From contig SVSZ01000004.1 of the NCBI GenBank assembly GCA_015064025.1, positions 1 through 43,903 of the forward strand: a stretch of 43,903 bases of DNA, read 5' to 3'. The notes beneath the pieces are model-generated. The model saw nothing but the letters and a program-made list of their open reading frames with translations, did no database searches and was not told the origin of the DNA. Position 1 is the stretch's first letter; each line of letters opens with the position of its first letter. This document shows positions 1 to 43,903 of this stretch, piece after piece. A program made the position numbers and the translations under genes. This stretch comes from Oscillospiraceae bacterium. Its GTDB lineage: Bacteria > Bacillota > Clostridia > Oscillospirales > CAG-272.

Positions 1-10
1 CTCGCGCGCC

Positions 11-61
11 GCTTTTGCAGTCTCCTCTCGGGGCTTCGCCCCTCCTTCCGACTGCAAAAGC
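11..61. repeat. REP-like inverted repeat with internal GGGGC-TTC-GCCCC mini-hairpin
   Basis: GCTTTTGCAGTC (11-22) pairs with GACTGCAAAAGC (50-61) and encloses GGGGCTTCGCCCC (30-42); lies at the window edge. Confidence 0.6.
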
Positions 62-169
62 ATCTAACTAAACTCGTTACTTTTATTTTTTCCTTTTTTA
101 GTCTCACATCATTGACAAAACTACAAATTATCGAATATCAGATTGAGAAAAAAAGAACACGCTTCCAAA

Positions 170-208
170 ATGGGCGCGTGTGAAAACTGCGTTTTCGGAC
201 GCGCCCAT
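170..208. repeat. GC-rich hairpin
   Basis: ATGGGCGCGT (170-179) / ACGCGCCCAT (199-208) with inner GAAAAC/GTTTTC stem. Confidence 0.6.
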
Positions 209-209
209 A

Positions 210-375
210 ATGAATTGCCCTGACGGGCATGAATTGGCTTACGCCATGAATTGCACTTCAAGTGCATGAATTGCCTTCGGCATTGAAAAACAGGGCAATT
301 CAATTCATGAAAACGACAGCTTTCAAATCATGAAACCGCAAGGTTTCAATTCATGACGGCTTGCCGTCAATTCGT
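210..375. repeat. Multi-junction inverted-repeat element: 4x ATGAATTG and 4x CAATTCAT-like, spaced by small hairpins
   Basis: ATGAATTG at 210, 229, 246, 266; CAATTCAT 301, CAAATCAT 324, CAATTCAT 347, CAATTCGT 368; every spacer is a different short stem-loop. Confidence 0.8.
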
Positions 376-409
376 AACTATCGGGAAAAAGGATTTTCCC
401 AAGCAACGC

Positions 410-457
410 AAAAGCACTTATGACAGACGGTATTCACCATTCGTCATAAGTGCTTTT
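410..457. terminator. Probable intrinsic terminator of the minus-strand operon
   Basis: AAAAGCACTTATGAC (410-424) / GTCATAAGTGCTTTT (443-457), about 65 nt downstream of the DUF3737 stop. Confidence 0.7.
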
Positions 458-522
458 CTGCCATTTAGTTAAACCTGCGTTATCGGGCATCAGCTAATCG
501 GGAAACGTGCTCTTGTAAAAAG

Positions 523-1356
523 TTATCCGACGACGATCTTGCCGCATGCCGTGGGATCGTCCATAATGATCTCACCGACCGACGGCACGGTGATCACGCC
601 GCGCAACGGATTTTTGATGCTGACAATAGGTGCTTTAAGAGTTGCCTCCACCTCGCTTTTTTCAAAAGCGAGATCACACTCGTGCATCTCGCAATCCACA
701 AGACGCAATTTTTTGCAGTAACAGAAGGGTTGCGTTCCGTAAATTTTACAGTTGATCAAGGTCAGATCCTCAGAATACCATGCAAGATATTCGCCCCGGA
801 GCACCGTGTTTCTGACCGTGACCCCCTTGGCATGCCAAAGGGCATCCTTCGTGTCAAGCTCACAGTCCTCGATCACACCGTCTTGAACGTACTGAAAGGA
901 ATATTTTCCGGAAAACGCAACGTTGCGAAGAGAAAAGCGTTCACAACGCATCATAAAATATGCGCCCTCAATACGGCTTTTTTCAATATGTACGTCCTTT
1001 GAAAACCATGCAAGCTCCTCCGAGCTTAGGCGGCAATCCTTGATCCGCACGCCGTGACATTCGCGCAATGCCTTGATCCCGCGCATGTCCGTGCCGTCAA
1101 GCGTCACGTCCTCACCGTACCAGATCGGGGCACGGCAGCTCTCACGCATCTCACATCCGAGGAGACGTACGTCCCTTGTGTGCCAGAGCGGATAGCGAAG
1201 ATCAAAGCGACACCTCTCCAAAACGATCTCGCTCGATTCCTTCAAGGCGCTCTCGCCGTCCTCCTCACCCGAAAAGATGCAGTCGGACAATTGTAGTCCC
1301 TCGCTTCCGTACAGGGCTCGCTCCTCACCGAAGCGTTTTCCGTTGATCTGCTTCAT
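523..1356 (-). CDS. DUF3737 family protein (beta-helix-like)
   Basis: GEERALY, GESALKE, LRYPLWH, GKYSFQY, TKDALWH, GEYLAWYS, GTQPFCY and DLAFEKS motifs typical of DUF3737; start moved to ATG 1356 after GGAGG. Confidence 0.85.
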   Translation of the reverse strand: MKQINGKRFGEERALYGSEGLQLSDCIFSGEEDGESALKESSEIVLERCRFDLRYPLWHTRDVRLLGCEMRESCRAPIWYGEDVTLDGTDMRGIKALRECHGVRIKDCRLSSEELAWFSKDVHIEKSRIEGAYFMMRCERFSLRNVAFSGKYSFQYVQDGVIEDCELDTKDALWHAKGVTVRNTVLRGEYLAWYSEDLTLINCKIYGTQPFCYCKKLRLVDCEMHECDLAFEKSEVEATLKAPIVSIKNPLRGVITVPSVGEIIMDDPTACGKIVVG

Positions 1357-1418
1357 TCTCACATCCTCCAAAACCGCGAATACGTTCTGTCCCCATTCTT
1401 GCACGGGCACAGAAGCGC

Positions 1419-2243
1419 TTATATTAATTTGTCCGCGCGCAAGCGAAGCCGTCCCTTGTGCGTTTCTCCGTCAAAGCTGCGAAGAATAAATTTTCCGTGC
1501 CCGCGTACCGTGATCGTCACGGGCGGGAACAGCACCAGATCTGTCCGCTCCGCAGTCTCGTATTCCACCTCAACCATTCCCGTGCGGATCAGTCCCTGTG
1601 CCGCATCACGGGAAAGATTGCAAAGTGCCGCCACCGCGCAGTCAAGTCGTGCCGACGCCACCGTATCACTGATCGGCGCATACCTGCGCCCATCGGTAAA
1701 ATGCTCATCAGGAACGTAAAGCGTACACTTGACCGTATCCGCACCAACCTTCACAAGATCCGTCACAAAAAAATCCGCAAGGGTGCGTGAGCAAAAGAGC
1801 ACCGCCGTAAAGGAGTCCTGCACGGCAAGATCTCCCACCGCATCACGGCTGATACCGAGCCCCAGCACGGCACCGAGAAAATCCCTGTGGGAAAGCGTAC
1901 GAAAGCCGCTCCCCTTGATGCGCACAGCGCACACACACTCCCTAAGGCTCTCCTCAAGAAAAGCCGCCAACTCCTCCAACGGACAGTCCGCAGGAGCGGC
2001 TGACAGCATATCCGAAAGATATTCGGGCAACAAGAACAGGCAGACACGCTCCGCGTCGGGGTAACCTCCCCAGAACCATGCCTGCCCGTAAGCACCCGCA
2101 CTCTTCAGAAAGCGCTCTGCCCGACGGTGCTCTCCCGGTGTCAGAAAGGGAAGGTGCGCTATGTGCCCTTTTCTGCTTTTTTCAATCGCATCCGCAAGCC
2201 TTGCTTCCAAAAGCTCATTCTCCGTGCTCTGCTTATATGCCAT
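1419..2243 (-). CDS. ylmH: YlmH/Sll1252 family S4-domain RNA-binding protein
   Basis: FLTP, GGYPDAER, LSHRDFLGAVLGLGI.R..VGD, S.RLD and ITVRGHGK motifs; start ATG overlaps the yggT stop (TGATG). Confidence 0.9.
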   Translation of the reverse strand: MAYKQSTENELLEARLADAIEKSRKGHIAHLPFLTPGEHRRAERFLKSAGAYGQAWFWGGYPDAERVCLFLLPEYLSDMLSAAPADCPLEELAAFLEESLRECVCAVRIKGSGFRTLSHRDFLGAVLGLGISRDAVGDLAVQDSFTAVLFCSRTLADFFVTDLVKVGADTVKCTLYVPDEHFTDGRRYAPISDTVASARLDCAVAALCNLSRDAAQGLIRTGMVEVEYETAERTDLVLFPPVTITVRGHGKFILRSFDGETHKGRLRLRADKLI

Positions 2244-2521
2244 CAGATAAACGTCTCCAAAAGAATCTGTATCACCATAAGAATCAACCACGTCAGTGTA
2301 AAGGGAATATCGATCGGAATGCCCTCAAACCAGTGCATCCGTTCGCAAAGCTTTCTGACGGGATAGATCACAGGCTCTGTCACCGTATACAAAAAAACAG
2401 AAAATCCGCCCTCACCGGTCTGATCAAACCATGAAAGGATCGCACGCGCAAGCATAGCAAGCTCCAGCACGCCGATCAGAACAAGCGCGGTATTTTTTAT
2501 CAGATAAACAGCAACTGCCAC
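2243..2521 (-). CDS. yggT: YggT/YlmG family membrane protein
   Basis: RAILSWF...LYTVTEPVIYPVRK...IDI motif; sits between sepF and ylmH; GTG start with GGGAGG RBS. Confidence 0.88.
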   Translation of the reverse strand: MAVAVYLIKNTALVLIGVLELAMLARAILSWFDQTGEGGFSVFLYTVTEPVIYPVRKLCERMHWFEGIPIDIPFTLTWLILMVIQILLETFI

Positions 2522-2557
2522 TGTGCCCTCCCTTACATATCATCAGCGAATTCCACA

Positions 2558-2588
2558 GGGCTGTCGCAATCTCACATTGCAACAGCCC
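2558..2588. other. Intra-operon stem-loop between sepF and yggT
   Basis: GGGCTGTCGCAAT / ATTGCAACAGCCC near-perfect inverted repeat; possible partial terminator or mRNA stabiliser. Confidence 0.45.
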
Positions 2589-2630
2589 CGTTTGACTTAT
2601 CAAAGCTTAAAAGGTGACGCGACACCGAGA

Positions 2631-3140
2631 TCAAGCCTCTGCGGGCTCCTCCTCAGCGACGGCGTCCTCTGTCTCCTCCTCAACTGCCTCAACCGCGGGA
2701 GCAGCATCCTCAAGATCAGGGGCAAAGCCGGAAATATCGACCCCTGCAGGAGAAACAACGATCGTGCTCTTATTGGTCTTGATCATCTCACCGCCAAGCA
2801 CATACGCAACGCCCGCCAGGAAATCCACGAGACGGTGTGCCTGATCCTTGGAAAGATGGCTGATATCCAAAAGAACGATGCATCCCTCCTTGAGCTTATC
2901 CGCGATCTTTGTCGCCTCAATATGGCTCTTGGGCTGAAGAAGCTTCAAAGAGACCTTATCCGCGGATACAGGCTGGATCTCGGGCTCCTTACGGCTGGGG
3001 CTATCGATCGAAGAAACGCCCTCCTCGGCATCCGTATCGGGCATTTCCATACGGATGTCATCGGGCATTACGTACATTTCCTCGTAATCCTCTTCCAAAT
3101 CGGCATTGTCGTTACGCACAAATTTTTTCAACAGATTCAT
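2631..3140 (-). CDS. sepF: Cell division protein SepF
   Basis: IADKLKEG..VLLD...AHRLVDFLAGVAYVLGG...VVSP..VDISG core; syntenic with yggS and yggT. Confidence 0.92.
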   Translation of the reverse strand: MNLLKKFVRNDNADLEEDYEEMYVMPDDIRMEMPDTDAEEGVSSIDSPSRKEPEIQPVSADKVSLKLLQPKSHIEATKIADKLKEGCIVLLDISHLSKDQAHRLVDFLAGVAYVLGGEMIKTNKSTIVVSPAGVDISGFAPDLEDAAPAVEAVEEETEDAVAEEEPAEA

Positions 3141-3207
3141 TTTGTTCCTCCAAAATATATTTCATTCATTTATTTTTCGTATTTTCTTTTCGTGTTTTCA
3201 TTTTCCA

Positions 3208-3900
3208 TCACGGCTCAAACAGTGCGCGTCCGACACGCACGATGTCCGCTCCCTCTTCAATGGCAACCTCGAAGCTCTCCGACATTCCCATCGACAAAAT
3301 AGGCCTACCTATATTATGAAGTTTTTTTTGCCAAATGTCAAGACATAATTGCGAAGTTTCTCGAAAATATTTTCGATAATCCTCTTTTTTTTCGCATTTC
3401 GGTGCCATGGTCATAAATCCGCGCAATCGGATGTGCGGATATTTGACAAGTCCCTCACAAAATTCTGCCGCCGCATGTGGGGAAAGTCCGCTTTTGTTTT
3501 CCTCCTCACCGCTGTTGATCTCAACCAGAACGTCCATCACAAGTCCGTGCCTCGACGCCTGTTTTTCGATCTCCGCGGCAAGGCTCTCACTGTCAAGCGA
3601 ATGAATGAGAGACACCTTATCGATGATATACTTGACCTTATTGCTTTGCAGCTTCCCTATAAAATGAATCCGAAGCCCCTCACGATCCAACGCATCCCAA
3701 CGTTCAAGCAGCTGCTGCACGCGATTTTCTCCCACGTCGCACACCCCAAGCGCGCGGTGCAAATAGTTGACGTGCTCCGTATCCGTATATTTGATTGCCG
3801 CCACAAGCGTTACGTCGCGACCGCCCACACGGGCTGCCGCGGCACCGATCCGCTCACGAATCCCTTGCACGTTTCGGTCCATATAAGACAGATCGCTCAT
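3208..3900 (-). CDS. yggS: YggS/YlmE PLP homeostasis protein
   Basis: LVAAIKY, GENRVQ, HFIGKLQSNKVK, IHSLDS, GFMTMAP, LSMGMS and VRVGRALF motifs; start ATG 3900 coupled to the upstream TGA. Confidence 0.93.
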   Translation of the reverse strand: MSDLSYMDRNVQGIRERIGAAAARVGGRDVTLVAAIKYTDTEHVNYLHRALGVCDVGENRVQQLLERWDALDREGLRIHFIGKLQSNKVKYIIDKVSLIHSLDSESLAAEIEKQASRHGLVMDVLVEINSGEEENKSGLSPHAAAEFCEGLVKYPHIRLRGFMTMAPKCEKKEDYRKYFRETSQLCLDIWQKKLHNIGRPILSMGMSESFEVAIEEGADIVRVGRALFEP

Positions 3901-5174
3901 CAGTACCCCTTTCCGTCGTACAAATCTCTGCCCGACGTCACAAGAATATCGTTTTTCGTCAGCTCCGTTACAGATGAAATATCGGGCGGTGCCACAATGC
4001 AATATCCGTCCCCCTCGTAGAGAATCTCGATTCGGCGGAAGCGAATGACACTGTTTTCAAAAACGTACACACCGCTCTCCTCCCCGCCATCCCCGCTCTT
4101 TCTTTGCTGCAGAGCAGATTGGGGAATATAAAAGCCTTCCACACTGTCTACCGTGATCTCCACATTTTGCACACGGTGATAGTCAAACCCCGCGGGCGTA
4201 TCGCTTGACGAAAAAATCAGAAGAGAGGAATCCGCTCCGTCATCACGTCGCTCCAAGGAAAACGTAATGGAAACGTCACCGTTTTCGGGAAACGAAAACG
4301 TATAGCTACGCCCCTCCTCAAAAAGCTGTGCCACGTCCGCTTCCACTGTCAGCGCCACGTACCACGAATATCCGTAGATCATTTTTCCTACAACGGTTCC
4401 ATCCTCGCTTTGCGCGGAGCTTTTTTGCAACGCTTCAAACTCCTCAAGCGTCAGTTCTTCAAGGAGAGAGGAGGAAAAAACGCTCTCGTATCCGTCGACG
4501 TAGGAGCTATCGTAAAAGGTACCTGACGTTCTTGCCTCTCCGTCATCGCTATTTTTGATCTCCTCATACCTTCCGCCAAGGCGTGCTTCCTTTTCCGCTC
4601 TGATCGTTTCAAGCACATCCTCGAGGGTAGGATCCTTTCCCGAAAGAAGCATGTAGCGGTTAAGCTGTATCAGAAAATCCTCCTCAGATGCTCCAAGATC
4701 CGAAAAGCGCCCCTTTGTAATGGCATCCCTGATCCCCTGATACTCCAAACGCGCAAGCTCACGGTACCCGTTGGCACGGGAGACCGGTTCGTTCGCAACA
4801 GAGACGCTATCCTCCAATATCTCGATATATCTGTTTTCCTTATCGATCGCATTCTGAAGAGCGACGATTTCGGATCCATCCAAGGATTTTGGATAGAAAC
4901 GGGCAACGGACACATTTTTTCCCACCTTCGATCCGTTGGGAACCAGCGGATCCACAAGTCCTGCACCGTCTGCATACAAAACACGCTCGTCGCGGAAAAG
5001 ATATGCCGTTGCAGAGGTGACCTGATGATCCGTGATCCGGCGTACAGGCGTAGTATGGAGACTGCTTTTCGTCAGTCCCAGCGCATGGGAAAAGAGGTAG
5101 ACCAGAACAGCGAGCATCGCAAGCACCGCCGCGACCTTAAGGCAATATTTCTTCAAAAACTCCATACGCGTCAT
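3900..5174 (-). CDS. HlyD-like membrane-anchored adaptor protein (Clostridial gene upstream of yggS)
   Basis: N-terminal TM helix, lipoyl-like half (GSKVGKN..VA), coiled segment and C-terminal G.YIPQSAL...GVYV motif; start uncertain (5174 ATG vs 5219 TTG). Confidence 0.7.
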   Translation of the reverse strand: MTRMEFLKKYCLKVAAVLAMLAVLVYLFSHALGLTKSSLHTTPVRRITDHQVTSATAYLFRDERVLYADGAGLVDPLVPNGSKVGKNVSVARFYPKSLDGSEIVALQNAIDKENRYIEILEDSVSVANEPVSRANGYRELARLEYQGIRDAITKGRFSDLGASEEDFLIQLNRYMLLSGKDPTLEDVLETIRAEKEARLGGRYEEIKNSDDGEARTSGTFYDSSYVDGYESVFSSSLLEELTLEEFEALQKSSAQSEDGTVVGKMIYGYSWYVALTVEADVAQLFEEGRSYTFSFPENGDVSITFSLERRDDGADSSLLIFSSSDTPAGFDYHRVQNVEITVDSVEGFYIPQSALQQRKSGDGGEESGVYVFENSVIRFRRIEILYEGDGYCIVAPPDISSVTELTKNDILVTSGRDLYDGKGY

Positions 5175-5205
5175 GCCCGCATGCCCCCTTTCCGACCTTA
5201 TGATA

Positions 5206-6180
5206 TCATTCCGACGCAAGACTTTCGTCCGCGCCGTTCCAAAGCTTCAAAACCTCATCCGCAACATCTTCCGTCCGACGCACGGTACCATCGCGCTCCA
5301 TATCGATCCTACGGACGTAATCCTTAGCGCCAAACCACGTCAATTGTCGCTTGGCATAGTGACGCGTCGCCCGTACAAGTCTCTCACGCGAGCACGCAAG
5401 CGTTTCCTCGCCGTGCAGATACGGCAAAAGCTCCTTGTATCCGATCGCTTGCGCCGCAGTGGAATTGGTAAGAAATACCCCTGCCTCCTCCAAACGCCTT
5501 GTTTCCTCAACAAGACCGCCCTGAAGCATCGCGTCCACACGGCGCTCGATCCGTGAATAAAGGATCTCTCTCGTGGGATAGAAGAGTCCTACGACCATTG
5601 CGGCAAAGGGAGCTTCCATCGTCTGCGTCCTTTGATCCGCCTCCGTTTTCGTCATTCCCGTGCTCTCATAGATCTCCAGCGCACGCATCACACGCTTGAC
5701 ATTGTTTTCATGGATCGCTTCGGCACTCACGGGATCCACCTCGCGCAGGCGCTCGTGAAGTGCGCGCGCACCGTGGTCGGTAAGGTAACGCGTTAGGCGC
5801 TCCCGTACTGCGGGATCATTCCCTGTCGTTTCAAAGCCTCCGCGCAAAAAGCTGTCCAGATACAGCCCCGTGCCACCGCAAAAAACGGGCACTCGCCCAC
5901 GGGAGAGAATATCCTCCACCGCCTCGCGCGCAAGAGCAACGTACTCTGCCGCGGAGAACGGCGTATGCGCATCGGCAATGTCGATCATGTGATGAGGGAT
6001 CCCGTCCCTTTCCTTTTCGGTCGGTTTTGCCGTACCTATGTCCATACCGCGATAGACCTGCATGGAATCACAGGAAACGATCTCCCCACCGAGCTCCTTT
6101 GCAAGAGCGATGGAGAGAGCGGTTTTTCCGCTTGCGGTCGGTCCCACAATGGCAAGAATTCTGCTTTTTTCACACCGCAT
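5206..6180 (-). CDS. miaA: tRNA dimethylallyltransferase
   Basis: GPTASGKT, DSMQVYRGMDIGTAKP, GGTGLY, AIGYKE and TRHYAKRQLTWF motifs. Confidence 0.97.
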   Translation of the reverse strand: MRCEKSRILAIVGPTASGKTALSIALAKELGGEIVSCDSMQVYRGMDIGTAKPTEKERDGIPHHMIDIADAHTPFSAAEYVALAREAVEDILSRGRVPVFCGGTGLYLDSFLRGGFETTGNDPAVRERLTRYLTDHGARALHERLREVDPVSAEAIHENNVKRVMRALEIYESTGMTKTEADQRTQTMEAPFAAMVVGLFYPTREILYSRIERRVDAMLQGGLVEETRRLEEAGVFLTNSTAAQAIGYKELLPYLHGEETLACSRERLVRATRHYAKRQLTWFGAKDYVRRIDMERDGTVRRTEDVADEVLKLWNGADESLASE

Positions 6181-6241
6181 GCCCCGAAAGCCTCCTTCTC
6201 CGCGCGGAACGCACCGAATTAAGTTTTAATATATATTTATT

Positions 6242-6270
6242 ATTATACTATACTGCTGCGCGTTTGTCAA
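6242..6270 (-). promoter_or_regulatory. Sigma-A promoter of the miaA operon
   Basis: TTGACA (6270-6265) - 17 bp - TATAAT (6247-6242), perfect consensus. Confidence 0.8.
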
Positions 6271-6380
6271 GACACACCACAGGATTATTTCATGCAAAGC
6301 GGAATTCCGGATTTCTCACAAAAACGCACGCTTCGAAAAAAATCATTTTTTGTTTGGAAGCAAAAAGCGGCTTTTTTGAC

Positions 6381-6409
6381 TTGCAATCCTTCTTTTTTTG
6401 TGCTATGAT
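6381..6409 (+). promoter_or_regulatory. Sigma-A promoter of fumC
   Basis: TTGCAA - 17 bp - TATGAT with extended -10 TG. Confidence 0.6.
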
Positions 6410-6468
6410 ATATAATGTCTCCGCAAAGCATTTTGCTTTGCCAAGTTTTGAAAGGACGAAATGCCGAA

Positions 6469-7845
6469 ATGAATTACCGAATCGAGCACGATTCCATGGG
6501 CGAGGTAAAGGTCCCCGCCGACCGTTACTGGGGCGCCCAGACCGAAAGAAGCCGTAACAATTTCAAAGCAGGCGTTGGGCATGAAGAAATGCCCGATGAG
6601 ATCACCCGTGCCTTTGGAATTCTAAAAAAGGCGGCAGCGCTGGCAAACCACGACCTGCGACCGCAAAAAATGACCGATGAAAAATGCCGTATGATCTGCA
6701 CGGTCTGCGATGAGATCACAAGCGGTGCACTTTCATCTCATTTTCCGCTTGTTGTTTTCCAGACAGGCTCGGGAACGCAGTCCAACATGAATGCAAACGA
6801 GGTCATTGCCAACCGTGCAAATGAAGCGAAGGGCACTGTGCTTTTACACCCGAACGACGACGTCAATATGTCACAGTCCTCCAATGACACCTTCCCCACC
6901 GCCATGCACATCTCCGCGGTGCTTTCCGTTCGCGAATCTCTTCTTCCCGCGCTTGACACGATGATCGCAACCCTTGACCGTCTTGAGCATGAAAACGAGG
7001 ACGTCATCAAGTGCGGAAGAACGCATCTGCAGGATGCAACGCCTATTCGCTTTTCACAGGAGATCTCGGGATGGCGCTCCTCCCTTACAAAGGATCGCGA
7101 GCTGATCGAGCGTTCTCTGGAGCCGCTTTATGAGCTGGCACTCGGAGGCACGGCGGTCGGCACAGGTCTCAATGCACCCGCAGGCTTCGACGAGGCGGTA
7201 GCACGCGAGGTCGCGTCGCTCACCTCCCTTCCCTTCAGAACAGCGGAAAACAAATTTCACGCACTGACCTCAAAAAACGAGATGGTCTTCTCTCACGGAG
7301 CGTTGAAGGCACTGGCGGCGGACCTTTGGAAGATCGCCAACGACGTCCGTTGGCTCGCCTCGGGACCGCGCAACGGTCTTGGGGAGATCTTCATCCCCGA
7401 AAACGAACCCGGCTCCTCCATCATGCCGGGAAAGGTCAATCCCACCCAATGTGAAGCGGTCACGATGGTCGCCGCACAAGTCATGGGAAATGACACGACC
7501 GTGGGGCTTGCCGCATCGCAGGGCAACTTCGAGCTCAACGTATTTATGCCCGTGCTCGCATACAATTATCTGCAATCCGTAAGACTTCTTTCCGACGTTA
7601 TGCACTCTTTTGAGGAGCACTGTGTGCGCGGGATCGTTGCCAACAAAGCAAGGATGAAACAAAATCTGACCGATTCTTTGATGCTGGTCACCGCGCTGAA
7701 TCCCTATATCGGCTATGAAAACGCCGCAAAAACCGCAAAGCTCGCCTTTCGCGAGGGAATCACTCTCAAGGAGGCTTGCGTGCGTCTCGGATTCTTAACT
7801 GCGGAAAAATTCGACGAGGTATTTCACCCAGAGGAAATGGTTTGA
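6469..7845 (+). CDS. fumC: Class II fumarate hydratase
   Basis: RIEHDSMG, WGAQT.RS, QTGSGTQSNMN.NEV, SQSSNDTFPTAMH, GRTHLQDATP and GSSIMPGKVNPTQCEA signature. Confidence 0.96.
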   Translation: MNYRIEHDSMGEVKVPADRYWGAQTERSRNNFKAGVGHEEMPDEITRAFGILKKAAALANHDLRPQKMTDEKCRMICTVCDEITSGALSSHFPLVVFQTGSGTQSNMNANEVIANRANEAKGTVLLHPNDDVNMSQSSNDTFPTAMHISAVLSVRESLLPALDTMIATLDRLEHENEDVIKCGRTHLQDATPIRFSQEISGWRSSLTKDRELIERSLEPLYELALGGTAVGTGLNAPAGFDEAVAREVASLTSLPFRTAENKFHALTSKNEMVFSHGALKALAADLWKIANDVRWLASGPRNGLGEIFIPENEPGSSIMPGKVNPTQCEAVTMVAAQVMGNDTTVGLAASQGNFELNVFMPVLAYNYLQSVRLLSDVMHSFEEHCVRGIVANKARMKQNLTDSLMLVTALNPYIGYENAAKTAKLAFREGITLKEACVRLGFLTAEKFDEVFHPEEMV

Positions 7846-7859
7846 AGGGAGAACCCGAA

Positions 7860-9284
7860 ATGGCGATCGAAAAAAAGAAAAGGGATCTGACCCAAGGGGC
7901 TCTGATTCCTCAGATCATTCTGTTTTCCCTTCCCTTGATGGCGACGGGAATCCTGCAGCTTCTTTTCAACACCGCCGATATCATCGTCGTGGGAAACTGG
8001 GGCGGTGACACTCCCGAGGAATGCAAGCAGGCACTGGCGGCAGTCGGCTCCTGCTCATCCTTGATCACGCTCTTCGTCAATCTCTTCTTAGGGCTTTCCG
8101 TCGGCGCCGGCATCTGCGTCGCGCATGACATTGGAGCACGGGATGACGTGGGAGTTCAAAAATCGGTACACACCGCAATCATCATAGCACTCGGAGCAGG
8201 GGTGATCGTCACAGCACTCGGCTTTTCTGTGACTCGCCCGTTGCTTGTTCTGATGGGAACCGATGAGTCGGTTCTTCCCGAGGCGAGCAAATACATCATG
8301 GCGTATTTCTGCGGCATGCCCGCGAATATGCTGTATAACTATTGCGCATCCATTCTGCGTTCCAAGGGCGACACGGTTCGCCCCTTGATCTTCCTTTCCG
8401 TGTCAGGCGTTGCAAACGTCATCTTCAATCTCTTTGCCGTCCTCGTGCTTCACTGGGGCGCAATGGGCGTGGGTGCCGCAACCGCGCTTTCCCAATGGAT
8501 CTCCTGTATCCTCATCGTCATTTACATGATGCGAATGGAGGGTCCATGCAAAATACAGCTATCCAAAATTACTCTTGACCGAAAAAAGTTCAAAAAGATG
8601 CTTGTCATCGGTCTCCCCGCAGGACTGCAAAGTGCGCTCTTCTCCATCTCCAACGTCTTGATACAATCCTCGGTCAACTCCTTCGGACCTACGATCGTGG
8701 CGGCAAACACGGCGGCGGCGAACCTTGAGTCCTATATTTACGTGATCCAAAACGCCCTTTATCACACCGCTATGACCTTTGTTGCGCAAAACATGGGAGC
8801 CGGGCAGTACAAACGAATGAAAAAATCAATTCTCTACTGTGTGTTCGTGGTCTCTGTAGTGGGTCTTACCGTAGGGAGCATCATGTACCTTTTCGGAGAT
8901 CTGTTGCTTGGCGTCTATGCGCCCGGGAATCCCGAGGTGATCATGTACGGCGGCGTCAGATTCTTCATATTCTGCTTTACCTATTTCCTATGCGGCATCA
9001 TGGAGGTCGGCAGCGGCACGCTTCGCGGGCTCGGGAAATCCTTTATTTCCATGATCGTGTCCCTCATCGGCTCATGTCTGTTGCGCGTAGTCTGGATCTT
9101 TACCGTTTTCAACAATCTTCCCAAGGAAGGTACGGTAGAAAACACGATCTTCCGCCTCAACATGCTCTATATTTCCTATCCCGTCACTTGGGTCATCACG
9201 TCCACGGCACTCTTTATCATGTGTGCGTTCGCCCTTCGCGAATACAAACGACTGCACCGCAGTGAGATCCGCGATCTGCCGTAA
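7860..9284 (+). CDS. MATE family efflux transporter
   Basis: LFSLPL...LQLLFNTAD..VVG, ALAAVG, LRSKGDT.RPL..L, about 12 TM segments. Confidence 0.92.
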   Translation: MAIEKKKRDLTQGALIPQIILFSLPLMATGILQLLFNTADIIVVGNWGGDTPEECKQALAAVGSCSSLITLFVNLFLGLSVGAGICVAHDIGARDDVGVQKSVHTAIIIALGAGVIVTALGFSVTRPLLVLMGTDESVLPEASKYIMAYFCGMPANMLYNYCASILRSKGDTVRPLIFLSVSGVANVIFNLFAVLVLHWGAMGVGAATALSQWISCILIVIYMMRMEGPCKIQLSKITLDRKKFKKMLVIGLPAGLQSALFSISNVLIQSSVNSFGPTIVAANTAAANLESYIYVIQNALYHTAMTFVAQNMGAGQYKRMKKSILYCVFVVSVVGLTVGSIMYLFGDLLLGVYAPGNPEVIMYGGVRFFIFCFTYFLCGIMEVGSGTLRGLGKSFISMIVSLIGSCLLRVVWIFTVFNNLPKEGTVENTIFRLNMLYISYPVTWVITSTALFIMCAFALREYKRLHRSEIRDLP

Positions 9285-9304
9285 TCGAAGGCAGAGGGGT
9301 GAAT

Positions 9305-9354
9305 AAAAAAGGACCGACGCATTCGGAGCTTTGCCGAATCGTCGGTCCTCTTTT
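9305..9354. terminator. Bidirectional intrinsic terminator
   Basis: AGGACCGACG / CGTCGGTCCT stem with inner ATTCGG/CCGAAT and A/T tails, between convergent genes. Confidence 0.75.
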
Positions 9355-9358
9355 GTTA

Positions 9359-10084
9359 TCAGTGTCTTGTTTCATCCTCAAAGCATTCGCAAAAGCGACC
9401 TGCGAAGGAAGGCTCCTCGTCGGCAACGGTGAGATGCGAAACGTCTCCCATTCCCAAGCAACGGAAGGCGGCAACTCCCCTCTCTCGCTCCTCGGTGCAA
9501 AGCGTTGTGACCGAGGTGGGAAGCAGGACGGTATTCTGCCAGAGCGAATAGGGTGAGCAGTTCATCAAATGTGAAAGGAGCACCGCCCCCAGCCCAAAGT
9601 GACAAACAAGGATCAGCGTGTCATGATTTGACTTCTCCACCCGATATGCATTTCCCTCTCGTACGTACCCGTGGCATGCGAGAAGCTTGTCCAACGAATC
9701 CGTCACAACAGCGTATGCGGAGGGAACCTCTGAATCCCGAATCATGGGAGCCTCCTTCCATGCGTCCGGCGAATAAAGCATTGGGGATTTCCGCATCCAA
9801 TCGGGCAGCATATCCCACGCAAGGTGCTCCTCGTTTCCGTCGGGAGAGGTGACGCGCACGTAAGAGAATTCCCGAAGCCAATCACAATACTCTGCTGAAG
9901 CTCCAAGCTTTTCCAGAGTGGGCGCCAGCGTCAGCCGTGCTCTGCCGAGAGTTGAGCAATAAAATTTCGGATCCTTTTCTCTTATCAATCGATGCGCGAG
10001 AAGCTCTGCTTCTCGCTTCCCCTTTTCGGTCAGTCCGTCGATCGCGTAATCAGGATCTCCGTGACGAACGATCATAAGCTTCAT
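9359..10084 (-). CDS. Histidine phosphatase (phosphoglycerate mutase) family protein
   Basis: IVRHGDPDY, LT..G..EA, STLGRA..T, LREF and LVCHFG motifs; start moved to ATG 10084 after AGGAG. Confidence 0.88.
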   Translation of the reverse strand: MKLMIVRHGDPDYAIDGLTEKGKREAELLAHRLIREKDPKFYCSTLGRARLTLAPTLEKLGASAEYCDWLREFSYVRVTSPDGNEEHLAWDMLPDWMRKSPMLYSPDAWKEAPMIRDSEVPSAYAVVTDSLDKLLACHGYVREGNAYRVEKSNHDTLILVCHFGLGAVLLSHLMNCSPYSLWQNTVLLPTSVTTLCTEERERGVAAFRCLGMGDVSHLTVADEEPSFAGRFCECFEDETRH

Positions 10085-10143
10085 AGATTTTCTCCTTTTC
10101 ATACCCATCAAGGGGGCTTCACCGCTTGCCTCTGCCACCGATA

Positions 10144-10575
10144 TCAAATTTTCTTTTTCCGGAACACCACCAGCTTGCTGATGAAATAATTCAGAATCAC
10201 AACAATCACGGCTGCGCAGATCTTCACAACGTATTCGTTAAAGCCAAGCCACGTAAAGAAAATCGCCATCAGAGCCTCCTGCAAAAGGAAGGTCAGAAAA
10301 CGTCCGCCCACAAACGCAGCGATCTCCCCGAGCACAGGGCAAAATCCACATCTTTTGCTCTCAAATACCCAAATACGGTTGGTTACGTACGCAAAGGCGA
10401 CGGCGGCAATCCAAGCGATCGCATCCGCCAGATGGATCATCCAACGCTCCGCCGCGATCACGTCTCCCCAAACGAAATACAAAAGAAAGGAAACACCCCA
10501 GTCCACAACGGTGGTAAGTCCACCAAAGAGAACGTAGAAAATCGCGCTCTTGTATTTATTCAAGAATTCCGTCAT
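10144..10575 (-). CDS. GtrA family membrane protein
   Basis: YVLFGGLTTVV, FAYVTNRIWVFES and LNYFISKLVVF; four TM segments. Confidence 0.9.
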   Translation of the reverse strand: MTEFLNKYKSAIFYVLFGGLTTVVDWGVSFLLYFVWGDVIAAERWMIHLADAIAWIAAVAFAYVTNRIWVFESKRCGFCPVLGEIAAFVGGRFLTFLLQEALMAIFFTWLGFNEYVVKICAAVIVVILNYFISKLVVFRKKKI

Positions 10576-10584
10576 GGTGCTTCC

Positions 10585-12036
10585 TCAACCGATCTGATAG
10601 GTTGTTCCGTCCTTGGTATCAATCAAAGTCACACCCTTGGCGGCAAGTTCATCACGAATGCGATCCGCCTCGACAAAATTTCTGTCCTTCTTCGCAACGC
10701 GTCTTGCCTCAATCTTCTCCAAGATCTCTGCAACGAAGGGATCCTTTGCCGCCTCTGCCGCAAGAGCCTCTGCCTCCGCCGCCTTCTTATCAGCCTCCGC
10801 CTTGAGAAGAGATTCGGCATGCTCGATAAGAGAAAGTGAAAGAACGGTATCAAAATCCTTGATCAGGGCAAGCTTTGTCGCATCGTTGACCTTTGCCTTG
10901 AGCACGTCGTAAAGCGCGGTCACTGCCAAGGAGGTATTCAGATCGTTATCAAGTGCCTTAACAAAGGAAGCGCGCAGAGCATCAAACGCCGCAGTGTCCA
11001 CGTCGCCCTCGCCCTTCAATTGCGCCACGCGCGCGACAAGCTTATTGTAAGCTGTACGGGCGTTGTCCATGTTCTCCCATGAGAACACCAAGGACTTGCG
11101 ATAGTGAGACTGCAAACAGAAGAAGCGGTACATCATGGGATCGTAGCCCTTTTCCTTGAGAAGAGATACGGTCAGAAATTCCCCCTTGGATTTGCTCATC
11201 TTCCCCGAATTGGTGTTCAAGTGAAGCACATGCATCCAGTATTTGCACCATTTGTGACCAAGGTATGCCTCGGATTGTGCGATCTCATTGGTATGGTGCG
11301 GGAAAGCATTGTCGATACCGCCGCAGTGAATATCAAGATACTCACCAAGGTGCTTCATGCTGATACAGGAGCACTCAATATGCCATCCGGGATATCCTAC
11401 ACCCCAAGGGCTTTCCCATTTGAGCTCCTGATCTTCAAACTTGGATTTTGTAAACCAAAGCACAAAGTCTGCCTTGTTTCTCTTATTCCCATCAGCCTCA
11501 ACGCCATCACGTACACCGACAGCAAGATCCTCCTCCTCAAAATTGTGGAAGGCATAGTACTGATCCAGCTTGGAGGTGTCGAAATAAATGTTTCCGCCCG
11601 CCTCATACGCGTACCCCTTTTCAATGAGGGACGCAATGACACGGATAAATTCGTCGACGCATGCGGTAGCGGGCTCTACCACCTCGGGGCGGCGGATATT
11701 GAGCTCCTCGCAATCCTCAAAGAATTTATCGGTGTAAAACTGCGCGATCTCCATCACCGTTTTCTTTTCTCTCTTTGCGCCCTTGAGCATCTTATCCTCA
11801 CCCGTATCGGCATCCGAGGTCAGATGCCCTACGTCTGTGATGTTCATTACGCGCGTGACGTCATAACCGCTGTAACGGAGATAGCGGTCAAGGATGTCCT
11901 CCATAATGTACGTGCGCAGATTTCCGATGTGCGCAAAATGGTAGACCGTAGGTCCGCAGGTGTACATACTGACCTTGCCTTCCAGATGGGGGATAAACTC
12001 CTCTTTTGTTCTGCTGAGTGAATTGTAAAGCTGCAT
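10585..12036 (-). CDS. cysS: Cysteine--tRNA ligase
   Basis: MYTCGPTVY..AHIGN, PGWHIECS, DIHCGG.D..FPHH.NE and KMSKS motifs; C-terminal ADRIRDEL. Confidence 0.97.
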   Translation of the reverse strand: MQLYNSLSRTKEEFIPHLEGKVSMYTCGPTVYHFAHIGNLRTYIMEDILDRYLRYSGYDVTRVMNITDVGHLTSDADTGEDKMLKGAKREKKTVMEIAQFYTDKFFEDCEELNIRRPEVVEPATACVDEFIRVIASLIEKGYAYEAGGNIYFDTSKLDQYYAFHNFEEEDLAVGVRDGVEADGNKRNKADFVLWFTKSKFEDQELKWESPWGVGYPGWHIECSCISMKHLGEYLDIHCGGIDNAFPHHTNEIAQSEAYLGHKWCKYWMHVLHLNTNSGKMSKSKGEFLTVSLLKEKGYDPMMYRFFCLQSHYRKSLVFSWENMDNARTAYNKLVARVAQLKGEGDVDTAAFDALRASFVKALDNDLNTSLAVTALYDVLKAKVNDATKLALIKDFDTVLSLSLIEHAESLLKAEADKKAAEAEALAAEAAKDPFVAEILEKIEARRVAKKDRNFVEADRIRDELAAKGVTLIDTKDGTTYQIG

Positions 12037-12090
12037 ATATAACCTCCCGAGCGACGTGCGCCCTCTTATTGTAGACTGTAAAACGGTGTT

Positions 12091-12672
12091 TTATTTCTTT
12101 TTTCCCGACTTCTTCTTTTTCGCAACCGAGTAGCCGAAGGTGCCGATGCGACGTCCAAGCTCAAAATAATCTCCGTGCGCGTACGCAACAAGCCCCGCAC
12201 GCTCCAGATGAAGCTTTCCCGCGGCATCCACAAGCGACTCATCCACGTCGATCGCAACAATGTCGGCAAGGAACATATCGTGAGAACCGAGAGAGATCAT
12301 GTCCGTCACTCTGCATTCAAGCACCAAAGGACTTGCCGCAAGGATCGGGCAGGAGAGCTCACTTGCCGCTTCCTTCTCCAGGTGACATCGCTCGAATTTG
12401 TCGATTTTCGCACCCGTGTGCACACCGCAAAAATCAGCGGCTCTGACAAGCTCCGCGGTCGTGAGATGGATGGCAAACTCGCCGCTTTCCCGAATCATTC
12501 CGTGCGAATGACGTGAGGGGCGAACGGAGATATAGGTCTTTGGCGGGATCGTATTGGTGATTCCCGTCCATGCGACCGTAAAGACGTTGTCCTTCCCTCC
12601 GCACGAGCAAGTCACCATGGTAGGGGGAACAGGCGAAAGCATCGCGCCGCCGCGCCATTTTATCTTTGCCAT
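12091..12672 (-). CDS. Flavin reductase-like (flavoredoxin) FMN-binding protein
   Basis: P.PP.MVTC, N..TVAW.G, ISVRPSRHSH..I...GEF, LECRV and LGSHDMF.A motifs. Confidence 0.88.
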   Translation of the reverse strand: MAKIKWRGGAMLSPVPPTMVTCSCGGKDNVFTVAWTGITNTIPPKTYISVRPSRHSHGMIRESGEFAIHLTTAELVRAADFCGVHTGAKIDKFERCHLEKEAASELSCPILAASPLVLECRVTDMISLGSHDMFLADIVAIDVDESLVDAAGKLHLERAGLVAYAHGDYFELGRRIGTFGYSVAKKKKSGKKK

Positions 12673-12705
12673 TTCATCTCCTCCTTCCCGTCATTTCATT
12701 CTTTA

Positions 12706-12734
12706 ATTATAACATACTATCCCTTGCTTGTCAA
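12706..12734 (-). promoter_or_regulatory. Sigma-A promoter of the flavin reductase-cysS operon
   Basis: TTGACA - 17 bp - TATAAT with extended TG. Confidence 0.8.
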
Positions 12735-12803
12735 GATTTCCATTCAAGTTTTAGAAAGTGCCAGAGCACCTCGGAAGGCACACGTTAAATAAGAGAGGCG
12801 CGC

Positions 12804-12832
12804 TTGACACACGTTATTTTTTGTGCTATGAT
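12804..12832 (+). promoter_or_regulatory. Sigma-A promoter of the GH95 gene
   Basis: TTGACA - 17 bp - TATGAT with extended TG. Confidence 0.7.
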
Positions 12833-12918
12833 AATGTTGCGCTTCCCCATCAAAAGCCAAAGCTCGTTTGACTCCTGCATGGGGAGCATCACAAAAGAAG
12901 CATGCGAGGTGATTACCC

Positions 12919-15225
12919 ATGAAAAATTATGAGCTTTGGTATACAAGCGAAGCCCCCTTCGGCCTTGAAAACAGAGCACTCTATATTTGCGGCGACGACG
13001 TCCCCGACGACGGCTGGGAAAAATGGTCGTTGCCTCTCGGAAACGGCTACATGGGGATCAACGTCTTTGGAAGAACGCACACGGAGCGTTTGCAGATCAC
13101 CGAAAACAGCCTTTCCAATCCCGCCGTTTGGGACTTTGCCGACCGCTGTAACGCAGGATTGAACAACTTTTGCGAGCTATACCTTGATTTCGGGCATGAT
13201 TTTTCCCACGTAACGGATTACAGGCGCAGTCTTTCCCTCAACACGGCAATTGCAAGAACAGAATACACCCTCGACGGTATCAGATACAAAAGAGAGCATT
13301 TTGCGTCCTATCCGGATCGCGTATTCGTAACAAGCATCACTGCGGACAGAGCGGGAGCACTGAGCTTCACCGTGCGCCCCGAGATTCCCTTCCTTGGTGA
13401 CTTTCTTCTCAGAGAAGGAGACGGAATGGGAAAGAGCGGAGAGGTCCACGCAAAGGGAAACCGCATCACCCTCACGGGCAGGATGCACTATTATAACATT
13501 CTCTTTGAAGGGCAGGTCACCGTGCTCCCAAAGGGAGGAAGACTGATCACCAATGCTACAACGATCAGCGTCGAAAATGCGGATGAAGTAATGATCCTCG
13601 TTGCTGTCGGCACAAATTATCGGCTTGAAAGCCGCGTATTCCTTGAGAAGGATCCCAAAAAGAAGCTCTCCCCCTACCCTCATCCGCACGATAAGGTCAG
13701 TGCGATCAGCGACAGCGCATTGCGCTCCTCATACGGGGAGTTGAAAGTGCGTCATATAAAGGACTATGCCGCACTCTTTGAAAGAACGCACGTGGATCTG
13801 GGCGCCGCTCCCGCCGTCCAACCCACCGACCGTTTGCTGGAGAAGTACAAGGCAGGCAAGCGCGACCCTTATCTTGAGGAGCTGTATTTTTCCTACGGCA
13901 GATATCTTCTCATTGCCTCTTCGCGAAAGGGCTCATATCCCGCAAATCTTCAAGGCACGTGGAATCAATATGCAAGCTCTCCGTGGACTGCGGGCTACTG
14001 GCACAACATCAACGTGCAGATGAATTATTGGCCTGCCTTCAACACAAATCTTACGGAGCTTTTTATTCCATACATCGATTATTTCAACGCATACAGACCG
14101 CTTGCCGAGGAGCTTGCGAACGAATACGTCAAGGAGTATATTCCCGAAAAGTATTCCCCTCTCACGGGTGAGAACGGCATGACCGTGGGAACCGGCGCGT
14201 GGCTTTACAAGATCGACGGCATTCCCGCCCCCGGCGAGGGACACTCCGGTCCCGGAACGGGCGCATTTACAGCCAAGCTCTTCACCGACTATTGCGCGTT
14301 TTCCATGGATCGGGAGTGCCTTGAGAGCGTGGCATATATCGCCAATCTCCGCATGGCAAAATTTCTTTCAAAAACACTCGAAGCGCAGAAGGACGGTACG
14401 CTGCTTGTCAAACACTCCGCTTCTCCCGAGCAAAAACACCGAGGCAAGTATTATCACACCTCGGGCTGCGCCTTTGATCAGCAAATGGTATACGAATGCT
14501 ACCGCGACACCGTGGCGATCGCGGATGAGCTTGGAATAATGGACGATTTCATCGAACAGATCCGAGAGGAGCTTCCCCGCCTTGACCCCGTTTCGGTCGG
14601 TGCCTCAGGACAGGTGAAGGAATACCGCGAGGAGGTCTGTTACGGAGATATCGGAGAACACCATCACCGTCACATCTCCCATCTCGTAGGTCTTTATCCC
14701 GGAACACTGATCAACCAAACCACCCCCGAGTGGCTCGAGGCAGCAAAGGTCTCCTTGAACCTGCGCGGCGACCGCTCGACAGGCTGGTCCACTGCTCACA
14801 AGATCAATGCGTGGGCACGGGCAAAGGACGGGAACCGCGCCTATGATCTTGTCAGAATGATCCTTTGTGAATGTACGCTTCCGAATCTTTGGGACTCTCA
14901 TCCTCCCTTCCAGATCGACGGCAATCTGGGTGCTGCGGCGGGAATCGCAGAAATGCTTTTGCAAAGTCACGAGGGGTTCGTACACCTGCTCCCCGCCCTT
15001 CCCGACGAGTGGAAGAATGGCGCCTTTGAGGGCCTTACCGCACGCGGCGGCTTTGTCGTTGGGGCAGAATGGAGTGACGGAACATTGACGCGTCTCTCCG
15101 TCACCTCGCGCGTCGGTGGAACGTTGAAGCTGTTTTTGGGGACAAAATACGCCTCCGAGGAATCCCCCGACGGCTTTCTCCAACGCAAAATGCTCCCGGG
15201 GGAAACATTTCGGCTTACGTTTTAA
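12919..15225 (+). CDS. Glycoside hydrolase family 95 (alpha-L-fucosidase/L-galactosidase-like)
   Basis: LPLGNG..G, YGRYLLIASSR, PANLQG.W, NINVQMNYW, SPE, HRHISHL.GLYPG, TGWS and HPPFQIDGN.G..AGIAEMLLQSH; no signal peptide. Confidence 0.92.
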   Translation: MKNYELWYTSEAPFGLENRALYICGDDVPDDGWEKWSLPLGNGYMGINVFGRTHTERLQITENSLSNPAVWDFADRCNAGLNNFCELYLDFGHDFSHVTDYRRSLSLNTAIARTEYTLDGIRYKREHFASYPDRVFVTSITADRAGALSFTVRPEIPFLGDFLLREGDGMGKSGEVHAKGNRITLTGRMHYYNILFEGQVTVLPKGGRLITNATTISVENADEVMILVAVGTNYRLESRVFLEKDPKKKLSPYPHPHDKVSAISDSALRSSYGELKVRHIKDYAALFERTHVDLGAAPAVQPTDRLLEKYKAGKRDPYLEELYFSYGRYLLIASSRKGSYPANLQGTWNQYASSPWTAGYWHNINVQMNYWPAFNTNLTELFIPYIDYFNAYRPLAEELANEYVKEYIPEKYSPLTGENGMTVGTGAWLYKIDGIPAPGEGHSGPGTGAFTAKLFTDYCAFSMDRECLESVAYIANLRMAKFLSKTLEAQKDGTLLVKHSASPEQKHRGKYYHTSGCAFDQQMVYECYRDTVAIADELGIMDDFIEQIREELPRLDPVSVGASGQVKEYREEVCYGDIGEHHHRHISHLVGLYPGTLINQTTPEWLEAAKVSLNLRGDRSTGWSTAHKINAWARAKDGNRAYDLVRMILCECTLPNLWDSHPPFQIDGNLGAAAGIAEMLLQSHEGFVHLLPALPDEWKNGAFEGLTARGGFVVGAEWSDGTLTRLSVTSRVGGTLKLFLGTKYASEESPDGFLQRKMLPGETFRLTF

Positions 15226-15231
15226 TTCAGC

Positions 15232-15285
15232 AAAATACAGCGCCACATCCAAAGCTCAATCTTTGAATGGGGCGCTGTATTTTTT
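15232..15285. terminator. Bidirectional intrinsic terminator
   Basis: AAAATACAGCGCC / GGCGCTGTATTTT between convergent genes. Confidence 0.75.
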
Positions 15286-15292
15286 ATTTAAC

Positions 15293-16726
15293 TCATACCT
15301 CACGCCTCACAAACGCATCGTGCGCTACAAGGAGGAATACGAGCATATGCAAAGCGATGACAGTGATCGCTTCAAGGAGTGACTGGTGCGGGTACAACGC
15401 GGTTTCGTTGACGATCGCCCCAAGATCGAGGTTTGAAAAGAGAAGATATCTTCCCGCATCGATCCCGAACATCTGAAGGAAGCCCGACAGCGCACTTCCC
15501 ATAAAGCTTGCAAACACAGTCACACCGATCGCCATGGCAGATTTGCGTGTCAGCGTAGAAATGGCAAACGCCATGGTAAGCATGACCGTGATCTCGACCA
15601 TCTCGAAGCCGTAATCACGCAAAAGAAGCAGATAGGGGGATAGCGTATATACCTCGCCGCCGCTTGCATACACAGCCGGCAAAAATGCCTCCCCGAAGCC
15701 AAAGAAAAGTGCGACCGACAAAGAAACAGTTCCCACAAGCGCTGCCATCCCAAGAGAAATGAAGATCACCGTCGCATATTTGGCAAAAAGGATCTTCCAA
15801 CGCTTGACGGGAGACATCAGAAGAAACTTGACCGTTCCCGAGGAAAACTCGGAGGAAACGGTGGTTCCCGCCAAAACGATCGCAAATACGCCGACAAGCG
15901 CAAGAAGCGAGACTGATCCGACAGCCGCATTCCAGAAGCTGCTTTTGGCGGAGGTATAGACCGAGACGTCCGAAAAGTACATTTCATACTCATTCTGCTC
16001 AAAGCTATCTGCGGGATTGAGAGAAATATCATGCTCAAGACGGTAGCTTGCTACCGCGGCGGCATTTTGGGCAGCCTCAAGAGTTTTTTCACTCCAGGCA
16101 CCGCCCGCATCACGCAAGCGCTCCTGCGCGAGCACCGTTTCGCGGTTTTGGATCAGAATTTCCACCTGCGCATAGCGCCAATCCTCACTGTCACTCGGAA
16201 TCACGCCTTGCGCAATGCAGTATTCCATCGTCTCGGTATAGATCGCTCGGCGTTCGGGATCGTCGGCATATCGCGCCTCGTAATTCCCCTTCAGCATGGA
16301 AAAATACTTTCCTGCGTCATGAGATTCGATGACGTCCATCAGCACTGCATAGCTCTCCGTATCTCCTGCCAGCTTTGCCTCCGCCGCATCGTACGCAAGA
16401 TTCAGAGTATACCGCCAATCCTCCCAATCCATGCCCGCATCCAGCATGATACGGTTTGCCTCAAGCTCCATGCGGTAGTAGTGAAGGGACTCCTCGTCAT
16501 CCTTCGCCCCCGTCGCCGTCAGCATTTCCTCGCTCCAAGCGATCGCCTCGCGACACGATTCCTCGAAGGAAAGGTCATAAACGAAGAAGGAAGAACCAAG
16601 GTCTATCCCGGAAAGTACGCTCCAAAATGCGGTAATTATCAAAAGGAGGATCAGCATTGCCCACATTGCACGCTTGGAAAACTCCTTTTTCCATTCGTTT
16701 CCGATCAAGCGAAAAAATTTAGTCAT
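15293..16726 (-). CDS. ABC-2 type exporter permease with large extracytoplasmic domain
   Basis: LI.NEWKK N-terminus, TM1, long soluble loop, then VSSEFSSGTVKFLL.SPVKRWKIL.AK and C-terminal F.RREV. Confidence 0.85.
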   Translation of the reverse strand: MTKFFRLIGNEWKKEFSKRAMWAMLILLLIITAFWSVLSGIDLGSSFFVYDLSFEESCREAIAWSEEMLTATGAKDDEESLHYYRMELEANRIMLDAGMDWEDWRYTLNLAYDAAEAKLAGDTESYAVLMDVIESHDAGKYFSMLKGNYEARYADDPERRAIYTETMEYCIAQGVIPSDSEDWRYAQVEILIQNRETVLAQERLRDAGGAWSEKTLEAAQNAAAVASYRLEHDISLNPADSFEQNEYEMYFSDVSVYTSAKSSFWNAAVGSVSLLALVGVFAIVLAGTTVSSEFSSGTVKFLLMSPVKRWKILFAKYATVIFISLGMAALVGTVSLSVALFFGFGEAFLPAVYASGGEVYTLSPYLLLLRDYGFEMVEITVMLTMAFAISTLTRKSAMAIGVTVFASFMGSALSGFLQMFGIDAGRYLLFSNLDLGAIVNETALYPHQSLLEAITVIALHMLVFLLVAHDAFVRREV

Positions 16727-17678
16727 GTATCTCACCTCCCTCGCCCGTCATTTCAATGTATACGTCCTCAAGTCTGCGGTTTTCCTGTCGGGTTACGGTG
16801 AAGACGTTCACACCGCCAAGGATCAAGGTGCGATTAACGGCAGCAAGCTGCACATCCGTCTCCTCTGCAGAAAGTGCGACTTGGATCTTACCATTCTCCT
16901 CGCACACCTTGCACACGACATTTTCCGTTCCTCTCAAAAGCTCCTCCGCACGCACAGCATCGTCCACGCAAAGGACGTACTGCACCGTATCGGCAGCGGT
17001 GACGGAGACAAGTGTCTCGATCTTTTGTACGCTTTGCAAGCGACCGTTCACGATCACGCCGATGCGGTCGCACATCAGCTCCATCTCACCCATCAAATGG
17101 CTGGAGACGAAGACCGCCACGCCCTCCTCATGCGCCAGATACCGAAGGATCTCCCGTAAGGACTTAATTCCCGAGGGATCAAGACCGTTGGTTGGCTCGT
17201 CGAGAACAAGCAACCTCGGGCGGTGAAGCAGCGCCTGCGCGATTCCGAGGCGCTGACGCATTCCGAGGGAATATTTTCCCACCTTATCGCGAATACGTCC
17301 CTCCATTCCCACAAGGCGGACAAGCTCCCAGATACGTGCTTCGCTCACACCGCCGTGCATCGAGGCATACAAGCGCAAATTTGCAAGCCCCGACATGTAA
17401 TTGTAAAACTCGGGATTTTCAACGATCCCGCCGATCAAAGCCATCGAGCCTTCAAAGTCACGGCGCATATCGTGCCCTGCGACCGTCACCTCACCCTCAT
17501 CGAGCGTCAAAAGACCCGTGAGAAGCTTGATCGTCGTTGTTTTTCCCGCGCCGTTGGGCCCCACAAATCCAAACACCTCGCCTGCATACGTTTCGAAGGA
17601 AATATCATGCAAAATCTCTCTGTGCCCAAGCTTTTTGCTCAGATGAGAAATTTTCAAAGCCACATCTCTTTCACTCAT
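16719..17678 (-). CDS. ABC transporter ATP-binding protein (BcrA-like)
   Basis: [29 protein letters not shown] and VSSH motifs. Confidence 0.93.
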
Positions 17679-18346
17679 TTCTCACCTCCCGTCGGCTGCA
17701 CCGACTCGGTCTTTCCGTACAAATTGAGATATACCGACATACCGCACACACGCCACTCTCCGTTTACGCGGTGCATTTCAACGTCCGCATATCCGCGGTA
17801 GTTGCCTCTCCAGACGCCGGCGTCATAGCTTCCCCAATCGGTGTCCTCGTAATACGGTCCGCAAAACAGTGCGTCTCCCGCTCCCGAAAAGACCGCAGAA
17901 ACGCGGGAAAGCTCAAAGGAAACCATCGCATAATCCGTCCCGTTTCCTCTGACGGCGATCGCACTGTCGGGCACCTCAACGTCGACATCGTAGAAAATGA
18001 CCTTGACATCCTCCTCAAGAAACGTTTCATAGTAGCCCCGTACGTCACCGGCACCAAGATAATAATCAGAGCTTGCATCGGGCGTCCAGTATTCAAGCAG
18101 CAAGCTCTCCAGCTCCTCCCGCTTCTTTCGCGCATCATCCTTGGAAAGAGCTTCATCAAGGACAGCCCCTTCGGGAGAGAGATTGAGCTCGATCAAGGAA
18201 ATGACCGCCTCCCGCGCCCTTGCACCGATCTCGGGTGCTTCCTTGGCAAACTGTACCTCCTTGACCACAACAAACACGATCAGCAAAAGCAGCAAGATTC
18301 CACCAAGCCAAAGCCCACGGTTCGTTTTCTTCCAAAATCGCTTCAT
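17675..18346 (-). CDS. Hypothetical N-terminally anchored extracytoplasmic protein
   Basis: Basic N-terminus plus hydrophobic helix, acidic soluble domain, GGAGG RBS and ATGA overlap with the ATPase gene. Confidence 0.8.
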
Positions 18347-18376
18347 GCACTATCCTCCGTTCGTTTTCTTGCTTTC

Positions 18377-18405
18377 ATTCTAACACATACGCTGTCCTTT
18401 GTCAA
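18377..18405 (-). promoter_or_regulatory. Sigma-A promoter of the ABC-2 operon
   Basis: TTGACA - 17 bp - TAGAAT. Confidence 0.7.
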
Positions 18406-18428
18406 TAAAAAACTTCTCCTGAAAAATG

Positions 18429-18457
18429 TTGCAAAAAGCGCCTCGGTGTTGTATAAT
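18429..18457 (+). promoter_or_regulatory. Sigma-A promoter of rnhA
   Basis: TTGCAA - 17 bp - TATAAT. Confidence 0.7.
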
Positions 18458-18484
18458 AAGAGCAGTAAAGCACGGAGGATGCAT

Positions 18485-18931
18485 ATGAAGCACGTTGATA
18501 TTTATACGGACGGTGCCTGCCGCGGGAATCCCGGGCGCGGCGGTTGGGGTGCCATCCTTGTTTTCGGAACAAAAGAAAAGGAGCTCAGCGGAGGCGAGGA
18601 GCTGACAACAAACAACCGCATGGAGCTTTTCGGAGCCATTCGGGCATTGAAGGCTTTAAAGGAGCCCTGCGAGGTAACTCTGACCTCTGACTCGAAATAT
18701 TTGGTCGATGCCATTGAAAAAGGATGGGCGCACTCCTGGCGTGCGAACGGTTGGAGAAAAAGCGATCGCTCACCTGCCCTCAATTCCGATCTTTGGGAGC
18801 AACTCCTCACGCTTCTGGAAATACACAAGGTCACCTTCGTATGGGTGCGCGGACATCACGGACATCCGTACAACGAACGCTGTGACAAGCTTGCAACCGA
18901 CTTTGCAGACAGCTTTTTGAAAAATAGCTGA
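18485..18931 (+). CDS. rnhA: Ribonuclease HI
   Basis: [33 protein letters not shown] and [16 protein letters not shown]; true start after GGAGG, not at 17537. Confidence 0.96.
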
Positions 18932-18960
18932 ATACAAAGGTGCAATCAACATGATCTGTC

Positions 18961-18989
18961 TTGACAAAACAAAGAACGACATATATAAT
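18961..18989 (+). promoter_or_regulatory. Sigma-A promoter
   Basis: TTGACA - 17 bp - TATAAT, perfect consensus. Confidence 0.8.
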
Positions 18990-19024
18990 TAAGTCACATT
19001 ATTAAAAACCAAGGAGGAATCATC

Positions 19025-19807
19025 ATGTTTCAAAATCTCGGACTTCAGATGTTCACCGTTCGCGACTTTATCACCGATCCCGAATTCGCAGACCTTTCCT
19101 TCCGCCGCCTCCGCGAGCTCGGCTACACAGAGACGCAGCTGGCAGGACATGCATTTGATGCAAAGCTCTTCGGCGAGCTTCTTGCAAAGAATGGTATCCG
19201 CGTCGTAGGCAACCACTGCTCTCTTGATGACATCATCAACCGTCCCGACGAGACGATGGAAAAGCATCGCATGTGGGGCACTTCCAACCTCGGTATCGGC
19301 GGCATTCCTCATGAGGCACGTGCAGGAGTCAAGGAGCTTGCAAAATTTATCGATACCTACAACAAGGCAGCAGAGGTATACGCCAAGGAGGGCTTTAAGC
19401 TGACCTTCCACAACCACAACTATGAGTTTGAGCCTATCGACGGCTGCAAAACTCCGATGGAGATCTTCGCCGAGGAATTTGATCCTAACAACATCTCCTT
19501 CGTTCTTGACACCTGCTGGGTAGCGGCAGGAGGCGCCGACGTGCGCGCATGGATGGAACGTCTTGCGGGACGCATCGATATTCTCCACCTCAAGGATCTT
19601 GAGGCAACCAAAGTTGCCAATGCAAGAAGCCCCGAGTTCAACGTCACCGAGATCGGTAACGGCAACCTCTACTGGGACGGCATTATGGAGACTGCGGAAA
19701 AGATCGGCGTTAAGTATTACGTCGTTGAACAGGACAACAACTTCAAGGGCACTCCCTTTGACAGTCTCCGCATGAGCGCAGAATACCTTAAGAAGTATCA
19801 GAAGTAA
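19025..19807 (+). CDS. Sugar phosphate isomerase/epimerase (xylose-isomerase-like TIM barrel)
   Basis: GLQMFTVRD, FHNHNYEF, LDTCW, LHLKD, EIGNG and YVVEQD metal-binding motifs. Confidence 0.9.
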   Translation: MFQNLGLQMFTVRDFITDPEFADLSFRRLRELGYTETQLAGHAFDAKLFGELLAKNGIRVVGNHCSLDDIINRPDETMEKHRMWGTSNLGIGGIPHEARAGVKELAKFIDTYNKAAEVYAKEGFKLTFHNHNYEFEPIDGCKTPMEIFAEEFDPNNISFVLDTCWVAAGGADVRAWMERLAGRIDILHLKDLEATKVANARSPEFNVTEIGNGNLYWDGIMETAEKIGVKYYVVEQDNNFKGTPFDSLRMSAEYLKKYQK

Positions 19808-19809
19808 CT

Positions 19810-19863
19810 TATAAACAAACGGCGCATGGAATGCAATTGCATTCCATGCGCCGTTTGTTTATA
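19810..19863. terminator. Perfect 54-bp palindrome, probable bidirectional terminator
   Basis: TATAAACAAACGGCGCATGGAATGCAA followed directly by its exact reverse complement; lies between convergent stops. Confidence 0.75.
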
Positions 19864-19872
19864 TAAAAGCTT

Positions 19873-20085
19873 TCATCGGTTAATTTCAGGATTTTCGGTG
19901 CGACACATAATATAGTCCATGCTGACGTTATAATAGTTCGCCAACAAAATCAGAGTTTCTGTGGGAGGAATTCTCTTGCCGCTTTCATACTTAGAAAGAA
20001 GAGCTTGTTCAATTCCCGTTTCCAATTGCACGTTCAATTGCGTCTTTTTTCTTTGCAGTCGTAACGCTTTCAAATTCGTTTGCAA
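19873..20085 (-). CDS. XRE-family helix-turn-helix transcriptional regulator
   Basis: LKALR..RKKTQ..V....GI.Q..LSKYESGKR.P....LI.LA.YYNVS.DYI; TTG start with GGGAGG RBS. Confidence 0.92.
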   Translation of the reverse strand: MQTNLKALRLQRKKTQLNVQLETGIEQALLSKYESGKRIPPTETLILLANYYNVSMDYIMCRTENPEINR

Positions 20086-20102
20086 GAAATCCCCTCCCTT
20101 CT

Positions 20103-20219
20103 ATATGACATTTTATCATATTATTCCGCTCCTAAATATGACGCTATGTCATATCGCACAAATTATTTGAGATATTTTTGTGAATTATGCGAATTGAAAA
20201 ATATGACAATTTGTCATAT
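20103..20219. promoter_or_regulatory. Three palindromic operators ATATGAC-N5-GTCATAT
   Basis: 20103-20121 (one mismatch), 20136-20154 and 20201-20219 (both perfect), between the divergent XRE gene and its operon. Confidence 0.8.
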
Positions 20220-20222
20220 AAT
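20194..20222 (+). promoter_or_regulatory. Sigma-A promoter of the islet operon, overlapped by operator 3
   Basis: TTGAAA (20194-20199) - 17 bp - TATAAT (20217-20222). Confidence 0.75.
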
Positions 20223-20247
20223 TTTTAAAAAGCAAAGGAGAAAAAGC

Positions 20248-21273
20248 ATGCAATTTCTGTCTGTTTTAGCCCCACTATTTTCATTTTTGTTATGGGTGGG
20301 CATAATTGTCGGGATTATTACTTTTAGGAAGCAAAGAAAAAAGAAAAAGGAACAACAGCTCCAAAACGACTTTAAAATTGCTCTGGAAAAGCATATTCAG
20401 TCTATGGAAAACAACTCTGCTATGTTTAGAGATTGCTATTCAACACTTGCAAAGGGACTGGGTGTTAATTTGAAAGAGGTGGACACAATGCTTCCCTCTT
20501 TGAATGCTATGAAAGAACATTATGCCTCTGTTTTGGAAGATCTTATTTCCATAAGTGATCATAATCTCTGCCTTTATGACAAAGAAAAACTCAAAAAAGT
20601 GAAATCTGAATCCCTTCCTACCAATGAACAAATATCAAACCATATTATTGAAATTCTTCCCCTGCTTGGAAATTATTACGAAATATACAACGTATTGAAG
20701 AAAGACATTTATGACGACTTATTCTTTAATAAAATATACGCGCTTAACTATATGGCATTTCAACTTTTCCATGAGAACAGAGAAGAAATGGACGAGCAAA
20801 AAAAGAAGTTATACGATTCGGATGTTGAAGTATTTTATGAACGGGTAGATGGACTTTACGATATCGAAGTCGAAATTTTCGTTCCACGCTTTTTGAAGTC
20901 AAGCGGTATGAAGATTGCAAATACGGAAAAATACGTTAAGTTACTTATTGATATCGGGAAAAAGCACGAACCAAGTTACTCAAAATTTAGAATTCTTTGG
21001 ATAAAGCATATGCAAGAAATTGCTAAACCATACATTTCGGCAGGCATGGATTTGTACCGATTTTTTAAAGAAAAAAGTGAAATTCAAGAGAATTTGCTTC
21101 CCTGCTTAAATTTTCATCTCGGCTTTGAAACTCTCAATTATCTGTATATCCCCTCCACAGGGCGCACCAAGGAAAACTGCCAAAAATTATTAGACCTCTA
21201 CACTTCCAAAAAAGCAAGCGGCGAGCTGTTTAGTTGGAAATATGAGGAATATCTTTCAAACGGAAGCATATAA
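20248..21273 (+). CDS. Hypothetical membrane-anchored protein (341 aa)
   Basis: AAGGAG RBS; N-terminal TM helix then RKQRKKKK; long open frame in AT-rich DNA; no recognised domain. Confidence 0.8.
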   Translation: MQFLSVLAPLFSFLLWVGIIVGIITFRKQRKKKKEQQLQNDFKIALEKHIQSMENNSAMFRDCYSTLAKGLGVNLKEVDTMLPSLNAMKEHYASVLEDLISISDHNLCLYDKEKLKKVKSESLPTNEQISNHIIEILPLLGNYYEIYNVLKKDIYDDLFFNKIYALNYMAFQLFHENREEMDEQKKKLYDSDVEVFYERVDGLYDIEVEIFVPRFLKSSGMKIANTEKYVKLLIDIGKKHEPSYSKFRILWIKHMQEIAKPYISAGMDLYRFFKEKSEIQENLLPCLNFHLGFETLNYLYIPSTGRTKENCQKLLDLYTSKKASGELFSWKYEEYLSNGSI

Positions 21274-21296
21274 AACAAGTACGAAAGGAAATATTA

Positions 21297-21569
21297 GTGG
21301 AAATTTTAAGAGGAAGCGCAGGATCAGATATCGCATACAGAATCATTAACAACGACATTGTCTTTGGAAGTAGCGGATATGATATAGCCTATCGCATCAT
21401 TAATAATGACATTGTCTTTGGAAGCAGTGGATATGATGTTGCATATCGCGTTTGTGGGAACGATATCGTACGCGGTTCATCCGGATATGATATTGTGTTT
21501 CGCATCAGCGGAAGAGATATTCTTTTGGGTGCAAGCGGATATGACATCGTATACAGAATCCAATATTGA
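21297..21569 (+). CDS. Hypothetical 90-aa protein made of five 18-aa repeats (possible beta-flower-like fold)
   Basis: Five units of xDIxxGSSGYDIxYRIxx; AAAGGA RBS and GTG start; synonymous differences between units. Confidence 0.8.
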   Translation: MEILRGSAGSDIAYRIINNDIVFGSSGYDIAYRIINNDIVFGSSGYDVAYRVCGNDIVRGSSGYDIVFRISGRDILLGASGYDIVYRIQY

Positions 21570-21584
21570 AAGGAGATAGATTTC

Positions 21585-21767
21585 ATGTGTCCTTACTATT
21601 CAAGAGAATACAAAATTTGTAAAATTTATAAAACACTGTATCGTGAAGGAGAATATCACACGGATGCCTACTGTATGGAAATGAGATACGACCATACACA
21701 ATGCCCCAATTATAAAGAATGCATGAAAAACAACAACGGCATTATACCACCACCTTATAAATTCTAA
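21585..21767 (+). CDS. Hypothetical Cys-rich 60-aa protein
   Basis: AAGGAG RBS; five Cys and two His (CPYY..C..YC..CPNY..C); followed by a terminator. Confidence 0.7.
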   Translation: MCPYYSREYKICKIYKTLYREGEYHTDAYCMEMRYDHTQCPNYKECMKNNNGIIPPPYKF

Positions 21768-21769
21768 TC

Positions 21770-21822
21770 ACAAAAAGCAGCATACCGAATCAACGTTCTT
21801 GATTTGGTATGCTGCTTTTTGT
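21770..21822. terminator. Bidirectional intrinsic terminator
   Basis: ACAAAAAGCAGCATACC / GGTATGCTGCTTTTTGT. Confidence 0.8.
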
Positions 21823-21827
21823 TAACA

Positions 21828-22994
21828 TTAAAGATTTTTCAAAAAACATCCCACGCGGCGCAATGCCTCGCGGATATGATCGGTGGAATAGCAATAGGAC
21901 GCGCGGACAAAGCCCTCACCCCCAAGGCCAAATGCAGTTCCGGGAACAAGCGCTACGCGCTCCGCGTAAAGAAGCTTTTCGCAAAATTCATCCGAGGTCA
22001 TACCCGTAGAACGGATGCACGGGAAGGCATAGAACGCCCCCTTCGGCTCACGGCAAACAAGCCCCAGCTTATTAAAGCCGTCCACGATCAATCTGCGGCG
22101 CATGTCGTATTCCTCGATCATATCCGCAACTGCATCGTCTCCGTTACGCAAAGCCTCAATGGCAGCATACTGCGAGGTCGTAGGGGCACACATGATGGCA
22201 AACTGGTGGATCTTTGTGACCTGCTTTAAGATGGGCGCGGGACCGCAGGCAAAACCAAGTCTCCAGCCCGTCATGGAAAAGGTCTTCGAAAAACCGTTGA
22301 CAAGCACGCATCTATCCTGCATCCCTTCAATGGAAGCAATGGAAACATGCTTCTCTCCTCCAAAGGTCAATTCCGCATAGATCTCATCCGAAATCACCAG
22401 CACGTCAGTGCCGCGCAAAACTTGTGCGATCGCCTCCAGATCTGCCCTTTCCATAATGGCTCCCGTCGGATTGCAGGGATACGGAAGGATGAGCGCCTTG
22501 GTGCGCGGCGTGATTGCCGCCATAAGCTCCTCGGGCGTCACCTTAAAATCGTTTTCAGCCTTTGTCTCAATGATCACGGGCGTGCAACCGCACAAACGAG
22601 CGATCGGCTCGTAGCAAACGTAGCTCGGCTGTGGAATGATGATCTCATCCCCGGGACAGGCAATGGCACGGATGCAAGCGTCGATCGCTTCCGATCCGCC
22701 GACCGTGACGAGCACCTCACCCTTTGCCTCGTAATGCACACCGTATTTTCTTTCCACATAGCGGCAGATCTCCTCGCGAAGAGACTCCAGTCCGCTGTTC
22801 GAGGTATAGCGGGTTTTTCCGTTTTCAAGAGAGGCAATACCCGCCTTGCGGATCTCCCACGGCGTCGCGAAATCGGGTTCACCCACACCTAAAGAGATCA
22901 CACCCTCCATGCTCTCTGCGATATCAAAGTATTTACGGATGCCGGAAGGCTTGATCCCGACAACCGTTGGGGAGAGAATCCTTGTGTAATCCAT
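21828..22994 (-). CDS. PLP-dependent aminotransferase class I/II
   Basis: ISLGVGEPDF.TP, YPCNPTG, SDEIYAEL and NGFSKTFSMTGWRLG (PLP Lys); ATG coupled to the Lrp stop. Confidence 0.93.
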   Translation of the reverse strand: MDYTRILSPTVVGIKPSGIRKYFDIAESMEGVISLGVGEPDFATPWEIRKAGIASLENGKTRYTSNSGLESLREEICRYVERKYGVHYEAKGEVLVTVGGSEAIDACIRAIACPGDEIIIPQPSYVCYEPIARLCGCTPVIIETKAENDFKVTPEELMAAITPRTKALILPYPCNPTGAIMERADLEAIAQVLRGTDVLVISDEIYAELTFGGEKHVSIASIEGMQDRCVLVNGFSKTFSMTGWRLGFACGPAPILKQVTKIHQFAIMCAPTTSQYAAIEALRNGDDAVADMIEEYDMRRRLIVDGFNKLGLVCREPKGAFYAFPCIRSTGMTSDEFCEKLLYAERVALVPGTAFGLGGEGFVRASYCYSTDHIREALRRVGCFLKNL

Positions 22995-23476
22995 CACAGC
23001 AGATAGCTCCCTCTTTCATCTCTGTCCTCGCCCAAAAGCTCCACGTCCAGCTCCTTGTAACGGCGCAGTACAAAGTGTGTAGCCGTTGAGGTCACGGATT
23101 CGATGGTGGAAAGCTCCTTTGCAACAAATTTTGCAACCTCCTGAAAGGTCTTTCCCTTTACCACCACGTTCAAGTCGTACACACCCGACATCAAATAGAC
23201 CGATTCCACCTCGGGATATTTCATCACTCTTGCCGCAACGTCCTCAAAGCCAAGCCCCGCCTTGGGCGTCACCTTCAACTCAATGATCGCGGAAACGTAG
23301 GCACTATCCAGCTTATCCCAGTCAATCACCGCTTTATATCCGCGGATCACACCTGCCGCTTCAAGCTCCGCAACCTCGCGGCGCACCTCGTCCTCGCTGA
23401 TACCTAACATCACGGCGAGATTCTCGGGCGGTGTGCGTGAATCCTTATTCAACAGCTTCAAAAGTTTCTTGTTCAT
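22994..23476 (-). CDS. Lrp/AsnC family transcriptional regulator
   Basis: N-terminal HTH (LE..GVI.GY) and RAM domain (PEVESVYLMSG.YDL, T.THFVL). Confidence 0.92.
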   Translation of the reverse strand: MNKKLLKLLNKDSRTPPENLAVMLGISEDEVRREVAELEAAGVIRGYKAVIDWDKLDSAYVSAIIELKVTPKAGLGFEDVAARVMKYPEVESVYLMSGVYDLNVVVKGKTFQEVAKFVAKELSTIESVTSTATHFVLRRYKELDVELLGEDRDERGSYLL

Positions 23477-23592
23477 AACGTGTATTTTATCCCTTCTCGC
23501 TCAGTCACCCTCCGCGCATGCTTCAAAAAGCCAAGCATTCGGCACGCAAGCGCAACCGACCGTATATTTATTTGACTGTTCACAGTACAGGA

Positions 23593-24096
23593 TCAGTCCT
23601 TCAGCACTTCCATCTTCTCGATTACAACGGGAGTGCGCGGAACGTCATCAAACCATCCCATACGTCCCGTGGGAACCTCTGCGATCTTGTCCACGACCTC
23701 AATTCCCTCCACGACCTTACCAAAGCCCGCATACTGGCGATCAAGATAAGGTGCATCCTTATGCATGATAAAGAACTGGGAGGAAGCGGAATCGGGAACG
23801 TTGGTGCGCGCCATGGAAAGCACACCGCGTGTGTGTGCAAGATCGTTCTGCGCAAATCCGTTGGAGGCAAATTCACCCTTGATCGACTTTGCATCCTTGT
23901 CGGCAAAGCTTTCGTCATAGCCGCCGCCCTGGATCATAAATCCGCTGATGACACGGTGGAAGATCGTCCCCGTGAAAAATCCGGATTCAATCAAGGAAAG
24001 GAAATTCTCCACGGTCAAGGGCGCCTTATCGGGATAAAGCTCCGCGGTGATCTCACCGTAATCTCTGACTGTAATTTTAATCTTAGGGTTGTTCAT
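23593..24096 (-). CDS. ppiB: Cyclophilin-type peptidyl-prolyl isomerase
   Basis: AP.TV.NF, FHRVI.GFMIQGG, H.RG.LSMAR, SA.SQFFI and LD.QYA.FGKV motifs; start at ATG 24096 after AGGAG. Confidence 0.93.
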   Translation of the reverse strand: MNNPKIKITVRDYGEITAELYPDKAPLTVENFLSLIESGFFTGTIFHRVISGFMIQGGGYDESFADKDAKSIKGEFASNGFAQNDLAHTRGVLSMARTNVPDSASSQFFIMHKDAPYLDRQYAGFGKVVEGIEVVDKIAEVPTGRMGWFDDVPRTPVVIEKMEVLKD

Positions 24097-24137
24097 TGTG
24101 CAATTCTCCTTTATAAACATATATTTAGTAACAATTT

Positions 24138-25490
24138 TCATTCCGCAATTTTACGCGGAAGCTTTAAAAAGACAAGGTCGCCGTAATCAAGTCCTACTGT
24201 ACGGACGGTTTCGTTTGTCTTACGGTTCTGCCACGCATCACAAAGCTCAATTTTTTTATGTCCGTGTCCCACGTTGGAAACACAGAGATACACATCCTCA
24301 TTGACAAAAAGGCTTGCGTGCACCCCCTCGGGAAGTTGCCCCTTGACGATCCCGTTTTCTCCAATGTCGATCAGAGCAAGGGAATCCTCCTTCACCATAG
24401 GGCGATACAAAGCGAGATAATCAAACCAACGTGCCCGCGCGTGCACGTCATCGGGAATATCCGACCATTCACTATAAGAGTAAGGTCCGTTTGGATGCTC
24501 CTCATACCATTTGCGCATTTTTTCAAAATGAAGCGTTTCGTTATTCCCCGGATTGTTGATATATTCCACGCCGGGAACAAACGCACGCTCCCCTGTTACA
24601 GGTCTTCCGTCCGTACGAAGCAAAAACTGCATCATGGGAATCGCCATGGCATAAAATGCGTCCGTGTTTTTTTCCTCTACAAAACGATAATCGGGATTGA
24701 CGATCACGTAAGGATCAAATTTTGCCGTCTCCAAAAGATCGGACGCACGGCGTACGCATTCGCCGACCCATAAATAATCGTACACGCGACTGTACGTTTT
24801 GGGAGCCACGCACTGTCCTTGATGGATCTTGACAATGCCTCCGCGCTTCTTCACCATAGTATATACCCTTGACAGAATATCTTCAAAGAAAGGGTCGTAT
24901 TCCAGATAACCGAATTCGGGAGCACCCGTGCATCCGTATCCCATATCATTGTAAAGACCGTCAAATTCGTAATCGTCAAGAAGCCTTTCCAGCTTCGGCA
25001 TGAGAAAATCATTCCATTCTGCCGACGCCGCATCACAGCAACGGTAGCGGTAGTAAAATGCATTGAGCTCATAGACACCGTGCTGCGAAAAGTTTTCCGT
25101 GAACTCGGGATCTCGCCAATCAAAAAAGCCCGTGGAAATATAAGGGAGCACCTTGATGCCGAAATCATGGCAAAGCTTGATAAACTCGCGCAACCCCTCT
25201 GGATCGTGAGAGTTGTATTTGTCCGCCCCCAAAAGTCTTTGAGAATCATTCCACTCCTCGTGAAGCTGAATAAGTCCCACGCCCTTTTCCGAAAGGCATT
25301 TGATCAAATTGTAATCGTATTCTGTCGGACGAATAGAAAAGCGTGACGGATATTCACCGAGATTATAGGTCACCTGTCCCGGAATATAATCTTTAATTCT
25401 TTCGCGTCGGGCACATCCCTTTACCCGTTCCTGTGCAAATTTCAATGCCTCAAAGCGGGCTTTGTAATCTTCAACCGTGTAAATGTTCAT
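24138..25490 (-). CDS. Uncharacterised TIM-barrel glycoside-hydrolase-like protein
   Basis: GV.LIQLHEEW, LREFIKLCHDFGIKVLPY and FDGLYND pattern of retaining (beta/alpha)8 GHs, with a beta-rich C-terminus; GGAGG RBS at 25490. Confidence 0.65.
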   Translation of the reverse strand: MNIYTVEDYKARFEALKFAQERVKGCARRERIKDYIPGQVTYNLGEYPSRFSIRPTEYDYNLIKCLSEKGVGLIQLHEEWNDSQRLLGADKYNSHDPEGLREFIKLCHDFGIKVLPYISTGFFDWRDPEFTENFSQHGVYELNAFYYRYRCCDAASAEWNDFLMPKLERLLDDYEFDGLYNDMGYGCTGAPEFGYLEYDPFFEDILSRVYTMVKKRGGIVKIHQGQCVAPKTYSRVYDYLWVGECVRRASDLLETAKFDPYVIVNPDYRFVEEKNTDAFYAMAIPMMQFLLRTDGRPVTGERAFVPGVEYINNPGNNETLHFEKMRKWYEEHPNGPYSYSEWSDIPDDVHARARWFDYLALYRPMVKEDSLALIDIGENGIVKGQLPEGVHASLFVNEDVYLCVSNVGHGHKKIELCDAWQNRKTNETVRTVGLDYGDLVFLKLPRKIAE

Positions 25491-25589
25491 TACGGCACCT
25501 CCATCCTGGATTTGTTTCTCCAACATTCTATCACCCGGCTTTGAAAAGTAAAAGTACCGTTCTTGGCAAAAAGATTGCAAATATTGACT

Positions 25590-25973
25590 TTATTCCGCAT
25601 TTACTTGCAGATACGCAAGCGTAAACAATTCAGCGATCCTTTCATATCTTCCCGCCAGATGCAAAAAACCGAACAGAGACTCCATTCCCGTTGCCATACG
25701 GTAATCGCTGACGGTAGCATGCTTCGGCACACTCGAATGCCCGAGATTTCTTCCGCGGCGGAAATACCCCTCCTCTTCCTCGCTCAAAAGAGGAAGGATT
25801 CGCTTCATCGCCTCTGCCTGTGCGGACGCACGAACAAAGGAAAGCGCCGCCTCGTTCAGGTGCCCCGATGTGGAAAGTCCCTCATTGACAAGGTGACTGC
25901 GCACCTGCATTTCAAGCACACAATCCCCAAGGTACGCCAGTGCCTGTGTACTGACCTCTCTTACATCGATCAT
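25590..25973 (-). CDS. mrnC: Mini-ribonuclease III
   Basis: ALAYLGD.V.E..VR, V.A.AQA, L.EEE...RRGRN and Y..ATG.E.L.G.L motifs. Confidence 0.92.
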   Translation of the reverse strand: MIDVREVSTQALAYLGDCVLEMQVRSHLVNEGLSTSGHLNEAALSFVRASAQAEAMKRILPLLSEEEEGYFRRGRNLGHSSVPKHATVSDYRMATGMESLFGFLHLAGRYERIAELFTLAYLQVNAE

Positions 25974-26698
25974 GCGTCCCCCTCCTCGGAAGAGACGTCG
26001 GCATTTTTTTCCTTTCCTTTTTTATCATCCTTTTTTTCCTTGGTCTCTTTGGTGTTCTTCTGACGCTTTGCCTCTGCCTTTTGCTCTGCCTTCTGGCGCT
26101 TTACCTCCTCCTTTTCCTGCTCCTCACGTACCTTTTCGTCAATGAGCTCGGGGTAATGCGCGGAAAGCAAAAGCTGTACGGTATTTTTCAAATAAGAGGA
26201 CATTGCGCAAAGCCCCAGAAGAAGGGTAAGGAAATCTCCCTCGTCCTCCACGTTCAAGCGCGCATCCTCTGCAAAGCGCTTGATCTGATCCCACGCATTC
26301 ACTCTTTCAAGCTCCTTAAGTGATAGGTAGTTTGAATAGATCTCCTCAAGCATACGGGAGTCATATGCCTCATGTCCGTAAAGATTCTGCAGGATCCTCT
26401 TTATTTCACCGATGGAAAGCGTGTTCTTCATTTCATAGACGAGAAGCATCTGCAAAATGTGCTCCTTGCTGTATTTTTTTCCCTTAATGGGCGAGAGCAG
26501 GCCGTCCTTGGAATAATTGTTGATCATCGTTTTCGTCAGCACGCGATCCTCAAAATGCTTTGACGCCTCACGCTTTTTTTCCAAAACCAGACTGGTGATC
26601 TGATCCAGGTACAGGTCGATCGACGGAATCTCGGACGGGTGCAGGTCTGCGTCCTGTGTCGCTTCCCTTACCAGCCGTTCCATTTCCGCAATATCCAT
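25970..26698 (-). CDS. DUF1836 domain-containing protein
   Basis: IPSIDLYLDQIT, LTKTMINNYSK.GL, KKYSKEH and LSI.EIK motifs; Lys/Glu-rich tail; start 26698 (AAGGAG) or 26749. Confidence 0.85.
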   Translation of the reverse strand: MDIAEMERLVREATQDADLHPSEIPSIDLYLDQITSLVLEKKREASKHFEDRVLTKTMINNYSKDGLLSPIKGKKYSKEHILQMLLVYEMKNTLSIGEIKRILQNLYGHEAYDSRMLEEIYSNYLSLKELERVNAWDQIKRFAEDARLNVEDEGDFLTLLLGLCAMSSYLKNTVQLLLSAHYPELIDEKVREEQEKEEVKRQKAEQKAEAKRQKNTKETKEKKDDKKGKEKNADVSSEEGDA

Positions 26699-26775
26699 TC
26701 CAAACGCTCCTTCCCGAATGCCGATGGAAGCCACAAATCGGAATTCCATTTCCGCATCACGTGTTTTTCAATACC

Positions 26776-26804
26776 ATTATAACGGATTTAGGAAAGAAAA
26801 TCAA
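26776..26804 (-). promoter_or_regulatory. Sigma-A promoter of DUF1836-mrnC
   Basis: TTGATT - 17 bp - TATAAT. Confidence 0.6.
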
Positions 26805-26848
26805 TAGTTTTGAAAAAGATTTCAAAAAGCCTATGGCGCGGCGTCGAG

Positions 26849-27013
26849 TTTTCCATAAGCAATTTCCCTTCCATTTTCTTACATTCCTGCATAATCGGTC
26901 GAAAATTCACGAATAAAGGCGTCAAAATACAAGTTTTCCGTATAATCCACAAAGTTTTCCATAGGCAGGGTCACTTTTCAACAGAGAAGTTGTGGAAAAC
27001 TTTTTCTGTCGAA
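26849..27013. promoter_or_regulatory. Cluster of DnaA-box-like 9-mers plus a Spo0A box
   Basis: TTTTCCATA 26849, TTTTCCGTA 26934, TAATCCACA 26943, TTTTCCATA 26955, TTTTCAACA 26975, TGTGGAAAA 26991; TGTCGAA at 27007. Confidence 0.5.
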
Positions 27014-27027
27014 TTGCACAAAAAAAC

Positions 27028-27063
27028 AAGCTCCGCAAACACAAAAATGCATTTACGGAGCTT
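27028..27063 (-). terminator. Probable terminator of the nagA-like operon
   Basis: AAGCTCCG / CGGAGCTT stem followed on the minus strand by a T-run. Confidence 0.55.
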
Positions 27064-27075
27064 TGAAATTTTATT

Positions 27076-27696
27076 TTAGCGCTGCTGCTGGAGGGTGTAG
27101 TGAACGTCGAATGCCTTCTCCTCATCCGTATACTTGCGGAGGGTGTTGATGGTCTCGCCGTTGTTCCACTTTCTGTCGCCAACGTCCTCTGTGGTACCCA
27201 TAACGGTAACGTTGAGCTGTCTGTGACGCGCGCGAACGTGGTCCCAGTCGATGAAGTAAACGTGTGCGAATTCGCCGCCGTCAAGAACACCGTCCTTGAT
27301 GGTCATCGTTTCACTTCTGCCGAAGAACACACTGCGCAGATGTCCGTCCGTGTTCATGGAGGTGTAATCACCGGGCTCGTTGACATATCTTCCGAACTGA
27401 GAGTGGATCGGACCGGGATGACGGTACTGATGCTCCTCTGCAAAATCGGGGATCATCTTTCTCATGATGTCAAGCAGATCGTGCTGGAGATATTCCAGAT
27501 CGAAGCTGTCGATGTCGTGAGAGCACTCCTGGATCATCACGGAGCAGGTGGTGTGGTGAGACGCGATGGTAACGGTACCGTTCTTGATACCGGAAGCCTG
27601 TACGATCTCAATGATTTCCTTGGAAACGTCGTGGAAGGTGGGGATCCAGCCTCTGGACTGAAGCTCCAGCTCCTTTTGAAATACCTTGAATTCCAT
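27076..27696 (-). CDS. yjbQ: YjbQ/UPF0047 family protein (extended)
   Basis: SGIKNG.V....HTTCS..IQE, Y.H, N..GHLRS...G.S....I.DG.L..G....VYF.D.D..R.R motifs. Confidence 0.82.
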   Translation of the reverse strand: MEFKVFQKELELQSRGWIPTFHDVSKEIIEIVQASGIKNGTVTIASHHTTCSVMIQECSHDIDSFDLEYLQHDLLDIMRKMIPDFAEEHQYRHPGPIHSQFGRYVNEPGDYTSMNTDGHLRSVFFGRSETMTIKDGVLDGGEFAHVYFIDWDHVRARHRQLNVTVMGTTEDVGDRKWNNGETINTLRKYTDEEKAFDVHYTLQQQR

Positions 27697-27735
27697 ATGT
27701 ATATTCTCCTGTATAGTTATTTTTGTTGGCTTCGA

Positions 27736-28710
27736 TCAATAGCCGACCTTTTCCCAGCATTCGAACGGAGCTGCAAGCTCTTCGGAAATATAGACCTGGG
27801 TCTTCTTCGTCTGGAGCATGGTGCTGGGGAGGTAAGGCGTGATAGGTCCGTGTGTGCAGAGACGGCTGGTCATTCTCTGCCAAGAGGAGAAGGTACCGCA
27901 GGTTGCCAGTGCGTGAACCTCAATTCTCTCCTTTGCACGCATCACATCGAGAGGACCGATGGTAGCAGCGCAGGGAGGAACGTTTGCAATGTCACCGGAC
28001 TGACCGAAGGTTCCGTTGAGGGAGTTCTGCATGATGGTCATGGGGTGAAGCTTTACGATCTGTGCGGGCTGGTTGAGCCACTCCTCGATATCACCGCTGC
28101 CGATGAACTCGGGAATCGGATCAACGAATGCCATGTGGCCTGCCCATCCGGGAGAGGTGGAAGCGATGTCCGCACCGGTTCCCTCGGTGATATCATCGAT
28201 GATCTTGGAATAATCCTTGATGTTGGCATTGGTCGGGAAGTGAACGTTTTCCATGGGCATACGAAGCTTCTCATCGATCTGATAGTAAAGGTACTTGATC
28301 ATGGAGTGCGCAAAGCCTGCCTCATAGGTAATGGGGGCGATGTTGCCGTCCTGATCTGCCCACTCATCCTCTGCAACAAGGTGAACCTTGGAGCAGTCAA
28401 CCTTGAAGTAGTTGATCAGCTGTGCCAGAGGAATGTAGGTATCGGGCTCGGGGTTACCGAGGATCATTGTGAAGCTCTTGCCTGCCTCGCTTGCTGCCTT
28501 GAGGCGTGTGAAGAGGGTGGAAATGAGAACGGGGTGGGGATTCATCATCACCTTGACCTCGAATTCGGGGTGCCACCAAGCTTCTCTCTTCTCCAGGTCC
28601 TTGCCGCTCAGACTGCGGACGTACTCGCACACCTTCTTGTCCTTGAAGGGCACGAACTCGTGAGGCTGGAAGTCAAACTTCGTTGCGGGATCGGTAATAA
28701 AGTTGCTCAT
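27736..28710 (-). CDS. Divergent glucosamine-6-phosphate deaminase/isomerase (NagB)-like protein
   Basis: VHLVAEDEW (cf. TFNMDEY), NVHFP, GADI...PGWAGHMAFVDP (cf. GIG.NGHIAFNEP), A.TIG...M.AK and GPIT...P.T.LQ. Confidence 0.75.
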   Translation of the reverse strand: MSNFITDPATKFDFQPHEFVPFKDKKVCEYVRSLSGKDLEKREAWWHPEFEVKVMMNPHPVLISTLFTRLKAASEAGKSFTMILGNPEPDTYIPLAQLINYFKVDCSKVHLVAEDEWADQDGNIAPITYEAGFAHSMIKYLYYQIDEKLRMPMENVHFPTNANIKDYSKIIDDITEGTGADIASTSPGWAGHMAFVDPIPEFIGSGDIEEWLNQPAQIVKLHPMTIMQNSLNGTFGQSGDIANVPPCAATIGPLDVMRAKERIEVHALATCGTFSSWQRMTSRLCTHGPITPYLPSTMLQTKKTQVYISEELAAPFECWEKVGY

Positions 28711-28750
28711 GTTTGTCTCCTTTGTTTATATATTTTTTAATAATTTAAAA

Positions 28751-29350
28751 TCAGTTGAAGATCATCTCACCAAAGCACTCGGGACGGTGAAATTTAAATG
28801 GCTCGCCCACGATCGGACTCCACGCCCGGTAGTGCGGAGGCTCGGAAAAGTCGGCACATTTATAGCAATTTGCGCGCATCCGCTTGCCGGCATATACCGA
28901 AAACGAGGGGAAGAAGCGGCGAATGAAGGCAAAGGGTACGCGATAGGTGATCTCCCACCTTCCCTCCTCCTTTTGTATGACGTAGGAAAAGGGATCGACA
29001 CCGTCGCCCGGCAAAATCCTTACGAGATCCGCAATGCCACTTCCAAAGCCGAGATACATGCACCCGTTTGAGTTGAATTCAATGTTGAAGTAGCGGGGAT
29101 CTCCCTCCTCCGGACAGAAGAAAAACTCAAGGCAGCTGTCCTCACACGGGCTTCCCAAGGGGCCCGTTTCCACGGCGCGGATCACGCGCTCCACGGTGGA
29201 AAGATGTACAAGGATCGCTTCGTCATCATAAGAGATCTGTGCATACGCCTTGATCTCCTCCGGAGTATCAAAATACTTATGATCGATCTCAAGCGTGGGA
29301 ATCGCCTCCCAGCCCGCATCTGTCATTTTCAGAATATCATACGTTCTCAT
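28751..29350 (-). CDS. CBM9-like (DOMON-like) carbohydrate-binding protein
   Basis: YDDEA..V, EDSCLEFFF.P, YFNIEFN.NG, W.I.YRVPF, RANCYKC.D and FH.PE.FG.M.F motifs. Confidence 0.82.
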   Translation of the reverse strand: MRTYDILKMTDAGWEAIPTLEIDHKYFDTPEEIKAYAQISYDDEAILVHLSTVERVIRAVETGPLGSPCEDSCLEFFFCPEEGDPRYFNIEFNSNGCMYLGFGSGIADLVRILPGDGVDPFSYVIQKEEGRWEITYRVPFAFIRRFFPSFSVYAGKRMRANCYKCADFSEPPHYRAWSPIVGEPFKFHRPECFGEMIFN

Positions 29351-30489
29351 ACAACCGCTTCCCCGTTCATGATCACCTTACTGACCTTCATCCTGTGGTC
29401 AACAAAAACAAGATCCGCGCGCTTTCCTACAGCAATCTCACCGCGGTCAAGAAGACCTGTTGCACGGGAAGGATTGTAGGAGGCAAATTTGAAGACATCC
29501 ACCACGGACGCGCCCGTATGCTTGATCATGTTGCGACAAGCAATATCCAGTGTCAGCTTGGAGCCTGCGATCTCACCCGCGTGGTCGAAGTTGATATCAT
29601 CCACACCCTCATATCCCGGAGGAATTGGTCCGTCACACGCATATGCATCGGAGATCAGAATGATGCGATCGTCTCCCTTGATCCGTCTGACAAGGCGGAG
29701 CATGTAGGGATCTACGTGGATTCCGCGACTGTCACAGATCAGCTCCGCATAAATTTCGTGGTTGTAGTTGACCGTCTCGTCCACACACACACCGCGACAC
29801 TCGGGGTATTTTACACGGTCACCCGTCGCGTTGGTATGATGAGTACCGATCTTAAGTCCGTAGGGGATCAGCGCCTCGATCTCGGAAGGAGCCGCCTCAC
29901 TGTGCGCTACGGAGAATACTGCCTGCGGATTTTTCTCTCTGACAGCATCGACAAATTCCTTGATATTTTCTCTCTCGGGAGCCAGTGCCCAGACGCGTGC
30001 AAGATCCCACGCCTCCTCGACGATGGGCATATAACGCTCGCTGCAAACGGGGCCCTGCCAGGGATTGGACTCACGCTCACATCCGAACTTCGGATTGAGG
30101 TAGGGCCCCTCCATGTAAAGACCGCCGATATTCGCGCATTCCTTCTTTTTCATCGCCTTGCGCAAAAGCCGGATCTTTTCCACGTACATCTCTGTATTCA
30201 TGTTAAAATACAGTGCCGGGAAAAGCGTTGTCGTACCGTGCTTCAAGTGATGAAGGCAGGCAGACTCCGGCTCGTCCTGCAAAAACACCTTTCCGTCGGA
30301 ATGCGTATGAATGTCCACAAAGCCGGGACCGACGTACAGCCCTTCGGCATCGATCACCTCGCAATCCTTCGGTACGGGAAGAAATCTTTCCTCGTCAAAG
30401 GCAACGATTTTTCCGTTCTCAACAAGGAGCGTTGCGTCGGGAATAAAGTGATCCCTCATCACAAGGACCGCATTTTTAATAGCTAACAT
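29347..30489 (-). CDS. nagA: N-acetylglucosamine-6-phosphate deacetylase-like amidohydrolase
   Basis: PGFVDIHTH, HGTTT..P, MEGPYL, LAPE, AHSEA, THHTNA, GIHV, LISDA, IAGS.L, NP and GKRADLV; start ATG 30489 after AGGAGG. Confidence 0.82.
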   Translation of the reverse strand: MLAIKNAVLVMRDHFIPDATLLVENGKIVAFDEERFLPVPKDCEVIDAEGLYVGPGFVDIHTHSDGKVFLQDEPESACLHHLKHGTTTLFPALYFNMNTEMYVEKIRLLRKAMKKKECANIGGLYMEGPYLNPKFGCERESNPWQGPVCSERYMPIVEEAWDLARVWALAPERENIKEFVDAVREKNPQAVFSVAHSEAAPSEIEALIPYGLKIGTHHTNATGDRVKYPECRGVCVDETVNYNHEIYAELICDSRGIHVDPYMLRLVRRIKGDDRIILISDAYACDGPIPPGYEGVDDINFDHAGEIAGSKLTLDIACRNMIKHTGASVVDVFKFASYNPSRATGLLDRGEIAVGKRADLVFVDHRMKVSKVIMNGEAVV

Positions 30490-30528
30490 AAGTTCCCCTC
30501 CTTTTTCGGATATCACAGGTATATCACC

Positions 30529-30557
30529 ATTATACAAAAGCAGAGCGTGCTTGTCAA
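30529..30557 (-). promoter_or_regulatory. Proximal sigma-A promoter of the nagA-like operon
   Basis: TTGACA - 17 bp - TATAAT, perfect consensus. Confidence 0.78.
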
Positions 30558-30615
30558 TACAAAATACCGCTTTTTATCTTCAAAATACAATGCGTCATTC
30601 CAAAGCACCCCTATC

Positions 30616-30644
30616 ATTATATACCATTTTTTATCCGCTGTCAA
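30616..30644 (-). promoter_or_regulatory. Distal sigma-A promoter
   Basis: A second perfect TTGACA - 17 bp - TATAAT, 87 bp upstream of the first. Confidence 0.7.
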
Positions 30645-30728
30645 GAATCACGGTTGCGAAATTGTTTCGCTTTTCCCACAGTGTTTTCCGAAGCTTGCGC
30701 GTATATTTTTTTCTTTTGTCTTTTTCGG

Positions 30729-30757
30729 TTGAAATTATCCTGCAAATGTGCTATAAT
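30729..30757 (+). promoter_or_regulatory. Sigma-A promoter of the Fe-S/ABC operon
   Basis: TTGAAA - 17 bp - TATAAT with extended TG. Confidence 0.72.
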
Positions 30758-30798
30758 AGGCTCATAGCGAACATTACATACACAAAGGAGACAGCAGT

Positions 30799-31731
30799 AT
30801 GGAACAGAAAACCGTCATTCCGAGTGCCGAGGACATCGCCCGTGTCAAGGGGCTTGGCTTTTTAAGAGATAAGACCACACCCGATGCCTTTAATGCGCGT
30901 GTGATCACAAAAAACGGAAAGGTGTCTGCCGCAACGCTTGAGACCGTTGCCGAGGCAGCAAGAAGATTTGGAAGCGGAGAGGTCGCACTTACCACGCGTA
31001 TGACCTTTGAGGTTCAGCGGATCCCCTATGCCAATATCGATGCCTTTTGCGCCTTCCTTGAAGCGCACGGTATGGAGACGGGCGGTACAGGTCCCCGTGT
31101 GCGCCCCATCGTATCCTGCAAGGGAACGACCTGCCAGTACGGCTTGATCGATACCTTCTCGCTTTCCGAAAAGATCCATGAGCGCTTTTACAAGGGCTAT
31201 CATTCCGTAAAGCTTCCTCACAAGTTCAAGATCGCAGTGGGCGGCTGTCCCAACAACTGCGTTAAGCCCGATCTCAACGACATCGGTATCATCGGCGCAC
31301 GCATCCCCTCTGTCGATGCGGAGAAATGCCACGGATGCAAAATCTGCTCGATCGAGAAAGCCTGCCCGATCAAAACACCCTGTCTTGAGAACGGCAAGAT
31401 CACCATTGACAGCTCTCGCTGTAACCGTTGCGGCAGATGCATTGGAAAGTGTCCCTTCGGTGCCGTCACTGAGGAAACGGTCGGCTACCGACTCTACATC
31501 GGGGGACGTTGGGGTAAGCAAGTCGCCCGCGGCAGAGCACTCTCCATCCTTTGCACAAGCGAGGAAGAGATCCTATCCCTCGTTGAAAAATGCATCCTTC
31601 TGTTCCGCGATAAAGGACTTTCCGGGGAACGCTTTGCAGACACTGTCACCCGTCTGAGCTTTGAACGAGTCGAGGAGCTTCTGCGCAGCGACGACCTTCT
31701 TGCACGCAAGCAGGAAATTTTAGCGGATTGA
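30799..31731 (+). CDS. Sulfite/nitrite-reductase-like (AsrC-like) 4Fe-4S protein
   Basis: A.RFG.G...LTTR..FE, TG..VRPIVSCKGTTC, LPHKFKIAVGGCPNNC.K...NDIG, inserted ferredoxin (CHGCKIC.....CP; CNRCGRC...CP), IGGR.G and ERFAD. Confidence 0.85.
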   Translation: MEQKTVIPSAEDIARVKGLGFLRDKTTPDAFNARVITKNGKVSAATLETVAEAARRFGSGEVALTTRMTFEVQRIPYANIDAFCAFLEAHGMETGGTGPRVRPIVSCKGTTCQYGLIDTFSLSEKIHERFYKGYHSVKLPHKFKIAVGGCPNNCVKPDLNDIGIIGARIPSVDAEKCHGCKICSIEKACPIKTPCLENGKITIDSSRCNRCGRCIGKCPFGAVTEETVGYRLYIGGRWGKQVARGRALSILCTSEEEILSLVEKCILLFRDKGLSGERFADTVTRLSFERVEELLRSDDLLARKQEILAD

Positions 31732-31733
31732 GC

Positions 31734-32696
31734 ATGCGTATGACACACCGCTGCGGTCGCGCGCTCGCGCTTCTTCTGCTCTCTCTTTGCTTTCTTCCAC
31801 AGCTCTTTTCCTGCGTCCCCGCGTGGGACACGGGCGTTCCTGCCCCTTATATCACCTTTGCGGATGACGCAGGCGTTACAGTTTCTCTCCCGCAAAAGCC
31901 TCAGCGCGTAGCCGTCCTCTTTTCCTCCTTCGCGGACATATGGAAAAGCGCGGGAGGTACGGTAGCGATCACCGTGGGAGAAAGCGTTGAGCGCGGCTTT
32001 GCAGCGAGCGACGCGATCCTTGTGGACGGCGGTGCCGGAAAAACGATCAACACCGAGCTTTTGATTGCCGAGGCACCGGACCTTGTGATCTGCTCCGCCG
32101 ATATCGAGGCACAGGCAGAGACGGCAAGGCTTCTTGTCGACAACGGTATTCCCGCAGCGTGCTTCCGTGTGGAATCCTTCGAGGATTATTTGCGTGTTCT
32201 CAAGATCTGCACGGACGTCACACAGCGCCCCGACCTCTATGAAAAAAACGGCGTACGGGTCAAGGAACGGATCGATTCACTGCTGGATGCCGTGAAAGAG
32301 AAAAAGGAAACGGAACGGTTCCTCTTTGTCCGCGCCTCCGCGACCTCCGTAAAAGCCAAATCCTCACAGGATCATTTCGCCTCCGCAATGCTCTCGGAGC
32401 TTGGCGCTGTCAATCTTGCAGACAAGCTTCCCATTCTGATTGACGGGCTCAGCGGTGAGATCATTCTGCAGGAGAACCCCACCCACGTGTTCGTGTCCGT
32501 CATGGGGAACGAGGAGAGCGCTAAGGCTCGCCTTGACTCGGACACCGTGCTTTCCTCCCTTGATGCCGTCAAGGAGGGGCGCTGTCATATTCTTCCGAAG
32601 GATCTCTTCCAATACAAGCCGAATTCCCGTTGGGACGAGGCGTATCTTTATTTGATCAAGCTGTTATATGAAGATTTTGAAGCGACGATTTCATAA
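31734..32696 (+). CDS. ABC substrate-binding lipoprotein, iron-siderophore/heme/cobalamin (class III) family
   Basis: Signal peptide with LFSC lipobox, F.DD.G..V.LP.KP.RV, N.E.L....PDLVI and L.AVK.GR motifs; start +/- 2 codons. Confidence 0.87.
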   Translation: MRMTHRCGRALALLLLSLCFLPQLFSCVPAWDTGVPAPYITFADDAGVTVSLPQKPQRVAVLFSSFADIWKSAGGTVAITVGESVERGFAASDAILVDGGAGKTINTELLIAEAPDLVICSADIEAQAETARLLVDNGIPAACFRVESFEDYLRVLKICTDVTQRPDLYEKNGVRVKERIDSLLDAVKEKKETERFLFVRASATSVKAKSSQDHFASAMLSELGAVNLADKLPILIDGLSGEIILQENPTHVFVSVMGNEESAKARLDSDTVLSSLDAVKEGRCHILPKDLFQYKPNSRWDEAYLYLIKLLYEDFEATIS

Positions 32697-33675
32697 ATTA
32701 CCATACCCCGCAGTGCTATCGGTGCTGACGGGGCTTTTGGTGCTTTTCTTTCTCCTTTCTCTCTTCTGCGGTGCCGCCGCACTCTCACCCTCCGAGGTGC
32801 TCAAAGCGCTCTTCGGCACCGACGAGAGCACTGTAAGCATCATCGTCTCAGGGCTTCGCTTGCCGCGTGCGCTTGCAGGCCTTCTGGCAGGAATCGGGCT
32901 GTCAGTCTCCGGCGTGCTTTTACAAAGCGTTACGGGAAATGCGCTGGCAAGCCCCAACGTCATCGGTGTCAATTCGGGAGCGGGGCTTGCCGTGATCCTT
33001 CTGCTCGTCTTTTTTCCCGCATTACTCCCTGCCCTTCCTCTCTTTGCCTTTCTCGGTGCCTTTGCTGCGACACTGATCATCGTGCATCTGGCGCGACGCT
33101 TCGGCGGTACGAGTACTACGGTCGTGCTTGCGGGCGTGGCGCTGACCTCGGTCATCAACGCAACGATCTCCTTTATTACACTCCTGGATACAGACGCGGT
33201 CTCGTCATACAACTACTTTTCCATCGGCGGACTTGCGGGAATACAGCTGTCGGAGCTGGTCCTGCCCACAGTTCTGATCCTTCTTTCTTTTCTTGTCTCC
33301 CTGCTGCTTTCCCGTCCGCTTGAGACACTTCGCCTGGGTGACAGTACAGCAAAAGCGCTCGGCGTGAGGGTAACAGCCTTGCGCACTCTGGCACTGATCT
33401 GTGCCTCTGCCTCCGCTGCCGCCGCAGTCAGCTTTGCGGGACTCCTCGGCTTCGTTGGTCTTGTCGTGCCGCACGTGGCACGGGGGCTTGTCGGAGGTCG
33501 CATTTCCCGTCTTCTCCCCTCCTCCGCACTGCTCGGCGGCATCCTCGTTCTCAGCTCGGATCTTTTGGGAAGAACACTTCTTTCCCCCACAGAGATCCCC
33601 GTCGGAATCCTGATGGCGTTGCTGGGTGCCCCCTTCTTCCTTTATCTCTTGACAAGGAGGCGTTATCATGCTTGA
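32668..33675 (+). CDS. FecCD/BtuC family ABC permease
   Basis: LRLPR....L.G..L.VSG..LQ.V..N.LASP..IGV..GA, LG...A.ALGV, GFVGLVVPH and EIPVG...A..GAPFF. Confidence 0.93.
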   Translation: MKILKRRFHKLPYPAVLSVLTGLLVLFFLLSLFCGAAALSPSEVLKALFGTDESTVSIIVSGLRLPRALAGLLAGIGLSVSGVLLQSVTGNALASPNVIGVNSGAGLAVILLLVFFPALLPALPLFAFLGAFAATLIIVHLARRFGGTSTTVVLAGVALTSVINATISFITLLDTDAVSSYNYFSIGGLAGIQLSELVLPTVLILLSFLVSLLLSRPLETLRLGDSTAKALGVRVTALRTLALICASASAAAAVSFAGLLGFVGLVVPHVARGLVGGRISRLLPSSALLGGILVLSSDLLGRTLLSPTEIPVGILMALLGAPFFLYLLTRRRYHA

Positions 33676-34417
33676 GTTTTTGCACACAGATGTCATCCGT
33701 GCCTCCCACATGGTGCTCTCTGACATCACGTTTAGCCTGCCTCCCAAAACACTTACCGCATTGATTGGAAAAAACGGATGCGGAAAATCCACACTGATCT
33801 CGGCGGTCATGGGCGACACCTCCTACACGGGGAGCATCCGTCTTTTGAGTGAGGAGCTTTCAAGCCTCTCGGCACGCGCGCGCGCACAGAGAGCTGCCAT
33901 TCTTCCGCAAACGCTCGCCGCCCCTCACATGACCGTGCGTGAGCTCGTCTTTTTGGGAAGAAGTCCACATCTTTCTCCTCTTTCCCGTGCATCAAAGAAA
34001 GACACGGACGCCGTAGAGCAAGCACTCGCGGACGTGGGCATTTGCGCGCTGCGGGACAGATATCTTGACGAGCTTTCGGGCGGTGAGCGGCAGAAGGCAT
34101 ACCTTGCCATGATCGTGGCACAAGGCACACCGCTCCTTATTCTGGATGAACCGACCACGTACATGGATCTTGCCTTTTCACATCACTTCATGAAAAGCCT
34201 TGTCGCATGGAAGGAGGCGCACGAAAAAACGCTTCTGATTGCCATGCACGACTTGAATCTTGCCGTCCGCTATGCGGATCGGCTCCTTCTTCTTGACGCG
34301 GGAAAGCAGATCTTTTACGGCTCCGTGAAAGATTGTCTTGAAACGAACGTTATCGAGCGGACCTTCGCTCTTGAACGCATCAACGCAGACGGAAACGTTT
34401 TCTTTATAGGATCATAA
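33668..34417 (+). CDS. FecE/BtuD-like ABC ATP-binding protein
   Basis: GKNGCGKST, LSGGERQK, LDEPTT.MD and HDLNLA.RYAD motifs. Confidence 0.93.
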   Translation: MLEFLHTDVIRASHMVLSDITFSLPPKTLTALIGKNGCGKSTLISAVMGDTSYTGSIRLLSEELSSLSARARAQRAAILPQTLAAPHMTVRELVFLGRSPHLSPLSRASKKDTDAVEQALADVGICALRDRYLDELSGGERQKAYLAMIVAQGTPLLILDEPTTYMDLAFSHHFMKSLVAWKEAHEKTLLIAMHDLNLAVRYADRLLLLDAGKQIFYGSVKDCLETNVIERTFALERINADGNVFFIGS

Positions 34418-34466
34418 AAAACTCCTTGCTATGGGGCGTGCCCCATAGCAAGGAGTTTTTTATGAT
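34411..34466. terminator. Bidirectional terminator: 27-bp perfect arms, 2-nt spacer
   Basis: ATCATAAAAAACTCCTTGCTATGGGGC-GT-GCCCCATAGCAAGGAGTTTTTTATGAT. Confidence 0.85.
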
Positions 34467-35878
34467 GTTACGTTTGCTTGGAGGCTCAGCGGATTCCACC
34501 GTCCGCTGAGGTAGTAAAAGGAAAACATACAAAACATTGCAAGATTATGCGCGATCATACACGCCCATGCCGCAATCAACCCCATATCGAGCATTTGCGT
34601 GCAGACAAAGGTTCCCACAATGCGGATCGCCCACATTCCAAAGAGATTGCAGACAAGGGGCATCACAGTACGTCCCATGCCCTGCATCATTCCCTCCACT
34701 ACAATGGAAACGCCGTAAAACGGCTCGGAGAGTGCCACCATGCGAAGCACGGCGCTCCCAAGTAGGATCACCTGCGCATCGCCGGAAAACAGCTTCATCA
34801 TCCCGGGGGCTAAAAGGAAGAGAAGCCCGCCCGACAGGATCATCAAAAGCACCTCAAGAAATAGGATCAACCTTCCAAGCCCCACAAGCCGTTCCCGATC
34901 CTTGGCACCGTACGCGTTCCCCGCAAGAGTCGCCGCAGCAGTCTGCATACCGTAGCCGGGAATATAAAAGGCGGATTCCACCGTGTTGGCAATGGTATGC
35001 GCCGCCGTAGCGATTCCCCCCAGGGAATTGACCATCGCCGCAAAGACCACATACCCCAAGCAAGTACCAAAGCGCTGCGCCGCGTTGGGGAGCGCCACTC
35101 GGAAGCAGGCGGAGAGAATCGTGCGGTCGGGACAAAAGGAGCATCCAACGGGGGAGAGCGCAGGATGGCGAAAAACCGCCACCGTAATGGCAATACCGCC
35201 CACCGTGTACGCGATCGCGCTGGCAATCGCCGCACCGATGACACCAAGCCCCGCTCCCGGCATTGTGAAGTGAAATGAGAAAACGGAAATCTCGCGTGTG
35301 GGGTAAATCATCAGAAAATTGAGGATCACGTTGATCACGTTCACAATCAGCCCGACAAGCATCGGGGTTTTGGTATCCCCCGCTGCCCGCAGAACCGTTC
35401 CCAGAATTCCGCTTGCGGTACGCGCCAGCATCGGCAGATAAAGGATAAAAAAGTATTGTGAAGCAATCGGACGGATGTGCTCCTCCGCCTGCATCCACGT
35501 GGGGATCACACCGCTCAAAGACAAGGCAAGCACCGTGAAAAAGCCCCCTACCGCCAAGACAGCCAGCATCGCCTGTGCGGTTGCTCTTCGGGAGGCGTTC
35601 ACGTCTCCCGCGCCGTTTGCACGCGCAATATAGGAAAGGAAGCCCACACCGATGGCTGAAACTGTACTGAAGATCAGCCAGTTGACCGTGGTAGTTGCCC
35701 CCACCGCTGCCACCGCGTCGGTTCCGAGCGTACCGACCATCGCGGTGTCGATGTATTGCACCGCCGTTTGTAAAAGCTGCTCCAGCATCGTAGGCCAGGC
35801 AAGCCCCAGGATCACGGGAAGAAGCCCCCACGGGATCTTTTTTTTCGTTTTGTCCACCGCATTACAAGATGTTGCCAC
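34460..35878 (-). CDS. MATE family efflux transporter
   Basis: LAWP...EQ.L...V..IDTAMVG.LG..A.AAVG, LRAAGDTKTPM and LGV.GAA.A; GTG start after AAGGAG (start uncertain). Confidence 0.9.
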   Translation of the reverse strand: MATSCNAVDKTKKKIPWGLLPVILGLAWPTMLEQLLQTAVQYIDTAMVGTLGTDAVAAVGATTTVNWLIFSTVSAIGVGFLSYIARANGAGDVNASRRATAQAMLAVLAVGGFFTVLALSLSGVIPTWMQAEEHIRPIASQYFFILYLPMLARTASGILGTVLRAAGDTKTPMLVGLIVNVINVILNFLMIYPTREISVFSFHFTMPGAGLGVIGAAIASAIAYTVGGIAITVAVFRHPALSPVGCSFCPDRTILSACFRVALPNAAQRFGTCLGYVVFAAMVNSLGGIATAAHTIANTVESAFYIPGYGMQTAAATLAGNAYGAKDRERLVGLGRLILFLEVLLMILSGGLLFLLAPGMMKLFSGDAQVILLGSAVLRMVALSEPFYGVSIVVEGMMQGMGRTVMPLVCNLFGMWAIRIVGTFVCTQMLDMGLIAAWACMIAHNLAMFCMFSFYYLSGRWNPLSLQANVTS

Positions 35879-38120
35879 CGGATGTCTCCTTCTCTGCAAA
35901 ATGATACGTGCCGCCATTCAATTCCTCACGGTAGCCCGAAGGCAGCGTGAGGGTCGCCTTGACATCGTCGGGAATTTCAAATTCGTAATACACGGTGTCC
36001 CCCTTGTAGTACCAAAGCGCCACGATCCTTCCGCTTCTCGATTCGATCGACGCCTTGGCAAACCCGAGCCTGCGGTCCGGGTGAGGCGTCAAGGAAATTC
36101 GACGGTATGCGGGAGAGATGGGGACAATTCCCACGCTCTTTCCAAAAATCCAGTCATACACCGCACCGTAGGCATAGTGATTGAAGGAATTCATGTCGGT
36201 GCTCCAGAAGCTTCCGTCCTCCTTTTGACTGTTCCAATGCTCCCACATGGTCGTAGCACCGTGGGTCACGGAATAGAGCCAGGAGGGGGATTGCTCCCGG
36301 AACAAAAGATCGTAGGCAAGGTCACCATGCCCATTCTCCGAAAGGGCATGGAGCAGATAGGGAGTTCCCACAAAGCCCGTCGTCATACGCGTACCGTTTT
36401 CACGGATCATTGCGGCAAGACGGTCGGCAAAGCGCAACCGATCCTCCTCCCTGCAAAGACCGAAGGCAAGAATGAGGGCATATGCCGTCTGCGTTTCATT
36501 CGGTGGGTTCTTTTGCGCGTGGGCGTCATCCATAGCAAGGTCGGGAAGCTGGCGGAGATTGCCGTCGGCAAGATAGCGTTCCCTGAACGCCGCCACCACG
36601 CGGCAGTGCAGATCCTCATATTCCCGCATATCGTACCCCAGCGCCTTTCCCGCGCGCACAAGGAGCGACGCAGAGTGGGCAAAATAAGCACTCGCGATCA
36701 AGTCCGTAGAGGTCGCGCCAACGTAGCTGTCCTCCCCGTGATCCATCGCAAGCCAATCTCCGTAGTGATGCCCCTCCAGCCACAGATATTCCTCCGGACC
36801 CGCGTGATGCATATACTCCACCCATTTTTTCATCATGGGGAAATATTTTTCCAGCATCTCCGTGCTACCGTAAGCCATATATATCTCCCACGGGATCACA
36901 CAAGCAGCATCCGCCCAAGCGGCGGAAATACGCCCGCGCCCCGGAAAACAACGGGGAATGATCTCGGAAACGCCGCCGTCCTCATACTGCTCCAGCGCCA
37001 TATCCCCAAGCCACTTGTCAAAAAAATTTTCCACGTCATAATTGATGGCGGCAGTGCGGCAGAAAACCTGCGCATCTCCCGTCCACCCAAGGCGCTCGTT
37101 CCTTTGCGGGCAGTCGGTGGGAATATCCAAATAGTTGGATTTCTGCCCCCAGATGATATTGTGATAAAGCTGATTGATCTTTTCGTTTCCACACACGAAA
37201 TCTCCCGTGCGCTTCATTTGCGAATGTACGACGATCGCGCGGAAGGAGGCGGGATCCACAGCATCCAAGGGGTATTCCGTCAAGCGCACATAGCGAAAGC
37301 CGTGATAGGTATAGCGCGGCTTGAAAACGTCCTCTTCGCCGCTGCAGACGTACAGATCCTCGCTTTTTGCAGAACGCAAATTGGCATTGTAAAAGTTGCC
37401 ATCCATATCCAAAACCTCACCGTGATGAAGCAGGATGCGCGAGCCGCGAGCTGCCTTGATGCGAAGCTCCACGTAGCCCGTCATGTTCTGACCGAAATCC
37501 AGAACCGTCTCCCCCTTGGGAGTTCTGATCACCTCAACGGGAGCGAGGCGCTCTTGCTCGGTGATCCATTCGCCCACCTGCCCGACAAGCTCCCCTTCCA
37601 CCTGTGTCACGCTTGCGTTACCGAGCGCATGGATCGGGGCGGTCTTGTCGATCCACTCCCCATCGTAAATATCCGTAAACAAAACCTCGGAGGAATACAC
37701 GTGCCAATCCTCATCGGTCACAACGGTCTCCTCTGCGTCCTCGTAAGAAAGTGTCAGGGAAGCAATTACCGCGACAGAATCACCGTAAACGTTCCTCCGA
37801 TCATCGCCGCACCCGATTCTGCCAACCGCCCAACCGTTACCGACACCGATCTCAAGACGGTTTTCCGCCTTCGTGAGCGCGGTCACATCATAGGTTTGGT
37901 ATTGAATGCGGTACTGATAGGAGGTCCACCCGGGCATCAGCACAGCGTCACCTACGCGCACACCGTTGATAAAAGCATCGTAAATTCCCACAGAGGACAC
38001 CGAAAGCGTCGCCCGCAAAAGCTTCTTTTTTACAGAAAAATTCTTTGCAAAGGTCAGGGGACGCTTTTTCTCCGTGCCCTCAAGGGTGATCCATTTTGCC
38101 TTTTTATCCATCATCGTCAT
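35862..38120 (-). CDS. Alpha-L-rhamnosidase (GH78)
   Basis: PGWTSY, YQTYDVT, DFGQNM.G, TYHGFRYV, IPTDCPQR.ERLGWTGDA, GATT.WE.W and MNSFNHYA.G motifs. Confidence 0.94.
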   Translation of the reverse strand: MTMMDKKAKWITLEGTEKKRPLTFAKNFSVKKKLLRATLSVSSVGIYDAFINGVRVGDAVLMPGWTSYQYRIQYQTYDVTALTKAENRLEIGVGNGWAVGRIGCGDDRRNVYGDSVAVIASLTLSYEDAEETVVTDEDWHVYSSEVLFTDIYDGEWIDKTAPIHALGNASVTQVEGELVGQVGEWITEQERLAPVEVIRTPKGETVLDFGQNMTGYVELRIKAARGSRILLHHGEVLDMDGNFYNANLRSAKSEDLYVCSGEEDVFKPRYTYHGFRYVRLTEYPLDAVDPASFRAIVVHSQMKRTGDFVCGNEKINQLYHNIIWGQKSNYLDIPTDCPQRNERLGWTGDAQVFCRTAAINYDVENFFDKWLGDMALEQYEDGGVSEIIPRCFPGRGRISAAWADAACVIPWEIYMAYGSTEMLEKYFPMMKKWVEYMHHAGPEEYLWLEGHHYGDWLAMDHGEDSYVGATSTDLIASAYFAHSASLLVRAGKALGYDMREYEDLHCRVVAAFRERYLADGNLRQLPDLAMDDAHAQKNPPNETQTAYALILAFGLCREEDRLRFADRLAAMIRENGTRMTTGFVGTPYLLHALSENGHGDLAYDLLFREQSPSWLYSVTHGATTMWEHWNSQKEDGSFWSTDMNSFNHYAYGAVYDWIFGKSVGIVPISPAYRRISLTPHPDRRLGFAKASIESRSGRIVALWYYKGDTVYYEFEIPDDVKATLTLPSGYREELNGGTYHFAEKETSGGNIL

Positions 38121-38162
38121 TTTCCTCCTATCAAACAGAAAACCGTGTCGGCTTCCAAACCC

Positions 38163-38191
38163 ATTTTATCACAGGTTCCTTTCTTTGTCAA
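38163..38191 (-). promoter_or_regulatory. Sigma-A promoter of GH78-MATE
   Basis: TTGACA - 17 bp - TAAAAT with extended TG. Confidence 0.7.
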
Positions 38192-38192
38192 C

Positions 38193-38241
38193 AAAAAGCC
38201 GCCTTGATGATCCGATTTTTGGGGATCGCCAAGACGGCTTT
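38193..38241 (-). terminator. Terminator of the ABC exporter operon
   Basis: AAAGCCGCCTTG / CAAGACGGCTTT stem just after the stop, with a T-tail on the minus strand. Confidence 0.65.
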
Positions 38242-38247
38242 CGCAAT

Positions 38248-40122
38248 TTAAGTGGAAAGCCCCGCAAATTGGTTTTGGTACAGCTTTGCGTACTCTCCAC
38301 CCATGGAAAGAAGCGTGTCGTGGTTTCCTGACTCTGCAACGCGTCCATCCTTGATGACAACGATCACGTCGGCATCGCGGATGGTGGAAAGTCTGTGTGC
38401 AATGATCAGTGAGGTACGGTTCTTCATCAATGCCACCATTGCTTCTTGAATATGCATTTCCGTACGGGTATCAACGTTGGAGGTCGCCTCGTCTAGGATC
38501 AGAATCTTTGGATCTGCCAGCACCGCACGCGCGATCGCCAAAAGCTGTCTCTGCCCTTGGGAAAGATTTGCCCCCGCCTCCGAGAGCACTGTGTCATATC
38601 CGTCGGGCAAGCGCTCGATGAATCGGTCCGCGCGTGCCGCACGCGCGGCGGCAACCATTTTTTCATCACTCGCCTGCATGTGCCCATACTTGATGTTGTT
38701 GCGTATGGTATCCGAGAAAAGCACCGTGTCCTGTAAAACGATTGCGATCATATGGCGAAGCTCTGCCTTTGGAATGCGCGTAATATCCACGCCGTCGATC
38801 GTAATGCGCCCTCCGTCAAGCTCGTAAAAGCGTGTCAGAAGATTGACAACGGTCGTTTTTCCGGAGCCCGTAGCCCCCACAATGGCAATCTTCTGCCCGG
38901 GATGAACGGAAAGATCAAGCCCCCGAAGGACCTGCTCCCCGGGAACATAGCCAAAATCGATCTTCTCAAACGAAACGTCCCCGCGCACCGCTTCGAAAGC
39001 CAGGTGCTCTTTCCCTTCATCGATCTCGTCCGCGCTGTCCATGATCTCAAAAATGCGTTCTGCACCCGCAAGCGCTGTGAGGATGCTTGCGTACTGGTTC
39101 GCGATCTGGTTGATGGGGTGGGTGAATTTTTTGGAGTATTGAAGCATTGCCTGAATGCTTCCCACCGTAACGTGTCCGATACCGCTCAGCACCATGCCCG
39201 CACCCGTAGCGGCGATCAGCACGTATTGCAGATTTCCGACAAAGTTCATGATCGGCCCCATGATCGATCCCCACACCTTTGCCTTGACCGCGCAGGAGCG
39301 AAGCTCGCACGAAACTGCGGCGAACTTCGCTACAGCCTCCTCTTCCTTGCCAAAAGCGATCACCGTTTTGTAGGAGGTGACGCTTTCCTCGACCTGACCG
39401 TTGAGCTGTCCCAAAAGCTTTTGACGGCGCACAAAATATTTGCGCATCAATTTTCCAAGCATTGAGGAGATTCCGATCGACAGTGGAATGCTTACCATGG
39501 CGATCAGAGTCATTTCCCAGCTCAGATAAAGCATCATGGAAAAGGCACCGACCAAAGTCAGAATGCAGGAAAAAAGCGTTGTGATCGATTGGGAGATCGC
39601 ATTGGAGACGTTTTCCACATCGTTTGTCATTCGTGACATGATATCTCCGTGACGGTGTGAATCGGTATATCCGATAGGAAGGCGCGATATTTTCTTGAAC
39701 AGATCGCTCCGCATCCCACGCACGGTCAATTGAGAAAGCTTTGCTGAAAGGATCCCTTGAAAGAGGGAAAGCGTCGCACTGCATACAAAGATGCCTGCCA
39801 TGATGATAAGACAGCTCACGAGCGCATCCATCTCTACGCGGATCTGCCCGTTTTCAAACTTGAAGGTGTCAATCGCCTTCGCCTGGAAGAAGGGTCCCAA
39901 CAGATCTGCCGCCGTCACCGCCAGCATAATGATCAGAAGCAAAATAAGGATCAGCTTGCTTCTTCCGATGTAGCGAAGCAAGCGTCCGATCGTCGCGCGC
40001 GTTTTTTTCGGCTTTTCAACGCTCATGCGTGCCGCCATAGGACCGCCGCCACCGGGACCGCGTCTTCCGCCCAATGGAACGATCGGAGGATTGCCCGCAT
40101 CTCTTCTCGGTTGATTGTTCAT
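38248..40122 (-). CDS. Heterodimeric multidrug-type ABC exporter, subunit 2 (TMD+NBD)
   Basis: GDIMSRMTND, GATGSGKTT, LSQGQRQ, LDEATS and IAHRLSTI motifs. Confidence 0.93.
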   Translation of the reverse strand: MNNQPRRDAGNPPIVPLGGRRGPGGGGPMAARMSVEKPKKTRATIGRLLRYIGRSKLILILLLIIMLAVTAADLLGPFFQAKAIDTFKFENGQIRVEMDALVSCLIIMAGIFVCSATLSLFQGILSAKLSQLTVRGMRSDLFKKISRLPIGYTDSHRHGDIMSRMTNDVENVSNAISQSITTLFSCILTLVGAFSMMLYLSWEMTLIAMVSIPLSIGISSMLGKLMRKYFVRRQKLLGQLNGQVEESVTSYKTVIAFGKEEEAVAKFAAVSCELRSCAVKAKVWGSIMGPIMNFVGNLQYVLIAATGAGMVLSGIGHVTVGSIQAMLQYSKKFTHPINQIANQYASILTALAGAERIFEIMDSADEIDEGKEHLAFEAVRGDVSFEKIDFGYVPGEQVLRGLDLSVHPGQKIAIVGATGSGKTTVVNLLTRFYELDGGRITIDGVDITRIPKAELRHMIAIVLQDTVLFSDTIRNNIKYGHMQASDEKMVAAARAARADRFIERLPDGYDTVLSEAGANLSQGQRQLLAIARAVLADPKILILDEATSNVDTRTEMHIQEAMVALMKNRTSLIIAHRLSTIRDADVIVVIKDGRVAESGNHDTLLSMGGEYAKLYQNQFAGLST

Positions 40123-41936
40123 GCGTCAACACCTCCCCTCACGCTTTCCTTCATCTGAGAATTGTAGATTTCACGGTAAGTCTCACACCGCATCAAAAGC
40201 TCGTCGTGCGGCGCACAATCGATAATCGTGCCACCTTCTATGACCGCGATACGGTCGGCATGACGGACGCTCGCAATGCGCTGTGCGATGAGGATCACTG
40301 TCGTCTCCTTCAAATGCTCACGCAAGGCAGCCCTGAGTCTTGCCTCGGTCGCAAGGTCAAGCGCCGAGGTAGAATCATCCATAATCAGCAGCTCCGGCTT
40401 TCGTGTCAGCGCACGCGCAATGGAGAGACGTTGCTTCTGTCCCCCCGAAAGAGACGCACCCTTCTCAGCCACAAAGCTGTCATAGCCCTCGCGGAAGCTC
40501 ATGATAAAGTCATCCGCCTGCGCAATACGCGCAGCCTCGCGGATATCCTCATCGCTTGCCGTAGGGTCTCCCCAACGAATGTTATTTGCCACGGTATCCG
40601 AAAAGAGCTCGCTTTTTTGAAGCACGTAGCCCATCTTATGACGCAGAGCTCTAAGATCATAGGATCTGATGGAAACACCGTCGATCTCAACCTCTCCCTC
40701 CGTCGCATCGTAAAAACGCGGGATCAAATTGACAAGCGAGGTCTTACCGCATCCCGTTGCACCGATGATCGCAAGCGTCTCTCCGCGTCGCACCTCAAGA
40801 TTGATGTCATGCAGAACGTCGGATTTCGTTTCGGGATAGCGGAAGCTTACGTTCTTCATGCGAACGATCACGTCGCTGCCCCGTCCCGTTTCACTGCCAC
40901 CGACGATCACAGGCTCGGTGTGAAGCACCTCACGCACACGCTTGGCAGATGCCATCGCACGGGAAATGGATTGAAACATCATCGTCGCCATCATAATGGA
41001 GTTTACCACCTGCGTTACGTAGGTCACTCCTGCCATCACAGTACCCGTGCTCATTCCCCCGATTCCCGCATTGAGGTCGATCGCACCAATGTAAAGAAGC
41101 GCGATCACCGCTCCGTTTTGCACCACGTGCAAAACGGGAGTCACGATCGCCATCAGCTTGAGCACGCGATAATTGACCGAGCAGAGCTCATCGTTTGCCC
41201 TATCAAAGCGTTCGTTTTCAAAATCCTCGCAAACGTATGCCTTGACTACGCGCGCACCGCTGACGTTTTCCTGCACGACCGAATTGACGTTATCAAGCTT
41301 CTTCTGAATCACGGAATACATCGGGATCGCGCGTCGAAGCACCAAGAAGATCGTCACGGCAAGAACGGGAAGCGCACAGAGAAGGATCACGCCAAAATTG
41401 ACGTTCAGCATAAGGAGCATCACAGTACCGCCCACAAAAAACACGGGAGCACGCACGAAATGTCGTGTGATCATCTCGACAAATTCAACGATCATCGTCA
41501 CGTCGTTTGTCATACGGGTCACCAAAGACCCCGTGGTAAAGCTGTCCGTCTGCTCCAGGGACAGGGACATGACACGGCGGTATGCATCTCTGCGCAGATC
41601 GTGTCCAAAGCTCTGCGCGGCACGGGCAGAGGTGTATGCACAAAAGGTTCCGAAAAATCCGCCGATCAGAGTAATGCAAAGCATCAGGACACCAAAGGTC
41701 AGAACGATCTGAAACTGCGTAAAGTCCTCGCCATACAAGAAATGCATGATCGCCCATGCGATCCCGCCCGTTTCGCGGATATCTACAAGTCCTCCCTCCA
41801 GAATTCCAAAATCCACGATATAAGACATTAAAAAAGGAAGGCAAAGGTCCGCAAGTACCTCAAGCATCATCATCACGGGAGAGATGATAGCAAGAAACAA
41901 ATATGGTTTTATGTAAGATTTCAAGCTTCTTTTCAA
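40119..41936 (-). CDS. Heterodimeric multidrug-type ABC exporter, subunit 1 (degenerate NBD)
   Basis: SLVTRMTND, GATGCGKTS, LSGGQKQR, MDDSTSALD and IAQRI (degenerate Walker B and switch); TTG start after AAGGAGG. Confidence 0.92.
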   Translation of the reverse strand: MKRSLKSYIKPYLFLAIISPVMMMLEVLADLCLPFLMSYIVDFGILEGGLVDIRETGGIAWAIMHFLYGEDFTQFQIVLTFGVLMLCITLIGGFFGTFCAYTSARAAQSFGHDLRRDAYRRVMSLSLEQTDSFTTGSLVTRMTNDVTMIVEFVEMITRHFVRAPVFFVGGTVMLLMLNVNFGVILLCALPVLAVTIFLVLRRAIPMYSVIQKKLDNVNSVVQENVSGARVVKAYVCEDFENERFDRANDELCSVNYRVLKLMAIVTPVLHVVQNGAVIALLYIGAIDLNAGIGGMSTGTVMAGVTYVTQVVNSIMMATMMFQSISRAMASAKRVREVLHTEPVIVGGSETGRGSDVIVRMKNVSFRYPETKSDVLHDINLEVRRGETLAIIGATGCGKTSLVNLIPRFYDATEGEVEIDGVSIRSYDLRALRHKMGYVLQKSELFSDTVANNIRWGDPTASDEDIREAARIAQADDFIMSFREGYDSFVAEKGASLSGGQKQRLSIARALTRKPELLIMDDSTSALDLATEARLRAALREHLKETTVILIAQRIASVRHADRIAVIEGGTIIDCAPHDELLMRCETYREIYNSQMKESVRGGVDA

Positions 41937-41997
41937 AGCAATTCCTCCTTCGGAATATTTTTCCAAGGAAACAGTCCCCTGTTCCGAAATATTTCTT

Positions 41998-42465
41998 TTA
42001 TACTTCCGTATGCTTTTCTTTTTCCTCGGGCAAAATATTGTCACGCATTCGCATAAGGAATCCAAGCAAGAGCTTCGTTTCCTCCTCGTCAAAGCCCTCC
42101 ATAAGCCGCCCGTCCAAGGTTTTGAGCCGTTCAAAAACACGCCGATTGTGCGCCCTTCCACGCTCTGTCAAAAGCACGCGGACCATCCGCTGATCCGTCT
42201 TGTCCTGTACACGCATCACAAGCCCCTCGTCCTCCATCCTCTTCAGCACCACGCTCACGGTGGGTGCCTTCAGATGTGTCAGGCGTGTCAATTGCAATTG
42301 GCTTACTCCATCCTCGTGCGCAAGCTCTCGCATGATCAGCCTTGCGCTGTCCTGAGACATGACGCCCTCAAGATCGTACGCCTTCATCTGTCCTTGAAAA
42401 AGGCGTGAGATTTCATTGACAAGCATCGGTGGCGTGGGATGTGGGCATCTTCTTTTGTTTTCCAT
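41998..42465 (-). CDS. MarR family transcriptional regulator
   Basis: GVSQ..L.......PTVS..LKRME.EGLV.R..D..D.R...V.LTE.G winged-helix motif. Confidence 0.93.
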   Translation of the reverse strand: MENKRRCPHPTPPMLVNEISRLFQGQMKAYDLEGVMSQDSARLIMRELAHEDGVSQLQLTRLTHLKAPTVSVVLKRMEDEGLVMRVQDKTDQRMVRVLLTERGRAHNRRVFERLKTLDGRLMEGFDEEETKLLLGFLMRMRDNILPEEKEKHTEV

Positions 42466-42491
42466 TTCCTTCCTCCCTTCTTCACATAAAA

Positions 42492-42585
42492 TTAGTTTAT
42501 CAATAAATCAAATTAGATTATACAACTTTGCAAAAAGCCCTTCAAGAACATTTTGTAAACAAAAAGTAATTTATTGATAAACTAA
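42492..42585 (-). promoter_or_regulatory. marR promoter flanked by two inverted 17-bp operator copies
   Basis: TTGAAG (42545-42540) - 17 bp - TATAAT (42522-42517); TTAGTTTATCAATAAAT (42492-42508) and its exact reverse complement (42569-42585). Confidence 0.7.
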
Positions 42586-42804
42586 CCTTTTCGTCGGATC
42601 AAGACCTCGCTTTATGGTTATCATGGGTATCATTGTTACACATGAAAGTGAGATTGGCGACGCACATTAATATCAGCAAAAAAAGGGCAGGCTCAGAAGA
42701 ACGCATGAGCCGCCCCTTATAATTGCCAATTTAAAAATCACGGCTTGCGGAGACAAAAAGCCCCTGTGCCTCCGTCGCCCTCATATAAAGGAAAGGTAGA
42801 AACG

Positions 42805-43896
42805 ATGAAAAAACGAATTTGGAGGCTTCGGCTCTCCTCCCTGCTCATCTGCGGTATCCTTCTCGGCTCCCAAACGGTACCTCTTGCGGCGGAAACATCC
42901 GAAAAGGAGATCGCTTATGCCATGAGCAATGAAATCACCGCATCCACGGACACCGTCGCTCTCGACGCCGAAGAGCTGTTTCTGACAGACACCATACCAA
43001 CCGTCGCCCCCGAGGCATTGAAGGATCTTACCGTTTATCCCGGCGGCATGCCCTTCGGTGTGAAATTCTACACCGAGGGCGTTACCATTGTTGGCTTTTG
43101 TGACGTTGAAAGTGATCGAGGCAAGGTCAACCCCGCAAGCATCGCCGGTCTTAAACAAAAGGATATGATCCTCAAGGTCAACGGTGAAGCATTGATCAAT
43201 GCCGCCGACCTTACCGCTCGCATCGAAGCATCCGAGGGCGCTGAGCTGACGCTCCTGTGCCGTCGCGCGGGACGCGAGTTTGAGACGAAGCTCAAGCCTG
43301 TCTATTGCCCTGCCGAATCTCGCTACAAAACAGGCATATGGGTACGCGACAGCGGTGCGGGCATCGGAACGGTCACCTTCATCCTGCCCGACACAGGCAC
43401 CTTTGCAGGTCTTGGACACGGTATCTGCGACGCAGAGACGGGAGCACTTGTCCCGATGAAGCGCGGAAGCGTTTCCGACGTCACCATCTCCGCAGTTGTC
43501 AAAGGAGAGGCGGGAGACCCCGGAGAGCTCAAGGGATATTTCAACGCGGGCAAGGTCGGGGCGCTCCTTGGAAACTCGGCATGCGGTGTTTGGGGAATGT
43601 TCTCCGAGGTTCCCGAGGTAGACACTGCCCCTCTTCCCATTGGTCTGAGAGATGAGATAAAGGAAGGGGACGCGTATATCCTTTGCACGCTTGACACCAA
43701 TAAGATCGGAAAGTACAGCGTTAAAATCTCCAACATCAATCGCGATGCCACGGGCTCAAAATGCTACACCGTCACCGTCACAGACCCCAAGCTTCTCTCT
43801 GCAACCGGTGGGATCGTACAAGGAATGAGCGGAAGCCCCATCATCCAAAACGGCAAGCTCGTCGGAGCCGTCACCCACGTGTGTGTCAATCTATGA
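42805..43896 (+). CDS. spoIVB: SpoIVB serine peptidase (S55, PDZ domain), C-terminal tail apparently missing
   Basis: VYPGG.PFGVK, PDZ region, G.WVRD..AGIGT.TF, LGHGI.D and TD..LL..TGGIVQGMSGSPIIQNGKLVGAVTHV; ends CVNL*. Confidence 0.92.
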   Translation: MKKRIWRLRLSSLLICGILLGSQTVPLAAETSEKEIAYAMSNEITASTDTVALDAEELFLTDTIPTVAPEALKDLTVYPGGMPFGVKFYTEGVTIVGFCDVESDRGKVNPASIAGLKQKDMILKVNGEALINAADLTARIEASEGAELTLLCRRAGREFETKLKPVYCPAESRYKTGIWVRDSGAGIGTVTFILPDTGTFAGLGHGICDAETGALVPMKRGSVSDVTISAVVKGEAGDPGELKGYFNAGKVGALLGNSACGVWGMFSEVPEVDTAPLPIGLRDEIKEGDAYILCTLDTNKIGKYSVKISNINRDATGSKCYTVTVTDPKLLSATGGIVQGMSGSPIIQNGKLVGAVTHVCVNL

Positions 43897-43903
43897 TACC
43901 TAC

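Follow-up and report, generated by a model that had tools for sequence, protein, structure and literature searches.

A small, probably XRE-controlled islet with unusual cargo genes in the genome of an Oscillospiraceae bacterium

Results

The islet and its boundaries

The window analysed here, a 43,903-nucleotide stretch from an Oscillospiraceae bacterium, contains an islet of about 2 kb, in which the gene of an XRE-family repressor and a three-gene operon are enclosed by two strong hairpins. From left to right, the features are:

19810..19863, no strand assigned: left boundary hairpin, 27-nt arms, 100% complementary
19873..20085, minus strand: XRE-family repressor, 70 aa, lone HTH domain, TTG start behind a GGGAGGGG ribosome-binding site
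20103..20121, no strand assigned: predicted operator O1, 19-bp palindrome with one mismatch, adjoining the XRE start
20136..20154, no strand assigned: predicted operator O2, perfect 19-bp palindrome, from the palindrome search
20194..20222, plus strand: predicted operon promoter, TTGAAA-17 nt-TATAAT, 11 of 12 consensus matches, the best in the region
20201..20219, no strand assigned: predicted operator O3, perfect 19-bp palindrome, filling the promoter spacer and extending into the -10 hexamer
20248..21273, plus strand: 341-aa protein, ATG behind AGGAG
21297..21569, plus strand: 90-aa repeat protein, GTG behind AAGGAA
21585..21767, plus strand: 60-aa “MCPYY” protein, ATG behind AAGGAG
21770..21822, no strand assigned: right boundary hairpin, 24-nt arms, 96% complementary

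The islet has a G+C content of 35.4%, against 52.1% for the rest of the window. Measured over 300 nt at a time, G+C lies at 0.30-0.40 across 19800-21899 and at 0.49-0.58 on either side. The GC3 values follow the same pattern, with 34-44% in the four islet genes versus 62-65% in the flanking isomerase, aminotransferase and AsnC genes.

Folded as RNA, the left hairpin reaches -43.4 kcal/mol on each strand (z -11.6 and -12.0), and the right hairpin -35.7 and -33.2 kcal/mol on the two strands (z -9.2 and -8.7). For both, none of 200 shuffles reached an equal folding energy. Judged by these predicted folds, the left hairpin can act as an intrinsic terminator in both directions, for the isomerase gene on the plus strand and the XRE gene on the minus strand, and the right hairpin can do the same for the operon (plus) and the aminotransferase gene (minus). 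A simple terminator scan, limited to at most 20 stem pairs and loops of 3-8 bases, missed both.

No integrase or transposase family was detected among 35 window ORFs outside the islet (8 scanned at E ≤ 1e-5 and 27 at E ≤ 1e-8), nor in the four islet proteins; three ORFs of at least 110 aa (6027-6557, 25563-26063 and 41998-42465) lay outside this mobility scan. Because the scanned ORFs hold no further defence or mobility gene either, the window is not a defence island. No direct repeats were found flanking the islet, and thus no insertion scar.

In the genomes of 40 relatives, the islet DNA was unmatched except for two short weak matches. The left flank (RNase H, isomerase) never adjoins the aminotransferase in any relative examined, and the sequence after the aminotransferase varies among them from species to species. 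Logan contigs from four fecal runs contained pieces of the islet without differences; none of these contigs spans the islet, and no empty site was seen among them. Among 78 genomes of the genus, the MCPYY gene was found in that of the window alone; in the order, it was found in two of 401. Because of the deviant G+C and GC3, the lack of a match in relatives, and the rarity of the MCPYY and 341-aa families, the islet is, as far as sequence can tell, foreign and horizontally acquired DNA. The original prediction of an AT-rich islet with bidirectional terminators at both ends, lacking an integrase or transposase and acquired horizontally, is therefore borne out, and the islet does not belong to the core content of the relatives.

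Repressor, operators and promoter

The repressor aligns with the full length of the Pfam model HTH_3 (PF01381, positions 1-55 of 55), scoring 52.7 bits where the cut-off is 23 (E 4.3e-14), and it matches PHROG 8, a transcriptional regulator (E 4.2e-16). Among solved chains, the closest is 7t8i, the Xre-family regulator of ICEBs1 (E 4.7e-6). The PADLOC matches, to capH (E 1.7e-5) and to a control protein (E 0.021), are both generic HTH matches, and matches to NCBIfam antitoxins fall far below their cut-offs. The gene is divergent from the three-gene operon across a gap of 162 bp, so that layout and HTH_3 match agree with the divergent XRE repressor that had been proposed.

The motif ATATGACN5GTCATAT, with up to two mismatches, has three copies, all inside 20103-20219, against an expectation of 0.12, and none of 100 shuffles gave three. 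Across the bacterium's own genome, the 17-base operator core has five copies, as does the reversed control; the significance of the operator signal lies only in the clustering of the sites. A DNA match to the operator region on contig C117 of the same genome, located before an AraC-type gene, is due to chance.

O1 and O2 sit beside the XRE start, where O1 overlaps a weak candidate -10 hexamer of the XRE gene, and O3 sits inside the sole strong promoter. This arrangement supports the suggested control of the operon by XRE. With XRE dimers on O3, RNA polymerase would be blocked at the promoter of the operon; through O1 and O2, XRE would limit its own synthesis; and a signal removing or titrating XRE would switch the operon on. 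The module is thus probably a self-contained accessory unit, silent by default.

In several respects the window's repressor resembles the lone-HTH XRE repressors known from mobile elements and the controllers of restriction-modification systems, such as ImmR of ICEBs1 and the C-proteins. It is likewise a single HTH_3 domain of 70 aa, it is divergent from the genes that it would control, and several palindromic operators overlap promoters. Unlike for ImmR-type and restriction-modification controllers, however, the window contains neither an ImmA-type protease nor a CapP-type peptidase nor restriction-modification genes.

Immunity regions typically combine a divergent layout with three operators. 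The islet could hence be what remains of the immunity switch of a mobile element (a prophage, a satellite or an ICE) that has decayed, in which XRE is a repressor of the CI/ImmR type, MCPYY a Cro-like protein or anti-repressor, and the membrane protein a leftover of superinfection exclusion or a moron. The window has this very layout, and the relationship with the ICEBs1 regulator, with which the PHROG and RstR-type matches agree, points the same way. We nevertheless regard such an origin as unlikely, given what is seen at the other loci (see below).

The 341-aa helical protein

The first gene of the operon encodes a protein with a predicted N-terminal transmembrane helix, followed by a Lys/Arg cluster and an elongated all-helical domain. 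Since no charge precedes the anchor and seven Lys/Arg follow it, the positive-inside rule would put the helical domain on the cytoplasmic side, lying against the membrane. The family, with 24 distant relatives at 22-34% identity, is sparse and fast-diverging. It was found in three of 401 genomes of the order, in two of these only marginally (E 2.6e-4 and 7.3e-4), and in one of 399 genomes of the class. A hydrophobic N-terminus followed by basic residues recurs in 20 of the 25 aligned members, and the best-conserved region is a C-terminal patch, with E310, C311, R313, L317, Y318 and G325 in 68-92% of rows.

No family match was found in Pfam or NCBIfam, none in PADLOC at E ≤ 1 and no PHROG at a meaningful E-value, and a word-indexed search returned only the self-match. 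The AlphaFold2 model (pLDDT 92.7, pTM 0.82) had no Foldseek match at E ≤ 0.001 in the PDB, where the top hit was the ClyA pore (E 0.23), and none at E ≤ 0.001 in BFVD. The likeness to ClyA was rejected, as a wide VIA-align comparison (Z 7.2, rmsd 12.9 Å) fell within the range of unrelated helical bundles. As modelled, the fold is confidently predicted, yet unmatched by any solved structure.

The 90-aa repeat protein

The second protein consists of exactly five 18-residue units without caps (period-18 self-identity 0.68), as the original prediction had counted them. Units 1 and 2 differ by seven synonymous and two non-synonymous codon changes, and the units show purifying selection. The sole detectable relative, P0013, aligns to 91% of the query at 50% identity (E 1.7e-11). 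The structure is either one of repeated beta-hairpins, as in beta-flowers, or a beta-roll resembling that of RTX proteins.

RTX nonapeptide repeats (PF00353) form a beta-roll, and their consensus has a Gly-rich calcium-binding turn, a Gly-Gly start and an Asp in every nonapeptide. The window's protein passes the corresponding Pfam model, HemolysinCabind, with 30.8 bits against a cut-off of 23, the best single stretch covering residues 54-66 only. A profile made from it and P0013 matches the RTX blocks of solved hemolysin/adenylate cyclase chains (E 1.4e-5), and its low-confidence ESM Atlas model (pLDDT 0.55) superposes on RTX proteins with a TM of 0.77-0.84. The 18-residue unit can be read as two nonapeptides, each with G/N-x-D and then hydrophobic residues, and one nonapeptide per unit (G-S-S-G-Y-D) conforms to the consensus. 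Other traits are unlike RTX. Every second nonapeptide opens with R-I/V in place of Gly-Gly and carries N or G, then D, and P0013 has Lys or Met at the calcium-binding Asp position of the second nonapeptide half. Furthermore, the protein is only 90 aa long, without a flanking domain or secretion signal, it belongs to a Gram-positive host, and no type I secretion gene adjoins its own.

Beta-flower proteins, represented in Pfam by PF21784, PF21785 and PF21786 (clan CL0395), have been described by Durairaj et al. 2023 (PMC10584680) as carrying a [DNEQ]xxG tip motif. Like them, the window's protein is small and made up solely of short, near-identical, hairpin-sized repeats in an integer number (five). 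P0013 passes Bflower_3 (39.6 bits against a cut-off of 34), and proteins resembling Bflower_2 are encoded in two further MCPYY modules. The AlphaFold2 model shows antiparallel hairpins, but it is poor (pLDDT 43). Five exact cap-less units would suit the closed barrel of 4-6 hairpins that defines beta-flowers. On the other hand, no Bflower model matches the repeat protein at E ≤ 1, Bflower_3 and Bflower_2 found nothing in the whole of its own genome at E ≤ 10, and a profile comparison with the Bflower_2 protein of locus L016 was not significant (E 0.4). Also unlike beta-flowers, the protein has no [DNEQ]xxG tip motif that we could see and no C-terminal hydrophobic helix.

The 60-aa MCPYY protein

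The third protein has a twin Cx9C spacing (C2, C12, C30, C40) and a conserved PPP-x-KF tail. Its relatives form eight clusters with 48-98% identity, and 21 of the 60 columns are invariant. The C2-C12 and C30-C40 pairs are invariant in all nine aligned sequences, and in a divergent member from genome G124 the second Cys pair is Cx7C. No Pfam family matched at E ≤ 1, none was found in NCBIfam or PADLOC, no PHROG at a meaningful E-value, and no PDB sequence at E ≤ 10. The ESM Atlas gave no usable lead (top score 0.84), and the sole locus from a metagenome scan was, when read, not that of a relative. MCPYY is the marker gene of a rare module family.

Twin Cx9C (CHCH) proteins belong to the mitochondrial intermembrane space (PMC4571295). 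MCPYY has two Cys-x9-Cys pairs and a similar size, but matches no Pfam or PDB sequence, which makes this a likeness of spacing only. In addition, MCPYY is bacterial. Because it is presumably cytoplasmic and its host an anaerobe, disulfides are unlikely. MCPYY may bind a metal and act jointly with the other two cargo proteins.

The three cargo proteins had all been called unknown. This stands for the 341-aa and 60-aa proteins, which remained unmatched, but not for the repeat protein, which passes the RTX cut-off and has a beta-flower relative. None of the cargo falls into a housekeeping family in the Pfam and NCBIfam searches.

The module in other genomes

Five MCPYY loci were read, namely the window, L014, L015, L016 and L028. 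A divergent HTH_3 gene lies beside MCPYY in four of them, and no XRE adjoins it at L028. A short hairpin-repeat protein is encoded within 1 kb of MCPYY in three (window, L016 and L028); it matches Bflower_2 above the cut-off at L016 (E 7.8e-12) and below it at L028 (E 7.8e-5). All five modules are AT-richer than their own flanks, and relatives of MCPYY mark comparable small islets in further gut Clostridia. Gene order and partner genes vary between loci. At L014-L016, MCPYY directly follows the repressed promoter and has a conserved leader; across these three loci it is conserved far better than the XREs, and the operators all differ. The L015 module adjoins a tRNA-Asn, and also fragments of PDC-S14, a defence candidate (E 1.4e-26 and 1.1e-11).

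The helical family is absent from the genomes of L014, L015 and L016, and from G124, which is apparently part of the 401-genome order sample, so that the window's three-gene set is not fixed. A 349-aa protein at L015 and a 237-aa protein at L014 were ruled out as relatives (E 0.13 and 0.097). Elsewhere, the helical and MCPYY families have equal-sized longest contigs from the same sources, with strong cases at 55,192 (P0017/P0074) and 24,629 (P0031/P0055, both NCBI), and weaker ones at 3,765, 1,910 and 1,181. The equal contig sizes suggest that at least two helical relatives share a contig with an MCPYY gene; the three weaker coincidences, on short contigs, may be due to chance. Within the two strong pairs, identity to the window's proteins is by our count about 60% and 78% for MCPYY, and it is 29.8% and 21.7% for the helical partners. 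This faster divergence of the larger protein could mean mere weaker constraint.

The homologues thus do co-occur, a point on which the original prediction depended. Since MCPYY recurs with XRE and hairpin-repeat genes, the cargo genes are not random orphans. It is very improbable that they have no joint function and are small genes captured independently, sharing nothing but a repressed promoter. The varying gene order and partner set, as well as the lack of the helical family in four of the five MCPYY genomes read, would fit independent capture. This would, however, leave unaccounted for the repeated company of XRE and hairpin-repeat genes, the tight packing of the window's operon genes (15-23 nt apart, each with its own ribosome-binding site), the purifying selection on the repeat units and the many invariant MCPYY columns.

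The other loci also bear on the relic immunity switch. Its proponents could point to the leading position of MCPYY behind the repressed promoter and conserved leader in L014-L016, and to the tRNA beside the L015 module. Against it, no integrase, excisionase, replication or structural gene was found at any of the five loci, and neither family was matched in IMG/VR contigs (for the 341-aa family, with the subset of closer relatives), GenBank phages or PLSDB plasmids. Moreover, the islets are compact, with clean terminators at their ends, and the far better conservation of MCPYY than of XREs and operators is a poor fit to a repressor-binding role.

The apparent sharing of contigs raises another alternative, a toxin-antitoxin-like pair in which a membrane-tethered helical toxin is neutralised by MCPYY, with XRE adding transcriptional control. 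We take this to be comparable in outline to SpoIISA/SpoIISB of Bacillus. The conserved C-terminal patch of the helical family could dock a conserved partner, and tight repression suggests a harmful product. Such a pair is still improbable, because L014, L015, L016 and L028 have MCPYY but no member of the helical family, no toxin-antitoxin family was matched, and the repeat protein is left without a role. The repressor is also divergent and not the first gene of a toxin-antitoxin operon. From type II systems with an XRE antitoxin the window differs in that XRE is not co-transcribed with the cargo and no toxin family was matched in Pfam or NCBIfam.

A role in accessory physiology, for example as a membrane module for envelope stress, metal handling or a stage of sporulation that came from another lineage of gut Clostridia, has in our view only a slim chance of being right. 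The host is a spore-former, judged by its SpoIVB gene, and metal handling could be the task of the four-Cys protein. According to Durairaj et al. 2023 (PMC10584680), Tubby-like proteins either bind phosphoinositides or function as scramblases. A membrane anchor combined with a Tubby-clan-like repeat protein could act on lipids. An extremely patchy distribution, a foreign composition in every host and partner genes that differ from locus to locus all speak against a physiological role of this kind.

Discussion

Small repressor-gated islets are common bacterial carriers of dangerous cargo, such as defence systems and toxins. The islet described here is of an already known kind, and its cargo is new. 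The module is real but rare, so far unnamed, and recurs in a few unrelated gut bacteria.

We tentatively read it as a putative inducible conflict module, either an abortive-infection-type phage defence or a membrane effector of a related, toxin-like kind that is kept in check, and we would put the chances of this somewhat short of even. MCPYY would supply the constant element of such a conflict module, and the fast-diverging helical protein its variable element, the one facing the target. The anti-phage function suggested earlier gained no backing from PADLOC-DB 2.0, in which the 341-aa, 90-aa and 60-aa proteins matched no defence family at E ≤ 1; for this reason, phage defence is something that we infer. 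The cargo proteins likewise matched no toxin or defence family in Pfam or NCBIfam, and no PHROG at a meaningful E-value. For the L028 module PADLOC gave no match at all, and for the cargo proteins of L014-L016 only weak ones (E 0.012-0.063).

A parallel is offered by Cernunnos, an anti-phage system with a beta-flower domain from the chromosomal integron of Vibrio cholerae (bioRxiv 10.1101/2024.07.02.601686), and the sole experimental function that we found linked to the beta-flower fold. Like the window's module, it is described there as a small system without a classical defence domain. By its description, it differs in its 4-fold domain, its proteobacterial host, and its setting in an integron cassette or prophage. 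The available part of the description mentions no XRE, MCPYY or helical partner. Since the Bflower models miss the window's repeat protein, the parallel with Cernunnos rests on an unproven fold.

In its most specific form, the defence reading would make MCPYY, a helix-less beta-flower-type barrel and a membrane-tethered helical protein a new inducible anti-phage (abortive-infection) system of gut Clostridia. MCPYY would be a constant, metal-bound core docked on the barrel, perhaps replacing the central helix that other beta-flowers carry themselves. The fast-evolving helical protein would diversify and serve as the sensor or as a membrane effector. We put this forward as a speculation that is improbable in full detail. 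If true, it would provide the first mechanistic partner set for the beta-flower fold.

Two of the cargo families are nameless, and one of these has a confidently predicted fold unlike anything solved. The repeat protein borders on both the RTX repeats and the beta-flower fold, the biology of which is almost blank. Should expression show nothing, the islet would be merely another orphan. If the MCPYY/hairpin-repeat neighbourhood holds up, however, four genes in 2 kb make for a cheap and concrete experiment, which could give beta-flower-type proteins a function and partners, and might extend the defence repertoire of uncultured gut Clostridia.

A foreign, repressor-gated islet

The islet, about 2 kb long, is foreign to its surroundings, compact and gated by a repressor. 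Its G+C content is 0.30-0.40 against 0.49-0.58 on both flanks (300-nt windows), or 35.4% over 19867-21770 against 52.1% in the remainder of the window, and GC3 is 34-44% in the four islet genes as opposed to 62-65% in the neighbour genes. Its landmarks are as follows.

19025-19807, + strand: xylose-isomerase-like TIM-barrel gene, left neighbour of the islet
19810-19863, both strands: left boundary hairpin, 27-nt arms, perfect or near-perfect
islet, - strand: gene of the XRE protein, 70 aa, visible ribosome-binding site
20194-20222: operon promoter TTGAAA-17-TATAAT, 11/12 matches, the only strong promoter in the region
islet, + strand: gene of the 341-aa protein, visible ribosome-binding site
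islet: gene of the 90-aa protein, five 18-residue units, visible ribosome-binding site
islet: gene of the 60-aa protein (MCPYY), four invariant cysteines, visible ribosome-binding site
21770-21822, both strands: right boundary hairpin, 24-nt arms, perfect or near-perfect
21828-22997, - strand: class I/II aminotransferase gene, right neighbour of the islet

The boundary hairpins fold with -43.4/-43.4 (left, two strands) and -35.7/-33.2 kcal/mol (right), a strength reached by none of 200 shuffles; a simple terminator scan, with its limits on stem and loop, passed over them. Composition, hairpins and genes agree with the original prediction of an AT-rich, hairpin-bounded islet of four genes, with a ribosome-binding site for each gene of the operon, which was accurate wherever checkable. 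The predicted absence of integrase and transposase was borne out among the window genes scanned, and neither these nor a defence gene were found in the remaining window, which is ordinary chromosome. Three large ORFs in it, of 480 (24138-25580, - strand), 546 (27100-28740, + strand) and 851 aa (35652-38207, + strand), have no Pfam match at E<=1e-5 or 1e-8. The SpoIVB peptidase (S55) gene at 42745-43896 (+ strand) makes it probable that the host belongs to the spore-forming Clostridia.

The switch

The start of the XRE gene and that of the operon lie 162 bp apart, and in this gap one 19-bp palindrome occurs three times (at 20103, 20136 and 20201), compared with 0.12 occurrences expected over the whole window; none of 100 shuffles gave three. 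The third copy occupies the promoter spacer and extends into the -10 box, and the other two overlie the best, though weak, promoter candidates of the XRE gene. The XRE protein consists of a single HTH_3 domain (E 4.3e-14), has the Xre-family regulator of ICEBs1 as its nearest solved relative, and comes with no sensor or protease partner. Site geometry and the known behaviour of lone-HTH repressors suggest that it would bind the three palindromes, shut the operon and limit its own synthesis. The layout expected of an XRE-regulated operon, a divergent XRE gene with several candidate operators in the gap, was confirmed. We consider it unlikely that the islet is an immunity switch left over from a lost mobile element; searches of IMG/VR, GenBank phages and PLSDB plasmids gave no match to either MCPYY or the helical family (relatives of the 341-aa protein).

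The 341-aa helical protein

Pfam, NCBIfam, PHROGs and PADLOC gave nothing better than E 0.0045 for the 341-aa protein, and a word-indexed search returned the protein itself alone. An exhaustive HMMER search retrieved 24 cluster representatives, almost all of full length, which share 22-34% identity with the query. The alignment has just two invariant positions, N106 and L137 (P138, E183 and G325 are nearly so), and the best conserved patch is the C-terminal 30 residues. A hydrophobic N-terminal 19-mer followed by a Lys/Arg cluster is present in 20 of the 25 alignment rows. As the window protein carries no charge ahead of this helix and seven basic residues behind it, the positive-inside rule would place its large domain in the cytoplasm. 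The AlphaFold2 model, built with the family alignment, is confident and all-helical, with very long antiparallel helices (pLDDT 92.7, pTM 0.82), and has no significant structural match in PDB or BFVD. Top rows went to the ClyA pore and further long bundles, all at scores that the tools class as background. It is quite unlikely that this protein acts as a toxin at the membrane and the 60-aa Cys protein as its antitoxin.

The 90-aa repeat protein

The fold of the 90-aa protein is genuinely ambiguous between an RTX-like beta-roll and a beta-flower. It exceeds the Pfam RTX nonapeptide cut-off (30.8 vs 23 bits), its profile matches RTX blocks in solved chains (E 1.4e-5), and a low-confidence ESM Atlas model resembles a beta-roll. 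On the other side, the sole relative detected (P0013, 50% identity) counts as a member of the 6-fold beta-flower family at the Pfam cut-off and is missing the calcium-binding Asp from alternate nonapeptides, the units of the 90-aa protein number exactly five with no caps, and its AlphaFold2 model shows antiparallel hairpins at an unreliable pLDDT of 43. The protein itself matched none of the Pfam beta-flower models, and its alignment to the beta-flower protein in L016, another MCPYY locus, was not significant. Because hairpin-repeat proteins stand beside other MCPYY genes, we lean appreciably towards a hairpin barrel rather than a beta-roll, without filing the protein as a beta-flower member. 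With 7 synonymous and 2 non-synonymous codon differences between repeat units 1 and 2, the sequence is under selection at the protein level.

A module family marked by MCPYY

Relatives of MCPYY fall into eight clusters at 48-98% identity, and the protein matches no family or solved sequence. Of its 60 columns 21 are invariant, among them the MCPYY motif at the N-terminus, both Cx9C pairs formed by the four cysteines, and the tail PPP-x-KF. Five loci were read: the window, three from a pattern scan of one genome per species (L014-L016), and one (L028, from genome G124) from ~400 genomes of the order searched with a profile. All five modules exceed their flanks in AT content, four have a divergent HTH_3 gene with its own palindromes, and three (window, L016, G124) have a short hairpin-repeat protein <1 kb from MCPYY. 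The latter is a Bflower_2 member of 76 aa in L016 (E 7.8e-12), and in G124 an 80-aa protein 32 nt behind MCPYY, with a Bflower_2 E of 7.8e-5 that is below the cut-off. A second Cys-rich protein of 54 aa follows MCPYY in two loci (L014 4796-4960, eight cysteines; L016 3135-3299, six), and two contain a pair of related proteins of 349 and 179 aa. MCPYY thus keeps similar company in unrelated hosts, and it is highly improbable that the islet is a set of unrelated orphan genes.

A further Cys-rich ORF of 47 aa lies at L028 7741-7884; neither it nor the second Cys-rich proteins have a family match. The MCPYY leader, a short hairpin-like element, GTGAGAG(T/C)CAC, and then AAAAACAAAGGAGAAA, is nearly identical at L014 4515-4596, L015 1100-1146 and L016 2880-2924, loci that are otherwise divergent and differ in XRE genes and palindromes. 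The window MCPYY gene, last in its operon, does not carry this leader. In L028, the XRE position of the other loci is taken by ~460 G+C-rich nt (4530-4992) ahead of the divergent MCPYY gene; this stretch lacks a convincing ORF and matches nothing in Rfam.

No member of the helical family turned up in the L014-L016 genomes, nor in G124, which the order sample appears to include. The family seems to travel with closer MCPYY relatives, as judged from matching longest-contig sizes: 55,192 (P0017/P0074) and 24,629 (P0031/P0055, both NCBI) recur in both families with the same sources. Matches at 3,765, 1,910 and 1,181 are less telling, and chance agreement between short contigs is not unlikely with about fifty members per family. 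In the two strong pairs, MCPYY is about 60-78% identical to the window's protein, while its helical partner is 22-30% identical.

Distribution and genomic site

Within the genus, 1 of 78 genomes yielded MCPYY. Across the order, MCPYY turned up in 2 of 401 genomes and the helical family in 3 of 401 (two marginal); for the class, the helical family turned up in 1 of 399. Islet DNA had no match in 40 relatives except two short weak ones. Incompleteness is common among these genomes (the one that holds the window is 80% complete), so absence here means no hit in those searched. Logan contigs from four runs of animal feces carry islet pieces and junctions with zero differences.

Of 11 loci from the genus, 10-11 retain the right flank (PPIase, AsnC, aminotransferase). 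Gene content past the aminotransferase differs in each of them, and the islet's left flank is located elsewhere; the islet therefore sits at a variable junction where no empty site is demonstrable. Filled differently in each species of the genus, the slot on the 21828 side acts like a site of repeated insertion or rearrangement. In L009, one of these loci, an 88-aa membrane protein is encoded there within a stretch of 33% G+C.

Likely role

Small repressor-gated islets are of a familiar kind, and the cargo of this one is undescribed in the libraries searched. Of the suggested horizontally acquired, repressed system, foreign origin and gating were borne out; no PADLOC defence model matches the cargo proteins. 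This counts against defence, as do the window, which is not a defence island, and the tentative nature of the beta-flower assignment of the 90-aa protein. An accessory physiological function is improbable.

Next to the L015 module, two short ORFs of 66 and 81 aa match the C-terminal half of the PADLOC defence candidate PDC-S14 (E 1.1e-11 and 1.4e-26); directly following the module, they look like a broken gene. The entire L015 island, with these features at 2760-3223 and 148-222, adjoins tRNA-Asn and a four-helix protein of the 23S-rRNA-intervening-sequence type.

We tentatively favor a putative inducible conflict module, most likely an abortive-type phage defence acting at the membrane, because of the tight gating, the predicted membrane tether on the 341-aa protein, the pairing of one conserved with one fast-diverging partner, the PDC-S14 remnants, and Cernunnos, which is reported in a preprint as a validated anti-phage system with a beta-flower domain as its basis (bioRxiv 10.1101/2024.07.02.601686). 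Beyond this preprint, full-text searches found no literature on beta-flower protein function. Beta-flowers share one clan with Tubby domains, which bind or scramble phospholipids (Durairaj et al., PMC10584680), a tie that would fit action at the membrane.
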